Of a stretch of 64,000 nt of DNA, positions 1 through 64,000 are shown in pieces (the first letter of the stretch is position 1; every line of letters starts with the position of its first letter). A program made the translations under genes and the position numbers. The DNA comes from an uncultured Fidelibacterota bacterium (GTDB lineage Bacteria; Fidelibacterota; Marinisomatia; Marinisomatales; Marinisomataceae), in contig CACGRA010000002.1 in the NCBI GenBank assembly GCA_902575395.1, positions 13,613 through 77,612 of the forward strand. The letters are read 5' to 3'. The notes under the pieces were generated by a model that had not been told where the DNA came from, ran no database searches, and saw only the letters and a list, made by a program, of their open reading frames with translations.

Positions 1-1
1 A

Positions 2-511
2 TTAAACCTCCGTTCTTCAATCGGTTCCACTTTGCCTAGCGTTAATCTTAGTGTTGGAATGAATGCTTCATCACCAGAAGAAATGACCAGTGAATTTTTT
101 GAAGATAATTATATTAAAAGTGCAAATTTAACAATTAGTATTCCAATTTTTTCTGGTCTTAAAAATAGAAATAATGTACAAATATCAAAAATTAGACTTG
201 GTCAATCAGAAAGAACATATAAGTCATCAAATATAGATTCAAGAGTGGCGTTATCATCTTTAATTAATACATTAAATAATTATGAAGAAATTATTCCTAT
301 ATATGAAGAAGTGTTAATTTCTGCAGAAGAAGATTTGAGATTAGCGCAAAATAAATATGAACTTGGTTCTGCAACTATATTAGAATTGCTTGATGCACAA
401 TTAGCAGTACTCCAAGCAAGTTCAACATTGGTAACAACAAAATATGATGCTGCAATTCAACTTGCTAATTTGGACAAATTATTGGGCACGCTTGATAAAA
501 AATATCGATAA
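2..511 (+). CDS. TolC-family outer-membrane efflux protein, C-terminal part (5' end upstream of window)
   Basis: The frame is open from the window edge. The C-terminal repeat ...YELGSATILELLDAQLAV... is typical of the OEP/TolC family. MFP, ABC and FtsX genes follow directly. Confidence 0.7.
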   Translation, partial: LNLRSSIGSTLPSVNLSVGMNASSPEEMTSEFFEDNYIKSANLTISIPIFSGLKNRNNVQISKIRLGQSERTYKSSNIDSRVALSSLINTLNNYEEIIPIYEEVLISAEEDLRLAQNKYELGSATILELLDAQLAVLQASSTLVTTKYDAAIQLANLDKLLGTLDKKYR

Positions 512-520
512 GGAGAAGAA

Positions 521-1765
521 GTGAAGAAAAAAATAATAATTGGTGTAGTAGTTTTATTAGCTATTGTTTTATATATAAATCCATTTTCATCTAAAGGCGA
601 TGGATCTATTGAAATATCTACAATAAAACTTGAAAGAAAAGATTTATCTAGTAAAGTAGTTGCAGATGGAGTACTTCAACCAGAAATCGAAATTAAGCTA
701 AGTTCAAACACTACTACATATATCACTGAAATTGCAGTGCAAGAAGGTGATATTGTTAAAAAAGGTGATTATTTAATGTCTTTAGATGATCGCCAACAAA
801 GAGCAGCTACTGAAGCATCAAGAGCAAGCGTTGAAGCAACAAAAGTAAATTTAAGTAATGCAGAGATTAAAAAATCGCGTCAAGAAAAATTATATAAACA
901 AGGTTTAATATCTGATCAAGAAATGGAAACTAGTAATTCTTCCTATGCATCTGCTTTAAGTTCTTATAATCAAGCTGCAGCACGACTGATTCAAGAAGAA
1001 GATGCTTTACAAAAATTAAGATTAGTTGCACCTCAAGATGGCACTATCACTTATTTAAAAGGTGAAGTTGGAGATTTAGCGCAAGGAGGAATGTTTAGTC
1101 CTCAAGTATTGTTAAAGTTATCTGATCTATCAAAAATGGAAGTCTTAGTAAATGTCAATGAGAATGATATTACAGATGTTTCCTTAAATGATTATGCATT
1201 AGTTGAAGTTGATGCATATCAAAATCGTAAATTTAAAGGAGTCGTGAAAGAAGTTGCATATGCAGCATCCACCACTAGCGGAGGATCTCAACAACAAGTA
1301 ACTAATTTTCAAGTGAAAATTCAAATGCTAGAAGTTGCTCCTGGTATGCGTCCTGGAATGAGTGCTACAGTTGACATTGTTACAGAAAATAGAGAACAAG
1401 CAATTGCAATCCCAATTCAATCTTTAACATCTCCTCGTAAAAAACCAATGGGAGATGAAGGTAAAAAACCTGCATTTAATGTTGAGGTTAATACTCAAGA
1501 ACGATGGTCATCAAATAAGAAGGATGGAAAAAATAAAGGCAAGAATGTTGTATTTGTAGTTAAAGGGGATATTGTAGAACAACGTTTTGTTGAAACTGGC
1601 ATTGTTGGCGATAGAGATTATGAAATTTTGTCTGGATTACAAGAAGGTGAAGAAATTGTGACTGGGAGCTTTGTTGCAATCAGCAGAGATTTATATGATG
1701 GTGCAAAAATAAAAGTAAAAGACAAATCAAATAATAAACAAAGATCTAGTCGTAAACGTGGCTAA
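521..1765 (+). CDS. Efflux periplasmic adaptor (HlyD/MacA membrane-fusion family)
   Basis: GTG start after AGGAG. N-terminal membrane anchor, a coiled-coil segment ([25 protein letters not shown]) and a beta-barrel C-terminus. Sits between TolC-like and MacB-like genes. Confidence 0.8.
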
Positions 1766-2447
1766 ATCAAAAAAAGAAATAATTTCAATCAAGTCAATCT
1801 CCAAAATTTATCATTTAGGAGACAATGTTGTTAAAGCATTAGACAAGGCTTCATTGAGCATATATGATAATGATTTTATCTCTATTATGGGTCCATCAGG
1901 GTCTGGTAAATCCACATTGATGAATATTATTGGATGTTTAGATGTTCCTACAAAAGGAACTTATAAATTTCAAAATGAATTAATATCTGAAATGAATGAT
2001 AGCCAACTTGCTAATATTAGGAATGAAAAGATTGGCTTTGTTTTTCAAACTTTTAATCTCTTACCAAAACTTAATGCAGTTCAAAATGTAGAAGTTCCAT
2101 TGATTTATTCTTCTTTAAGTAGAAAAGAAAGACTTGAAAGATCTAAGGAAGCACTCAATATTGTTGGATTAGCTGATCGAATGACTCATAAACCAAATGA
2201 ATTATCTGGAGGACAGAGACAGCGTGTGGCTATTGCGCGTGCTTTGGTAAATAAACCATCTATTATATTAGCGGATGAGCCAACTGGTAATTTAGACTCA
2301 AAAAGCGGTGAAGAAATTTTAAAATTTTTTGATCAACTTCATAAAGCCGGCAATACACTAATCATTGTTACACATGAAAAATCAGTTGCAAAACGCGCAA
2401 AAAGAAGAGTAGAAATTTTTGATGGTAAAATTACTTTAGATGAATAG
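1758..2447 (+). CDS. MacB/LolD-type ABC transporter ATP-binding protein
   Basis: Walker [10 protein letters not shown], signature LSGGQRQR, Walker [12 protein letters not shown]. Overlaps both neighbouring genes by 8 nt. Confidence 0.9.
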
Positions 2448-3660
2448 TATAATAAAAAATATTCTCATTGGTCTTGCAGCAATTAGAGCCAATATTGTAA
2501 GAGTTGCACTTACTTCTTTAGGTCTAACCATTGGTATTTTTACTGTTAGCGTTGTTACTGCTGGAGTCTCAAGTATCGATAAAGAATTTGCAAAATCGAT
2601 GGCTTATTATGGTAATGATAAATTGTATGTTTCTACATGGCCTTGGTCGTTTGATTTTGATTGGTGGAAATATCGTAATCGTCCAAAAATCAAAGAAGAA
2701 TCTCTTACTTATATTAATCAGTATAGTGAATATGTTACGGATGTTTCTGTTAAAAAAAATACTTGGATAAGAGCAAATTATCAAAATAAAGCTTCTTGGC
2801 TTCAAATTAATGGCGTATATCCTAGTTATGGTGATATGTTAAGTGGTACAAAAATTGTAAATGGTAGATTTTTCTCTCAAAATGAATGGGATTTACAAAG
2901 AAGAGTTGTGATAGTTGGTGGAAAAGTTCGTGAAGGATTTTTTGATGGAGAAAGTCCAATAGGTAAAAAAATAAAAATTGGTGGAGTTACTGTTGAAATT
3001 ATTGGAGAATTAAAAGAGCAAGGCATGGGCATGGTTCCAGGTGGCACTCTTGATAATCTTGTCATTATGCCTTCAACAACTTTTAAACGTATCTTAACAA
3101 GATGGGGTTTTGATGAATTGGTATTACAAACAAAGCCTGAAGATTTAAATAAAGCAAAAGAAGAAGTTGCAATGATTATGCGCGTTGCTCGCAAATTAAG
3201 ACCTGATCAAGATGATAATTTCTCTGTTAATTCTGCTGATGCTTATCAAAGTCAGTTTGATAGTTTAAAAACTGCTATTGCTGCAATGGGTTTTATGGTT
3301 ACAGGAATATCTTTAGTGGTTTCTGCAATTGGAATTATGAATGTAATGTTTGTTTCAGTAAAAGAAAGAACAAAAGAAATTGGTCTTAGAAAAGCAATGG
3401 GTGCAACTAACAATAATATTTTAATTCAATTTCTAAGCGAAGCTATTGCAATTTCCATTATTGGAGGTACAATAGGTATTGCTTTAGTTAAATTGATTAC
3501 TGTTGCACTTTCTTCTTATGCCGGTCTTCCAGTCGAATTTGACCTTCTTTTGATTTTCTATACTTTCCTAATTTGTGTATTTATCGGAATTACATCTGGA
3601 ATGATTCCAGCAAGAACTGCTGCAAACCTTAATCCAATTGATGCATTACGCCATGAATAG
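2440..3660 (+). CDS. ABC transporter permease (MacB periplasmic domain + FtsX)
   Basis: N-terminal TM helix, a large periplasmic domain and a C-terminal FtsX-like 3-TM bundle ([15 protein letters not shown]). Confidence 0.85.
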
Positions 3661-4918
3661 AATTTTTAACTATTTAAGTGATGCAATTGGAGGAGTGCTC
3701 TTTTATTTTGGACAAACCAAACTTCGTACATTTTTAACACTTCTTGGTATTACTGTTGGTGTTTCTTCTATTATTGCTATTATGACAGTATTAACTACTT
3801 TTGATAAAGCTACATCAGGATTAGTTGAAGAAATGAAAACCAATGTATTCTATATCACAAAAGATAATCCTATAGAAATCAGTTTTGGAAGTCAAGGACG
3901 AAGTTCAAGAAATAAACCAAGAATTACATGGTCAGAATATGAACAATTGAAACGAACTTTAACGCTAACAAAAAATGTGTCTGCAGTTGTAGCTGAAGAA
4001 CCAAGTGACCGTACAATTAGCGTTGGAAAAGAAGAATTAAAAAATCGATTATCAAGTTTTTGGGGTGGAGATTCTGAAATTCTTGCTCTTTATAAGTATG
4101 ATATTATTACTGGTCGTAATATGCGAGAGCAAGACTTAAATGATCGTGCACGTGTTGCAATGATTGGCTACGATATTAAAGAAGAATTATTTCCTTATTC
4201 TGATCCTGTTGGACAGACAGTCAAAATAGACAATATACCATTTACGGTTATTGCTTTACTTGAACCTAAAGGAGAAATGTTAGGTCAAAGCATGGATAGC
4301 ATGATTGGTATACCTATATCTACATTTTTGCAATATTTTGGTGGTAGAAATTGGAGAAGAGCCGACTTACAATTAGTTTTGGAATCAGAATCAATGGACA
4401 CTTTAGATGCTGCAACAGATGAAGCAATTGGAGCCTTTAGAGCTATTCGAAAAATTCCACCAGGTGAAGATAATAATTTTTATATCGCAACCAATGATCA
4501 ATTAATGGATACATTTGGTGATTTTACTCAATATTTACAGATTTTTATCGGATTAGTAGCAGGAATTTCTTTATTAGTTGCTGGTATTGGTATTGCTAAC
4601 ATTATGCTCGTTTCGCTTACAGAGAGAATTAAAGAGATTGGTGTGAGAAAAGCTTTAGGAGCTAGACGAATTGATATATTTCTACAATTTTTAATTGAAG
4701 CCATGCTCATTTCAATTATTGGCGGAATTTTTGGAGTTATTCTTGGGTTATTATTTGGAAATGTTGTTGCATATTTTATGGAGCAAGATCCTACTATTCC
4801 ATTTAATTGGGTATGGTATAGTATTCAAATTTGTGCTGCTATGGGGATTATATTTGGATTATATCCCGCAATTAGAGCATCAAATCTTAATCCTATTGAC
4901 TCTATTCGATACGAATAG
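3638..4918 (+). CDS. ABC transporter permease (MacB periplasmic domain + FtsX), second copy
   Basis: Same architecture as the preceding gene (TERIKEIGVRKALGA). The start is ambiguous: TTG 3638, ATG 3641 or ATG 3653. Confidence 0.85.
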   Translation: MMHYAMNRIFNYLSDAIGGVLFYFGQTKLRTFLTLLGITVGVSSIIAIMTVLTTFDKATSGLVEEMKTNVFYITKDNPIEISFGSQGRSSRNKPRITWSEYEQLKRTLTLTKNVSAVVAEEPSDRTISVGKEELKNRLSSFWGGDSEILALYKYDIITGRNMREQDLNDRARVAMIGYDIKEELFPYSDPVGQTVKIDNIPFTVIALLEPKGEMLGQSMDSMIGIPISTFLQYFGGRNWRRADLQLVLESESMDTLDAATDEAIGAFRAIRKIPPGEDNNFYIATNDQLMDTFGDFTQYLQIFIGLVAGISLLVAGIGIANIMLVSLTERIKEIGVRKALGARRIDIFLQFLIEAMLISIIGGIFGVILGLLFGNVVAYFMEQDPTIPFNWVWYSIQICAAMGIIFGLYPAIRASNLNPIDSIRYE

Positions 4919-4934
4919 ATAAATTGTACTTTCT

Positions 4935-5242
4935 ATGTCTAAATCAAAAAAAGTAACAAAAGAAGAAGTAAAAAAAATAGCTACACTATCTAAGCTATCT
5001 TTATCTGAGTCAGAATTAAAGAATCATACAAAGGATATGAATAATATCTTAGAGTATATGGACTTATTAAATGAAATTGATACATCAAACACAGAAGAGT
5101 TAGTCAATGTGCATGATGCAAAAAGTGATTTAAGAGAAGACCAGTCAGAAGATTCTATTCCAAAAGATAAAGTCATTGATAATAGCCCTCAGTCTAAAGA
5201 AGATTACATTGAAATTCCTTTGGTTGTGAAAAAGGATAGCCA

Positions 5243-5246
<4 letters not shown>
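4935..5246 (+). CDS. gatC: Asp/Glu-tRNA amidotransferase subunit C
   Basis: About 100 aa. VKKIATLSKLSLSESELKNHTKDMNNILEYMDLLNEIDT matches the GatC pattern. Confidence 0.8.
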
Positions 5247-8348
<3,102 letters not shown>

Positions 8349-8356
<8 letters not shown>

Positions 8357-8891
8357 TGCTTTAAAAGAAAAATTAGAACAAATTAAGCTTTTAATTTGTG
8401 ATGTAGATGGCGTTTTAACTGATGGAACACTTATTTACACTACCAATGGAGAAGAAGCAAAGAATTTTAGTGTATTAGATGGAGTTGGATTTCATATGCT
8501 TAATCGATTGGATATTGATCTGAAAACTGCTTGGATTACTGGTAGAGAATGCGCTACCACATCATATCGTGCAGAAAAATTAAAAATTGATAAAGTATAT
8601 AATGGTGTAATTAGAAAAATTGAATCTTATAATGAGCTGAAAGAAGAATATAATATACAAGATCATGAAATTTGTTTTATTGGTGATGATATTATTGATA
8701 TGCCACTCTTTGAAAAAGTTGGTTTAGCTGTTTCAGTGCCAAATGCACCAGATTATGTTTCAAAGCATGCACACTATATTACATCAAAAGCTGGTGGATA
8801 TGGTGCGGTTAGGGAAGTGATTGATTTAATTATTAGCTCAAGGGGCAATTTTGATGATGCAATCAACCAGTTGCTTTCTGAATTACGATGA
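8349..8891 (+). CDS. kdsC: KDO-8-phosphate phosphatase (HAD family)
   Basis: DVDGVLTDG HAD motif I and GDDIIDMP motif. Lies directly after kdsA. Confidence 0.8.
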
Positions 8892-9403
8892 AGTTTCATT
8901 ATCTCGCATTTTTTCTTCTTATTGCTTGTTATAGCAATGATAATACAAGCGAAAAAACGACTAAATCAGTTCATAGTCAACTTTCATCAGATGTTGAAAT
9001 TACATTAACAGAAATGGGTAATATCAAAGCCTTAGTTACAGCAGAATTATTAGAAAAAAATGATGATGATTTTGTTCTAAAACTAACTAATGATGTAGTC
9101 GTTGATTTATATGATACCAACTATCATCATTCTTCTACTGTTAAATCAGATTATGCACTTGTAAGCGAAAAAGAAAATCAAATCAATGCCTTTGGAAATG
9201 TGATTGTTAAAGCTGATAATGGTGAAGAATTATTAACAGATTCTCTTTTATGGGATAATAAAGTAGATAGAATATTTACAGATGCAGAATTAATATTTAT
9301 TTCAGGAGAGCTTGATACTTTTTATGGAAAAGGATTTGAATCAAATATTGATTTAACTGAATGGAAAATTACAAAGCCTAGAGGAATTATTAACAATGAC
9401 TAA
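8888..9403 (+). CDS. lptC: LptC-like LPS export periplasmic protein (lipoprotein-type signal)
   Basis: Signal peptide with LIAC lipobox and a beta-jellyroll-like repeat pattern. Sits between kdsC and lptB, as in the canonical operon. Confidence 0.55.
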   Translation: MKFHYLAFFLLIACYSNDNTSEKTTKSVHSQLSSDVEITLTEMGNIKALVTAELLEKNDDDFVLKLTNDVVVDLYDTNYHHSSTVKSDYALVSEKENQINAFGNVIVKADNGEELLTDSLLWDNKVDRIFTDAELIFISGELDTFYGKGFESNIDLTEWKITKPRGIINND

Positions 9404-10124
9404 AATTTTAGAAACTAAAAACTTAAAGAAAAGTTTCTCTAGTAGAACCGTAGTTAATGAAGTGAATTTGAATCTTGCTAAAGGAGAGATTGTTGGATTG
9501 TTAGGACCAAATGGAGCTGGAAAAACGACCACATTTTATATGATTACTGGAATGATTAGACCATCTTCTGGTGAAATATTTTTTGATGATAATAATATTA
9601 CTACTGCTCCAATGTATCAACGAGCAAGAATGGGAATAGGATATCTTGCACAAGAACCATCTATTTTTGCAAAGTTAACTGTAGAAGACAATTTGAGAAT
9701 TGTATTAGAAAATATTCTTCCATCTAAAGATGAGCAAACCGAATTGATTGATAAGTTGCTTTTACAATTTAATATTGATCACTTAAGAAATAATTTGGGA
9801 GGCAGTCTTTCTGGAGGAGAAAGAAGAAGAGTAGAAATATGTCGTACATTATCATTAAAACCAGATTTTATCTTACTCGATGAACCATTTGCAGGAGTTG
9901 ATCCGATTGCTGTGGAAGATATACAACAAATTGTTACTTCTTTAAAGGAGCAAAATATTGGTGTGCTTATTACAGATCACAATGTTAGAGAAACACTTTC
10001 TATTACAGATCGATCTTATTTATTATATAATGGTAAAATTTTGAAATCTGGAGATGCGGAAACATTGGCTAATGATGAAGAAGTCCGCAAATTATATCTT
10101 GGCAATAAATTCAGGCTTGATTAA
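9396..10124 (+). CDS. lptB: LPS export ABC transporter ATP-binding protein
   Basis: GPNGAGKTT, LSGGERRRVEI and LLDEPFAGVDP motifs. rpoN follows. Confidence 0.9.
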   Translation: MTKILETKNLKKSFSSRTVVNEVNLNLAKGEIVGLLGPNGAGKTTTFYMITGMIRPSSGEIFFDDNNITTAPMYQRARMGIGYLAQEPSIFAKLTVEDNLRIVLENILPSKDEQTELIDKLLLQFNIDHLRNNLGGSLSGGERRRVEICRTLSLKPDFILLDEPFAGVDPIAVEDIQQIVTSLKEQNIGVLITDHNVRETLSITDRSYLLYNGKILKSGDAETLANDEEVRKLYLGNKFRLD

Positions 10125-11410
10125 TGAATAAGATTTCTACAAAGCTTAGACAAAAACAGACCGCTATTCCAAAACAAATTCTTCAATCCCGTTTTTTAGA
10201 GATGTCTCTTTCTGATATCGAAGAAGAATTACAGAGTGAAATTGAAAAAAATCCAGTTTTGGTTGAAAAAAATTTAGAAGATTTTAGAGAAAAATCTTCA
10301 GATACATCCCAATTTGATAATCAAGAAAATTATGATTTATTTCTCGCAAATGTTGCAGAAGATATAGACGTTGTTGGGAATCTAATTAAGCAAATAGAAG
10401 AATCAGAAATGGATAACAGAGATAAAGAAATTGCTAAACAAGTTATTTTTAATGTCGATGAAGGTGGATTTCTTGATATTGAACCTGAATTAATTGCTGA
10501 TAATTGTAATGCTGACTTAAGCGAAGTAGAAAATATGATTAATTTGGTCAAAACTCTTAATCCTATTGGAGTAGGGTGTAAAGATGTACAAGAATATCTT
10601 TTGCTTCAAATCAATGAAAATGATTCTTTTGCCAAAAAGATTATTATGGAACATTTTGATGATTTTTTACAACAAGATTTCTCAAAAATTAAATCACACC
10701 TAAATTGTTCTGATTCTGAATTTGATAAAGCATTAAATATAATATCTTCTAAAAATTTTTCTCCAATTATTAATTATGATGAGTCAGATTATGTCATTCC
10801 TGATTTGATTATTAGGTTGAAAGATGAAAAATGGATTATTTTGGTCAATGATAAAAATTTGAGCAAATTTAAAATTGCTAACGATTATTTAGATGAAGCG
10901 ATGATGCAAAAATTTTCTGATAAAGAAAAAAAGTTTATGAATGATCATATTGACAATGCACAAAATTTATTAGATGCGATTGTATTTAGATCTACGACTA
11001 TTAAAGATGTGATGAAAGAAATTATTGCTTTACAGAATGATTATTTATCTGGCAATCAAGAATATCCTAATCCACTTCGCTTGGAAGATATTGCTCAAAA
11101 ATTAGAAATGGATATTTCAACAGTTAGTAGAACAATTAAAGATAAATATGTTGATACTCCTCTTGGTGTTATAAGTTTAAAAACTTTCTTTAGTAGTAAA
11201 GTTGTAAAAGATTCTGGTGAAGTGATTGGTAAAAAAGAATTAGAAGATATTATTAGGAATCTTATTGATTCAGAAGATAAAGATAGTCCGTTGTCTGATT
11301 TAGAGATAGCAAATTTGTTAAAAGAACAAAATATTTCTATTGCAAGAAGAACAGTGGCTAAATATCGAGAATCAATGCATATTCCAAGTGTAAAAAGGAG
11401 AAAAAAGTGA
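10124..11410 (+). CDS. rpoN: RNA polymerase sigma-54 factor
   Basis: C-terminal RpoN box ARRTVAKYRE, an HTH segment (ISTVSRTI) and the conserved position after lptB. Confidence 0.9.
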   Translation: MNKISTKLRQKQTAIPKQILQSRFLEMSLSDIEEELQSEIEKNPVLVEKNLEDFREKSSDTSQFDNQENYDLFLANVAEDIDVVGNLIKQIEESEMDNRDKEIAKQVIFNVDEGGFLDIEPELIADNCNADLSEVENMINLVKTLNPIGVGCKDVQEYLLLQINENDSFAKKIIMEHFDDFLQQDFSKIKSHLNCSDSEFDKALNIISSKNFSPIINYDESDYVIPDLIIRLKDEKWIILVNDKNLSKFKIANDYLDEAMMQKFSDKEKKFMNDHIDNAQNLLDAIVFRSTTIKDVMKEIIALQNDYLSGNQEYPNPLRLEDIAQKLEMDISTVSRTIKDKYVDTPLGVISLKTFFSSKVVKDSGEVIGKKELEDIIRNLIDSEDKDSPLSDLEIANLLKEQNISIARRTVAKYRESMHIPSVKRRKK

Positions 11411-12327
11411 GCATTAAACATTGTATTAAAGTAGATGATTTTTCAAAAGAAGAAATTTTAAATCTATTTACTTTAGCTGCCGATTTAAAAGCAAAATATC
11501 GTAATAAAGAAGAGTTTAAACCATTTGCAAACCATTCTATGGCAATGATATTTGCCAAACCATCTGCAAGAACAAGGGTATCATTTGAAACTGGCTTTTC
11601 TTGGATGGGAGGACATGCAATTTATTTGGCTCCTCAAGATATTGGCCTTGGAAAAAGAGAAAGCGCTTCAGATTTAGCACAATTATTTAGTCGATATAAT
11701 GATTTAATCATGGCACGTGTGTTTAGCCATCAAGATATCTTAGATTTTGAAACACACGCTACTGTTCCTGTTATTAATGGATTAACTGATTACAATCATC
11801 CATGCCAAATTTTGACGGATATGTTTACAGTGTGGGAACAAAAGAAAGATACATTTGATAATTTGAAAATTGTCTATGTAGGTGATGGAAATAATATTGT
11901 TAATTCTTGGATGCGATTAGCTTCTGTTCTTCCTTTTGAATTTGTTTGTGTGTGTCCTGAAGGATATTCTCCTGATTCAGATACAATGAAATTTGCAAAT
12001 GATGCTGGCATATCTAATGTTTCGGTATCCCACTCACTTGATGCTGTTCAAAATGCAGATGTAATTTATACAGATGTATGGGCATCCATGGGTCAAAAAG
12101 AAGAAATTGATGAACGCATCAAAATATTTTCTCCATTTCAAGTGAATTCAGAGTTAGTAAAGAATGTCAAAGATGATTATTTGTTTATGCATTGCTTACC
12201 AGCAGAACGTGGAAGAGAAGTCACAGATAATGTGATTGATTCAGACAATTCAATTGTATTTGAACAAGCAGAAAATAGACTACACATTCAAAATGCAATT
12301 ATGGTTCAATTGTGTAACAAAGGATAA
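11407..12327 (+). CDS. argF: Ornithine carbamoyltransferase
   Basis: SARTRVSFE carbamoyl-phosphate motif, HPCQILTD, and HCLPAERGREV. GTGA overlap with rpoN. Confidence 0.85.
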   Translation: MSIKHCIKVDDFSKEEILNLFTLAADLKAKYRNKEEFKPFANHSMAMIFAKPSARTRVSFETGFSWMGGHAIYLAPQDIGLGKRESASDLAQLFSRYNDLIMARVFSHQDILDFETHATVPVINGLTDYNHPCQILTDMFTVWEQKKDTFDNLKIVYVGDGNNIVNSWMRLASVLPFEFVCVCPEGYSPDSDTMKFANDAGISNVSVSHSLDAVQNADVIYTDVWASMGQKEEIDERIKIFSPFQVNSELVKNVKDDYLFMHCLPAERGREVTDNVIDSDNSIVFEQAENRLHIQNAIMVQLCNKG

Positions 12328-12354
12328 TAATGATATTGAAATAATTACAAATCC

Positions 12355-13095
12355 TTAAAAGAAATTCTTTATTTCTAATGTATTACCATCAAAGATAACA
12401 TAGTTATAATTCTTTTCATCACATTCACCAAGAAGAATCAATTCACCACCATTTAGTTTTTTGTTATAAGAATGGTGATAATGACCCATAATAATATAAT
12501 CACATCCTTCGCTAATTCGTTGTGTTGCAAAATTTTCTAATTCGGTGTGAATTTTCTCTTCTTTTTCACGATCTATTTTGTGTGAATCTTTTCTTTCATA
12601 AGATATTTTCTTTGCGATTTTAAAAGCTATGCTTTCTGGGATTAAAGAAAAGAGTATAATAAATAATCTGCTTCTTAAGATAGATTTCAAACAACGATAT
12701 GACTTGTCCCATGATAGAATTCCGTCTCCATGTGTGATATAAAATTTCTTATTATTGGCTGTAACAACAGTATCATCAAGATAAGATTCTGTTACATGGC
12801 TTTTGAAATGTTTTCCAATCCAATAGTCATGATTTCCAGCAACAAAATGAATATCAAATCCTTTATTTTTAATATCATCAAGCAATGCAAATATCTTTTG
12901 ATGGTATTCTGGAGTCCTATTTTTGTATTCAAAATAATAATCAAATAAGTCACCCATAATGAATAATGTTCCTTGATTGTTATTATTTGTAATCATATTT
13001 AAGAATTGAGAAAATTTTTCAATTTTCTTGTCTTCTTTTTCTGATGAAGATAGTTGAAAATGATTATCTCCAAAAAAGTATATTGGCAATTGCAT
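12355..13095 (-). CDS. lpxH: UDP-2,3-diacylglucosamine hydrolase (LpxH-type metallophosphoesterase)
   Basis: Metallophosphoesterase motifs GDNH, MGDLFD, AGNHD, THGD and GHYH, spaced as in LpxH. Confidence 0.75.
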   Translation of the reverse strand: MQLPIYFFGDNHFQLSSSEKEDKKIEKFSQFLNMITNNNNQGTLFIMGDLFDYYFEYKNRTPEYHQKIFALLDDIKNKGFDIHFVAGNHDYWIGKHFKSHVTESYLDDTVVTANNKKFYITHGDGILSWDKSYRCLKSILRSRLFIILFSLIPESIAFKIAKKISYERKDSHKIDREKEEKIHTELENFATQRISEGCDYIIMGHYHHSYNKKLNGGELILLGECDEKNYNYVIFDGNTLEIKNFF

Positions 13096-13191
13096 GAAAA
13101 AACTTAATCTTTATATTAAATCTCTCCAATATTTAATTATTTTTTTTACTTTTTTGATATTTATTCTGTCTAATATTTTATAAAATCTTCC

Positions 13192-16100
13192 ATGCGTTTT
13201 ATTTTAATTCTATTACTATCCACTCAAGCATTATTTGGCCAGTATTTTGGCCAAAACAAAGTTCAATACAATGAATTTGATTGGAATTTTATTGTTAGCC
13301 CTAATTTTAACGTCTATTACTATGGAGATAATCACGATTTAGCAATATTTACTTCAAAAGTCGCTGAAGAATCTTTAGACCAGATTGGAAAGCACTTACG
13401 ATGGAGAAGTCAAAAGCCAATCAAGATTATCGTTTATACATCCCACAATGATTTTCAACAAACTAATATAGTCAATGTTTATATGTCCGAAGGTATAGGA
13501 GGCGTAACTGAGCTATATAAAAATAGAATTGTTATTCCATTTGAAGGCTCTTATGCCCAGTTCAAACATGTTATTCATCATGAACTCGTACATGCTATTA
13601 TTAACGATATGATTTATGGGGGGAATGTTCAGGGGGTATTAAGTGGGCGTGTCTTATTACAAGTTCCATTGTGGGCCAATGAAGGACTTGCAGAGTTTCT
13701 ATCGGTTGATTGGGATACTAAGAGCGATATGGTATTACGTGATTTAGCTATTGAAGAAAATCTCCCGCAAGTTGAACAATTAAATTATTCTATATTAGCA
13801 TACAAGGGAGGCCAGTCAGTTTGGCAATATATTACCAAAAAGTATGGTAGAGAAAAAGTTGGTGAAGTATTTCAACAAATGCGAAGAACACAAAATGCAG
13901 AAAAAGGATTTGAATCTGCATTGGGAGTTGATTTTGAAAAATTAACTGAAGATTGGCATGATTATTTAAAGAAAGAATATTGGTCTGATATTAATAAAAG
14001 AGAAAAACTATCTGATTTTTCTGAGAAACTTACTGATCGATCAAAAACAAAGAATTTTTATAATGTAAGCCCTGCATTTTCTCCAGATGGCAACACAATC
14101 GCTTACTTTACAGATCAATCAGGATATATGGATTTGGTGCTTTTAAATGTAAGCTCTGGAAAACAGAAAAAGAGATTAATTCGTGGAAATAATTCTCCAG
14201 ATTTTGAAGAATTGAAATGGTTACAACCAGGATTATCATGGTCTCCAAACGGAAAACAAATTGCATTTGCATCAAAAAGCGGAGAAGAAGATTCGATTAT
14301 TATTGTAAATGTTAAAAATGGTAAATATAAAAAGATACCTATCGGTTTAGATGGCGTGTTTACTACTTCATGGCATCCAAGTGGTAATAAAATAGCTTTT
14401 ATTGGCCAAAAAAATAATTCAAACGATTTATATCTTATTGATTTAGATGACAATGTTGTTACTAATCTTAGCAATGATATTTATTCCGATTTTAATCCAT
14501 CATGGAGTTTAGATGGCAGCAAGATATTTTTTAGTTCTGATCGTTCAAATTATAAACCAGATATTGATATGTCAGAATTAGATTTTTCCAATAATGATAT
14601 TTTTTATTATGATTTAAATACAAAATCTGTAAACCAAGTTACCAATACTAGTTATCATGAAGATTATCCAGTAGTTACAAAAGATAATATTCTCTTCTAT
14701 ACAGCTGACTATAATGGAGTGCATAATATATTTATGCATAATCTTGATACAGATGAAACTAAACCAATTACCAATGTCATTACTGGTATTCAACAAATTG
14801 ATGTGAATAGATCAAGTAATAAAATTGTTTTTTCCGGTTATAAAGATAGAGGATGGGATTTATTTTTAATAGATAATCCAACAACAATTGAAAGCAAAGA
14901 AATTCCAACCACAGTTTTTTATGCTACAAAAGATGAAGTGCAAGAATTTGAAGATTTACGTTTTGTAAAAGATAAATCAAACATCGATGAACCAGAAGAT
15001 TATTCAAAATATATATTTGCCCGTAGTTATAAACAGCATAATAATGCTGATGGTAAGAATGCGGATATAGACTCTATCCCTGATTCTCTTCGCACTGCTG
15101 GAAACTATAATGCGCAACAATACAAAACTGAATTTTCATTAGACTACGTTTATACCAGTGCTTCTATCGATAATTTATTTGGAACAACAGGACTTGCAAA
15201 TATTGCTTGGAGCGATGTTATGGGAGATCATCAAATTAGATTTGCTTCTAATCTAGTTTTGGACCTCGATAATAGTGATATAGCATTGAGTTATGGTTAT
15301 TTGAAAAATAGAACTAATTATTATGGAACACTTTTTCAGTATGCTAATCTTTTTTCATTAGGGTATAGTATTGATACAGACTATATCGGATTATTACGTG
15401 ACTATGGTGTTGGATTTTTTGCACAATATCCTTTTTCAAAGTTTAATAGAATTGATGTTGGTACAACTCTTCGTGGTATCAGCTACGAAATAAAAGAAAT
15501 TGATTATTGGACAGGGGATGTGCGAACAAACTATACAGAAAACCTCCAATCTTTTGTTCCATTAGTAAGTTGGGTTTATGATAACACTACTAATACATAT
15601 ACTGGACCAAATGATGGATTGAGACAATATTTAACTTTTCAGTTTAGTCCAGATATTGGTGATGATAGCCTTGCATTTAAAACAATAAAATTTGATATAA
15701 GAAAATATTTTAAAATCAATCGAAACTATAGTATCGCAACCAGAATGATGTTAGGTAGAAGTTTTGGTAGAGATCCTGAGAAATTTTTCTTAGGAGGATC
15801 ATCACAAATGACTTTTTATTCTGATACACAGACTGAAGGTAGAGATGATTCGGGATTATATGCTCAACGCATTCTTGATTACGATAATTCTACTATTTTA
15901 GAAGATGTATTTTTTACTGAGTATGTATTTCCTGTTAGAGGTGCAAGATATAGAGAGCGCACTGGAGAGAATGTAGCAGTTGCTAATCTTGAGTTTCGAT
16001 TCCCTTTTATTAATTATGTTGATGTTAGTTTTCCTGCTCGTATCCGTTTTGGAAATATTTTTGGGCATTTATTTTTAGATGTTGGCGCTGCATGGGATGA

Positions 16101-16308
16101 CAGCAAAGAATTTGATGACAGTAGTTTAGTAAGACAGAAGTATAATTTAAATAGCGAAGATGCTTCTCCAATTATTTCTACTTTTGGGGTTGGTATGAAA
16201 ATATTTACTCCATGGGCATTGGTTAGATTAGATACTGCATGGGATCGTTATCCGAATGGTGACTATTCTAAACCTCAATACATTTTATCAATAGGGTATG
16301 ACTGGTAG
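13192..16308 (+). CDS. Large secreted outer-membrane protein: zincin-like N-domain + PD40/TolB-like beta-propeller repeats + Omp85-like C-terminal beta-barrel
   Basis: Signal peptide. HELVH at aa 130-134 with a downstream NEGLAEF. Four or more PD40 repeats (SPDGNTIAY, SPNGKQIAF, HPSGNKIAF, SLDGSKIFF). C-terminal barrel (NLEFRFPF ... SIGYDW). Confidence 0.6.
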   Translation: MRFILILLLSTQALFGQYFGQNKVQYNEFDWNFIVSPNFNVYYYGDNHDLAIFTSKVAEESLDQIGKHLRWRSQKPIKIIVYTSHNDFQQTNIVNVYMSEGIGGVTELYKNRIVIPFEGSYAQFKHVIHHELVHAIINDMIYGGNVQGVLSGRVLLQVPLWANEGLAEFLSVDWDTKSDMVLRDLAIEENLPQVEQLNYSILAYKGGQSVWQYITKKYGREKVGEVFQQMRRTQNAEKGFESALGVDFEKLTEDWHDYLKKEYWSDINKREKLSDFSEKLTDRSKTKNFYNVSPAFSPDGNTIAYFTDQSGYMDLVLLNVSSGKQKKRLIRGNNSPDFEELKWLQPGLSWSPNGKQIAFASKSGEEDSIIIVNVKNGKYKKIPIGLDGVFTTSWHPSGNKIAFIGQKNNSNDLYLIDLDDNVVTNLSNDIYSDFNPSWSLDGSKIFFSSDRSNYKPDIDMSELDFSNNDIFYYDLNTKSVNQVTNTSYHEDYPVVTKDNILFYTADYNGVHNIFMHNLDTDETKPITNVITGIQQIDVNRSSNKIVFSGYKDRGWDLFLIDNPTTIESKEIPTTVFYATKDEVQEFEDLRFVKDKSNIDEPEDYSKYIFARSYKQHNNADGKNADIDSIPDSLRTAGNYNAQQYKTEFSLDYVYTSASIDNLFGTTGLANIAWSDVMGDHQIRFASNLVLDLDNSDIALSYGYLKNRTNYYGTLFQYANLFSLGYSIDTDYIGLLRDYGVGFFAQYPFSKFNRIDVGTTLRGISYEIKEIDYWTGDVRTNYTENLQSFVPLVSWVYDNTTNTYTGPNDGLRQYLTFQFSPDIGDDSLAFKTIKFDIRKYFKINRNYSIATRMMLGRSFGRDPEKFFLGGSSQMTFYSDTQTEGRDDSGLYAQRILDYDNSTILEDVFFTEYVFPVRGARYRERTGENVAVANLEFRFPFINYVDVSFPARIRFGNIFGHLFLDVGAAWDDSKEFDDSSLVRQKYNLNSEDASPIISTFGVGMKIFTPWALVRLDTAWDRYPNGDYSKPQYILSIGYDW

Positions 16309-16312
16309 TTAA

Positions 16313-17434
16313 TTGAAATTTACAATTCAGTCAAAAGATAAAAACTCATTAGCAAGAACAGGAACACTCCAAACGGATCATTCTACTATTAATACTCCTG
16401 TATTCATGCCAGTAGGCACTCATGGAGTAGTCAAATCATTGTCTCCTGATGAATTGTATGATCTTGATACCAATATTATGCTTTCCAATACATATCATCT
16501 TTATTTAAGACCTGGGACAGATATTATACAAGAAAATGGTGGTCTTCATCAGTTTTTAAATTGGTCAAATAGTATTTTAACAGATAGTGGTGGTTATCAA
16601 GTATTTTCATTAAATAAAATGAATAAAATTACTGATGATGGAGTGCACTTTAAGTCTCATCTTGATGGTAGTATGCATTTTTTTACACCAGAAGTTTCTA
16701 TGGAAGTACAACAAAAATTAGGTTCTGATATTATTATGGCTTTTGATTATTGTCCACCAGGAGATTGTTCAAAAAAAGAATTAGAAAGAGCATCAGATTT
16801 AACGCATCAGTGGACAAAAAGAGCATATGACTATTTAAAAACACATGAGAACCTTTATAATCATCAACAAACTTTATTTCCTATTATTCAAGGAGGAGTA
16901 GATAAAAATGAACGATTAAAATGTGTTGATCAAATGTTACCTTTTGTTGATGGTGGAATAGCGATTGGAGGATTATCTGTAGGTGAAAAGAAAGAACCTA
17001 TGTTCAATACAGTTCAATTATTAGGAGAATCTATTCCTGAAGAATATGCACGTTATTTAATGGGAGTAGGAAAGCCAACTGATATTGTTAAATCAGTTTT
17101 AAGAGGAGTAGATATGTTTGATTGTGTGCTTCCTAGTAGAAATGCACGTAATGGACAAATCTTTACTAGCAATGGAGTTATCAATATTCTTAATAATCAA
17201 TACAAGCATGATACTTCTGTAATCGATGAGAATAGTAGAATACAATTTGCAAAAGAATATTCTAAATCTTATTTACGATATTTATTTCAAATAAATGAAA
17301 TCTTCGGGATACGAATTGCAACATTAATTAACATTGCATATTATTTTGATTTAATGAAGCAGATTAGATTTGAAATTAATAATGATACTTTTGTAAAATG
17401 GTCTAAGGACTATTTAGATAAACATAAAGATTAG
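16313..17434 (+). CDS. tgt: Queuine tRNA-ribosyltransferase
   Basis: TTG start. ARTGTLQT...TPVFMPVGT, DSGGYQVFS and GLSVGE motifs. Confidence 0.9.
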   Translation: MKFTIQSKDKNSLARTGTLQTDHSTINTPVFMPVGTHGVVKSLSPDELYDLDTNIMLSNTYHLYLRPGTDIIQENGGLHQFLNWSNSILTDSGGYQVFSLNKMNKITDDGVHFKSHLDGSMHFFTPEVSMEVQQKLGSDIIMAFDYCPPGDCSKKELERASDLTHQWTKRAYDYLKTHENLYNHQQTLFPIIQGGVDKNERLKCVDQMLPFVDGGIAIGGLSVGEKKEPMFNTVQLLGESIPEEYARYLMGVGKPTDIVKSVLRGVDMFDCVLPSRNARNGQIFTSNGVINILNNQYKHDTSVIDENSRIQFAKEYSKSYLRYLFQINEIFGIRIATLINIAYYFDLMKQIRFEINNDTFVKWSKDYLDKHKD

Positions 17435-17442
17435 GAGTATAT

Positions 17443-17901
17443 ATGTTATCAGTTGGAGATAAAGCACCATCATTCACGTTAAAGAATCAAAATGATGAAG
17501 ATATTTCCCTTAGTGACTTTCAAGGATCAAAACTTCTCGTTTGGTTTTTCCCAAAAGCTAGCACAGGAGGTTGCACTAAAGAAGGATGTGGAATTCGTGA
17601 TAATTTTAAAAAATTTCAGAAAAATAACATTAATGTAGTTGGTGTTAGCAAAGATTCTGTAAAAGCGCAATCAAACTTTTCTACAAAAAATAATTTTCCT
17701 TATGATTTATTATCTAATACAGAATTGGGTATGATTAAAGCATATAAAGCCTGGGGTAAAAAGAAAATGTATGGGAAAGAATACGAAGGAATTATAAGAA
17801 TTTCTTATCTTATTAATGAAAAAGGTATTATTGAAAAAGTGTATCCTAAGGTTAATACCAGCACACATGGAGAGGATGTTCTTGAATCTATTAAAGAATA
17901 G
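17443..17901 (+). CDS. bcp: Thiol peroxidase, Bcp-type peroxiredoxin
   Basis: FFPKASTGGCTKEGC (CxxxxC peroxidatic/resolving pair). About 150 aa. AGGAG before the ATG. Confidence 0.85.
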   Translation: MLSVGDKAPSFTLKNQNDEDISLSDFQGSKLLVWFFPKASTGGCTKEGCGIRDNFKKFQKNNINVVGVSKDSVKAQSNFSTKNNFPYDLLSNTELGMIKAYKAWGKKKMYGKEYEGIIRISYLINEKGIIEKVYPKVNTSTHGEDVLESIKE

Positions 17902-18961
17902 TGTTGTCCTAATTATTGGGGTTTTATTTTTTGCTAGTTGCGCTTCTGTTTCTGCTCCACAAGGAGGAGATATAGATGATATTCCACCAAAACTAACCGA
18001 AACTTCACCAAAAATACTTACAGATATCAAACCAACACAAAAAATCACTATAAAATTCAATGAATACTTAGATGAGTCATCTTTAAAAAATGCTATTACA
18101 ATTTTTCCAAGTGGCGACTATGATTTTAGCTATGAATATAAAGGAGATAAGATTGATTTATGGTTACCATCTAAGCTAGAAAAAGATCTTACTTATATGA
18201 TTGTTTTTAATACAAATCTTAAAGATGAGCATAATGTCAGATTGAAAAATGATATTATTATTCCATTTTCAAGAAAAGCTGTTTTTGATTCAAAAAAAAT
18301 TCAAGGAAATATTTTTGGAGATTTTAGTAGTGCATTTATTTTATTATGGTTTAATCACTTAGAAAAAGATATCATGCTAAATCTAGAACCAGATTATGTA
18401 TTAAATGCGTCATCAAGTTCTTCTTACGAGTTTAATTTTTTACCTGAAAAAGATTTTTCAATTTTAGCTGTTGAGCAATATGGATCAAATATTAATTATG
18501 AACAAAGACCTTTCTCTTTTTATCGAAAGAATAAGCTTTCTTTAAAAGATGGATCGTTAGATAATATTAATTTTTATCTTCATACAATCAAAAGTGAAGA
18601 AAGCGAAGATTCTGAAGAAAAAAATGATACCAATGAAAAGAAAAATATCAAGACAGCTACTTTAACAGGAGAAGTTTTAGGAAATTTTATTCATCCAATT
18701 TCTTTAATATTAAAAAATAAAAAAAATGAATATTCCAATACAATTCAAATAGATGGCAGTTACATTCTTGATGGGATATTAGAAGGAGAATATCAGTTAT
18801 TAATCTATGAAGACAGAAATAATAACTCTATTTTAGATATGGGATCATTTACTACAAATGAATTTGCAGAACGATTCTTTGTTTATCCTGATTCATTATC
18901 ATTAAGAGCAAATTGGGAACTAGAGATTCCAAAATGGAATTACAATCTTAATAAGGAGTAA
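17876..18961 (+). CDS. Lipoprotein with N-terminal Ig-like (SbsA-type) domain
   Basis: I place the start at ATG 17876 rather than the track's 17816. This gives signal MFLNLLKNSVVLIIGVLFFASC with a lipobox. DDIPPKLTETSP resembles the start of an Ig-like domain. Overlaps the bcp 3' end by 26 nt. Confidence 0.5.
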   Translation: MFLNLLKNSVVLIIGVLFFASCASVSAPQGGDIDDIPPKLTETSPKILTDIKPTQKITIKFNEYLDESSLKNAITIFPSGDYDFSYEYKGDKIDLWLPSKLEKDLTYMIVFNTNLKDEHNVRLKNDIIIPFSRKAVFDSKKIQGNIFGDFSSAFILLWFNHLEKDIMLNLEPDYVLNASSSSSYEFNFLPEKDFSILAVEQYGSNINYEQRPFSFYRKNKLSLKDGSLDNINFYLHTIKSEESEDSEEKNDTNEKKNIKTATLTGEVLGNFIHPISLILKNKKNEYSNTIQIDGSYILDGILEGEYQLLIYEDRNNNSILDMGSFTTNEFAERFFVYPDSLSLRANWELEIPKWNYNLNKE

Positions 18962-18964
18962 TAG

Positions 18965-19378
18965 ATGACTGTTGTAGCAGTAAGCGGGTATTTTGATCCA
19001 TTGCATGTTGGACATTTAGAATATCTCGAAATGGCAAAACAGCTTGGTGACAAATTAATTGTTATTGTCAATAGCGATAAACAAGCCGTATTGAAAAAAG
19101 GAAAATCATTTATGAATGAAAATGATAGAGCGGAAATTGTAGCAGCATTAAAATGTGTTGATGAGGTATTTTTAAGCATCGATGAAGATAAAAGTGTTTG
19201 TAAAAGTTTAGAAGCTATTAAACCAGATATTTTTGCTAATGGAGGCGATAGAAGTCTTTCAGAAATTCCAGAGACTGCTGTAATGAAAAAATATAATATT
19301 AAAATGGTTGATGGTTTAGGAGAAAAAATTAGAAGCAGTAGTTCAATTACAGGTATCAAGTGCGACACAAACGAATAA
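18965..19378 (+). CDS. Cytidylyl/adenylyltransferase-family nucleotidyltransferase (RfaE domain II / TagD-like)
   Basis: SGYFDPLHVGHLEYL (HxGH motif) and a C-terminal SSSI(T) motif. 137 aa. Confidence 0.7.
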   Translation: MTVVAVSGYFDPLHVGHLEYLEMAKQLGDKLIVIVNSDKQAVLKKGKSFMNENDRAEIVAALKCVDEVFLSIDEDKSVCKSLEAIKPDIFANGGDRSLSEIPETAVMKKYNIKMVDGLGEKIRSSSSITGIKCDTNE

Positions 19379-19638
19379 ATAAAAAATATGAAGAATTAAT
19401 TAATGATTTTATTGACTTAAGCGATAAATTAGATGTAAGAATTATACATGATAAAGGTGATTTTTATGGGGATGATTGTTTATTATTTTCAGATAATGTG
19501 ATTGTTATTAATAAGCACAAACCGTTAGAACAACGTGTTAATGTTTTGGCAAAATGTTTTAGTAAAATGAAAATTGATAATGTTTATATTAAACCTGTGT
19601 TAAGAGAATTAATTGATAAAGTGAAATCAGAAAAATAA
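19360..19638 (+). CDS. Hypothetical 92-aa protein
   Basis: GTG start overlapping the upstream gene by 19 nt; the stop is 1 nt before the HIT gene. I recognise no motif. Confidence 0.4.
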   Translation: MRHKRINKKYEELINDFIDLSDKLDVRIIHDKGDFYGDDCLLFSDNVIVINKHKPLEQRVNVLAKCFSKMKIDNVYIKPVLRELIDKVKSEK

Positions 19639-19639
19639 T

Positions 19640-20134
19640 ATGTCACATAATAAACACTTATGGGCTCCATGGAAAATGGAGTATATCAAAAATAAAGATT
19701 CTTCACAGAAACTTTTTTCTGAAAAAGCTAATGAAAGTGAAGATAGAGAAAATCTTATTCTTTATAGAGGAGAATTTTGTTATATCATTATGAATTACTA
19801 TCCATATAACAATGGGCACTTAATGGTTGTTCCATATGATGAAGTAGATTCAATGGAACATTTAGAAAATGATTCTTTAAACGAAATCATGTATCTTGTT
19901 AAAAAATCAATGACAATTTTAAAAGAAAATCTAAAATGTGAAGGATTTAATTTTGGTGCTAATATTGGAGAAGGGTCTGGTGCATCTATACCAAAACATC
20001 TACATTTTCATGTTGTACCTCGATGGAAATCTGATACTTCTTTTATGCCAGTAGTAGGATCTACCAAAGTTGTTGCACAAGGATTGTATGACACCTATGA
20101 TCAGTTAAAGCCATTTTTTGAAAGGATAAGTTGA
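19640..20134 (+). CDS. HIT-family nucleotide hydrolase/phosphorylase (Ap4A phosphorylase-like)
   Basis: N-terminal LWAPWKMEYI and histidine triad HLHFHVVPR. Confidence 0.8.
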   Translation: MSHNKHLWAPWKMEYIKNKDSSQKLFSEKANESEDRENLILYRGEFCYIIMNYYPYNNGHLMVVPYDEVDSMEHLENDSLNEIMYLVKKSMTILKENLKCEGFNFGANIGEGSGASIPKHLHFHVVPRWKSDTSFMPVVGSTKVVAQGLYDTYDQLKPFFERIS

Positions 20135-20418
20135 TGGATTTATTTTCTCATAGCTGGCTTCCTTTTCTATATCAATATGGTTTTGGTTTATTAATCTTTG
20201 GATCTGGTTTATTTGCAGTGTTTCGTGCATATGGTAACGAAAAGTTTTGGCAAGAATATAAGATTTGGATACAAATATTAATTTGGGGATTTATTTATGT
20301 ATCATCTATCCATTTGTTTATGACTGTATCCGCATTAAATGATATGCCACAACTTTATTTAGTCATTCTTGCTCTTTATATAGTCAATGTTGCGATTCTT
20401 ATTAGAGGTGTTCGATGA
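20131..20418 (+). CDS. Small integral membrane protein (3 predicted TM segments)
   Basis: Hydrophobic 95-aa ORF with start/stop overlaps to both the HIT gene and the symporter gene. An ATG at 20134 is an alternative start. Confidence 0.45.
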   Translation: MMDLFSHSWLPFLYQYGFGLLIFGSGLFAVFRAYGNEKFWQEYKIWIQILIWGFIYVSSIHLFMTVSALNDMPQLYLVILALYIVNVAILIRGVR

Positions 20419-22271
20419 ATACTGCTATTCCAACAAGTGACTTATTCTGGGGTATATTAGCTTTTTATGTATTTTTTGTATTAGGAGCTGGATTATTTTT
20501 TGCGCGTAATAATAAATCTACTGAAGATTTCTTTTTTGGAGGAAGACGATTTTCTTGGTGGATAATTGCCATGTCAATGTTAGCCACTGGAGTAGGATCA
20601 CACAGTTTTGCTAAATATGCTTCTAAAGGATACCAATATGGATTTTCATCCACCATGACTTATATGAATGATTGGTTTTTTATGCCATTATTGTTATTTG
20701 GATGGATCCCAATTATTTATTATATGAAGGTGAACTCTATTCCTGAGTATTTTGAACGCCGTTTTAATAGCACAGTAAGAAATCTATCAACATTTACTAT
20801 GCTATTGTATTTAGTGGGATATATTGGGATTGGATTGCTTGCGCTTGCTTCATTATTGCAACCAATATTAGGATGGGAAATTAATACCATTATTATTGTT
20901 GTAGCTGTGATTTCTGGATTGTATGTATCTCTAGGTGGCCAAACTGCGATTATTTTCACTGATTTAATTCAGGGGATTGTCCTTCTGTTTGCTGGTCTTT
21001 TATTATTTGGATTAGGAATTATTTATTTAGGTGGTTTAGATATATTTTGGAATAATTTATCAATCACAAATAAGCTCCCTTTAGCTGATTTTAATTCTCC
21101 TCCTGATTTTAATTTTGTTGGAATTTTCTGGCAAGATGGTGTGGTAGGATCAGTAGGGTTTGCTTTTATGAATCAAGCAGTGATTATGCGTTTTCTAGCA
21201 GCGCGTTCTGTAGTGCATGCTAGACGAGCAACGATGATGAATGTATTGGTATTTCTGCCAATTGGAACACTTGCAGTATCAAACTCTGGTTGGGTAGCAA
21301 GAGCAATAACAAATACTTCACCAGATGTGATTGCAGAAACTGCAAATCCAAATGGAATTTTTACTATAGTCGCTGGTATTGTAGCAAGCTCTGAAGCAGT
21401 ATTTGCATTTTTAGTAGCAGCAGTTGTTGCAGCGTTAATGTCAAGTTTAGACTCACAAATTAATGCATCCACAGCTGTAGCCGTGAATGATGTTTATACA
21501 CCATTAAGCAAAAATCCATCTGAAAAAACTAAATTACGCATTTCAATGTTTACTTCTTTATTTGTCACATTCATTGGTATACAAGCTGCATTTTTATTTA
21601 GCAAATATGGTACTATTTATGAAGCGCACGGTGCATTCCATAGTATTGTTACACCACCAATGGTTACCGTGATATTCTTAGGAATTTTCTGGCAACGTTT
21701 TTCTTCTAGAGCTGCAATCTTAACATTTGTTTTAGGTGCAATTTTTATTTATTTAGGAGTTTTGTATCCAAAGCTATTTGTCCAACCTTTTTCCCATGGT
21801 ATTGAATTTATTGAAGCAAAACCTTGGTCTTATATTAGGGCATTGTATAATGTGGTTGCATGTGTAGCAATTGGTGTTGTAGTAACCTTGTTAACAAAAC
21901 CGCCAAGCAATTATGATAAAATCAAAGGATTAACCCTTTGGACAATTAAAGATGGTCCAAAATATTTTAAAGGATCTGAGGTGAACAAGAATGCTGGTAT
22001 TACTATCAAATTTTCTGGTTCAGAAATAGAAGTTTCAAACAAAGAAGATAATACAGTCTCTTTACCAAAAAAATATATGAACGAAATAAAAGGTGAAAAA
22101 GGAGATTTAATATATATTAGTGATCATAGATGGTATTTAGGTGGAATGAAATCAACACATGCTCGCTTAGGTAACATATCAGAAAATAATAAAGTTGTTA
22201 TATCTCAAGATGTGTTTGATCACGCACAATTTAATCTAGAAAAAGACATTATTATTGAACTTGAGGTGTAA
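20415..22271 (+). CDS. Sodium:solute symporter family transporter with ~100-aa soluble C-terminal extension
   Basis: Polytopic SSF-like profile (GGRRFSWW, GGQTAIIFTDLIQG). The tail after about aa 510 is hydrophilic. Confidence 0.85.
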   Translation: MNTAIPTSDLFWGILAFYVFFVLGAGLFFARNNKSTEDFFFGGRRFSWWIIAMSMLATGVGSHSFAKYASKGYQYGFSSTMTYMNDWFFMPLLLFGWIPIIYYMKVNSIPEYFERRFNSTVRNLSTFTMLLYLVGYIGIGLLALASLLQPILGWEINTIIIVVAVISGLYVSLGGQTAIIFTDLIQGIVLLFAGLLLFGLGIIYLGGLDIFWNNLSITNKLPLADFNSPPDFNFVGIFWQDGVVGSVGFAFMNQAVIMRFLAARSVVHARRATMMNVLVFLPIGTLAVSNSGWVARAITNTSPDVIAETANPNGIFTIVAGIVASSEAVFAFLVAAVVAALMSSLDSQINASTAVAVNDVYTPLSKNPSEKTKLRISMFTSLFVTFIGIQAAFLFSKYGTIYEAHGAFHSIVTPPMVTVIFLGIFWQRFSSRAAILTFVLGAIFIYLGVLYPKLFVQPFSHGIEFIEAKPWSYIRALYNVVACVAIGVVVTLLTKPPSNYDKIKGLTLWTIKDGPKYFKGSEVNKNAGITIKFSGSEIEVSNKEDNTVSLPKKYMNEIKGEKGDLIYISDHRWYLGGMKSTHARLGNISENNKVVISQDVFDHAQFNLEKDIIIELEV

Positions 22272-22320
22272 TATTGCTTGTTTTTTCAATAATATTATTA
22301 AAAATTCATTCCAATTCGAT

Positions 22321-22393
22321 TCCGGAGTAGCTCAGTTGGTAGAGCGAGTGACTGTTAATCACCAGGTCGGGGGTTCGAGTCCCTCCTCCGGAG
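22321..22393 (+). tRNA. tRNA-Asn (anticodon GUU)
   Basis: Cloverleaf read by hand: acceptor TCCGGAG/CTCCGGA, D-arm GCTC..GAGC, anticodon loop CTGTTAA, T-loop TTCGAGT, discriminator G. CCA is not encoded. Confidence 0.9.
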
Positions 22394-22398
22394 CATCT

Positions 22399-23094
22399 AT
22401 GTCAGATAGAAAAAATATAAAATTAGTGATTATTGAAGATGACAAAGATATTCGAGAACTACTTTCATATAATATTTCAAGTCTAGGCTACCAAGTGCAT
22501 TCATTTTCAAATGGAGAATCTGGACTAAAACATCTTAGAAATAACAAGTCCAATTTGCTTCTTTTAGATTTAATGCTTCCAGGTATTAATGGATACGATA
22601 TTTGTAGAATTATTAAAAGCGACCCCAAATTAAAAGAACTTTTGATAATAATACTTTCAGCTAAAGGAGGTGAAACTGACATTGTAAAAGGTTTGGAATT
22701 GGGAGCAGATGATTACATAGTTAAACCATTTTCTAGTTCAATTCTTTCTGCTAGAATTTCTGCTGTTTTGAGGAGAGTTAAAAAAACAGATTCAATAATT
22801 TTGAATTTTGATGGTTTAAAAATAGATATTAGCAAACATCAAGTTAGTGTAAATGATTCTATAATAGATTTAACATTTAGTGAGTTTGAAATTTTAAGTA
22901 TACTTGCTCAAAATCCTGGTTTAGTGTATACCAGATCCCAAATAATTGACTCTATTAGAGGAGATAATTATCCTGCAACTGACAGAACAATTGATTTTCA
23001 AATTGTAGGATTAAGAAAAAAATTATCTACTGCAAAAAAATACATTAAAACTATTAGAGGCATAGGATATAAGTTTAATGATGAAGAAGATTAA
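22399..23094 (+). CDS. OmpR/PhoB-family response regulator (PhoB-like by context)
   Basis: I place the start at ATG 22399; the track ORF from 22255 reads through the tRNA. Receiver domain (KLVIIEDDKD, LLLDLMLPG) plus a winged helix (TIRGIGYKF). Confidence 0.85.
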   Translation: MSDRKNIKLVIIEDDKDIRELLSYNISSLGYQVHSFSNGESGLKHLRNNKSNLLLLDLMLPGINGYDICRIIKSDPKLKELLIIILSAKGGETDIVKGLELGADDYIVKPFSSSILSARISAVLRRVKKTDSIILNFDGLKIDISKHQVSVNDSIIDLTFSEFEILSILAQNPGLVYTRSQIIDSIRGDNYPATDRTIDFQIVGLRKKLSTAKKYIKTIRGIGYKFNDEED

Positions 23095-24118
23095 TACCCC
23101 GATTAATGATTTAAAGTCAGTTCTTGATACTATTCAATCGGGTATTATTTCTATTGATAAAGATAAATTTTTAATTTTTTTTAACGATAAAGCAAAAAGA
23201 ATATTTTCTTTATCTGAAGCATTCATTGGAAAACCAATATCAGGTATTGTTAGAAATCTCAAAATATTAAACTTCATTGAGCAATCAATGAAAGCTGTTG
23301 AAAATCATAATGAAATTAAAACCTTTGAAGAAGACTTTTTTATTGATGCTGCTCAATCTTTTGATGCAAAAGTAAGTTTTTTGAAAGTTGAAAGATCTGC
23401 TAAGCCGAAATATTTAATTGTTTTTAATGATATATCGTCTATCACACAATCGCAGAAATCCCAAAGAGAGTTTATCGAAAATGTATCTCATGAACTTAGA
23501 ACGCCAATCACTTCTATTTTAGCAGCTACTGAAACAATTCCTACAGAAACCCCATTTAGAGATATAATAATTAGACAATCTTTGAGAATGAATGAAATAA
23601 TTGATGACCTGTTACAGCTTTCTGTGCTAGAAAACAATTCTGATTTTAATATTCATAAAGAAGAGATTAGTCTGAGTGATTTAATTTTATTTTCTGTTGA
23701 AACTGTACAACACCTCGCGGATAAAAAAAATATAGATATTGAACAGCCTAAAGATTTTAATTGTTGCAATTTAAAGGTTGATATAAGCCTTATTCAAAAT
23801 GCATTATCCAACATTTTAAAAAATGCAATTATGTATTCAAATCAAAATAGCAAAATCAATATTATTTTGTCCAGCCAAAAAGATTCATGCATTATTGAAA
23901 TAGTTGATAATGGAAAAGGTATAAAGAAAGAAAATATTAAGAATATATTTAATAGATTTTTTCGAGAAGAATCTTCAAGAAGTAGAGATTATGGAGGCTT
24001 AGGTTTGGGATTACCAATTGTAAAAAAAATCCTAGATCTACACAATGGAGACATCACCATAGATAGTGATATAGACAAAGGAACTTCTGTAAAAATATTT
24101 TTACCTATTCAAACATAA
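23078..24118 (+). CDS. PAS-domain sensor histidine kinase without membrane anchor (PhoR-like by context)
   Basis: N-terminal PAS-like region, H-box SHELRTPITSI, N-box NILKNAIMYS, G-boxes DNGKGI and GGLGLGLPIV. No hydrophobic segment. Confidence 0.85.
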   Translation: MMKKINTPINDLKSVLDTIQSGIISIDKDKFLIFFNDKAKRIFSLSEAFIGKPISGIVRNLKILNFIEQSMKAVENHNEIKTFEEDFFIDAAQSFDAKVSFLKVERSAKPKYLIVFNDISSITQSQKSQREFIENVSHELRTPITSILAATETIPTETPFRDIIIRQSLRMNEIIDDLLQLSVLENNSDFNIHKEEISLSDLILFSVETVQHLADKKNIDIEQPKDFNCCNLKVDISLIQNALSNILKNAIMYSNQNSKINIILSSQKDSCIIEIVDNGKGIKKENIKNIFNRFFREESSRSRDYGGLGLGLPIVKKILDLHNGDITIDSDIDKGTSVKIFLPIQT

Positions 24119-24139
24119 TCCTAACATAAGCTTTATACA
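24113..24139 (+). promoter_or_regulatory. Candidate Pho-box-like direct repeat upstream of the TonB receptor gene
   Basis: ACATAATCCTA-ACATAAGCTTT. Contains AATCCTAACATAA, identical to 28782-28794. Lies 29-55 nt upstream of the TTG start at 24168. Confidence 0.35.
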
Positions 24140-24167
24140 TTTTCAGAATTTAAAAGGAGATGTAAAA

Positions 24168-27020
24168 TTGAGAATACTTCAAGTATTATTATTGTTTAGT
24201 TTCGTTTTTTGTCAAGATTTATCTGTTCTAACTGGTACTGTCATTGATAAGAATTCTGGAGAAGCTTTAGTCGGTGTAAATATCATTATTGAAGACTCAG
24301 ATAATGGCACTGCTTCAGATTTAAATGGCTCCTATACAATTTTTAACAAGCCTGGTGAAGTGGTGATAAATGTTTCTTATATAGGTTATAAGTCAGAAAG
24401 ATTTTCTATAGGTCTAATTGAAGGGCAAAATAATTTTAACATTGCTCTAACAATAGATGCAGTTCAGTTATCAGGGGTTGAGGTGACTGGTCAAGCAGTC
24501 GATGGTAGTGATATAAGCATCATGATTGAAAGAAAAGAATCATCTAATGTTGAAGATGCAATTAGTTTAGAAAGAATGTCTAAAGCGGGGGATTCTAATG
24601 CAGCAGATGCGTTTAGAAGAGTGACTGGTGTTTCTGTAGTTGATAATATTGTTGCTGTAAGAGGATTAGGTGATAGGTATACAAATACGCAATTAAATAA
24701 TTCCGATTTAGCTACTCCAGAACCTGAAAAAAGAGCTGTTCCTTTAGATCTTTTTTCCATTTCGATTATTTCTGGATTAAGTGCCAAAAAAACTTTTACT
24801 CCTGACTTACCTGGAACTTTTGCAGGAGGGGTTGTTAATATTAAAACTTTAGCATATCCAGATAGAAAAATCATGAAGCTAAAGTTTGGTGCCGGTACAA
24901 TATCATCAATTGATAATAGTAGATTTAGAACTTCGAATAATGGAATCAATTTCTTTGGCATAGTTGGGAATGATAGTAAAATGCCTGATGTTCCGAAAGA
25001 TTTTTGGTTGTCTGAGTTTAGATATCCATTAACAACTGGCTCAACCAATCCACAAAACTATACTTCTTCACAATGGCGTGAATTATTATCAATAAATACA
25101 AATAAATTCAAACAAAATTATCGTTTTAAGTCGAAAAGCACCAGTCCTCAGATTTCATTAGGTGTTGAAAATGGTCAAAAGTTCAATAGTTCAAATGGTA
25201 ATTATGAGTATGGATACTTTATAAATTATTCATTTGGTAATTCTTATGATTTTGAAGATGAAAATATTGGTAGATATTATGATAATACAAAACTATCAAG
25301 ATATTTAAATCTTCAAAGAGAAACATCAATTTATAATGCCAACCATGTATTAAACATGAGTACAGGTTTAAAATATTTACAAGATCACAAGTTTAAATTA
25401 TCTTTTTTATTTAGTCATAAAGCTAGCGATAAATTATCTTATGCTTCTGGGATACTTAAAAATTTAGAAGATGCAGTATCTATTCAACATTATTATAGTG
25501 AAAAATCTCTATCAAATTTGTCTCTGGAAGGGAATAGTATATTTTATTCTTCAAATCCAAGTGAACTTGATTGGTCAATAAATTTAGGTTCTGCCTCATT
25601 ATACGAACCTGATGTTGCTTCTCATACATATTCTAGACAAAGCGCATTAAATCCATACACTGTTGATGTTAGTAGTACGTCCCCAGGCTTAAGATTTTGG
25701 GCTAATGGTAATGATACGAATAATAGTTTAGATTTGTCTTACAAAGTTCAATTTGAAAACTTTCAATTGAAAAGTGGACTTAGAATTCAACAAAGAGATA
25801 GAACTTTTAAGAAAAGAATTTTTTATTATACTCATTCCACCGGGACATGGCCAAACAATATTCTTGAGGTTAATGATAATGATTTTGGAAGATCATTTGA
25901 CGAAGCAAACTTTTTTGATGGGAATAGTGGTTTAATTATTGTTGAAGAAGCAGCTCAGCTTGCAAGAGCTGCATACAATGCGGATGAAAAGACAAATGCA
26001 ATTTTCTCAATGATTGAAAGAAAATTTGATTCTTTTGATATACCAATTACTTTTATTGGTGGTATTAGATATGAAATGTATACATTGGATCTTAGACCAT
26101 ATAACACTGTAACTGGACAAACGTATGTCAACCCTTACAACAATCCTACGCAAGAGCCAACACTTGTAGATGTTGATGAAAATTATGTACTTCCTTCCAT
26201 CAATTTCATTTTGGATACTTCAAAGGATTCAAAAGTACGATTTTCCTTATCTCAAACTGTTGCAAGAGCAGAGTTTAGAGAATATGCACCTCTTGAATAT
26301 CAGGCATTTTATGGAGATGATCAATATATAGGAGTCCCGACACTTGAACAATCTGAAGTCACAAATTTTGATCTTAGATACGAAGTATATCCATCTGCAG
26401 GTGAAGTAAGGTCAATTTCATTATTTGCTAAAGATATGCAAAAACCTGTTGAAGAGGTATTATTGGTAAATGTTGAAAGATCATATAGCATGTATAATAA
26501 TGCAAAATCAGCATTGATTTATGGATTAGAGTTTGATATTAGAAAGAAGGTAAATCTATTTCCCTCATTAAGAGCTACCCAAATTTTAACTGCAAACGCT
26601 ACACTCTCATCATCGGATGTAGATGTAAACGATTTTGTGGTTTCTCCATTTGCAGTTACTCCAATTGAAGATCAAACTAATAGACCATTAATGGGTCATT
26701 CAGAATTTTTAGGCAATCTTGCCCTGGATACAATTCTTAGTTCTGGATATGAAATTTCTCTTTCTTATAATGGTTTTAGTGAAAGAATTATTAAAGTGGG
26801 AGATGTAACAGGACATTATTTTGAAGCACCTTTCCATTCTTTAAATTTTACTTCAAAGAAAAAATTTCAAAATGGATTATCAGTAAGTGTTAAGGCAAAG
26901 AATCTTTTAAATAATAAGATTGAACATTATCTTAAAACTGATGATGGAAATGAGTTAGATACAAAGATGCTTGAACCGGGAATATCTATATCCTTAAGTA
27001 TGACTTATGATTTTAATTAA
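24168..27020 (+). CDS. TonB-dependent receptor with N-terminal CarboxypepD_reg-like domain
   Basis: AAGGAG then a TTG start. Signal peptide, GTVIDKNSGEALVGVNI, plug domain (VRGLGDRYTNTQLN) and a long beta-barrel ending ...MTYDFN. Confidence 0.9.
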   Translation: MRILQVLLLFSFVFCQDLSVLTGTVIDKNSGEALVGVNIIIEDSDNGTASDLNGSYTIFNKPGEVVINVSYIGYKSERFSIGLIEGQNNFNIALTIDAVQLSGVEVTGQAVDGSDISIMIERKESSNVEDAISLERMSKAGDSNAADAFRRVTGVSVVDNIVAVRGLGDRYTNTQLNNSDLATPEPEKRAVPLDLFSISIISGLSAKKTFTPDLPGTFAGGVVNIKTLAYPDRKIMKLKFGAGTISSIDNSRFRTSNNGINFFGIVGNDSKMPDVPKDFWLSEFRYPLTTGSTNPQNYTSSQWRELLSINTNKFKQNYRFKSKSTSPQISLGVENGQKFNSSNGNYEYGYFINYSFGNSYDFEDENIGRYYDNTKLSRYLNLQRETSIYNANHVLNMSTGLKYLQDHKFKLSFLFSHKASDKLSYASGILKNLEDAVSIQHYYSEKSLSNLSLEGNSIFYSSNPSELDWSINLGSASLYEPDVASHTYSRQSALNPYTVDVSSTSPGLRFWANGNDTNNSLDLSYKVQFENFQLKSGLRIQQRDRTFKKRIFYYTHSTGTWPNNILEVNDNDFGRSFDEANFFDGNSGLIIVEEAAQLARAAYNADEKTNAIFSMIERKFDSFDIPITFIGGIRYEMYTLDLRPYNTVTGQTYVNPYNNPTQEPTLVDVDENYVLPSINFILDTSKDSKVRFSLSQTVARAEFREYAPLEYQAFYGDDQYIGVPTLEQSEVTNFDLRYEVYPSAGEVRSISLFAKDMQKPVEEVLLVNVERSYSMYNNAKSALIYGLEFDIRKKVNLFPSLRATQILTANATLSSSDVDVNDFVVSPFAVTPIEDQTNRPLMGHSEFLGNLALDTILSSGYEISLSYNGFSERIIKVGDVTGHYFEAPFHSLNFTSKKKFQNGLSVSVKAKNLLNNKIEHYLKTDDGNELDTKMLEPGISISLSMTYDFN

Positions 27021-27036
27021 GATTTCAAATGAAATC
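27021..27036. other. Perfect 16-bp palindrome GATTTCAAATGAAATC
   Basis: Read directly from the sequence. Starts 1 nt after the receptor stop codon and overlaps the ATCCTCA half-site. Confidence 0.8.
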
Positions 27037-27051
27037 CTCACAAATTTCTAA
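27034..27051 (+). promoter_or_regulatory. Weaker 11-bp-phased repeat ATCCTCA-N4-TTTCTAA upstream of the lipoprotein gene
   Basis: Same phasing as the ATCCTAA-N4-ATCCTAA repeat at 28783-28800. Each half-site matches at 5-6 of 7 positions. Confidence 0.2.
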
Positions 27052-27131
27052 TAGCAAACTAAATCGTAAAGCCTATTTTCGTTCGGAAATTTGAATATTT
27101 CACATAATTAATTAATTAAGAGGATAAAAAA

Positions 27132-28715
27132 ATGAATAGTAAAAAAATCATATTTTCAATCTTTGCAACTGTGTTTCTTTTAACATCTTGTGAGGATGAT
27201 ACAGAAACTGTAGATAATACTACTCTTCCTCCATCTGCACAGGCATTTGTAGCTGAGCATGTGATGGGAACATTAACCTATAATTTTGCAATTTCAGACG
27301 ATCAGGCTGCTTCTACTGGTACTGGTACTGGAGTACAATATTCATGGGATTTTAATGGTGAGGCAACTGCTGTTGCTCCAAGTGGTTCTCATACATTTTC
27401 TTCAAACGGTTTAAAAACTGTTACATTAACAGTTACTACAACTGCGTTGGATGGCGTAACAACTTTGACAGATTCATATTCCATGGATATGATCGTTGAA
27501 AGAAGTTTATATGGAGATATTACTTCAGATTTAGACTTAGATGGTGACTATGTTCTTTCAGGTCAGCTTCAAGTAAGAGACGGTGCAACGTTAACAATCG
27601 CAGCTGGTTCAAATATTTATGCTTTATCAGATGATGGTAATGGAAATGCTCCAGCAATTATAGTTTGGCAAGGTGGAAAAATTGAAGCAGTAGGTACTGC
27701 TAGTGATCCGATAATTATGACATCAGTTATTGCAAGAGATGAACCAGACAGACTTCCAATTGTTGGTGGTAGAGCATGGGGTGGATTAATTATCTGTGGC
27801 TATGCACCAATTCAAGGTGGAGGAACTAGAACTGTTGAGGGTGTTGCATCAGTGCCTTATGGTGGTACAGATGCTGCTGATGACTCTGGTACATTAAGAT
27901 ATGTTTCAGTGCGTTATGGTGGTAGAGCAATTGCTCCAGATAATGAAATCAATGGTATTACATTAGCTGGTGTTGGATCCGGAACAGAAGTTAGTTACTG
28001 CGAAGTTGCTTACAACTTTGATGACGGTTTTGAAATGTTTGGTGGAACTGTTGATTTAAGATATTGTATGGTATACAAAGTTGGTGATGATGCATTTGAT
28101 ACTGATACTGGATACCAAGGAACAGGACAATTTTTAGTAGTTGTCAGGGGACCAAATTCAAACAGAGGTCATGAAATGGATGGAAGAAATAGTGGCCAAG
28201 CTGCTGATGATTCATTCCCTAAATTCTCTAATGTGACAATTGTTGGAAATAATAGCGGATCTTCCGAAGATGAATCTTTAAGATTAAGAGAGGGAACTGC
28301 TGGACATTTCCAAAATTATATGTTAGTAGATCAGCAAAGAAGAGGTTTCCGTGCAACTAATGAAGATGGAAATTTAGATGGAACATTTGTTGTAAATGGT
28401 TCAACTCCTCCTTCCGATGATGCTGATGGAAGATATATTTGGTTAGACCCATTAAATGTTATGGATGATGTTCCAACTCCTGCAACAGTTGCAGCAACAG
28501 ATGGAACTGATCCTGGTGCGAACTTTACATTTAATATACAAGATGGAAACACAGGAGTTACAGAATCGAACTTACTTCCATCAACTGAATTTACAGGCTC
28601 AACCCCGACTGAAGCTAGTATGGATGCATCCGCAACATTTGTAGGTGCTTTAAAAGCTGGTTACAATGATGATGCATTTGATGGTTGGACAGTATGGTCT
28701 GAAGAAAGTCAATAA
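27132..28715 (+). CDS. Uncharacterised surface lipoprotein: PKD-like domain + beta-helix-like repeats
   Basis: AAGAGGA SD. Signal with LLTSC lipobox. PKD-like segment YSWDFNGEAT...GLKTVTLTV. Repeats with a DDGFEMFGG / GDDAFDTDTGY pattern. Sits directly after the TonB receptor. Confidence 0.6.
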   Translation: MNSKKIIFSIFATVFLLTSCEDDTETVDNTTLPPSAQAFVAEHVMGTLTYNFAISDDQAASTGTGTGVQYSWDFNGEATAVAPSGSHTFSSNGLKTVTLTVTTTALDGVTTLTDSYSMDMIVERSLYGDITSDLDLDGDYVLSGQLQVRDGATLTIAAGSNIYALSDDGNGNAPAIIVWQGGKIEAVGTASDPIIMTSVIARDEPDRLPIVGGRAWGGLIICGYAPIQGGGTRTVEGVASVPYGGTDAADDSGTLRYVSVRYGGRAIAPDNEINGITLAGVGSGTEVSYCEVAYNFDDGFEMFGGTVDLRYCMVYKVGDDAFDTDTGYQGTGQFLVVVRGPNSNRGHEMDGRNSGQAADDSFPKFSNVTIVGNNSGSSEDESLRLREGTAGHFQNYMLVDQQRRGFRATNEDGNLDGTFVVNGSTPPSDDADGRYIWLDPLNVMDDVPTPATVAATDGTDPGANFTFNIQDGNTGVTESNLLPSTEFTGSTPTEASMDASATFVGALKAGYNDDAFDGWTVWSEESQ

Positions 28716-28750
28716 AATCATTTATATCCTATTGTGTGATTGTAGCAAAG

Positions 28751-28780
28751 AGGGAAGTAAAAACTTCCCTTTTTGCTTTT
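28751..28780 (+). terminator. Rho-independent terminator after the lipoprotein gene
   Basis: 8-bp stem AGGGAAGT/ACTTCCCT, loop AAAA, then TTTTGCTTTT. Confidence 0.7.
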
Positions 28781-28782
28781 CA

Positions 28783-28804
28783 ATCCTAACATAATCCTAA
28801 AAAT
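28783..28804 (+). promoter_or_regulatory. Candidate Pho-box-like direct repeat upstream of phoU
   Basis: ATCCTAAcata-ATCCTAAaaat: two exact 7-mers 11 bp apart, 30-51 nt upstream of ATG 28834. Confidence 0.4.
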
Positions 28805-28833
28805 TATTACGTACATTTCATATATTATGGAGA

Positions 28834-29487
28834 ATGAATTTGCCGAGTAGAATACAAGATTTAAATTATAATTTATTAAAACTAAGCTCATTAGTTGAAA
28901 CAAATATTAAGGATGCGTTTAGTGCAGTAGAAAAAAAAGATTTAGAGCTATCTAAAACTGTAATCAATACTGATTCAAAAATAAATATGATGGAAGTCGA
29001 AATAGAAAAAGAAGTAAATGATATTCTTGAAACATTCCGTCCTTCTGATAATGATTTGCGATATTTATTAGCTGCCTTGAAAATTAACAACGAGCTAGAA
29101 AGAATCGGAGATTATGCAACCAATATAGCTAGAAATACCCAGTTTATGGTTGAGCACCCAGATTTAGAGTTACCTGATGTTCTTGCTCATTCTGCTGAAA
29201 CTTTAACTTCAATGTTAAATAAGGCTATTAATGCATTTATTTTATCTAATGAACAAACAGCATTAGATGTGATTGAGATGGATGATATCATTGATAAAAA
29301 CAATAGAGAAATTTTTAGCATTTTTAAAGAAAAAACTATTAGTAACCCAGCATTTTTAAGACAATTTATTGTTTTTACCAATATTTCTCGATATGTTGAA
29401 AGAGCTGCAGATCACACAACCAATATAGCTGAAGATATTATTTTTCAAATTAATGGTAAAATAGTTAGACACGATGAAACAATTTAA
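28834..29487 (+). CDS. phoU: Phosphate signalling modulator PhoU
   Basis: GGAG SD. Two PhoU repeats (ELERIGDYATNIA and YVERAADHTTNIAE). 217 aa. Confidence 0.85.
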   Translation: MNLPSRIQDLNYNLLKLSSLVETNIKDAFSAVEKKDLELSKTVINTDSKINMMEVEIEKEVNDILETFRPSDNDLRYLLAALKINNELERIGDYATNIARNTQFMVEHPDLELPDVLAHSAETLTSMLNKAINAFILSNEQTALDVIEMDDIIDKNNREIFSIFKEKTISNPAFLRQFIVFTNISRYVERAADHTTNIAEDIIFQINGKIVRHDETI

Positions 29488-29508
29488 ATTTTCAACAATC
29501 AATAAATA

Positions 29509-30492
29509 ATGGACTTTCTAACATTATGGTCTTTTTTTGGGTTTCTGTTTGCTGTGTATGCAGTTACTGCGAATGATAGTATTCAGACTCTAGGTACTTA
29601 CATCGCATCTAACAGAGCTGACGTCAAGTGGTACTGGATGTTTGCTTATATGGGATCAATTTTTGTATTTACTATGATTCAAGGCTTTAATGCTGGAGAC
29701 CCTGCTTTTGGTAGATTAACCGAATTCCCAGAAATTGAAATCATGTGGTATCATGCATTAGCACCACTTGTTTTAGTTGTTTTAACTAGAGTAAAAATTC
29801 CTGTATCAACTACTTTCTTAGTTTTATCTGTTTTTGCTGCTAGCGTTGATGGTCTTATGGAAAAAATGCTTTTAAAAAGTTTTGTTGGATATGGAGTTTC
29901 ATTTGTTTTTGCATTTGCTGCATGGTATTTCATAAGTAAATATATTTTATATGAGGGTGAAAAAGGTAATAATAAGTACAATAATTACTGGAGAACTGCC
30001 CAATGGATTACAACTGGATGGCTTTGGTCAACTTGGCTTTCACATGATATGGCAAACATTATGGTTTTCTTACCAAGATACTCATCAGTCCCTACATTAG
30101 GTTTTCAAATACTTGTAGTTGGAATGATGTTACTAGGATTAGCTTTTATGTTTTATGAAAGGGGTGGAAAAATACAAGAAATTGTATTAACTAAAACCAA
30201 CACAAGATATGTTCGTTCTGCTACTTTAGTTGATTTAGTATATGTATTTGTACTTTATTACTTTAAAGAAGTCAATGACCTTCCTATGAGTACTACATTT
30301 GTATTTATGGGCATGTTAGCAGGAAGGGAAATTGGTATTATCTTTGCTCAAGGCTATGGAACTCTTAGGTATACCAATAAAAACGTAAAAGCTATTTTTC
30401 CAATGCTCTATACAGACTTTGCTCGATTAATGTTAGGGTTAGCTATTAGTATAACGCTTGCATATGGCATACAATGGTATAGCAATCTATAG
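29509..30492 (+). CDS. Polytopic membrane protein, divergent PiT/PHO4-like putative phosphate permease
   Basis: Two-repeat layout. TANDSIQTLGT and SHDMANIM sit where PiT has GANDVAN, and PVSTTF and PMSTTF sit where PiT has PVSTTH. Lies directly after phoU. Confidence 0.45.
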   Translation: MDFLTLWSFFGFLFAVYAVTANDSIQTLGTYIASNRADVKWYWMFAYMGSIFVFTMIQGFNAGDPAFGRLTEFPEIEIMWYHALAPLVLVVLTRVKIPVSTTFLVLSVFAASVDGLMEKMLLKSFVGYGVSFVFAFAAWYFISKYILYEGEKGNNKYNNYWRTAQWITTGWLWSTWLSHDMANIMVFLPRYSSVPTLGFQILVVGMMLLGLAFMFYERGGKIQEIVLTKTNTRYVRSATLVDLVYVFVLYYFKEVNDLPMSTTFVFMGMLAGREIGIIFAQGYGTLRYTNKNVKAIFPMLYTDFARLMLGLAISITLAYGIQWYSNL

Positions 30493-30494
30493 AT

Positions 30495-31328
30495 ATGAAT
30501 GTAAAAAATAAAATCGTATTAGTTACAGGCGCTGCCAAAGGGATTGGATTAGCTACGGTTAAACGCTTACTTAAAAAAGAGGCAAAAGTAATTCTTTGGG
30601 ATTTCCAAGCAGATGATTTAGCCAACACTGTACAGTCTTTAAAAAATGAAGGACATGATGTTTTTTCCCAAGTATGTGATGTAACAAATAAGCAACAGGT
30701 CTATGCAAATGCAGATATCATTAGACAAGAAGTAGGGGAAGTAGATATCTTGATTAATAATGCTGGCACTGTATATACAGGATATATGCTAGACAGAACG
30801 GATGAAGAATTAGAAAATATGATCAATGTTAATTTTACATCTATGATTTATACTATTCGTGCTTTTCTTCCTTCTATGTTAGATAGAAATTTTGGACATG
30901 TTATTAACATTTCATCAGCATCTGCTCTTGTTGGCGCTCCTAAATTAGCAATATATGCTGCTACAAAATGGGGCGTAATGGGATTAACAGAATCATTGCG
31001 ATTGGAAGCGATAAAAATGGGTAAAAAAGGAGTAAAATTTTCTTCAATTCACCCAAATTTTATTAAAAAAGGATTATTTAGAGGGACCAAACTAAACTTT
31101 CTTGGTAATATTTTAGCACCAGGTATCAAAGATCATGATGCAGTTGCTAAAGTTATTATGAATCGTGCAATTCGTCTTGGATTTCATTCTCCAAAAGTGC
31201 CTTGGGTGATGAATCAATTAACTTTACTTAGAGCTTTAATCCCTAGCTCACTTTTGGTTAAATTAGGGTCTTTATATGGCGCAGATAATATGATGGATAA
31301 ATACAAAGGATACGAAGATGGACGTTAG
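30495..31328 (+). CDS. Short-chain dehydrogenase/reductase (SDR)
   Basis: TGAAKGIG cofactor motif, NNAG, and the catalytic YAATK. Confidence 0.85.
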   Translation: MNVKNKIVLVTGAAKGIGLATVKRLLKKEAKVILWDFQADDLANTVQSLKNEGHDVFSQVCDVTNKQQVYANADIIRQEVGEVDILINNAGTVYTGYMLDRTDEELENMINVNFTSMIYTIRAFLPSMLDRNFGHVINISSASALVGAPKLAIYAATKWGVMGLTESLRLEAIKMGKKGVKFSSIHPNFIKKGLFRGTKLNFLGNILAPGIKDHDAVAKVIMNRAIRLGFHSPKVPWVMNQLTLLRALIPSSLLVKLGSLYGADNMMDKYKGYEDGR

Positions 31329-32052
31329 AAAAATTTTATTAATAATATTTTTAATTGCAGCTTGTAATCAGACTGATTCTAGCGATGAAGATGTACCTCT
31401 TTCTACATTTAAAGACTCTCTTAGTTATTCTATGGGAATTAATATAGGAAAAAATTTACCACCTTATGCTGATGTTGATAAAGATTTAGTAAAAAAAGGA
31501 CTAGATGATTTCTTTGAAGATAATGAACCATTGTTAGATGCGGCTGAGAGGCAACAAATCTTAAGAGAATTCAATGTTTCAATGGCTGAACTTGAAAGAG
31601 ATGAGATGAGAGCGCAAGGAGAAGAATATCAGCAATTATCAAGAGAAAATAAAATAGCAGGTCAAGAATTTCTTGATCAAAATAAAACCAAAGAAGGTGT
31701 TTTGGTAAGAAGAAGTAATCTTCAATTTAAAGAGATTGTAAGAGGAACAGGTATAGTTCCAGATTATGACGATGTAGTCACTGTTCATTATACTGGTTAC
31801 CTTGTTGATGGCCATAAATTTGATAGCAGTTATGATCGCGGTGAGCCTGCTATATTTCCAGTGAAAGGAGTCATTCCTGGATGGACCGAAATATTACAGA
31901 TTATGCCTGTTGGTTCTAAGTGGGAAGTTTACATTCCATATAATTTAGCATATGGTGAAAGGGGAATACAAGGACCAGAAAAAGGCACTTATGTTATTCC
32001 ACCTTCAGCAACACTAATTTTTGAAATTGAATTGCTTGGAATTTCTGATTAA
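31318..32052 (+). CDS. FKBP-type peptidyl-prolyl isomerase lipoprotein (Mip/FkpA-like)
   Basis: LIAAC lipobox, N-terminal helical domain and an FKBP core (VTVHYTGYLVDGHKFDSSYDRGEP...IPGW). Confidence 0.85.
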   Translation: MDVRKILLIIFLIAACNQTDSSDEDVPLSTFKDSLSYSMGINIGKNLPPYADVDKDLVKKGLDDFFEDNEPLLDAAERQQILREFNVSMAELERDEMRAQGEEYQQLSRENKIAGQEFLDQNKTKEGVLVRRSNLQFKEIVRGTGIVPDYDDVVTVHYTGYLVDGHKFDSSYDRGEPAIFPVKGVIPGWTEILQIMPVGSKWEVYIPYNLAYGERGIQGPEKGTYVIPPSATLIFEIELLGISD

Positions 32053-32064
32053 ATCTTATTTATT

Positions 32065-33027
32065 ATGAGATTTTATCCCACTTTTTATTTCAAGATAGTA
32101 TCAATTTTTATCATTCTTTTCTTATTCTCTAGCTGTGAGAATAATAAAAAATTTATTGTATCTGATGCTTTATTTTATACTGATTCCAAACCAGAATCAG
32201 CGATTGATAGCATTGGATTTCTTTTTAGAAAACATGTAATAGTTGTTACAGGTAAAGAAGCTAATCAATTGTATGTTTATAATGCAATGGATGGTGAATT
32301 GCAAAAGACTATTGATCGCGAGAATGCATACCCTAATGGTGTTACAATAGTTAATGATGAACTTGTATTGGTTACAGAGCGAGATATGCGTCATGTAGCT
32401 GTTTTTAATGCATCAATGGATTTTCTTGGCACATTTGGTTCAGATATTTTACGTCAACCTTATGGAATTACAAATTATAAACAAGAAGATGGTAGTTATA
32501 AAATTTTTGTCACTGATAGTTATGATTATAATCAGCCTCATCAAGATCGAATTATATCATGGGAACTACAACATGATGGAGACAAATTTTCTGTAAGCGA
32601 ACATAGTGTGTTTGGTGAATATACTTTATATCAAGTAGAGAGTATTATGGTTGATAGTCATTACCGCCGCTTATTAGTTGCTGATGAAATGGAAGAACAC
32701 TATAAGATAGCTGTATTGGATTTAGATACTGGTGAACATATGAATTCTACATTAGAAGATTTTAATTTTACTGAAGATCCAGAAGGAATTGCTTTAGTAT
32801 CAACAGGAGATAATACAGGATATTGGATTTGCACTGAACAAAGCAAAAACAATAATCGTTTCCATTTATTTGATAGAGAAAGTTTAGAATATATTGATTC
32901 ATTGTATTTAGAAGATATTCACTACACTGATGGAATTGCTACAGCTTATATGCACGGAAATTGGTATTTATATGCTTCTGATAATGATCATAGAGTAGGA
33001 GCATTTCTTCTACCTGAAATCAATTAG
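32065..33027 (+). CDS. Beta-propeller-phytase-like lipoprotein
   Basis: FSSC lipobox. Block-wise resemblance to Bacillus PhyC-type phytases (LYVYNAMDGEL, PYGITNYKQEDGSYKIFVTD, DPEGIALV, YTDGIA). Catalytic competence has not been assessed. Confidence 0.5.
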   Translation: MRFYPTFYFKIVSIFIILFLFSSCENNKKFIVSDALFYTDSKPESAIDSIGFLFRKHVIVVTGKEANQLYVYNAMDGELQKTIDRENAYPNGVTIVNDELVLVTERDMRHVAVFNASMDFLGTFGSDILRQPYGITNYKQEDGSYKIFVTDSYDYNQPHQDRIISWELQHDGDKFSVSEHSVFGEYTLYQVESIMVDSHYRRLLVADEMEEHYKIAVLDLDTGEHMNSTLEDFNFTEDPEGIALVSTGDNTGYWICTEQSKNNNRFHLFDRESLEYIDSLYLEDIHYTDGIATAYMHGNWYLYASDNDHRVGAFLLPEIN

Positions 33028-33034
33028 AAATAAT

Positions 33035-33847
33035 ATGTTACAATACTTCTTAATGAATGCCTGGAGATTTCCTATTATAAAACGTGCATGGGTATTACCT
33101 AAAATGTCTGCTGATTCTTTCAAACGGGATTTAAACGATAATCGTCCAATTGTTCTTTGTTGTGGAGATAGCATTACTCATGGGCACATAGGATATGATT
33201 GGGTAGGGTCATTGCGAGATAAAGATTCTTCAAAAATATATGTTAATGCTGGGGTAAATGGAGATTTAGCATGGAATCTAAATCAAAGATTGGAAAATGC
33301 CTTACAGTGTAATCCAGACTATATTACCATACTTATTGGCACAAATGATGCTATGGGTAGTCAAAAAATTCAGTTTATTCAAGAATCTTATGTTACAAAC
33401 AAAGAATTACCACAATTACCATCAATAGATTGGTATGAAAAAGAATTAGAATTGATGATTCAATATATACAATCTCATAGTAATGCAAAAATTGCTATTA
33501 GCACTTTACCTTGGGTGGGAGAACATGATTCCCATTCAATTATGGATGTTGTAAGAAATCATAATGTTATCATTAAAAATATAGCTGAAAAATACAATCT
33601 GACATTAATTGATTTATTTGATCATCTAAGTCATATTATTGGAAATAATAGCTCTAGTGCGCCTTATGTAACTACTCAATGGCGTACTATAAGAATTATT
33701 CGTGCAGTTATTTTGCACTATGTTTTTGGTTGGAATTGGGAAAAAATCGGAAAAAAATATGGTTTAAAAACAATGTGTGATCATATCCATTTAAATGAGA
33801 ATGGTGGAATTATTTTAGAAAATCTAATTGAGGAATTTCTCGACTAA
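33035..33847 (+). CDS. SGNH/GDSL-family hydrolase
   Basis: Block I CCGDSITHG, block III GTNDA, block V DHIHLN. The start is ambiguous (internal ATGs exist). Confidence 0.75.
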   Translation: MLQYFLMNAWRFPIIKRAWVLPKMSADSFKRDLNDNRPIVLCCGDSITHGHIGYDWVGSLRDKDSSKIYVNAGVNGDLAWNLNQRLENALQCNPDYITILIGTNDAMGSQKIQFIQESYVTNKELPQLPSIDWYEKELELMIQYIQSHSNAKIAISTLPWVGEHDSHSIMDVVRNHNVIIKNIAEKYNLTLIDLFDHLSHIIGNNSSSAPYVTTQWRTIRIIRAVILHYVFGWNWEKIGKKYGLKTMCDHIHLNENGGIILENLIEEFLD

Positions 33848-33861
33848 AAATACCAATTTTT

Positions 33862-33909
33862 TCGTCGTACCCCGGATAGGATTTGAACCTATGACCTACG
33901 GATTAGAAA
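33862..33909. repeat. 48-bp direct repeat, copy 1 (tRNA-Arg 3' half + trailer)
   Basis: TCGTCGTACCCCGGATAGGATTTGAACCTATGACCTACGGATTAGAAA is identical at 34621-34668. Confidence 0.95.
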
Positions 33910-33922
33910 ATCGTTGGTCTTT
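33862..33922 (-). pseudogene. 3' fragment of tRNA-Arg(UCU) (pseudo-tRNA)
   Basis: 48 nt are identical to the 3' part of the intact tRNA-Arg plus its 6-nt trailer. A further 13 nt match at 9 positions. The acceptor 5' strand is absent. Confidence 0.75.
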
Positions 33923-33964
33923 TGAGGAAAAAATTGAAGGAATATTGATCTTACATAATAAATA

Positions 33965-34471
33965 CTAATCAATTGGCACTGGACCATATTCATTTTCTTC
34001 CAAGTCTCCAGATTGAATCAAAAATATGAGAAAAATAAGTTGTCCAAGATATGGAATAAGATTTAAAATAAGTAACCACCAACCACTCCTACCACAATCG
34101 TGTAATCTTCTTATAGGTATGGAAATAGTATTGTGTATTAAGCATAGAGGAAGTAGTGGTATTAATATAAGGCCGAATGTTAAAGGTACTCCAATCAAAA
34201 CAGTCAAAAAATAATATAATGAAAACATCCAAAATCCTTTTGGACTTTCTCTTGTTTTCCAATCTAAGGTTTGATATCGAAGTTTATATAAAAAATATAT
34301 TTTATATGAACCTATAAGACCGCCTTGTTCTCTTGCTTTATTTTCTCTAGCAAACCTGTCCGATATCTCAATAACTTCATTTGTTTTATCATCAATCCAT
34401 TCACCACAATGTTTACATTTAATAGCTTTTTCTTGGATTTCTTCAGCACAATACGGACATTTTTTTCTCAT
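33965..34471 (-). CDS. Zinc-ribbon + DUF805 membrane protein
   Basis: N-terminal CPYCAEEI...CKHCGEWI. C-terminal DUF805 hallmarks RRLHDCGRSGWW and ENEYGPVP. Three or four TM segments. Confidence 0.75.
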   Translation of the reverse strand: MRKKCPYCAEEIQEKAIKCKHCGEWIDDKTNEVIEISDRFARENKAREQGGLIGSYKIYFLYKLRYQTLDWKTRESPKGFWMFSLYYFLTVLIGVPLTFGLILIPLLPLCLIHNTISIPIRRLHDCGRSGWWLLILNLIPYLGQLIFLIFLIQSGDLEENEYGPVPID

Positions 34472-34556
34472 GAATTAAATATAGAATAATTCTTCTCTAA
34501 TATAAATACTAATCTTCACAACGGATTTTCTAACTGTTGACTGAAGATCAGTGAAT

Positions 34557-34578
34557 TTTTGTAGTAGTTTTGTAGTAG
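34557..34578. repeat. Perfect tandem 11-bp repeat TTTTGTAGTAG x2
   Basis: Read directly from the sequence. Lies 86-107 nt upstream of the minus-strand DUF805 start, next to a TTGACC on the minus strand. Confidence 0.9.
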
Positions 34579-34620
34579 GTCAAAAATAGAGTTTTTAAAA
34601 AGAGTAAAAAGGGGAGTTTG

Positions 34621-34668
34621 TCGTCGTACCCCGGATAGGATTTGAACCTATGACCTACGGATTAGAAA
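34621..34668. repeat. 48-bp direct repeat, copy 2 (inside and behind the intact tRNA-Arg)
   Basis: Identical to 33862-33909. Confidence 0.95.
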
Positions 34669-34700
34669 TCCGTTGCTCTATCCAGCTGAGCTACCGGGGC
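34627..34700 (-). tRNA. tRNA-Arg (anticodon UCU)
   Basis: Reverse complement GCCCCGGTAGCTCAGCTGGATAGAGCAACGGATTTCTAATCCGTAGGTCATAGGTTCAAATCCTATCCGGGGTA. Anticodon loop TTTCTAA. CCA is not encoded. Confidence 0.9.
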
Positions 34701-34822
34701 ATACATAACAGCAAGAAATTTAATCAAAATAATCATATTGTTTGGAGAATTTTTATATTATTTAGCGACGAGCCTCCGACGAGAAAATTCTTGCTATAGT
34801 TCAAGTTTAGCTGTAGACTTAT

Positions 34823-34851
34823 TTGATGCAGTCAAAAATTGCGTTTTTAAT
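34823..34851 (+). promoter_or_regulatory. Possible sigma-70-type promoter (TTGATG-N17-TTTAAT) for the small repeat protein
   Basis: The hexamers and spacing were read directly. AT-rich DNA yields such matches easily. Confidence 0.25.
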
Positions 34852-34872
34852 TCAATATTAAGGAGAAAAAAC

Positions 34873-35100
34873 ATGGCTGAAAAAGTAAAGACAACTGGCG
34901 TTTCAAAAGAAAGCGGATACCTATATTACCTTGGTAAAGATGGTAACGTATGGCGTTCAGGTATGTCAAGAGGCGGTAAAGGTGGCGGAAACGCTGAAAA
35001 AGTTGCTGACGCAGGTGTATCACGTGAAAGTGGCTATTTATACTTTATTGATAAAGACGGTGACGTCTCTCGTGCGCCTATGGCTAGAGGTAGAAAATAA
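34873..35100 (+). CDS. Small basic protein made of two tandem ~30-aa repeats
   Basis: AAGGAG 7 nt before ATG 34873; the track's TTG at 34738 looks like a non-coding extension. Repeats GVSKESGYLYYLGKDGNVWRSGMSRGGKG and GVSRESGYLYFIDKDGDVSRAPMARGRK. A strong terminator follows. Confidence 0.6.
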   Translation: MAEKVKTTGVSKESGYLYYLGKDGNVWRSGMSRGGKGGGNAEKVADAGVSRESGYLYFIDKDGDVSRAPMARGRK

Positions 35101-35131
35101 TCATAAGTTTTCTACTTTGATCACAATAAAT

Positions 35132-35163
35132 AAAAAGGGGCAATTAAATTGCCCCTTTTTTTT
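35132..35163. terminator. Bidirectional rho-independent terminator
   Basis: 8-bp stem GGGGCAAT/ATTGCCCC, loop TAA, flanked by AAAAA and TTTTTTTT. Lies between convergent genes. Confidence 0.75.
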
Positions 35164-35181
35164 ATAGAATTATTTTTTTTA

Positions 35182-35799
35182 TTAAAAAGGAGTTTTATCT
35201 CCAGATACCATTCCACTAGAAACAATCATCTGGAATCCTTCTTCAACGTTAATATCAGTCTCTTTAACGTCATCAATAGGTATTATTAAGAAAAACCCTG
35301 ATGTTGGATTAGGAGTAGTAGGAACAAAGAGATTATAAAATTTTTGATTATTATCATTTTTGGTTTCTTTTGTAACAAAACCCAATGTCCAAACACCTTT
35401 TCTTGGGTATTCAACAAATACTACTTTTGAAAATGAATTTTCTCTTCCACCTGAAAATGATTCTATGATTTGTTTTGTTGTTGTATAAACCATACTTATT
35501 AATGGAATTCGTTTAAATAGATTATCAATCCATTGAACAATTCGTTTTCCTACTACGTTTCTTGCTAAAAATCCAACGATAATTAATGTAGAAAGAACAA
35601 GCAATAATCCACTAACTGACAACAGTAATTCAAATTTTGAAGGAAATTCTTCACCAATCAATTTTGTCAATGGTTCTGCTATTTTTTCGCCTACCGCTAA
35701 CGACATATCAAATAGTGCTCTTAAGACATATACAGTCAGTGCAATTGGTATTATTATGATAATACCCGCAAAAAATGATTTTTTAATTGTTTCTAACAT
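35182..35799 (-). CDS. DUF502-family membrane protein
   Basis: Two N-terminal TM helices and a conserved core (VFVEYPRKGVWTLGFVT, PTTPNPTSGF). Confidence 0.7.
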   Translation of the reverse strand: MLETIKKSFFAGIIIIIPIALTVYVLRALFDMSLAVGEKIAEPLTKLIGEEFPSKFELLLSVSGLLLVLSTLIIVGFLARNVVGKRIVQWIDNLFKRIPLISMVYTTTKQIIESFSGGRENSFSKVVFVEYPRKGVWTLGFVTKETKNDNNQKFYNLFVPTTPNPTSGFFLIIPIDDVKETDINVEEGFQMIVSSGMVSGDKTPF

Positions 35800-35830
35800 T
35801 ATGTAATAATTTAATAAAAATTATAATGTA

Positions 35831-36706
35831 TTACTTCCTATATATAAGCACTGAACCGCTTAGAATAAGAATGGTTCCTATTATTTCTTTTATTGTGAGT
35901 TGTTCATTGAGAAATATCGACCCAGTAATAATTGCTACAATTGGTGGAAATATAGCAACATAGGTTATTTGAGTTATGGTAAGGTGTTGATATAGCCAAA
36001 AATAAATACCCCATGATATTACTCCTCCCATAATAATTAGATATATGGTTGCCATAATCAATTCTTGATTCCAGTTTATATTGTGTGTTTCTTCACCTAC
36101 AAGATAAGATAGAGATAACATTACTACTCCTGTAATAATTTGACATACAGCATTCATCTGATAATGATTAACTGCTTTTTGATTTTTTTTGTAAAGAACG
36201 CTTGGATATGCTGCTGCAAATATAGCAAATATTAAAAATCCAATTCCTAATGATTTATCCATATCTCCACTAAATGAAATAATGAATAATCCTATGAATC
36301 CAGTTGCTAAAGCTATTAATTTATTTTTTGTTAATCTCTCATCTGGATCATGATATATCATAAAATGTGCCATTATACTAGTTATTATAGGGAATAGACC
36401 CCATATAACAGCTGATATACTTGACTCTAATCCTTTAGATATTTCATTATAGGTAATTCCATACGATAGGCTAAAATTTAACAGAGAAAAAGAAAGATAC
36501 ACTTTTACTGATTCTTTATTTATGGGAATAGATTCTCCTCTTAATAGAATTATTAATAAGAATAATAAGCCGGATGGAAGAAATCGTATTCCTACTGCAT
36601 AGATTGGTGGCAACTCATATTCGAAAACACTAACTGTAATAAAATACCATGTTGATCCCCATATTAAACATAGCGCTATGAAAGGGAATAATATCTTTTT
36701 ATTCAT
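35831..36706 (-). CDS. EamA/DMT-family transporter
   Basis: Ten-TM profile with two EamA-like halves. Confidence 0.8.
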   Translation of the reverse strand: MNKKILFPFIALCLIWGSTWYFITVSVFEYELPPIYAVGIRFLPSGLLFLLIILLRGESIPINKESVKVYLSFSLLNFSLSYGITYNEISKGLESSISAVIWGLFPIITSIMAHFMIYHDPDERLTKNKLIALATGFIGLFIISFSGDMDKSLGIGFLIFAIFAAAYPSVLYKKNQKAVNHYQMNAVCQIITGVVMLSLSYLVGEETHNINWNQELIMATIYLIIMGGVISWGIYFWLYQHLTITQITYVAIFPPIVAIITGSIFLNEQLTIKEIIGTILILSGSVLIYRK

Positions 36707-37626
36707 TAATTAGATGATTTGTATATATATGCAAGGAAACCACTAGCAATATATATACTTGAATATGTCCCAATAATTACACCAATCATCATTGTAAATG
36801 CAAAAGGTCTAATAATTTCACCGCCATAAATCAATAGGACAATAATAACAAGTAGAGTTGTCACAGAAGTAATAAGAGTTCTGCTAAGAGATTGATTAAT
36901 ACTCTTATTAATTGTGTTTTCAAACATCAATGTGCCTGAAGATTTCATATTTTCTCTAATTCTATCAAGAATAACAATTGTATCATTTAGTGAGTATCCA
37001 ACAATTGTTAAAAATGCTGCAATAGTACTTAATGTTATTTCATAACCTGTAAGTGAAAAAATTCCTAATGTAATGAGAATATCATGCACAAGAGCAAGAA
37101 TAGCTCCGATTGCAAATCTAAATTCAAAACGAATTGATATATAAAATAAAATAAGAACAAGAGCAGAGATAATTGACCACAAAGCTTTACCGCTTAACTC
37201 AGTGCCAACTTTCGGGCTGACTGCCCCAAGAGATAAAACAAATTCGTTTTTATCTTCTGGTGCTTTATTGTTCATTGTTTCATAAATATTATTTATTACT
37301 CCTTGGCCAAAGTTTTTTGGTTCATTTTCAAATGATTTGATTTTTATCATTACATCACTATTGCTGCCAAAATATTTTACTTCTTCACCGCTTAAATCAA
37401 ATTCATTACCATCAATGGTAATATTTTCAAGTGATGATCTTACTTCTTGAATTGTCACATCTTCAGAGAAGCTTAAGCCAATCATAGTTCCACCTTTAAA
37501 ATCAATGCCAAGATTAATACCAAGCATAAGCATTAGGATTGATCCAATCGCTAATATACCAGAAAATGTAAAACCAGCTTTTTGCAAAGCCATAAAATTA
37601 ATTTTTGTGTTACTTAAAAAGTCCAT
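36706..37626 (-). CDS. secF: Protein translocase subunit SecF
   Basis: GIDFKGGT motif and the C-terminal 6-TM SecD/F fold. Adjacent to secD. Confidence 0.9.
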   Translation of the reverse strand: MDFLSNTKINFMALQKAGFTFSGILAIGSILMLMLGINLGIDFKGGTMIGLSFSEDVTIQEVRSSLENITIDGNEFDLSGEEVKYFGSNSDVMIKIKSFENEPKNFGQGVINNIYETMNNKAPEDKNEFVLSLGAVSPKVGTELSGKALWSIISALVLILFYISIRFEFRFAIGAILALVHDILITLGIFSLTGYEITLSTIAAFLTIVGYSLNDTIVILDRIRENMKSSGTLMFENTINKSINQSLSRTLITSVTTLLVIIVLLIYGGEIIRPFAFTMMIGVIIGTYSSIYIASGFLAYIYKSSN

Positions 37627-37627
37627 A

Positions 37628-39424
37628 CTAAATACTCAATTTTTCTATGTTTCTTCGTGATGTAATAAAGTCAAATACGAATCTTGTTACAATAATTGCA
37701 GTAAACATACTTACAATAATACCCCAGAATAGCACTGTTGCAAATCCTTTGATAGGTCCACTTCCATATTGATAGAGGACTGCTGCTGCAATACCTGTAG
37801 TCAGGTTAGCATCTACAATAGTAGTAATAGCTCTTTGATATCCAGCATCAATTGCAGATCGAATTGCTTTACCTTTTCTCAATTCCTCTTTGATTCTTTC
37901 AAAAATAATAACATTTGCATCTACAGACATACCAACAGTCAAAATTAATCCAGCAATTCCTGGTAAAGTCAATGTTGCTTGAAGAAGAGCAAGAACACCA
38001 AGAAGCAATATTAAAGTCCATATCACTGAAAAACTTGCAATAAAACCTGACATACGGTAATAGAGAACAATAAAAAATATGACTAACAATAGTCCGATAA
38101 CCATCGAGAATGTACCTTGATTTACTGAATCAGCACCCAAAGATGCTCCAACAGTTCTTTCTTCAACTATAGTGACAGGCACCGGAAGTGCTCCAGCTCT
38201 TAAAACTATAGCAATATCTTCAGCTTCATTTACAGATTCTAAGCCTTCAATTACAGTTGATCCACCAAATATTTGGCTATTGATAACAGGAGCCATATGA
38301 ACTTTTTTATCTAACACAATAGCAATTCTTTTTTGAATATTTGCTCCTGTAATTCTTGCCCATTCTCTAGATCCTGCACTGCTCATTTCCATTTGTACAA
38401 TAGGTTGTCCAGCTGTAACTCCTGATTGTGCAATTCTTACTTGAGCATCTTCAATAACACCACCTGTTAATTCAGCATTCTTGTTTAAGTGATAAATAAT
38501 ATATATTTCTTCTTCATCACCAAAATCATTAATAAAAGTTTTAGCAGAATTGCTTAATAAAAATTGACCGTTGGTTGCGTCAAGAAGTTGTTTGATTCCT
38601 TCTTGCTTTAATAGGATATTTAACTTTTCTATATTATTTTCTTCTACCCCAATATCATTTCCTACACCAATAAGTAGCGAAGAAAATTGTAAATCATTTG
38701 CTCCAGTATCAGAACTAAATAGATTTTCAACATCTGTTTTCTTCTCTTTAGTATTATTAGCTGTATTTGCAAGATTGTCTATTTGTCTAATAATAGTATT
38801 TGTACTTTCTACATTTTTGACAATCATTAATTCCAATAATGCTGTACTCTGTAATAAACTTCGTGCACGTTCAGAATCTTGAATACCAGCTAATTCAACA
38901 ATTACTCTATCGCTTCCTTGTTTCTGAATAGTTGGTTCAGATACTCCAAATTGATCTACACGATTTTGAATAATTTCAATAATTCTATTGATTGAGTCTT
39001 CAGCTTCTAATTTTAATTGCTCGGTGATTTGATCTTTTGTTTTACCATAGTTAATAAAATATCGAGGCAATTTTAAATCATGGTTCATTGCATTCTGTTC
39101 AAATAAAGTAAAGAAATCACCAGTATTATTTGAATATTGATTGCTTAACTCATCTAGAAAAATTTCAAATTTTTTATCTTTATTAGATGCAAGATTGTTG
39201 ACCAGTTGAGGTAAATCAACTTCTAATACAATATATATACCTCCCTTGAGATCTAATCCTTGTTTGATTGTGTTATTTTCTAAGTATTCAATTTCATCTT
39301 TTGATAAAAGTGATTTTTTTTCATCACTAAGAAATTGATACTTCATCGTTGGAAAGAGAGAATAAACTCCTAATCCAAAAATAAATAAAATCAATAATAG
39401 TCTTGTTGTTAATCCGTTATTCAT
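37628..39424 (-). CDS. secD: Protein translocase subunit SecD
   Basis: GLDLKGG, a large periplasmic domain and a C-terminal TM bundle (GIAGLILTVGMSVDANVIIFERIKEE). Confidence 0.9.
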   Translation of the reverse strand: MNNGLTTRLLLILFIFGLGVYSLFPTMKYQFLSDEKKSLLSKDEIEYLENNTIKQGLDLKGGIYIVLEVDLPQLVNNLASNKDKKFEIFLDELSNQYSNNTGDFFTLFEQNAMNHDLKLPRYFINYGKTKDQITEQLKLEAEDSINRIIEIIQNRVDQFGVSEPTIQKQGSDRVIVELAGIQDSERARSLLQSTALLELMIVKNVESTNTIIRQIDNLANTANNTKEKKTDVENLFSSDTGANDLQFSSLLIGVGNDIGVEENNIEKLNILLKQEGIKQLLDATNGQFLLSNSAKTFINDFGDEEEIYIIYHLNKNAELTGGVIEDAQVRIAQSGVTAGQPIVQMEMSSAGSREWARITGANIQKRIAIVLDKKVHMAPVINSQIFGGSTVIEGLESVNEAEDIAIVLRAGALPVPVTIVEERTVGASLGADSVNQGTFSMVIGLLLVIFFIVLYYRMSGFIASFSVIWTLILLLGVLALLQATLTLPGIAGLILTVGMSVDANVIIFERIKEELRKGKAIRSAIDAGYQRAITTIVDANLTTGIAAAVLYQYGSGPIKGFATVLFWGIIVSMFTAIIVTRFVFDFITSRRNIEKLSI

Positions 39425-39481
39425 TGTTACTAATGTTAAGTGGAAGAATTTACCACTTTCAACTATTTTTGCACTATTTTT

Positions 39482-40660
39482 TTAAATTATATTTAATTCT
39501 TTTGCTACTTCTCCGAAAGCATTAATTGCACTATCAATTTGTTCTTTGCTATGCGCTGCTGAAATTTGTACTCGTATACGTGCTTCATCTTTTGGCACAA
39601 CAGGAAATGAAAATGCAATGACATAAATTCCTTTTTCTAGAAGTTTTTCTGACATTTCCACTGCTTTCTTAGCATCATAAATCATTATTGGTACAATTGG
39701 ATGATCTTTCCCTTTGATGTCTAACCCTATATTTTTAATTCCATTTCTAAAATGTGTAGTATTTTCTTCCAATTTCTTTTTATAGCTATAATCTTTAGCT
39801 ATAATATCAAACACTTTAATACAAGCTGCTACTAATGGTGGCGCTAAACTATTTGAAAATAAATATGGCCTTGATTTCTGTCTTAATGTTTCAACTATTT
39901 CATTCGAAGAGCTTATAAATCCGCCTGATGCTCCTCCTAAAGCTTTTCCGAAAGTAGAAGTAATAATATCAATTTCATCAAGTACTCCATGATATTCTGC
40001 ACTACCACGACCTTCATTTCCAATAAAGCCTGTTGCATGACAATCATCAACCATAATTAATGCATCATATTTTTTTGCCAAAGACGCTATATCTTTCAAT
40101 GGAGCAACAACACCATCCATACTAAATACTCCATCTGTTGCAATTAATTTTATATTACTATTTGATTTTTTAAGAAGTTCTTCAAGATGATTCATATCAG
40201 CATGGTTATAACGATTTTTTTCAGCTTTGCATAGCCTGATTCCATCAATAATAGATGCATGATTAAGCTCATCTGAAAAAACTGCATCTTTCTCTGATAA
40301 GATTGTTTCAAATAAACCTCCATTAGCATCAAAACATGAAGAATAAAGAATAGTATCTTCCATACGATGGAATTCACTCACTATTTGCTCTAAGTCTTTA
40401 TGAATTGTTTGTGTACCACAAATAAAACGAACTGAACTTAATCCAAATCCCCATTCTTCAATTGCATCTATTGCGGCTTTCTTGACAATATCGTTATTTG
40501 ATAATCCTAAATAATTATTTGCACAAAAATTAATTACTGATTTGCCCAATACATTAATTTCTGTTTCTTGTGGACTTTCAATAATTCTTTCATTTTTAAA
40601 TGTTCCGGCTGATTTGATATCAACTATCTGATTTTGAAGAATATTTTTAATTTCTTTCAT
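39482..40660 (-). CDS. kbl: Glycine C-acetyltransferase (2-amino-3-ketobutyrate CoA ligase)
   Basis: Alpha-oxoamine synthase family, with the PLP lysine region STFGKALGGASGGF. Paired with an SDR-type threonine dehydrogenase. Confidence 0.8.
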   Translation of the reverse strand: MKEIKNILQNQIVDIKSAGTFKNERIIESPQETEINVLGKSVINFCANNYLGLSNNDIVKKAAIDAIEEWGFGLSSVRFICGTQTIHKDLEQIVSEFHRMEDTILYSSCFDANGGLFETILSEKDAVFSDELNHASIIDGIRLCKAEKNRYNHADMNHLEELLKKSNSNIKLIATDGVFSMDGVVAPLKDIASLAKKYDALIMVDDCHATGFIGNEGRGSAEYHGVLDEIDIITSTFGKALGGASGGFISSSNEIVETLRQKSRPYLFSNSLAPPLVAACIKVFDIIAKDYSYKKKLEENTTHFRNGIKNIGLDIKGKDHPIVPIMIYDAKKAVEMSEKLLEKGIYVIAFSFPVVPKDEARIRVQISAAHSKEQIDSAINAFGEVAKELNII

Positions 40661-41642
40661 AATGTTTTTTGATTTTTGGAATTAAATAATCCATAAAAAA
40701 TGAGTTATGATCATATTGAGTTGAAAAATCCCATTCTTTTTTTGCTTTTTCACAATTTAAACTATCAGGCCAAGTATCTGCAACAGATTGCAATTTTTCT
40801 TCCACATTGTATTTTATACTAAAATTTGGAAATTCTTTTTTGATTGTATCAATTATTTGACTTGGGGTGAGGCTTATTTCTTGAATATTAAATGATCTTA
40901 ATTGTGAAGCAATGTCTTCCATGTTCATTATCCTGATAATTGAATTAATTGCTTCTTCTATACCAATGAATGGTAGTTTTGTATCTGCACTAATCTTACA
41001 TTCGTATTCTTCTTCACCATTCTTTAATAAGAATACGGCCGCAGCGTGTAACATTTGTGGAGCAAAGTCAGTTGTTCCTCCATTAGGTATTGTGTATGGA
41101 CTAATAATTCCTGGAAATCGAATTGATCTAAAATCTATGCCTGCATTATTTTGATGACTTTCTTCATGTTTTTTAGTTCCATAACGCTCTATAAGTAATT
41201 TATTTTTTCCATATATAGTTGTTGGTTGTATTATATCTGTTTCTTTTGCTTTGATTAATTTTCTTGGTCCATATACTGCAATAGAACTAGGAAAGAAAAA
41301 TTTGACAAAATTTTTGTTAATACTTCCTGATTCAAATGCAGTATCAATAATTAGTTTTGAACCTTCTTCATTAATTTCTTTTGCAAGTTGAGGATTATTC
41401 ATTGCAGTTTGACTTAGTAAAGCAGCAAAATGATATACCTCGGTAATTTTAAATTGATTAAACAATTTTTTAATATTTTCACTATTAGTAATACTATCTT
41501 TTATGTATATAGTATTGTCATAATTTGTTATTGATTCGTTGATATCAAGAGCAATTTTTGTAATAGGACTATCCTGCATAGATGCAAGCAATTGACTTCC
41601 AATTTCACCATTAGACCCCGTAACAAGTATTGCTTTTTTCAT
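40647..41642 (-). CDS. tdh: NAD-dependent epimerase-fold L-threonine 3-dehydrogenase
   Basis: N-terminal ILVTGSNGEIGS Rossmann motif and YGxxK (YGKNK). Overlaps kbl by 14 nt. Confidence 0.65.
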   Translation of the reverse strand: MKKAILVTGSNGEIGSQLLASMQDSPITKIALDINESITNYDNTIYIKDSITNSENIKKLFNQFKITEVYHFAALLSQTAMNNPQLAKEINEEGSKLIIDTAFESGSINKNFVKFFFPSSIAVYGPRKLIKAKETDIIQPTTIYGKNKLLIERYGTKKHEESHQNNAGIDFRSIRFPGIISPYTIPNGGTTDFAPQMLHAAAVFLLKNGEEEYECKISADTKLPFIGIEEAINSIIRIMNMEDIASQLRSFNIQEISLTPSQIIDTIKKEFPNFSIKYNVEEKLQSVADTWPDSLNCEKAKKEWDFSTQYDHNSFFMDYLIPKIKKHYERN

Positions 41643-41720
41643 TGTTATAAATTAATCAATTCAATTCATTTGTTAAAAACTTTGTATTACGATTGAATAC
41701 CAAGTAAATTTTTCATTCTA

Positions 41721-42485
41721 ATGAGTAAAGTAATCGCCATTATCAATCAAAAAGGTGGAGTCGGTAAAACAACGACAGCTATTAATCTAGCTGCTAGTTT
41801 TGCCATATTAGAAAAAAGGACTCTATTGATAGATTTTGATCCTCAAACGAATGCTACTACAGGTTTATCAAATTCTGGGATTAATAATGATTACTCTATA
41901 TATGATGCATTGAGCGAAGAAAAGACAATAAAGCAAGTCATTTCTAATACTGATTTAGATTTTCTTGATTTTATAAAATCGGATCAAAATTTAGTTGGAT
42001 GTGAAGTAGAATTAGTATCTATTCCAAATCGCGAAAAACAATTACTAAGATTGATTAATAAAGTAAAAAAAGATTATGATTTTATACTAATTGATTGTCC
42101 TCCATCTCTTGGATTATTAACCTTAAATGCTTTAGTTGCATCTAATAATGTTTTAATTCCTATACAAAGTGAATTTTTAGCAGTTGAAGGATTAAAAAGT
42201 TTAAGTGAGACTATTAAATTGGTGCAGGAAAATTTTAATAAAGATTTAAAAATTTTAGGCATTCTTATTACAATGCATAATAAAAGATTAAGATTGGCAA
42301 GGAAAGTTCTAAATTTGTTAAAATCGAATTTTAAAAATAAATTATTCAAGACTAAAATCAATAGGAATGTCAGATTAGCAGAGGCACCAGATGACGGTAG
42401 GCCAGCAATTGTTTATGATGTTAATTGTTCAGGAGCAAAAAATTATTTGGATTTAGCAATGGAGATATTAAATGGCAAAAAATAA
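41721..42485 (+). CDS. parA: Chromosome partitioning ATPase ParA/Soj
   Basis: Deviant Walker A KGGVGKTT, and DCPPSLG. Confidence 0.9.
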   Translation: MSKVIAIINQKGGVGKTTTAINLAASFAILEKRTLLIDFDPQTNATTGLSNSGINNDYSIYDALSEEKTIKQVISNTDLDFLDFIKSDQNLVGCEVELVSIPNREKQLLRLINKVKKDYDFILIDCPPSLGLLTLNALVASNNVLIPIQSEFLAVEGLKSLSETIKLVQENFNKDLKILGILITMHNKRLRLARKVLNLLKSNFKNKLFKTKINRNVRLAEAPDDGRPAIVYDVNCSGAKNYLDLAMEILNGKK

Positions 42486-43311
42486 AAAGATTGGACAGGG
42501 AATTAATGCATTAATTTCACCTGAATCTACAGTTGATATGAAGCAAAATGATATATTGATTAGTAAGATTTCTCCAAACCCTAATCAACCAAGAAAGATT
42601 TTTGATGACAAATCTCTTAAGCAATTAGCGCAATCTATCGAAGAAAAAGGCTTGATAACTCCTATTACAGTGAAAAATGAAGGCAACAAATATATTATTA
42701 TTGCTGGTGAAAGACGTTTTAGAGCACATCAATTATTAAAAAGAAAAAAGATTCCAGCTTACATACTTGAAAGTGATTCTAATAAAGATTTGATGTATAT
42801 GGCATTAATTGAAAATATTCAAAGAGAAGATTTAAATGCTATAGAGCAAGCAAGAGCTTACCAACATTTAAAGGATAATTTAGATACTTCTATTACTGAA
42901 ATTGCAAAAACGATTGGAAAGTCAAGACCAGCAGTGTCTAATACATTAAGATTATTGCAATTACCACCTGAAATTCAAGATAGTATTTTAGCTGGCGAAA
43001 TTAATGAAGGACAAGCTAGGGTAATTTTGCAGAAAAATACTACCCAAGGTAGAATTGCATTATGGAAAAGAATCCTAAGAGAAAAAATGTCTGTAAGAAA
43101 AATAGAAGCTAGCGTATCTAAGCAAAGTAAATGGCAAAAACAATTAGAAGATATCCAAAATAAAATATCAAGAGTTATTGGAGTTAAAGTTACAGTAAAG
43201 AAAAGCAAAAAAACTGGTAAAGGATATTTAAAAATTTATTTTGATTCAAAAACATGGGACAGGGTTTTGGAATCTTTAGGGGTTTTGACTTCTTGGGAAT
43301 CTGATAAATGA
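42472..43311 (+). CDS. parB: Chromosome partitioning protein ParB/Spo0J
   Basis: PNPNQPRK box, GERRFRA arginine patch and the HTH region IAKTIGKSRPAVSNTLRLL. Confidence 0.9.
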   Translation: MAKNKKIGQGINALISPESTVDMKQNDILISKISPNPNQPRKIFDDKSLKQLAQSIEEKGLITPITVKNEGNKYIIIAGERRFRAHQLLKRKKIPAYILESDSNKDLMYMALIENIQREDLNAIEQARAYQHLKDNLDTSITEIAKTIGKSRPAVSNTLRLLQLPPEIQDSILAGEINEGQARVILQKNTTQGRIALWKRILREKMSVRKIEASVSKQSKWQKQLEDIQNKISRVIGVKVTVKKSKKTGKGYLKIYFDSKTWDRVLESLGVLTSWESDK

Positions 43312-44072
43312 AGCATAAAGATTATAAAATTCTTTTTATATCTGTTTTAAATAACAAAACATGGCAATTAGAATTCACTAAATCTTCTTTCTTTGTCGGA
43401 ATTATAGCGATTGGAACCATTTGTTTAATTTCATTATTATTAATCATTTTTTCTGTTCCAATCATAAATGAATATCTTGAAATCAACACTGTTGATCGTA
43501 AGATTAATGCCCAAAAAGAGATTATTAGTGACCTATCTGAGAGTATCGATGAAATTGGTTTAATGAAGTCCTATATCGAAGACATCATTGGATTGGAAGA
43601 AGGTGAAGACATAGATCCTGCTAAGGTTCGTTTTATGGTTACAAACAATATTCCGAATATAAAGCCAAATGAAGGTGTTATTAGTGATGAATTTGATATT
43701 GATAGCAAACATTTTGGTATTGATATTGTTAATGAAGAAGGAACCTCAGTCTTTTCTATAGCAAATGGAGTAGTAGTCTACAGCGATTATTCAAGCGATT
43801 ACGGAAATGGTATAATAATAGACCATGAAAATGGATATTATTCACATTACTATCATAATAAAGAGAATTTTGTTAAAAGAAATGAACGTGTTGATGCAGG
43901 TACTGTAATTGCACAATTAGGTAATACAGGGCAAAAGTCTTCGGGGCCACATTTACATTTTGAAATATGGAAAGATGGTAAGCCAATTAATCCTTTATCT
44001 TTTTTTCAAGATTATTCAAAAAAATCCGATAAATTAGAAATAGAAAACAATGAACAATCAATCAACAAATAG
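43308..44072 (+). CDS. Membrane-anchored M23 (LytM-type) metallopeptidase
   Basis: One TM helix. HFGIDI (HxxxD) and GPHLHFEI (HxH) motifs. Confidence 0.85.
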   Translation: MKHKDYKILFISVLNNKTWQLEFTKSSFFVGIIAIGTICLISLLLIIFSVPIINEYLEINTVDRKINAQKEIISDLSESIDEIGLMKSYIEDIIGLEEGEDIDPAKVRFMVTNNIPNIKPNEGVISDEFDIDSKHFGIDIVNEEGTSVFSIANGVVVYSDYSSDYGNGIIIDHENGYYSHYYHNKENFVKRNERVDAGTVIAQLGNTGQKSSGPHLHFEIWKDGKPINPLSFFQDYSKKSDKLEIENNEQSINK

Positions 44073-44391
44073 CCAAACAATTATAGCAGAAGATGTTCAG
44101 ATTGACGGTGACATAATGTTGTCTGGCAATATTACTATATATGGAGAGATTAGAGGAGCTGTTTCTACTGATGGGGCTATTCAGCTTGCAAAAAACGGAA
44201 AAATTTTTGGTGATGTGAAATCATCTTCTATTCAAATGAATGGATATATAGAAGGTGATATGTTTATTGATGGCACTGCAGAGCTCTTGAGCAATTGTGA
44301 GCTTGTAGGAAACTTGCAATATAGAGTATTAAATATACAAGATGGTGCACAGTTTTCTGGTAGATGTGAAATTATTAATGACGAAGAATAA
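44050..44391 (+). CDS. Bactofilin
   Basis: Bactofilin-type beta-helix periodicity (IDGDIMLSGNITIYGEIRGAV...GDVKSSSIQMNGYIEGDM...). 113 aa. Confidence 0.8.
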   Translation: MNNQSTNSQTIIAEDVQIDGDIMLSGNITIYGEIRGAVSTDGAIQLAKNGKIFGDVKSSSIQMNGYIEGDMFIDGTAELLSNCELVGNLQYRVLNIQDGAQFSGRCEIINDEE

Positions 44392-44413
44392 TAAAGAATC
44401 TTTAACATCAATA

Positions 44414-44575
44414 ATGGCAAAAAGCTATGCTGTATATTTCGAATTTTTTGGCATTATTATTGCATGGATTTTATGCGGATATTTAATAACTGGTAAAATA
44501 TCTTTGATTTCTATTTTTTTTGGCGTTATCCATGCTTCTTTTAAGGCTTATCAAGCTGTTATGAAAAAATATTAA
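44414..44575 (+). CDS. Small 2-TM protein, AtpZ/AtpI-like by position
   Basis: I place the start at ATG 44414. The 53-aa hydrophobic protein lies immediately upstream of atpB. Confidence 0.4.
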   Translation: MAKSYAVYFEFFGIIIAWILCGYLITGKISLISIFFGVIHASFKAYQAVMKKY

Positions 44576-44662
44576 AAATATATTTTTTGCTATTTTCTGA
44601 TTGATTTTTTTTTCTTAGGTTTCAGCGATGTCAATTGGAAAAAAATATCACCCATAATTCTT

Positions 44663-45679
44663 ATGAATAATGCATTAAAAATATTCTTTGTATGTTTAAT
44701 GTTAATTTCGCCTATAATTGCAGGCGGTGGTGGTGAAACCAATAAAGAACTAGACCCTGTTTATGAGGCTATTTCTCACGTTGCAGATTCAATGAAAATT
44801 ACAAAAGTTGGAAATAGTTATGAAGCAGGAGAAATAAGTGCCTTATTTACTCTTCCTAAAATTTATGGTATTGATTTCTCTATCACTAAACATGTTTTTC
44901 TATTGTTATTAGTCTCTTTTATCACTGTTACCTCTATTATATTTTTAGTACAAAGATATATTTCAAGCCACACTAAAGTTCCTGGGAAACCAATGAATTT
45001 TGTTGAAATGATTGTTGTTTATATAAGAGAAAATGTTTTAAAGAATTTTATTGGAGAAAAATATTATAGAGAATGGGCTCCACTTGTTTATACACTTTTC
45101 TTTTTTATTTTAGTGGGTAATTTTTTAGGCTTGATACCTATTTTTGATTTTCTAGGCTTTGTCAATTATTTTGGATCTAAACTTATCAATATTGATTATC
45201 ACAATACATTTTTATACCCTTTTACTAAAGGGGGAAATACGGTTACCGCTAATATCAATTTAAATTTTGCATTGGCGACTATTACATTTTTTGCATTTAC
45301 AATTGCAGGTATTAAAAAATATGGCCCAATTGGACATTGGAAAAATTTTGCTCCTCCAGGATTAGCTTGGCCTTTATATTTTATTGTTGTTCCGATTGAG
45401 ATTTTAGGTATGTTACTCAGACCTCTTACCCTCACTTTAAGGTTAGCAGGAAATATGATGGGAGGGCATTTAGCATTAATAATTTTTACTGGACTTGTAA
45501 TGCAGATTGCACAGTCTTATAATAGTGTTTTAATGGGATTAGCGGGAGCTAGTTTATTTTCAGTTCCACTATCTATTTGTATAATATTTTTAGAAATTTT
45601 AGTAGGATTTTTACAAGCATATGTATTTGCTTTGTTGACAGCCGTTTTTATAGGAATGGCTGTAAATGTTCATCATTAA
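44663..45679 (+). CDS. atpB: F-type ATP synthase Fo subunit a
   Basis: Conserved LRLAGNMMGGH arginine motif. Long N-terminal extension. Confidence 0.9.
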   Translation: MNNALKIFFVCLMLISPIIAGGGGETNKELDPVYEAISHVADSMKITKVGNSYEAGEISALFTLPKIYGIDFSITKHVFLLLLVSFITVTSIIFLVQRYISSHTKVPGKPMNFVEMIVVYIRENVLKNFIGEKYYREWAPLVYTLFFFILVGNFLGLIPIFDFLGFVNYFGSKLINIDYHNTFLYPFTKGGNTVTANINLNFALATITFFAFTIAGIKKYGPIGHWKNFAPPGLAWPLYFIVVPIEILGMLLRPLTLTLRLAGNMMGGHLALIIFTGLVMQIAQSYNSVLMGLAGASLFSVPLSICIIFLEILVGFLQAYVFALLTAVFIGMAVNVHH

Positions 45680-45880
<201 letters not shown>

Positions 45881-45899
45881 TTAAAAGAGAAAGTAAAAT

Positions 45900-46409
45900 A
45901 TGAATAATCCATTATTTGTAGTAAGTCCAGGCTTATATATTTGGTCATTGGTAATATTTTTATTGGTATTACTTATCCTTAAAAAGTATGCATGGACACC
46001 TTTGCTTGATTTTCTTGATCAGAGAGAAAAAGAAATTTCTGATTCTTTAGCTATGGCAGAAAGTGCTAAAGCTGACCTTGAAAAGGTTAAAGAAGAATCT
46101 GAAAAAATTCTCAATGAAGCAAAAAATCAAGGAAAGTCTATTGTTAGTGATAGTAAACAGAAAGCTGAAGATTCTGCAAACAAAATTCTTAATGATGCTA
46201 AAGCAAAGTCAGATGAATTTGTTTTAGATGCTAAAAAGAAGATTGATGTGGAAAAGAAGAAAGCTATTAAAGAGATAAAAGAAGAAGTAGTTGGACTTAG
46301 TTTGGATTTAGCATCACAAGTTTTACAACGAAATGTAAAAGATGAGGATAACAATAAATTTGTTGATTCTTCTCTGAAGGCAATTAATACTGATGAAGCA
46401 AAATCATAA
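45900..46409 (+). CDS. atpF: F-type ATP synthase Fo subunit b
   Basis: One N-terminal TM helix followed by a long charged helix. Operon position supports the call. Confidence 0.85.
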   Translation: MNNPLFVVSPGLYIWSLVIFLLVLLILKKYAWTPLLDFLDQREKEISDSLAMAESAKADLEKVKEESEKILNEAKNQGKSIVSDSKQKAEDSANKILNDAKAKSDEFVLDAKKKIDVEKKKAIKEIKEEVVGLSLDLASQVLQRNVKDEDNNKFVDSSLKAINTDEAKS

Positions 46410-46935
46410 GAAAATAAAACTATATTCAGATTCGTTTTCTTCTTTGGTAACAAATTTTGATGAATTTGGATCTATTAAAAATGCACTTACTGTTTTAGTG
46501 TCTGTTATTAAAAAAGACTCTACAGTAAATGCTTTTGTAAGGTCAAAATCAACTAATGTAGATAAAAAAATTAGTGTTTTTCAATCTGCACTTGGTGAAG
46601 TGTTTGATCATCGGTTATTAGATATTGTTACCATAATGTTAGAAAATGATGATATAGGATTATTGGAAGATGTAACTAATAGATTTCTTTCTATAATAAA
46701 AAATAGATTGAATATTGCACATGTAGAGGTTGTTTCTTCTTTTGATATGGATGAAGAATATCAATCAAATCTTCTGAAGCAATTAAAAGAAGCTACGAAT
46801 AAAGAAATCGATTTTAATTTTTCCGTCGATAAAGATTTAATTGGTGGATTAAAGATTAAGATTGATGATACATTATTTGATAGTACACTAAAGACAAAAT
46901 TAGAAAATGCAAAATTAAAGTTAATAGGGGTATAA
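46393..46935 (+). CDS. atpH: F-type ATP synthase subunit delta (OSCP)
   Basis: C-terminal DKDLIGGLKIKIDDTLFDST pattern. Operon position supports the call. Confidence 0.75.
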   Translation: MKQNHKKIKLYSDSFSSLVTNFDEFGSIKNALTVLVSVIKKDSTVNAFVRSKSTNVDKKISVFQSALGEVFDHRLLDIVTIMLENDDIGLLEDVTNRFLSIIKNRLNIAHVEVVSSFDMDEEYQSNLLKQLKEATNKEIDFNFSVDKDLIGGLKIKIDDTLFDSTLKTKLENAKLKLIGV

Positions 46936-48453
46936 ATGGAAATTAAAACAAATGAGATTGGCGATTTATTACGCAGTCAGATAAAAAATATTGATAGCGA
47001 TGTCGATGTTAATGAAGTTGGTGAAGTGCTAGAAGTTGGAGATGGTGTTGCAAGAACAAGTGGTCTTGGCAGTGTCATGAGTTCTGAGCTTGTAGAGTTT
47101 CCTAATGGAGTTTTTGGTATGGCACTTAATTTAGAAGAAGAAAATGTTGGTGCTGTACTTTTTGGAGATAGTAGTTTAGTCAAAGAAGGAGATACAGTCA
47201 AAAGAACAGGTAAGGTTGCTGAAGTTCCTGTTGGAAAAGAATTATTAGGACGTGTTGTCAATCCTTTAGGACAACCTTTAGATGGTAAAGGCCCTATTAA
47301 TACTAAAGAAACTCTTCCAATTGAGAGAAAAGCTTTAGGTGTTATGTCAAGATTCCCTGTGAAAGAACCCCTACAAACAGGATTGAAAGCAATAGATAGT
47401 ATGATTCCTATTGGACGAGGCCAAAGAGAATTGATTATTGGAGACCGTCAGACAGGAAAATCTGCAATTGCTGCAGATACAATTATCAATCAAAAATCTT
47501 CCCATGATTCTGATAGTCCAGTTTATTGTATTTATGTTGCGGTTGGTCAAAAAGCTTCAACCGTTGCAAAGCTAGTAGCAGAGCTTGAATCAAATGGTGC
47601 AATGGAGTATACAACGATTGTTGTAGCCAATGCTTCAGATCCTGCTCCATTACAATATATTGCACCATATTCTGGATGTGCAATGGGAGAATATTATAGA
47701 GATAATGGAATGCATTCACTTATTGTATATGACGATTTATCAAAGCAAGCTGTTGCATATAGACAAATGTCACTTGTATTAAGAAGACCTCCAGGTCGTG
47801 AAGCATTTCCAGGAGATGTTTTCTATTTACATAGCAGACTACTTGAAAGAGCGTCAAAATTATCAGAAGATTTAAATTCTGGATCGTTAACTGCATTACC
47901 GATTATTGAAACTCAAGAAGGAGATGTATCTGCATATATTCCAACAAATGTGATATCTATTACTGATGGACAGATATATTTAGATACAAACCTATTTAAT
48001 GGCGGAGTTAGACCTGCGGTTGATGTAGGTCTTTCGGTATCAAGAGTTGGTGGTAGCGCTCAAGTTAAAGCAATGAAAAAAATTGCTGGTAAACTAAGGT
48101 TAGATCTAGCACAATTTAGAGAATTAGAAGCTTTTGCTAAATTTGCTTCAGATTTAGATGAAGCAACCGCATTACAGATTACTAGAGGGCGAAGAATGGT
48201 AGAAATATTGAAACAAAATCAATATGTACCTATGTCTGTCGCTAATCAGGTTGTCATTATTTATGCAGCAAGTAAAGGCTATCTTGATGATATTGATCTT
48301 GATAAAGTAAAAGATTTTGAAACAGGTTTACTTGAACATTTTCAATCTAAATATTCTGACGCATTAGATGAACTTCATAAAACAGGCGATATCGGAGAAG
48401 ATTTAGAAAAGAAAATGGATAGTGCAATAGAGGAGTTTAAGAAAACATTCTAA
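46936..48453 (+). CDS. atpA: F-type ATP synthase subunit alpha
   Basis: GDRQTGKS Walker A. Highly conserved throughout. Confidence 0.97.
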
Positions 48454-48454
48454 T

Positions 48455-49312
48455 ATGGCTAATCTTAAAGATATACAACAAAGAATTAAATCTGTAGGGA
48501 GTATACAGAAGGTAACTAAAGCTATGAAAATGGTTGCAGCTGCTAAGGTTAAAAGAGCACAGGAAAGGATGGAAATATCAAGGCCATACTCAAAAAATGT
48601 GCAGGATTTGATTTGCAGAATTTTACCTGAAATATCTTCATCAAATATAGATTTGATTGAAAAAAGAGATGTTAAGAAAAAAGGATTCATTGTCATTACC
48701 AGTGATAGAGGGTTTGCTGGATCTTTTAATTCTTCTGTAATCAGATTAACTGAAAAGGAAGTTGAAAAATTTGGAAAAGACAATGTTCAATTATTCTGTT
48801 TAGGGAAAAAATCATCAGAACATTTTTCTAGAAGAAATTATAATGTAAAAGAATCTTTTTATGATTTCTGGAAAGATATGAATTTTGATAATGCTTCTGA
48901 TATTACAGAGAAAATTATTGATTCATTTATCAATAAAGAAGTTGATGAAATTCATGTGATTTATAATAGATTTAGAAATCTTGGTTCTCAAGATTTAATG
49001 ATTGAAAAAGTGCTGCCAATTGATTTTACTGAAAATTATAATGTTAAGAATTATAACTATGATTATGAGCCGAGTCGACAATCAACCGTTAATGTTCTTC
49101 TGCCTAAACATCTTAAAGTCCAAATGTGGCAGCAGATGTTAGAGTCATATAGTAGTGAAGAGGCTGCAAGAATGGTAGCTATGGATAATGCAACAGAAAA
49201 TGCTAAAGAAATTATTAAAGAATTAAAACTAGAATTTAACAAAGCGCGTCAGGCAGCAATTACAACAGAAATGTTGGAGATTGTTGGTGGAGCAGAAGCG
49301 CTAGCAGATTAA
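48455..49312 (+). CDS. atpG: F-type ATP synthase subunit gamma
   Basis: N-terminal IKSVGSIQKVTKAMKMVAAAK and C-terminal ITTEMLEIVGGAEAL. Confidence 0.9.
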   Translation: MANLKDIQQRIKSVGSIQKVTKAMKMVAAAKVKRAQERMEISRPYSKNVQDLICRILPEISSSNIDLIEKRDVKKKGFIVITSDRGFAGSFNSSVIRLTEKEVEKFGKDNVQLFCLGKKSSEHFSRRNYNVKESFYDFWKDMNFDNASDITEKIIDSFINKEVDEIHVIYNRFRNLGSQDLMIEKVLPIDFTENYNVKNYNYDYEPSRQSTVNVLLPKHLKVQMWQQMLESYSSEEAARMVAMDNATENAKEIIKELKLEFNKARQAAITTEMLEIVGGAEALAD

Positions 49313-50994
<1,682 letters not shown>

Positions 50995-51011
50995 TTGTTA
51001 GATTAAAAAGT

Positions 51012-52766
51012 ATGTTTTCTAGAACAAATAATTGTGGTGAGCTTAATAAAACTCATATTGGCTCCAGTGTATTACTTTGTGGGTGGGTTAATTCTTTACG
51101 TACTCATGGTAAAATAATTTTTATTGATATCAGAGATAGGTACGGAAAAACACAAGTAATACTTGATAAAGACAATCTTATTGATAAAGGAAATTCATTA
51201 TCAAATGAAGATGTTATTAGTATATCAGGTAAAGTTAGTGCGCGAACAAAAGAATTTGTAAATAAAGAGATAGCTACAGGAGAAATTGAGGTAATAGTTG
51301 ATAAATTAGAGATACTAAGTGTATCTGACCCTCTTCCTGTTCCTATACATGATAGAGATGCTTCAACAGAAGAGCAGAGATTGAAATATCGTTATCTTGA
51401 ATTAAGAAATAAGACTTTGCAAGATAATCTTATCAAAAGACATCATGCAGCTCAAGTAGTAAGAAATTTTCTTTCAAAAAAAGATTTTATAGAAATTGAA
51501 ACGCCTGTATTAATGAAATCTACACCTGAAGGAGCTCGAGATTATTTGGTGCCTAGCAGAGTTCATCATGGAAAATTTTATGCTCTTCCACAATCTCCAC
51601 AAATGTATAAACAGTTATTTATGATTTCAGGCCTTGATAAATATTTTCAAATTGTTAAATGTTTTAGAGATGAAGATTTACGATCAGATAGACAACCAGA
51701 GTTTACACAAATTGATCTTGAAATGAGTTTTGTTGATGAACCAGATATAAGAAATCTTGTTGAAAATTTGATTACTACTGTGTTTAAAGAAGTCAATGAT
51801 GTAAAAATTAAAAAACCATTTCCTATTATTACGCATAACGAATCTATTCAAAGATATGGAACAGATAAACCAGATTTAAGATATGATATGGAATTAAATG
51901 ATTTTAAAGATTTTTCTGATAAATCTGATTTTAAATCTTTTAAAGATCTTGAATATATATCAATGATATCAGTCAAAGATGAAGGATTTTTTTCAAGAAA
52001 GATTATTGATGAATTAGATGATTATGCTAAATCGCTTGGTGCAAAAGGCTTAGCTTGGATGAAATGCAAAAATAATACATTAGATGGAGGTATTGCTAGA
52101 TTTTTTGATAGCAATCTTCAATCAGATATTATATCTAATTATAAATTAAAAAATAACTCAATATGTTTTATGGTTGGAGATAATTCAAAGTTAGCTTTAA
52201 AAGTTTTAGGTTCAGTAAGAACAAAGATTGCAGAAATGTTAAATCTTTGTGATAATACAATATTTAAACCTGTATGGATTGTTGATTTTCCTCTATTTGA
52301 ATGGGACGAAGAAAAAAAACGTTTTGAATCTGTCAATCATCCTTTTACAGCTCCCAAAGATAGCGATATAGAAAAACTTTCTTCTCATCCAGAAGATGTT
52401 ATATCTAAAGGATACGATATTGTTATTAATGGTTATGAAGTAGCAGGCGGATCTATCAGAATTCATGATAATGAAATGCAAAAACAGATTTTTGAGATTA
52501 TGAATATGAAAGAAAAAGAGATTAATGAAAAATTTGGATTTTTCATTGATGCTCTTAAGTTTGGAACTCCACCGCATGGTGGAATCGCATTTGGTTTTGA
52601 TAGATTGGTTATGTTATTGTGTGGAGTTAACAATATTAGAGATATTATTGCATTTCCAAAGACTACTTCTGCATCAGCTTTAATGGAAGAGGCTCCTAAT
52701 ACTATTTCTGAAACACAGTTAAATGATTTAAATATATCTATCAATGACAATGAAAAAGACATTTGA
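51012..52766 (+). CDS. aspS: Aspartate--tRNA ligase
   Basis: OB-fold N-terminus. Class II motifs (FRDEDLRSDRQPEFTQID, GGSIRIH, GFDRLVMLL). Bacterial insertion domain present. Confidence 0.95.
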   Translation: MFSRTNNCGELNKTHIGSSVLLCGWVNSLRTHGKIIFIDIRDRYGKTQVILDKDNLIDKGNSLSNEDVISISGKVSARTKEFVNKEIATGEIEVIVDKLEILSVSDPLPVPIHDRDASTEEQRLKYRYLELRNKTLQDNLIKRHHAAQVVRNFLSKKDFIEIETPVLMKSTPEGARDYLVPSRVHHGKFYALPQSPQMYKQLFMISGLDKYFQIVKCFRDEDLRSDRQPEFTQIDLEMSFVDEPDIRNLVENLITTVFKEVNDVKIKKPFPIITHNESIQRYGTDKPDLRYDMELNDFKDFSDKSDFKSFKDLEYISMISVKDEGFFSRKIIDELDDYAKSLGAKGLAWMKCKNNTLDGGIARFFDSNLQSDIISNYKLKNNSICFMVGDNSKLALKVLGSVRTKIAEMLNLCDNTIFKPVWIVDFPLFEWDEEKKRFESVNHPFTAPKDSDIEKLSSHPEDVISKGYDIVINGYEVAGGSIRIHDNEMQKQIFEIMNMKEKEINEKFGFFIDALKFGTPPHGGIAFGFDRLVMLLCGVNNIRDIIAFPKTTSASALMEEAPNTISETQLNDLNISINDNEKDI

Positions 52767-53685
52767 AATCAAAGGCGTAGATCTTATTTCACTATATGGT
52801 ATTAGTGATCAAAATATTATTTTTATAGAAAAAAATCTTCCTATCAATATAGATATACGCGGAGATAATCTCTTTTGCCAAGGATTAAAGAAAGATATTG
52901 ATAATTTTTCGATTGTTTTAAGCCATATGATAGAATCTGTTAAAAAAGGGAATAATATTACCACTAAAGATATAAAACAGCTCTTAACTATGAACATAAA
53001 AGACTTGAATGCTAAAAATAATGTTGATGAGGTGCTTTTTTATGGAAAGAAAGGTCCTATATATGCTAGGAGCGATGGTCAGAAAAATCTACTGAAATCA
53101 TTATTTGATAATGATATTGTTATATCTGTAGGTCCTGCAGGTACTGGAAAAACTTTTCTAGCTGTAGCTCATGCAGTATCACTGCTTGAGAAACATGAGA
53201 TTGATAAGATTGTGTTATGTAGGCCAGCAGTAGAGGCTGGAGAAAGTTTAGGTTTTCTTCCTGGAGATTTACGCGATAAAATTGATCCATATCTTGCTCC
53301 GCTTTATGATGCATTGAATGATTTGCTTCCGAAAAATAAAGTTCAAACTTTAGTTAATAATAATATTATTGAAATAATTCCTTTAGCATATATGCGAGGG
53401 AGAACTATTAATAGAGCAGCAATGATTTTAGATGAAGCACAAAACGCATCTCCAATACAAATGAAAATGTTTTTAACAAGATTAGGTATAGAGTCAAAAG
53501 CAATTATTACAGGAGATATATCACAAATTGATTTACCTAAAAAAACAAATTCTGGATTAGTTGAGGTATTAAAGATTTTAAAAAGTATTAAAGGAATTGG
53601 AATTGTTAAATTAAATGAAAGCGATATTACGAGACATGAATTAGTAAAAGATATTATTAATGCGTATTCTAAAATTAAAAAATAA
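52744..53685 (+). CDS. phoH: PhoH-family ATPase
   Basis: Walker A GPAGTGKTF and ILDEAQN. An ATG at 52750 is an alternative start. Confidence 0.85.
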   Translation: MTMKKTFEIKGVDLISLYGISDQNIIFIEKNLPINIDIRGDNLFCQGLKKDIDNFSIVLSHMIESVKKGNNITTKDIKQLLTMNIKDLNAKNNVDEVLFYGKKGPIYARSDGQKNLLKSLFDNDIVISVGPAGTGKTFLAVAHAVSLLEKHEIDKIVLCRPAVEAGESLGFLPGDLRDKIDPYLAPLYDALNDLLPKNKVQTLVNNNIIEIIPLAYMRGRTINRAAMILDEAQNASPIQMKMFLTRLGIESKAIITGDISQIDLPKKTNSGLVEVLKILKSIKGIGIVKLNESDITRHELVKDIINAYSKIKK

Positions 53686-53700
53686 AAAAAAGGATTTATA

Positions 53701-54777
53701 ATGAATCAAATATTTGAAAATATTACTGATAAAGATCATGAACAGATTGTTTATTGTAATGATCCAAGCTCTGGTTTAAAAGCAATCATTGCGATTCATA
53801 GCACAGCTCTTGGTCCTGCTCTAGGTGGTTGTAGAATGTATCCTTATAAAAATGAAGATGATGCTTTAATTGATGTTCTTAGGCTATCAAGAGGGATGAC
53901 TTATAAAGCATCAATTGCTAATCTAAATTTAGGTGGAGGAAAAGCAGTTATTATTGGAGATCCAAAAAAAGATAAATCAGAAGTATTATTACGTTCTTTT
54001 GGGAAATTTGTTGATAGTTTAAATGGTAAATATATTACTGCAGAAGATGTTGGTATGTCAGTTCATGATATGGAATTTATAAGAATGGAAACTAATCATG
54101 TAACTGGTATTAAAAGAGCGATGGGAGGTAGTGGAGATCCATCAATATTAACTGCTCTTGGACTTTATGTTGGCATGCAAGCTGCGCTAAAGAAAAAATT
54201 AAATATCAACTCACTAAAAGGTTTAAAAGTTGGAATTCAAGGATTAGGAAAAGTTGGTTATTATTTATGTGAAAATCTTAAAAAAGATGATGTCGAGATT
54301 TATGGTTATGACATTGATAAGAATAGATTGGATGAAGCAATACAAGATCATGGGGTTATACCTGTATCTAACGATGAATTACTATCTATGGATTTAGATA
54401 TTTTTTCTCCTTGTGCATTAGGAGCTGTAATTAACCCTTCATCTATTAAAACATTGAAATGTGCTGTTATTGCTGGTGCTGCTAATAATCAATTAGAAAA
54501 AGAATCTAGAGATTCAAAACTATTGTCAGAGAAAGGAATAATGTATGTTCCTGACTATGTTATTAATTCAGGTGGATTGATGAATGTTGCAAATGAACTT
54601 CAAGGTTATAATAAAGATAAAGCAAGATATCAAGTCGAAGGAATCTATTACATATTGATGAGAATTTTTGATTATGCTTTATCTAATAATATATCAACAT
54701 TGGAAGCAGCAAATCATCTTGCTGAAAGAAGAATTGAAGAGTTTGTGAGATGGAATCATAAATGGATAGAAAAATAG
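53701..54777 (+). CDS. Leu/Phe/Val-type amino-acid dehydrogenase
   Basis: LGPALGGCRM, GGGKAVIIGDP and GLGKVG Rossmann motifs. 358 aa. Confidence 0.8.
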   Translation: MNQIFENITDKDHEQIVYCNDPSSGLKAIIAIHSTALGPALGGCRMYPYKNEDDALIDVLRLSRGMTYKASIANLNLGGGKAVIIGDPKKDKSEVLLRSFGKFVDSLNGKYITAEDVGMSVHDMEFIRMETNHVTGIKRAMGGSGDPSILTALGLYVGMQAALKKKLNINSLKGLKVGIQGLGKVGYYLCENLKKDDVEIYGYDIDKNRLDEAIQDHGVIPVSNDELLSMDLDIFSPCALGAVINPSSIKTLKCAVIAGAANNQLEKESRDSKLLSEKGIMYVPDYVINSGGLMNVANELQGYNKDKARYQVEGIYYILMRIFDYALSNNISTLEAANHLAERRIEEFVRWNHKWIEK

Positions 54778-54786
54778 TAATTATAA

Positions 54787-55203
54787 ATGACTAATAAACA
54801 ACAACGAAAAAAAGCAAGAGAAGCAGTTTTACAGGCGTTATATGCTATTCATCTATCTCAAGAAAATGAAGAAAAAGTCCTGAGAGATATTAATGAACGA
54901 TATAATTTTGATTCAGCCACCAAAGAATTTATTGATGAATTATTTAGAAATACTATCAATGACCGTAAAGTATTAGATGCAAAAATTGAAGGAGCATTAG
55001 AAAATTGGGATATCGAAAGAATTAATGTTATAGATAGATTAATAATGCAAATGGCAATCTGTGAAATGCTATCTTTAAAAAAATATGAAATACCTTACCA
55101 GGTAACAATTAGTTCTGCAATTGAGAATGCAAAGAAATTTAGCTCTGAAGATAGCACTGCATTTGTTAATGGTATCCTAGATACTATACACAAGACATTA
55201 TAA
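54787..55203 (+). CDS. nusB: Transcription antitermination factor NusB
   Basis: AREAVLQALYA N-terminus and FVNGILD near the C-terminus. Confidence 0.85.
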   Translation: MTNKQQRKKAREAVLQALYAIHLSQENEEKVLRDINERYNFDSATKEFIDELFRNTINDRKVLDAKIEGALENWDIERINVIDRLIMQMAICEMLSLKKYEIPYQVTISSAIENAKKFSSEDSTAFVNGILDTIHKTL

Positions 55204-55207
55204 TAAA

Positions 55208-58200
55208 ATGAGTTTTTTAACAAAAATATTTGGAACAAAATCAGATCGAGAAATCAAAAAGATATCTCCTATTGTTAAAGAGATTAATTTAATCTATGAC
55301 AGTCTAGAAGGTAAAAATGAGGATTATCTTGTTCAGCGTACAAAAGAATTACAAAATAAAGTTGTTGAAAAAATTTCTGAAAAAGAACAAAAACAACTAG
55401 ATGGTTTAAATGATAGAAAGGAAATACAAAAAGCAAGACGAGAAATAGAGAAAAATGTTTTATCAGATATATTACCTGAATCTTTTGCGTTAGTAAAACA
55501 TGCATCACGACTTTTATGTGGAAAAAGTTGGGATGTAGTAGGTCAAGTAGTTGATTGGGAAATGATTCCTTATGATGAGCAGTTGATTGGAGGAGTGGTA
55601 TTGCACAATGGTAAAATATCTGAAATGAAAACTGGTGAAGGTAAAACTTTAGTTGCTACCATGCCTATTTATTTAAATGCGCTTTCAGGAAGAGGAGTGC
55701 ATGTTGTAACTGTAAATGACTATTTAGCACAACGTGATGCTCAATGGATGGGTAAATTATTTGAAACATTAGGGCTATCTGTTGGCTATATATTGAATTC
55801 TATGAGCCCAGAGGAGAGAAAACAAGCATATGCTTGTGATGTTACTTATGGCACTAATAATGAATTCGGTTTTGATTATTTGCGAGACAATATGACTATT
55901 GATTCTGATCATTTGGTTCAGAGACCTCATCATTATGCAATTATAGATGAAGTTGATAGTGTTCTTATTGATGAAGCAAGAACCCCATTAATAATTTCTG
56001 GTCCTGTTGAAACCACTATCAATCAATCTTATGTTGATTTACGTCGTCCTGTACAATCTTTAGTTCATCAGCAAAATCAACTTGTATCTGAGCTAGTAAG
56101 AAAAGCAGAAGATTGTATTAAGAAAGATAATTCATCTCAAGATGACCTTGATAACGCTGGAAAATTTTTATTACAAGCAAAAAGAGGGTTACCAAAACAT
56201 AAAATGTTACAGAAAATATTTCAAGAGCAGGGGAATCTAAAATTAGCTAACAGAATTGAATCTGAATATATTGCCGAAAAAAAATTGCATGAACTTGATG
56301 AAGATCTTTATTTTTCAATTGATGAACATTCCAATAGCGTTGATTTATCTGACAAAGGAAGAGAATCTCTCTCACCTGACAATCCAGAAGCTTTCACAAT
56401 TCCTGATTTAGGAGAAATGTTGAGTGATATTGATGATGATACTTCATTATCAGATGATCAAAAAAGACTCAATAAAGAGAAAGCTTATCAGTTGCATTCA
56501 GAAAGAAGTAGTAAAATTCATTATTTAAATCAATTGCTTAAAGCATATACTTTGTTTGATAAAGATATAGAATATGTTGTTCAGAATGGACAAGTCTTAA
56601 TTGTTGATGAATTCACAGGAAGAATTCTTCCAGGTAGACGATTTAGTGGAGGTCTTCATCAAGCTCTTGAAGCAAAAGAAAATGTAAAGATAGAGAAAGA
56701 GACCCAAACCCTTGCTTCAATTACAATACAAAATTACTTTAGAATGTATGATAAACTTTCTGGAATGACTGGTACTGCAGATACTGAAGCGCCTGAATTT
56801 GAAAATATTTATAATTTAGGAGTTACTGTAATCCCAACACATCAACCTGTCATAAGAAAAGACCATGATGATGCAATCTACAAGAATAAACGTGCAAAAT
56901 ATAAAGCAGTTATTAATGAAATATCTTCTTACTATAAAAAAGAACAACCAGTTTTAATTGGTACTATTTCTGTCGAGGTTTCGGAGTTATTATCAAAAAT
57001 GTTAAAGCAAAAAGGAATCCCTCATAATGTATTAAATGCAAAACATCATCAAAGCGAAGCAGAAATAGTTACAAAAGCAGGATTAAAAAAAGCTGTTACT
57101 ATCGCAACTAATATGGCGGGAAGAGGAACTGATATTAAATTAGGTCCAGGAGTAGAAGAATTAGGCGGTTTACATATCATTGGAACATCGAGACATGAAT
57201 CAAGACGTATTGATTTGCAGTTGCGTGGTAGATCTGGGAGACAAGGAGACAATGGTTCTTCAAAGTTTTATGTATCATTAGAAGATGACCTAATGAGATT
57301 ATTTAATATGGAAGCGGTAGCGGGAGTAATGGATCGTATGTCTTATGATGAAGACCAAGAATTAAGCGCTGGTTTACTTAATCGCGCTGTTAGCAATGCT
57401 CAGAAAAAAGTAGAAGAAAGAAATTTTGGAATTAGAAAACATTTACTAGAGTATGATGATGTCTTAAATCAACAACGTGAGATAATATATGATTTAAGAA
57501 ATAAAGCTCTTCTTTCAGAATCAATTAAACCATCAATCCAAGAATTTATATATGATTTCATTGATAATATTTTTGATAGTTTAGATATAAATGATATTAA
57601 AAATTGGGATTGGCAGGGGATTAATCAAAATCTTATGTCTTATTTATTAATAGAGGTAGATAAATCAGAGTTCGAAAGTATCGAAGAAAAAGATCAAGCA
57701 GTGAACAAAATCTATGATATTGCTATTGATTATTATGACAAAAAAGAAGAATTGATTCCATCAGAAATGCTTAGAAAGTTAGAAAAGTTTGTTGTATTGC
57801 GCACTATTGATGAAAAATGGAGAAATCATTTGTTAGCAATGGATCAATTAAGAGAAGGAATAGGTCTTAGAGCATTTGGACAAAAGAATCCATTAGTTGA
57901 ATATAAAGCTGAAGCATACAATTTCTTTCAAGAATTAATGATTAGCCTTCAAGAATCAATTATACAAAGAATTCTTCATGCTCAAATACAAGATTCATCT
58001 GATGAAAAACAAAATAATCCATTAAATAGAAACATACAATTAAGCCGTCCAAATGTTGCTGGCATTTCATCTGATGAAAGTTCTGATAGCCAACAACAAA
58101 GTGTTAGTGTTTCAAAAACGGATGCAGGAGAAAAGATAGGAAGAAATGAAAAAATTAAAGTAATTGATACAAATGGTAATGAAATTGAGATTAAATTCAA

Positions 58201-58246
58201 AAAGTTAGAATCTTATTTAAAAAGAGGATATAAACGTGTCGAATAA
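55208..58246 (+). CDS. secA: Preprotein translocase ATPase SecA (no C-terminal zinc-binding motif)
   Basis: MKTGEGKTLVA Walker A, DEVDSVLIDEARTPLIISG and TNMAGRGTDI. The last ~60 aa contain no Cys or His. Confidence 0.97.
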   Translation: MSFLTKIFGTKSDREIKKISPIVKEINLIYDSLEGKNEDYLVQRTKELQNKVVEKISEKEQKQLDGLNDRKEIQKARREIEKNVLSDILPESFALVKHASRLLCGKSWDVVGQVVDWEMIPYDEQLIGGVVLHNGKISEMKTGEGKTLVATMPIYLNALSGRGVHVVTVNDYLAQRDAQWMGKLFETLGLSVGYILNSMSPEERKQAYACDVTYGTNNEFGFDYLRDNMTIDSDHLVQRPHHYAIIDEVDSVLIDEARTPLIISGPVETTINQSYVDLRRPVQSLVHQQNQLVSELVRKAEDCIKKDNSSQDDLDNAGKFLLQAKRGLPKHKMLQKIFQEQGNLKLANRIESEYIAEKKLHELDEDLYFSIDEHSNSVDLSDKGRESLSPDNPEAFTIPDLGEMLSDIDDDTSLSDDQKRLNKEKAYQLHSERSSKIHYLNQLLKAYTLFDKDIEYVVQNGQVLIVDEFTGRILPGRRFSGGLHQALEAKENVKIEKETQTLASITIQNYFRMYDKLSGMTGTADTEAPEFENIYNLGVTVIPTHQPVIRKDHDDAIYKNKRAKYKAVINEISSYYKKEQPVLIGTISVEVSELLSKMLKQKGIPHNVLNAKHHQSEAEIVTKAGLKKAVTIATNMAGRGTDIKLGPGVEELGGLHIIGTSRHESRRIDLQLRGRSGRQGDNGSSKFYVSLEDDLMRLFNMEAVAGVMDRMSYDEDQELSAGLLNRAVSNAQKKVEERNFGIRKHLLEYDDVLNQQREIIYDLRNKALLSESIKPSIQEFIYDFIDNIFDSLDINDIKNWDWQGINQNLMSYLLIEVDKSEFESIEEKDQAVNKIYDIAIDYYDKKEELIPSEMLRKLEKFVVLRTIDEKWRNHLLAMDQLREGIGLRAFGQKNPLVEYKAEAYNFFQELMISLQESIIQRILHAQIQDSSDEKQNNPLNRNIQLSRPNVAGISSDESSDSQQQSVSVSKTDAGEKIGRNEKIKVIDTNGNEIEIKFKKLESYLKRGYKRVE

Positions 58247-59411
58247 AAAAGATAAATTACATTTTTCAACTAAATCAATTCATGTTGGCAATGATGCTGA
58301 TGAAACCGGTGCTGCTGTTACACCAATTCATTTAAGCACAACCTTTAAACAACCATCATTTGCAAGCACAGAAGAATTTGTTTATTCAAGGGTTGATAGT
58401 CCTACTGTTAAGAGATTGGAAGAAAATCTTGCAATGCTAGAGAATGCAAATTATGCATATGCATTTTCTTCAGGTATGGCTGCTATGACTGCAATATTTA
58501 CAATGTTTAAACCAGGTGATCATGTAATTATATCAAAAAATGTTTATGGAGGAGTATTTCGACTTGTTACTAGAGTGTTAGATAATAATGGAGTTGATTT
58601 TGAATTTCTTGATACTACTGATATTGAAAATATCAAAAAAGCAGTTAATGAAAATACTAAACTTATTCATCTTGAAACTCCTAGTAATCCTTTATTAGAG
58701 CTTGCAGATATTCGTTCTACTTCAGAAATATGTAAAAAGAATAATATATTGCTCAGTATTGATAACACATTTATGAGTCCATATGGCCAAAGACCTCTAG
58801 ATCTTGGTGCAGATATTGTAATGCATAGTACCACAAAATTTATTAGCGGTCATTGTGATGTGCTTAGTGGAGCATTAATGATCAATGATGAGAAAGTATC
58901 TGAAAAAATTAAGTTAATTCAAAATACTGCAGGAGCTGTTGTAAGCCCTTTTGATGCATGGTTGCTTCTAAGATCAGTAAAAACCATATCTCTAAGAGTT
59001 CAAAAACAGTTTGATAATGCAAAGCATATTGCAGAATGGTTAGATAATAATCCTAAGGTAACAAAAGTAACTTATCCAGGTTTGCCATCTCACAATCAGT
59101 TTGAATTAGCTTCTCAGCAACAATTTTCTCCAGATAATAAACCAGTATATGGTAGCATGATATCATTCGAAGTAGATAGCAGTGTTGACTTAGATAAGTT
59201 TGCAAAGAAATTGAATATTATTACTCTTGCTGAAAGTCTTGGAGGCGTAAAATCATTAATTTCTTGCCCATATTCTATGACGCATGCATCAGTTCCAGAA
59301 GATGAAAAGATAAAATTAGGCATTACTCCAAATTTGTTGAGATTTTCTATTGGAATAGAGCATGTCGAAGACTTAATTTCAGAGCTAGATTTTGCTATGA
59401 GCGATAATTAA
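58236..59411 (+). CDS. Cys/Met-metabolism PLP enzyme (cystathionine gamma-synthase / beta-lyase family)
   Basis: GTG start. PLP-lysine region HSTTKFISGHCDV. Confidence 0.8.
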   Translation: MSNKKDKLHFSTKSIHVGNDADETGAAVTPIHLSTTFKQPSFASTEEFVYSRVDSPTVKRLEENLAMLENANYAYAFSSGMAAMTAIFTMFKPGDHVIISKNVYGGVFRLVTRVLDNNGVDFEFLDTTDIENIKKAVNENTKLIHLETPSNPLLELADIRSTSEICKKNNILLSIDNTFMSPYGQRPLDLGADIVMHSTTKFISGHCDVLSGALMINDEKVSEKIKLIQNTAGAVVSPFDAWLLLRSVKTISLRVQKQFDNAKHIAEWLDNNPKVTKVTYPGLPSHNQFELASQQQFSPDNKPVYGSMISFEVDSSVDLDKFAKKLNIITLAESLGGVKSLISCPYSMTHASVPEDEKIKLGITPNLLRFSIGIEHVEDLISELDFAMSDN

Positions 59412-59454
59412 ATCTACTTTTCAAGCAATTTTTTATATATTCCATTTATAGTAT

Positions 59455-59536
59455 GCCGCAGTGGCGGAATTGGTAGACGCGCTGGTCTTAGGAACCAGTA
59501 CTGCAAAGTGTGAAGGTTCGAGTCCTTTCTGCGGCA
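59455..59536 (+). tRNA. tRNA-Leu (anticodon UAG)
   Basis: Acceptor GCCGCAG/CTGCGGC, anticodon stem CTGGT/ACCAG with loop CTTAGGA, a long variable arm, T-loop TTCGAGT and discriminator A. Confidence 0.9.
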
Positions 59537-59539
59537 CTT

Positions 59540-61324
59540 ATGGAGATTATACTATTAGGTGGAATTATTCTTGGTGCACTTGTATTATTTATTACAGAAT
59601 TTTTCCCAATTGATGTCACAGCTCTTGTCGTATTAGGTTTATTATTAATTTTTGGACTTGTTAGACCTGAACAGAGTTTATCAGGATTCTCAAATCCAGC
59701 TGTTATTACTATAGCATGTCTTTTTATCTTAAGCTATGCGCTTCAGAAGTCACACGTATTAGAATATGTAATAATTAATATTAATAAGATAATCGATAAA
59801 TCACAGACATTAGGAATGGCTGCCTATTTATTCTCTATTGGTCTTGCTTCTGCAGTTGTTAACAATACAGCAATTGTTGCTATATTTATGCCCGTTACTA
59901 TTCGCTTAGCTGACAAATATAATATCAGTCCATCAAAAGTATTAATTCCATTAAGCTATGCAGCAATTTTAGGAGGTACATTAACTTTAGTTGGCACTTC
60001 AACAAATTTAATTGTTAACTCTGTTTTAGTTCAATCATCTGAATTGTCACTTGGAATGTTAGAATTTGCAAAATTTGGAGTTATTAAATTTATTATTGGA
60101 TTAGTATATATCTTTACATTTGGCTATAAGCTTTTACCTTCTAGAGTTGCAAAATCATCTAGTATATCAGACTATAGTTTGGATGGTTATTTGACAGAGT
60201 TTAAAGTTAATTCAGACTCTCCTCTAAATGGAAAAACATTGCTCGAAAGAAAAATTAATGAAAATTATGACGTTATTGTTCTTGATGTTTTAAGGCAAGG
60301 CGAAATTATTGCTTCTAATCTTAGAAATTTAGCTATACAAGAAGGCGATGTTCTTTTTGTTAAAGGTTCTTTTGATAATTTCCAACGATTAAAAGAAATT
60401 GAAAATCTTGCTTTATTAGCTGATGAAAAATTAACACAGGAAGAATTAGAGCAGGAAGATCATATCATAGCAGAATGTTTAATTACTGATAATTCTGAAT
60501 TGATTGGTCAAAATCTTCAGGAAGCAAATTTTAGACGTACTTTTGGAAGCTTTGTGCTTGCAATTCGAAGAGAAGGAGAAGTGATTAGAAGGAAACTTGC
60601 TCAATTTGTTCTAAAGCCATTTGATACTTTATTGGTATATGGGCCAAAAGATCGCGTTAATCAACTTGCGTCAAAAGAAGGTTTTATTGTATTAGGAAAA
60701 GTTGATGCCTCTCTTGATAGTCATCCTTTATGGTGGTTAAGTCCATTTGCAATATTATTTGCGGTAATAATGGCTATTTTTAACGTTCTTACAATTGTAG
60801 AAGGTGTCATATTAGGTGTAATTGCATTATTGCTTGCAAGAGTTATTACTCCTAATGAAGCATATTCATCTATACATTGGCAAGTAATTATCGTAATCGC
60901 TGCATTTTTGCCTATAGGAGCAGCAATGCAAGAAACAAAACTTGATAAAGAGATTGGTAATTTTATTGGTAATTTTATTGCTCTTTTCCCATCAGAATTA
61001 CTTCCTTATGTCTTATTAGCTGCTATCTATTTTATTACTATGGTATTAACAGAAATTGCATCCAATGTTGCAACAGCAATTATTATGACTCCAATTACTT
61101 TAAAATTAGCTGAACAGTTTGAATACAATCCTCTTCCATTTATTTTTGCTGTATGTTATGCAGCATCAGCATCTTTTATTACCCCAATTGGTTATCAAAC
61201 CAACTTGATGGTATTTGGTCCAGGAGGGTATAAATATTTTGATTATGTTAAAGTAGGTCTTCCGTTAGCACTGATTTTATGGATAGTTTCTGTTCTTATA
61301 ATCCCAATGATTTGGCCATTTTAG
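59540..61324 (+). CDS. SLC13/DASS-type anion permease with two central TrkA-C (RCK_C) domains
   Basis: I place the start at ATG 59540; the track's GTG at 59510 lies inside the tRNA. Two TM halves flank two soluble repeats (GKTLLERKI...VLDVLRQGE and GQNLQEANF...VLAIRREGE). Confidence 0.8.
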   Translation: MEIILLGGIILGALVLFITEFFPIDVTALVVLGLLLIFGLVRPEQSLSGFSNPAVITIACLFILSYALQKSHVLEYVIININKIIDKSQTLGMAAYLFSIGLASAVVNNTAIVAIFMPVTIRLADKYNISPSKVLIPLSYAAILGGTLTLVGTSTNLIVNSVLVQSSELSLGMLEFAKFGVIKFIIGLVYIFTFGYKLLPSRVAKSSSISDYSLDGYLTEFKVNSDSPLNGKTLLERKINENYDVIVLDVLRQGEIIASNLRNLAIQEGDVLFVKGSFDNFQRLKEIENLALLADEKLTQEELEQEDHIIAECLITDNSELIGQNLQEANFRRTFGSFVLAIRREGEVIRRKLAQFVLKPFDTLLVYGPKDRVNQLASKEGFIVLGKVDASLDSHPLWWLSPFAILFAVIMAIFNVLTIVEGVILGVIALLLARVITPNEAYSSIHWQVIIVIAAFLPIGAAMQETKLDKEIGNFIGNFIALFPSELLPYVLLAAIYFITMVLTEIASNVATAIIMTPITLKLAEQFEYNPLPFIFAVCYAASASFITPIGYQTNLMVFGPGGYKYFDYVKVGLPLALILWIVSVLIIPMIWPF

Positions 61325-61334
61325 TATTAAAATA

Positions 61335-61607
61335 ATGAACATTGAATCTCTAATAAATGATTTAGATAATTGGGTATACAATGATAATTCCATTACTAAG
61401 ATATTTGAATTTTCGTCTTATCTTTCTGGTATAAATTTTTTAAACAAAGTAGCCCTTCTATCAGAAAAAATGAATCATCATCCAGATATTACAGTAAACT
61501 GGTGTAAAGTTACAATTTTGCTTACCACACATGATCATGGTAATGTAACAGAAAAAGACATTCAGTTAGCAAAATTATGTGATGAGATTTTTGAGGCACA
61601 AATTTGA
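61335..61607 (+). CDS. phhB: Pterin-4-alpha-carbinolamine dehydratase
   Basis: MNHHPDI...W motif of the PCD/DCoH family. 90 aa. Confidence 0.85.
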   Translation: MNIESLINDLDNWVYNDNSITKIFEFSSYLSGINFLNKVALLSEKMNHHPDITVNWCKVTILLTTHDHGNVTEKDIQLAKLCDEIFEAQI

Positions 61608-61609
61608 AT

Positions 61610-61626
61610 TATTCCTTCCAGGAATA
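61610..61626. terminator. Hairpin between convergent genes (possible bidirectional terminator)
   Basis: 7-bp stem TATTCCT/AGGAATA with loop TCC. The flanks are A/T-rich, but there is no long T-run. Confidence 0.3.
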
Positions 61627-61651
61627 GCATTATTTTATATTGCTTATAGAA

Positions 61652-62410
61652 TTACTTAGCTTTCTGAGCTCTTTTTTTTTGCATCTTTCTTGCAGTGTTT
61701 GCCATCATTACAGCTACTATTCTTTTCAATTTGATTACAATATGCCATTGCCATGGAAAGATAAACATTTTTTTCTTTTTATTAAGTGCATTGACAATTT
61801 TTTTTGCAGCAATATCTGTTTTAATCATAAATGGAGTCCATTCTACTGGATCTGTCATCTCACTTTCAACAAACCCTGGACAAATTAATGTTACATCAAT
61901 AGTACTTGGTAATGTATTTCTCCAACTTTCACTTAAAGCTCTTACAGCAAATTTAGATGCAGCATATGCTCCTCCGCCAGCCCATGCTATGTGGCTTGCA
62001 ACTGACCCTACAAGAGCAATATGGCCACTATCTTGTTCTAGCATTTTTGGAAGGAATGGAACGATAGTATTTTGTACTCCAATAACATTTACTTTAATTA
62101 CTTCATTCATTATGGTTGGATTTCCTTTATGAAGTGCATCAAGCTCTCCACGACCTGCATTTGCAATGACTAAGTCAATTGTGGTGATTTTTGATAAAAA
62201 ATCCTCTATTGACTCTTTGGTTGAATGTTGATCGCTAACATCTACAGAGTAAGTCGTAACTTGAGCCCCCATTTCTCGACATTTATTAGCAATGCTCTCT
62301 AATTTTTCTTTTCTTCTTGCACATAATGCTAAGTGATTACCGCTTTTTGCATATTCGTACGAAACATACTCTCCAATTCCGCTACTTGCACCTGTAATAA
62401 AGATATTCAT
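61652..62410 (-). CDS. Short-chain dehydrogenase/reductase (SDR)
   Basis: ITGASSGIG cofactor motif and the catalytic YAASK. Confidence 0.85.
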   Translation of the reverse strand: MNIFITGASSGIGEYVSYEYAKSGNHLALCARRKEKLESIANKCREMGAQVTTYSVDVSDQHSTKESIEDFLSKITTIDLVIANAGRGELDALHKGNPTIMNEVIKVNVIGVQNTIVPFLPKMLEQDSGHIALVGSVASHIAWAGGGAYAASKFAVRALSESWRNTLPSTIDVTLICPGFVESEMTDPVEWTPFMIKTDIAAKKIVNALNKKKKMFIFPWQWHIVIKLKRIVAVMMANTARKMQKKRAQKAK

Positions 62411-62472
62411 AAGGGGTATTCTACAAATTTATCAGTCATAATTCCATCAAAACTAATTATATTCACTTTAGA

Positions 62473-63444
62473 ATGACTAAAAGTAAAATAAATGGCTTAG
62501 CACAATCAATTATTGAAAGTGAATCTAAACAATTAAAAAAGGTTGCTAAACAAGTCGATAAAGATATTGTAAAAGCAGCCAATTTGATTGCAAAACATGA
62601 TGGAAAGATTGTGGTATGCGGTTTAGGGAAATCAGGATTAATTGCTCAAAAGATTGTTGCAACGTTATGTAGCACTGGAACAAAAAGTGTATTTATGCAT
62701 GCATCTGATGCTTTGCATGGCGATTTAGGTATTTATAATCCAGGTGATCCAACAATTCTTATTTCTAAAAGTGGCAATACAGAAGAGTTAGTACGTTTAA
62801 TACCAATATTAAGAGATTTTGATTCTCCTTTAATTGGAATTGTGAGTAATACTGATTCATCAATTGCAAAAAATGTTGATATTGTATTAAATGCTACAAT
62901 TGATAAAGAGGTTGACCCTTTAGAAATTGTTCCTACCGCCAGTGCATTAGCAGCAATGGCTATTGGTGATGCTCTTGCATCTGTTTTAATGGTGAAAAGA
63001 GGGTTTCAGCATAAAGATTTTGCAAAATATCATCCAGGAGGAGAACTTGGAAAACAGTTAGGACTAACTGTGAAAGATTTAATGCATCCAATAAAAGAAG
63101 TTGCAGTATTTAAAAAAGATAGTTCTTTATCAGATGTAGCAAAACTCATGACAAAAAAACCTTTGGGCGCTGCATTAATTTTAGCAAAAAATAAAACATT
63201 ATTAGGAATTGTTACAGAAGGAGATATTCGCAAAGCAATCGCTTCAAATAAAAAACCTAATGATTCAATTGACAACTTGATAAATAATGATCCAGTTGTG
63301 GTTTCTTCAGAAATGGTAATTTCTGATGCAATGAAAATGATGGAAGATAGACAATCACAGATTTCTGTATTACCAGTGATAGAAAATAAAAAGTGTGTCG
63401 GGTTATTAAGGTTACACGATTTATATCAGACAAAATTATTGTAA
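62473..63444 (+). CDS. kdsD: Arabinose-5-phosphate isomerase (KpsF/GutQ family: SIS + tandem CBS)
   Basis: SIS motif VVCGLGKSG. Two CBS repeats at the C-terminus. Confidence 0.85.
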   Translation: MTKSKINGLAQSIIESESKQLKKVAKQVDKDIVKAANLIAKHDGKIVVCGLGKSGLIAQKIVATLCSTGTKSVFMHASDALHGDLGIYNPGDPTILISKSGNTEELVRLIPILRDFDSPLIGIVSNTDSSIAKNVDIVLNATIDKEVDPLEIVPTASALAAMAIGDALASVLMVKRGFQHKDFAKYHPGGELGKQLGLTVKDLMHPIKEVAVFKKDSSLSDVAKLMTKKPLGAALILAKNKTLLGIVTEGDIRKAIASNKKPNDSIDNLINNDPVVVSSEMVISDAMKMMEDRQSQISVLPVIENKKCVGLLRLHDLYQTKLL

Positions 63445-64000
63445 AATTTCAAACTGTCCTGCACCTTTAATTGTAGTCACAAAATCAGGTCCAGCAATTT
63501 GTCCCGCAGTATAGAATCCAGGTGAAACTTCATTTTTACTAATATAGTCTGCAAGAGCAATTGGGCCTCTTCCGCTAAAGAAATATGAATCACATGTTTT
63601 TAATTTAATAGTAATTTTTTTCCCGCTTGAATTCTCTGCTTCACCAAATATATTCATACTGCTTTTAAGTCTAGATTCATATGATGGATTTCTAAACTTC
63701 TTCTTTATTTTATCGATTTGTGCATTGCGTAAAAAAGGTAATCTTAGAAGTATTCTATATTTCAATGAATCATATTTTAATGCTTTCTTAATCTGATTAT
63801 CAGAAAGGGGAGTATAAAATTCAATATTTGGTACCCCAGTAGAATAATATCCGCTATATATATCAGCCCATGTCCAAACTCCAACTTGCACTAGTTTTCC
63901 ATCCCCAAAATCAATCTCATGTTTATTGTATAACGGAGATACGCGCTTGATTTTACCATTTTTTCTAATTAAAGATCCTTTATGCATACGATATGTTCCT
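63436..64000 (-). CDS. Saccharopine-dehydrogenase-family (COG3268-like) protein, C-terminal part (5' end beyond window)
   Basis: The frame stays open to the window edge. WADIYSGYYSTGVPNIEFY resembles the conserved motif of this family. Its stop region overlaps the kdsD stop region by 9 nt, tail to tail. Confidence 0.5.
   Translation of the reverse strand, partial: GTYRMHKGSLIRKNGKIKRVSPLYNKHEIDFGDGKLVQVGVWTWADIYSGYYSTGVPNIEFYTPLSDNQIKKALKYDSLKYRILLRLPFLRNAQIDKIKKKFRNPSYESRLKSSMNIFGEAENSSGKKITIKLKTCDSYFFSGRGPIALADYISKNEVSPGFYTAGQIAGPDFVTTIKGAGQFEILQ

Follow-up and report, generated by a model that had tools for sequence, protein, structure and literature searches.

Ten co-directional open reading frames (ORFs) lie between a tRNA-Asn gene and a tRNA-Arg fragment in the window, the whole 64 kb stretch of DNA analyzed here, and ORF calling placed them where an earlier sequence-only reading had reported them. 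The tRNA-Asn(GTT) gene (22321..22394, + strand; ARAGORN), whose 3' end forms the left boundary of the cassette described below, is followed 4 nt downstream by the ATG of a phoB-like gene, and by inspection of the sequence the GGAG within its acceptor stem is the sole Shine-Dalgarno-like sequence ahead of that gene. The encoded PhoB-type response regulator (22399..23094, +; 231 aa) comprises Pfam REC and Trans_reg_C domains. Its top NCBIfam match is PhoB (TIGR02154) with 211.7 bits, under the cutoff of 296, and the Bacteroidetes PhoB model, with 203 bits, also stays under its cutoff. A soluble, PhoR/PnpS-like PAS-HisKA-HATPase histidine kinase follows (23078..24118, +; 346 aa; Pfam, NCBIfam), for which PnpS and PhoR are the best NCBIfam families at scores under the equivalog cutoffs. 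It had been described as anchor-less, and it indeed contains no hydrophobic segment, its maximum 19-aa Kyte-Doolittle value being 0.92; orthologous kinases in L006 (Mangrovibacterium, Bacteroidota) and the distant relative L009 are 588-589 aa long, and that of L009 has a HAMP domain.

The next two genes encode a TonB-dependent transporter (TBDT) and a surface-type lipoprotein. The TBDT (24168..27020, +; 950 aa; Pfam CarbopepD_reg_2 and Plug) consists of a signal peptide, a CarboxypepD_reg N-terminal domain, a TonB-box-like VEVTGQA, a plug and a barrel, and scores 174 bits against NCBIfam TIGR01782, under the cutoff of 310. The lipoprotein (27132..28715, +; 527 aa) carries the lipobox LTSC immediately followed by an acidic run, EDDTE, a PKD domain (Pfam PKD_4, E 3.4e-8) and a right-handed beta-helix, and Beta_helix_4 (PF28492) was found in its homologs. 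Its AlphaFold2 (AF2) model is a beta-helix whose core, residues ~125-450, mostly exceeds a pLDDT of 80, with low-pLDDT dips at ~201-213 and ~351-360.

PhoU (28834..29487, +; 217 aa) has two PhoU domains (PF01895, E 5.4e-38), and its identity was confirmed by TIGR02135 at 164.7 bits, over the cutoff of 130. Downstream lies a ~10-helix membrane protein of 327 aa, a remote PiT/PHO4 relative (29509..30492, +). The earlier label of PiT-like permease holds insofar as remote PHO4 similarity exists; that similarity is sub-threshold throughout, and the window protein itself has no Pfam or NCBIfam match. Relatives reach at most 29.4 bits against PHO4 (PF01384), compared with a cutoff of 33.7, and such sub-threshold matches occurred in 14 of the 15 close relatives and 9 of the 30 distant ones. 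Each half of the protein bears a weak resemblance to the PiT repeat unit (ANDSIQTLGT / IPVSTTF and HDMANI / LPMSTTF), whereas the protein is ~100 residues shorter than a typical PiT. Its AF2 model is unusable, with a pLDDT of 41. Close homologs also sit in T4-like phage contigs.

The remaining four genes encode a short-chain dehydrogenase/reductase (SDR; 30495-31328, +; clear by Pfam), an FKBP lipoprotein (31318-32052, +; Pfam, lipobox), an NHL/phytase-like propeller lipoprotein (32065-33027, +; Pfam) and a GDSL (SGNH) hydrolase (33035-33847, +; clear by Pfam). Beyond them is a small separate insertion (33867..34700, -) with two tRNA-Arg copies around a DUF805/zinc-ribbon ORF (33965-34471). 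The first copy is the reported fragment, 43 nt long (33867-33909) and identical to part of the full tRNA-Arg(TCT) (34626-34700, minus strand). Positions 33705-34616, including the final ~140 bp of the GDSL gene, have no aligned counterpart in the island-less genome L090.

Repeats, terminator and Pho-type character

Pho-box-like direct repeats with the consensus TYCWAAC and a spacing of 11 bp were found three times, confined to three intergenic promoters, where 0.4-0.5 occurrences would be expected by chance. Upstream of the TBDT gene, TTCAAAC-ATAA-TCCTAAC-ATAA (24108..24135, +) is kept in L002-L004 and L017-L022 despite variable flanking bases. The repeat upstream of the lipoprotein gene is TCCTCAC-AAAT-TTCTAA (27035..27051, +), at the site of which relatives carry TTCAAACATAATTCTAACAAACTTCAAA. 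The best copy, TCCTAAC-ATAA-TCCTAAA, matches exactly and lies upstream of phoU (28784..28801, +); AATCCTAACATAATCCTAAA is unchanged throughout the nine related island-bearing loci inspected, with varying flanks. In L009, two copies of this motif lie upstream of pstS. RNA folding further revealed that the lipoprotein gene is followed by a terminator-like hairpin with a U-run behind it (28744..28777, +; -25.7 kcal/mol, z-score -6.06), at a position conserved in relatives.

These repeats, together with the best-scoring PhoB and PhoR/PnpS families, a true PhoU and linkage to Pho genes, support the assignment of the locus as Pho-type, as the sequence-only reading had proposed. Its remark that Pst is absent also stands within the 64 kb window, in which no pstS, pstC or pstA was found. 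The placing of phoU just upstream of the PiT-like gene resembles its placing downstream of pstB in PstSCAB-PhoU-PhoR systems.

The transporter-lipoprotein pair and its published counterparts

The lipoprotein had been regarded as an orphan and the gene combination as undescribed. Neither view can be maintained, as the TBDT and Beta_helix_4 lipoprotein form a conserved pair, side by side and co-directional wherever examined, which is already known elsewhere; a TBDT with a pectin-lyase-fold lipoprotein in a phoBR operon has been published (PMC8115612), as has the ElpS pair (PMC2996285). We propose that the lipoprotein is the partner or 'lid' of the TBDT, akin to ElpS, FII and BT4056, a likeness to Fjoh_0546, ElpS and BT4056 that is one of published arrangement and description.

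A first counterpart is the 'PUSIV' phoBR operon of Flavobacterium johnsoniae, comprising Fjoh_0543 (PhoR), 0544 (PhoB), 0545 (TBDT) and 0546 (lipoprotein FII) (Lidbury et al. 2021, PMC8115612), in which the TBDT and the pectin-lyase-fold lipoprotein are strongly induced on phosphate depletion (PMC8115612). In both, a phoB/phoR pair precedes a TBDT with CarbopepD_reg_2 and Plug and then a pectin-lyase-fold lipoprotein, an arrangement also present in L006 and L009. By locus tags, however, the order is phoR-phoB in F. johnsoniae and phoB-phoR in the window. The SAR406 kinase has moreover lost its membrane anchor, the OprP porin and CARDB lipoprotein are missing from the SAR406 set, phoU follows the pair without pstSCAB, and the set acts as a mobile cassette.

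Among the other contexts, the pair lies beside a response regulator, two PHO4 genes and an H+-PPase in L005, beside pstSCAB-phoU and regulator and kinase genes in L006, and near a regulator-kinase pair and pstSCAB-phoU in L009; three genomes that are phylogenetically distant thus link it to phoBR, pstSCAB-phoU or PHO4 genes. No Pho genes adjoin it in L007 (Colwellia-type), L133 and L134, so the family is not tied to phosphate alone. On another reading, the substrate of the pair contains no phosphorus, being for instance a metal chelate or a fragment of an acidic polysaccharide, and the pair lies next to a generic OmpR/EnvZ-type two-component system and an incidental phoU. This alternative would account for family members that adjoin TonB-ExbBD or unrelated genes and for a regulator scoring under the PhoB cutoff. 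It also fits the top PDB matches of the lipoprotein, which are pectate and (capsule) polysaccharide lyases (E 0.025), and its invariant acidic cluster (D297, D298, E301, D320, D323, E348 and D350), typical of Ca-dependent sugar-acid binding. However, PhoB and PhoR/PnpS are the top families of the two-component system, the linkage to pstSCAB-phoU or PHO4 recurs, the upstream repeat is also present before pstS in L009, and the homologous F. johnsoniae arrangement is phosphate-specific, being induced by neither N nor Fe limitation (PMC8115612). We consider a non-phosphorus substrate improbable. The beta-helix fold in itself would suit a polysaccharide lyase or binding protein just as well.

A second counterpart is ElpS (CC0170) of Caulobacter crescentus, a phosphate-starvation-induced surface lipoprotein encoded beside the TBDR CC0171 (Le Blastier et al. 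2010, PMC2996285), whose family is reported to be widespread, including in Shewanella and Bacteroides (PMC2996285). The two share an outer-facing lipoprotein tied to phosphate starvation and a gene adjoining that of a TBDR. They differ in that the ElpS gene adjoins T2SS genes, its product is released by proteolysis and the Caulobacter TBDR is reported as constitutive; in the window, no T2SS genes lie nearby, and a separate Pho-box-like site precedes the lipoprotein gene. Counting against a phosphorus-scavenging role, purified ElpS showed no phosphatase activity, and the intracellular phosphate concentration was reported not to change when cells went from rich medium to poor (PMC2996285). Another reading, put forward for ElpS itself, is that the lipoprotein might serve as an extracellular phosphatase helper, with the TBDT mainly a sensor or importing the released product alone. 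ElpS overexpression raised supernatant alkaline phosphatase activity, a T2SS-dependent protease frees ElpS from the cell surface (PMC2996285), and some homologs of the window lipoprotein bear T9SS secretion tails instead of lipoboxes. Against a helper role, Pfam detects no phosphatase gene within the cassette and no N-terminal signaling (STN) domain in the TBDT, and TBDT adjacency is strict in all contexts examined here.

The same point emerges from BT4055/BT4056, a TBDT and putative 'lid' whose proximity is conserved in 621 genera and for which AlphaFold-Multimer predicts lipoprotein binding at the TBDT's outward side (Price & Arkin 2023, bioRxiv 10.1101/2023.03.17.533168). A phosphatase-helper role appears improbable. 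Shared with the window are a non-SusC TBDT, an adjacent same-strand lipoprotein of the pectin-lyase superfamily and proximity kept across phyla. Price & Arkin tie no specific nutrient to the pair beyond citing Lidbury and ElpS, and their work lies outside Marinimicrobia, island dynamics and regulator sites.

A mobile cassette and a resident backbone

A cassette of ~8 kb (22395 to ~30350) extends from the phoB-like gene through those for the kinase, TBDT, lipoprotein and PhoU into the PiT-like gene, most of which it includes. It shares 90-100% identity with other SAR406 lineages, the flanks of which are only 70-78% identical. The left flank matches L090 at 99.35% identity up to 22394, where the match stops. 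Sliding identity profiles place the right recombination crossover at 30300..30400, with ~100% identity to L017 on its left and 98-100% identity to L090 on its right. Genomes 99% identical to the window flanks lack the cassette, metagenome loci include 7 island-bearing and 35 island-less cases, and L023 retains an in-frame phoB'-'phoU deletion scar. As part of our best explanation, these identity patterns suggest that the cassette was probably imported recently by homologous recombination and is swappable, the tRNA-Asn gene on the left and the conserved 3' end of the PiT-like gene on the right presumably serving as anchors. At this site the PiT-like gene belongs to the SAR406 core, present as it is in the 35 island-less loci, and the 5' ~85% of the window allele arrived with the cassette.

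The four genes that follow are backbone and lie outside the mobile cassette. SDR, FKBP, propeller and GDSL genes are retained at the site in the 35 island-less loci, and the window copies are 96-99% identical to those of island-less L025 and L090, compared with 53-76% to island-bearing lineages. An alternative that follows the earlier reading treats the ten genes as a single pathway in which the TBDT imports a bulky organophosphate, for instance phytate, the propeller (with the SGNH hydrolase) hydrolyzes it in the periplasm and the PiT-like protein imports the phosphate. Consistent with such a pathway, phoU and the genes after it, as far as GDSL, are tightly packed (gaps of at most 21 bp or overlaps) and possibly co-transcribed from the Pho-box promoter in island-bearing genomes. 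The propeller also exceeds the Pfam phytase cutoff (PF02333, 27.2 versus 21 bits) and weakly matches Bacillus phytase (PDB 3amr, E 2.9e-5), and in L134 a phytase gene lies 8 kb away from the pair. However, the phytase match covers only one third of the profile, and NHL-repeat proteins score better. The L027-L033 clades lack the propeller and SDR, and none of the four genes lies beside the pair in the distant genomes L005, L006, L007, L009 and L133. The ten genes thus do not behave as a single unit, as the cassette moves independently and the backbone stays with or without it; because the propeller belongs to that backbone, periplasmic hydrolysis by a phytase-like protein lacks linkage support. 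We regard the single-pathway reading as unlikely.

A proposed phosphorus-scavenging island

Overall, the locus is best interpreted as a phosphorus-scavenging island, flexible and Pho-regulated, in the genome of a marine SAR406/Marinimicrobia bacterium, a reading we consider reasonably likely on the basis of comparative sequence evidence. The phosphate islands of Prochlorococcus and SAR11 are similar to those of HIMB59. In HIMB59, one of the streamlined marine bacteria, flexible phosphate islands are exchanged by recombination (Molina-Pardines et al. 2023, PMC10734472), and the SAR406 island resembles them in being a phosphate-acquisition cassette at a fixed position with variable presence within species, in island identity exceeding genome identity, and in homologous recombination through conserved flanks. 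HIMB59-type islands are, however, built on pstSCAB-phoU, sometimes accompanied by phoBR, phosphatases and ppk, whereas the SAR406 island is built on the TBDT-lipoprotein pair and has no Pst.

Under low phosphate, the kinase would phosphorylate the regulator, which would then bind the repeats that precede the genes for the TBDT and the lipoprotein and the phoU-PiT-like string. The surface-anchored lipoprotein may capture a phosphorus-containing anionic ligand, candidates being metal-complexed orthophosphate, pyrophosphate, polyphosphate and a phosphoester polymer, and pass it to the TBDT for TonB-energized import; phytate, polyphosphate or an organophosphate, the substrates named in the sequence-only reading, are purely conjectural. 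Phosphate would plausibly cross the inner membrane via the PiT-like permease, and PhoU, in a hypothetical arrangement without PstSCAB, may couple the activity of this permease to the soluble PhoR-like kinase. Insertion of the cassette places the core PiT-like gene string behind a Pho-box-like promoter.

Composition and boundaries of the locus

All ten co-directional open reading frames (ORFs) reported by the sequence-only reading were recovered at the coordinates it had assigned, together with the two tRNA features that delimit them: tRNA-Asn(GTT) at 22321-22394 and, at 33867-33909, a genuine tRNA-Arg fragment, whose 43 nt recur exactly within the complete tRNA-Arg(TCT) at 34626-34700 (-). The proposal that these genes form a single unit was not borne out. 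The locus is instead mosaic, composed of a mobile cassette (22395 to ~30350), which carries a phoB-like regulator, a soluble PAS kinase, a TonB-dependent transporter (TBDT), a lipoprotein, phoU and most of a PiT-like gene, and of a downstream string of core genes, the backbone (30495-33847, +), encoding an SDR, an FKBP lipoprotein, a phytase-like propeller and a GDSL hydrolase.

The distribution of the cassette was assessed by tblastn of the window proteins against the comparison loci (designated by L-numbers) fetched to that point, with 80 loci coming from a metagenome scan. The cassette was present in 7 metagenome loci and absent from 35 informative loci, counts that should not be read as population frequencies, since the window's own allele served as the seed of the scan. 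SAR406 genomes with the cassette include JBJKZL01 (Marinisoma-LRMED-165) and the SAGs AG-426-L04, AG-895-O20 and AG-899-G06. Backbone genes 93–99% identical to those of the window, yet without the cassette, occur at L024-L026, L037, L038, L077 and L090, where the PiT-like protein is only 73–82% identical to that of the window; the backbone genes of cassette-bearing loci are only 53–80% identical. Nucleotide identity profiles place the left boundary at 22394, the exact 3' end of tRNA-Asn, where 99.35% identity to L090 ends, and the right boundary at ~30350, within the 3' end of the PiT-like gene, where 98–100% identity to L090 resumes. The cassette itself is 90–100% identical to L017, L020 and L002, the flanks of which reach 70–78%. 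On L014, a 1 Mb SAR406 contig, genes for a tricorn-like protease, TGT, AhpC, HIT and a sodium:solute symporter precede tRNA-Asn as in the window, and the tRNA is directly followed by PiT-like, SDR, FKBP, a 285-aa protein and GDSL; regulator, kinase, TBDT, lipoprotein and PhoU are all absent between tRNA-Asn and the PiT-like gene. The SDR, FKBP, propeller and GDSL genes were considered as cassette members and rejected, being retained at loci without the cassette.

At L023, an in-frame fusion joins the first 27 phoB codons to the last 32 phoU codons at the 8-bp microhomology AATATTTC, forming a clean deletion scar. The resulting 59-codon phoB'-'phoU ORF occupies positions 5117-5295 of that locus, the deletion having taken 6.9 kb of the cassette. 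A classical tRNA-targeting integrative island was considered as an alternative origin and rejected: no integrase ORF and no tRNA-Asn fragments or att repeats were found, and the boundaries fit homologous recombination instead. The base composition of the cassette likewise shows no anomaly (GC 0.27–0.37, flanks alike). The sharp identity boundaries and the L023 scar, with no integrase, repeat or compositional anomaly, therefore characterize a flexible genomic island, and the sequence comparisons indicate that homologous recombination via conserved flanks brings the cassette in and that deletion removes it. In HIMB59, phosphate-related flexible islands of such a kind have been described (PMC10734472); they are centered on pstSCAB, whereas the SAR406 cassette lacks Pst; targeted searches of the SAR406/Marinimicrobia literature found no such phosphate island.

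Within the backbone, the SDR, the FKBP lipoprotein and the GDSL hydrolase were clearly identified by Pfam and NCBIfam. The designation of the propeller as a phytase-like lipoprotein is weak: PF02333 scores above its cutoff (27.2 bits versus 21), but the match is confined to one third of the 375-position profile (186-306), and in the PDB comparison, where 3amr was matched at E 2.9e-5, NHL-repeat proteins score higher. Because this gene belongs to the backbone and not to the cassette, phytate, previously offered as a ligand, is left without specific support. Beyond the backbone, the 3' part of tRNA-Arg recurs as a 43-nt direct repeat (33867-33909 = 34626-34668), which flanks an insert of ~0.76 kb (about 33867-34625), whose gene (ORF 33965-34471, -) encodes a zinc-ribbon/DUF805 membrane protein. 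The 99%-identical L090 contains nothing that aligns with 33705-34616, a stretch that takes in the final ~140 bp of the GDSL gene, and the insert resembles what is left of a small tRNA-targeting element.

The transporter and its beta-helix lipoprotein

The 950-aa TBDT (24168-27020, +) combines a CarboxypepD_reg-like N-terminal domain with a plug. Its neighbor, the 527-aa lipoprotein (27132-28715, +), carries a lipobox, LTSC, whose cysteine is Cys20, and then an acidic run, EDDTE. An acidic run after the lipidated Cys is the surface-export signal rule of Bacteroidota; applying this rule to EDDTE, we infer that the lipoprotein is exposed on the cell surface. A SusC/SusD-type (PusCD) system was considered for the pair and rejected, since TIGR04056 covers the N-terminal domain of the TBDT alone (66 bits versus 368), no SusD-like gene is present and the partner is a beta-helix protein. 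A strong hairpin with a U-run lies 3' of the lipoprotein gene; RNA folding gives it -25.7 kcal/mol (z -6.1), and it was not picked up by the terminator scan.

Four Marinimicrobia genomes encode the lipoprotein at 92–93% identity, and its homologs carry PF28492 (Beta_helix_4, a recent Pfam family), which is common to all matches of the homolog searches. An AF2 model built from a 32-sequence alignment (pTM 0.74) predicts, mostly with confidence, a right-handed beta-helix at residues ~125-450. When this model was compared with PDB folds, pectate and capsule polysaccharide lyases ranked at the top at only E 0.025, and a PDB sequence search with the family profile returned nothing meaningful; the family is therefore without a close solved relative. 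The family alignment contains an invariant acidic cluster (D297, D298, E301, D320, D323, E348 and D350). Its motifs on the beta-helix, DDGFEMFGG, DDAFDTD and EMD (residues 297-350), constitute a candidate metal or ligand site.

The lipoprotein gene adjoins the TBDT gene on the same strand in the window, in L001-L004 (L001 traced to a Mediterranean DCM MAG) and in L005, L006, L007, L009, L133 and L134, and the TBDT is of the CarboxypepD_reg plus Plug type in every retrieved context except the Colwellia-type locus. In Mangrovibacterium diazotrophicum (L006), the order is pstS-C-A-B, phoU, regulator, kinase, TBDT and lipoprotein, and in L009 it is regulator, kinase, TBDT, a lipoprotein with a T9SS tail, pstSCAB and phoU; at the Bacteroidota-type loci L133 and L134, Pho genes are not adjacent to the pair. 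On L005, an uncultured 2.3 Mb contig, a regulator gene and the pair are followed, in the region 11466-18635, by two unusually long PHO4-family transporters (741-759 aa) and a membrane H+-pyrophosphatase, neighbors from which a pyro- or polyphosphate ligand might be suspected. At the Colwellia-type locus L007 (10001-21053), a 911-aa Beta_helix_4 protein and a TBDT stand directly ahead of a DUF3450-ExbB-ExbB-ExbD-TonB-TPR cluster (a TonB2-type system), and the pair is thus tied to a dedicated energizing system, not to Pho genes.

Although the lipoprotein had been regarded as an orphan, it probably falls within a TBDT-lipoprotein family already described in connection with phosphate starvation. 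In F. johnsoniae, the phoBR operon runs on into the TBDT gene Fjoh_0545 and the lipoprotein FII gene Fjoh_0546, whose product has a pectin-lyase fold, and phosphate depletion induces both strongly and specifically (PMC8115612); the window cassette shares this operon logic. The related Caulobacter ElpS is a surface-exposed lipoprotein made on phosphate starvation, and its gene lies beside that of the TBDR CC0171 (PMC2996285). BT4055/BT4056, a TBDT and its putative "lid" of unknown substrate, remain in proximity in 621 genera (Price and Arkin, bioRxiv 10.1101/2023.03.17.533168). The window pair was assigned to the ElpS/Fjoh_0546/BT4056 type from fold, lipobox, adjacency, the Pfam family common to the homologs and the identical operon logic, not from direct alignment; among the matches listed in a homolog search that started from a Bacteroidales sequence were Phocaeicola, Prolixibacteraceae and Alteromonadales, and not ElpS, Fjoh_0546 or BT4056.

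Regulation, PhoU and the PiT-like protein

The Pho character attributed to the locus is supported by the best-matching families of the regulator and kinase, by the linkage to phoU and by Pho-box-like repeats. The regulator comprises REC and Trans_reg_C (winged-helix) domains in Pfam, and its two top NCBIfam matches are PhoB models (211.7 and 203 bits versus equivalog cutoffs of 296 and 270), with BaeR ranking third at 178 bits. The kinase contains PAS, HisKA and HATPase domains, and its best families are PnpS (247.6 bits) and PhoR (211.6 bits), both below cutoff. At 346 aa it is indeed anchor-less, as previously stated: no hydrophobic or transmembrane segment of the kind that anchors PhoR was found, and the protein is a truncated, soluble variant. 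The linkage expected of a Pho two-component system is found in the cassette, which contains phoU, and in orthologous arrangements, which contain pstSCAB-phoU (L006, L009) or PHO4 genes (L005).

A direct repeat, TYCWAAC-N4-TYCWAA with 11-bp spacing, occurs in the window only in promoter gaps: at 24108 ahead of the TBDT gene (TTCAAAC-ATAA-TCCTAAC), at 27035 ahead of the lipoprotein gene (TCCTCAC-AAAT-TTCTAA) and at 28784 ahead of phoU (TCCTAAC-ATAA-TCCTAAA). Chance would yield ~0.4-0.5 matches in the whole window. The motif is kept in nine related loci, where the adjoining bases vary, and is found twice in the distant L009, between the lipoprotein gene and pstS. Such repeats are arranged as a binding site for a PhoB/OmpR-family protein should be and would presumably be bound by the regulator. 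A sigma-70 promoter scan of this low-GC DNA gave 65 sites against 70 expected, i.e., not above chance. The phoB ATG lies 4 nt past the tRNA-Asn 3' end (22390-22401), and GGAG in the tRNA acceptor stem is its sole Shine-Dalgarno-like sequence; it is therefore possible that phoB-phoR are transcribed jointly with tRNA-Asn. A tRNA-mRNA co-transcript of this kind would lose the phoB ribosome-binding site upon 3' processing of the tRNA.

PhoU (28834-29487, +) is genuine, with two PhoU domains and a TIGR02135 score of 164.7 bits versus a cutoff of 130.25. The reported absence of Pst was confirmed for the 64 kb window, and pstS, pstC and pstA are likewise absent from the 20 kb around related loci, leaving PhoU there without its usual pstSCAB.

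The downstream gene (29509-30492, +) encodes a protein of ~ten predicted helices, from a family of ~780 cluster representatives, that had been read as a PiT-like permease. The window protein itself has no Pfam PHO4 (PF01384) or NCBIfam match; PHO4 is matched by 14 of 15 close and 9 of 30 distant relatives, at 14–29.4 bits versus a gathering threshold of 33.7. In hhalign, family profiles align to the true PHO4 protein of L005 with 9–17% probability, PDB sequence searches with these profiles returned nothing meaningful, and the AF2 model, from a shallow alignment, has a pLDDT of 41.5. Each half carries one set of motifs, ANDSIQTLGT / IPVSTTF and HDMANI / LPMSTTF, which echo the N-D and P-x-S-T-T signatures of PiT, and, depending on the relative, either half of the protein can match either half of the PHO4 profile, as expected because PiT has an internal repeat. 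Given the sub-threshold PHO4 scores and the weak or negative profile-profile and PDB tests, the protein is best described as a probable remote PiT-superfamily relative, encoded by a core gene at this site, but not as a demonstrated PiT. The gap to phoU is only 21 bp, so that gain of the cassette places the PiT-like gene and the tightly packed backbone genes behind a putative Pho-box promoter.

Homologs 72% identical to the PiT-like protein lie inside T4-like myovirus contigs (L011-L013, L086, L089, L096-L132), which also encode UvsY, UvsW, gp44/gp45, talC, hsp20 and 2OG-Fe(II) oxygenases. The family is present on 37 IMG/VR contigs, and no copy was found in GenBank records of cultured phages. 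It is possible that the phage gene represents a phosphate-related auxiliary metabolic gene not described before, and that it links these phages to SAR406 as host.

Proposed working and significance

In the reading that we favor and consider fairly likely, low phosphate would activate the soluble kinase and the regulator, which would in turn induce the TBDT, the surface lipoprotein and phoU-PiT-like. The lipoprotein would bind an anionic phosphorus ligand, possibly via metal ions on the acidic cluster, comparable to pectate lyases with polyanions, and the ligand would be imported by the TBDT with TonB energy. Phosphate would then enter the cytoplasm, perhaps via the PiT-like permease, and PhoU, in place of PstB, would join transport to the kinase. 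A more speculative reading, which we consider improbable, goes further. In SAR406 cells apparently without Pst, the TBDT and its ElpS-type lipoprotein would be a TonB-energized, high-affinity outer-membrane importer of inorganic phosphorus (metal-complexed orthophosphate or pyro-/polyphosphate), the part of flux sensor to soluble PhoR would pass from PstSCAB-PhoU to PhoU and the PiT-like permease, and the PiT-like gene of uncultured T4-like marine phages would be an unrecognized phosphate-uptake auxiliary gene.

SAR406 is among the most abundant uncultured bacterial lineages of the ocean interior, and to our knowledge its phosphorus physiology is essentially unknown. If true, the more speculative reading would for the first time assign a substrate and a logic to a TBDT-lid family of >600 genera. 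The minimal, pst-less version narrows the hypotheses for a transporter family without known substrate that is present in hundreds of genera, the combination of PhoU, PiT-like protein and soluble PhoR hints at Pst-free Pho signaling, and the phage copies suggest a new auxiliary metabolic gene. Furthermore, the same backbone with and without a compact Pho cassette constitutes a natural experiment, in which existing metagenomes and metatranscriptomes could reveal any selection of the TBDT-ElpS-like pair where phosphate is scarce. The locus is of value mainly because it offers, in an abundant and uncultured lineage, a natural experiment by which an unsolved transporter family can be tested.
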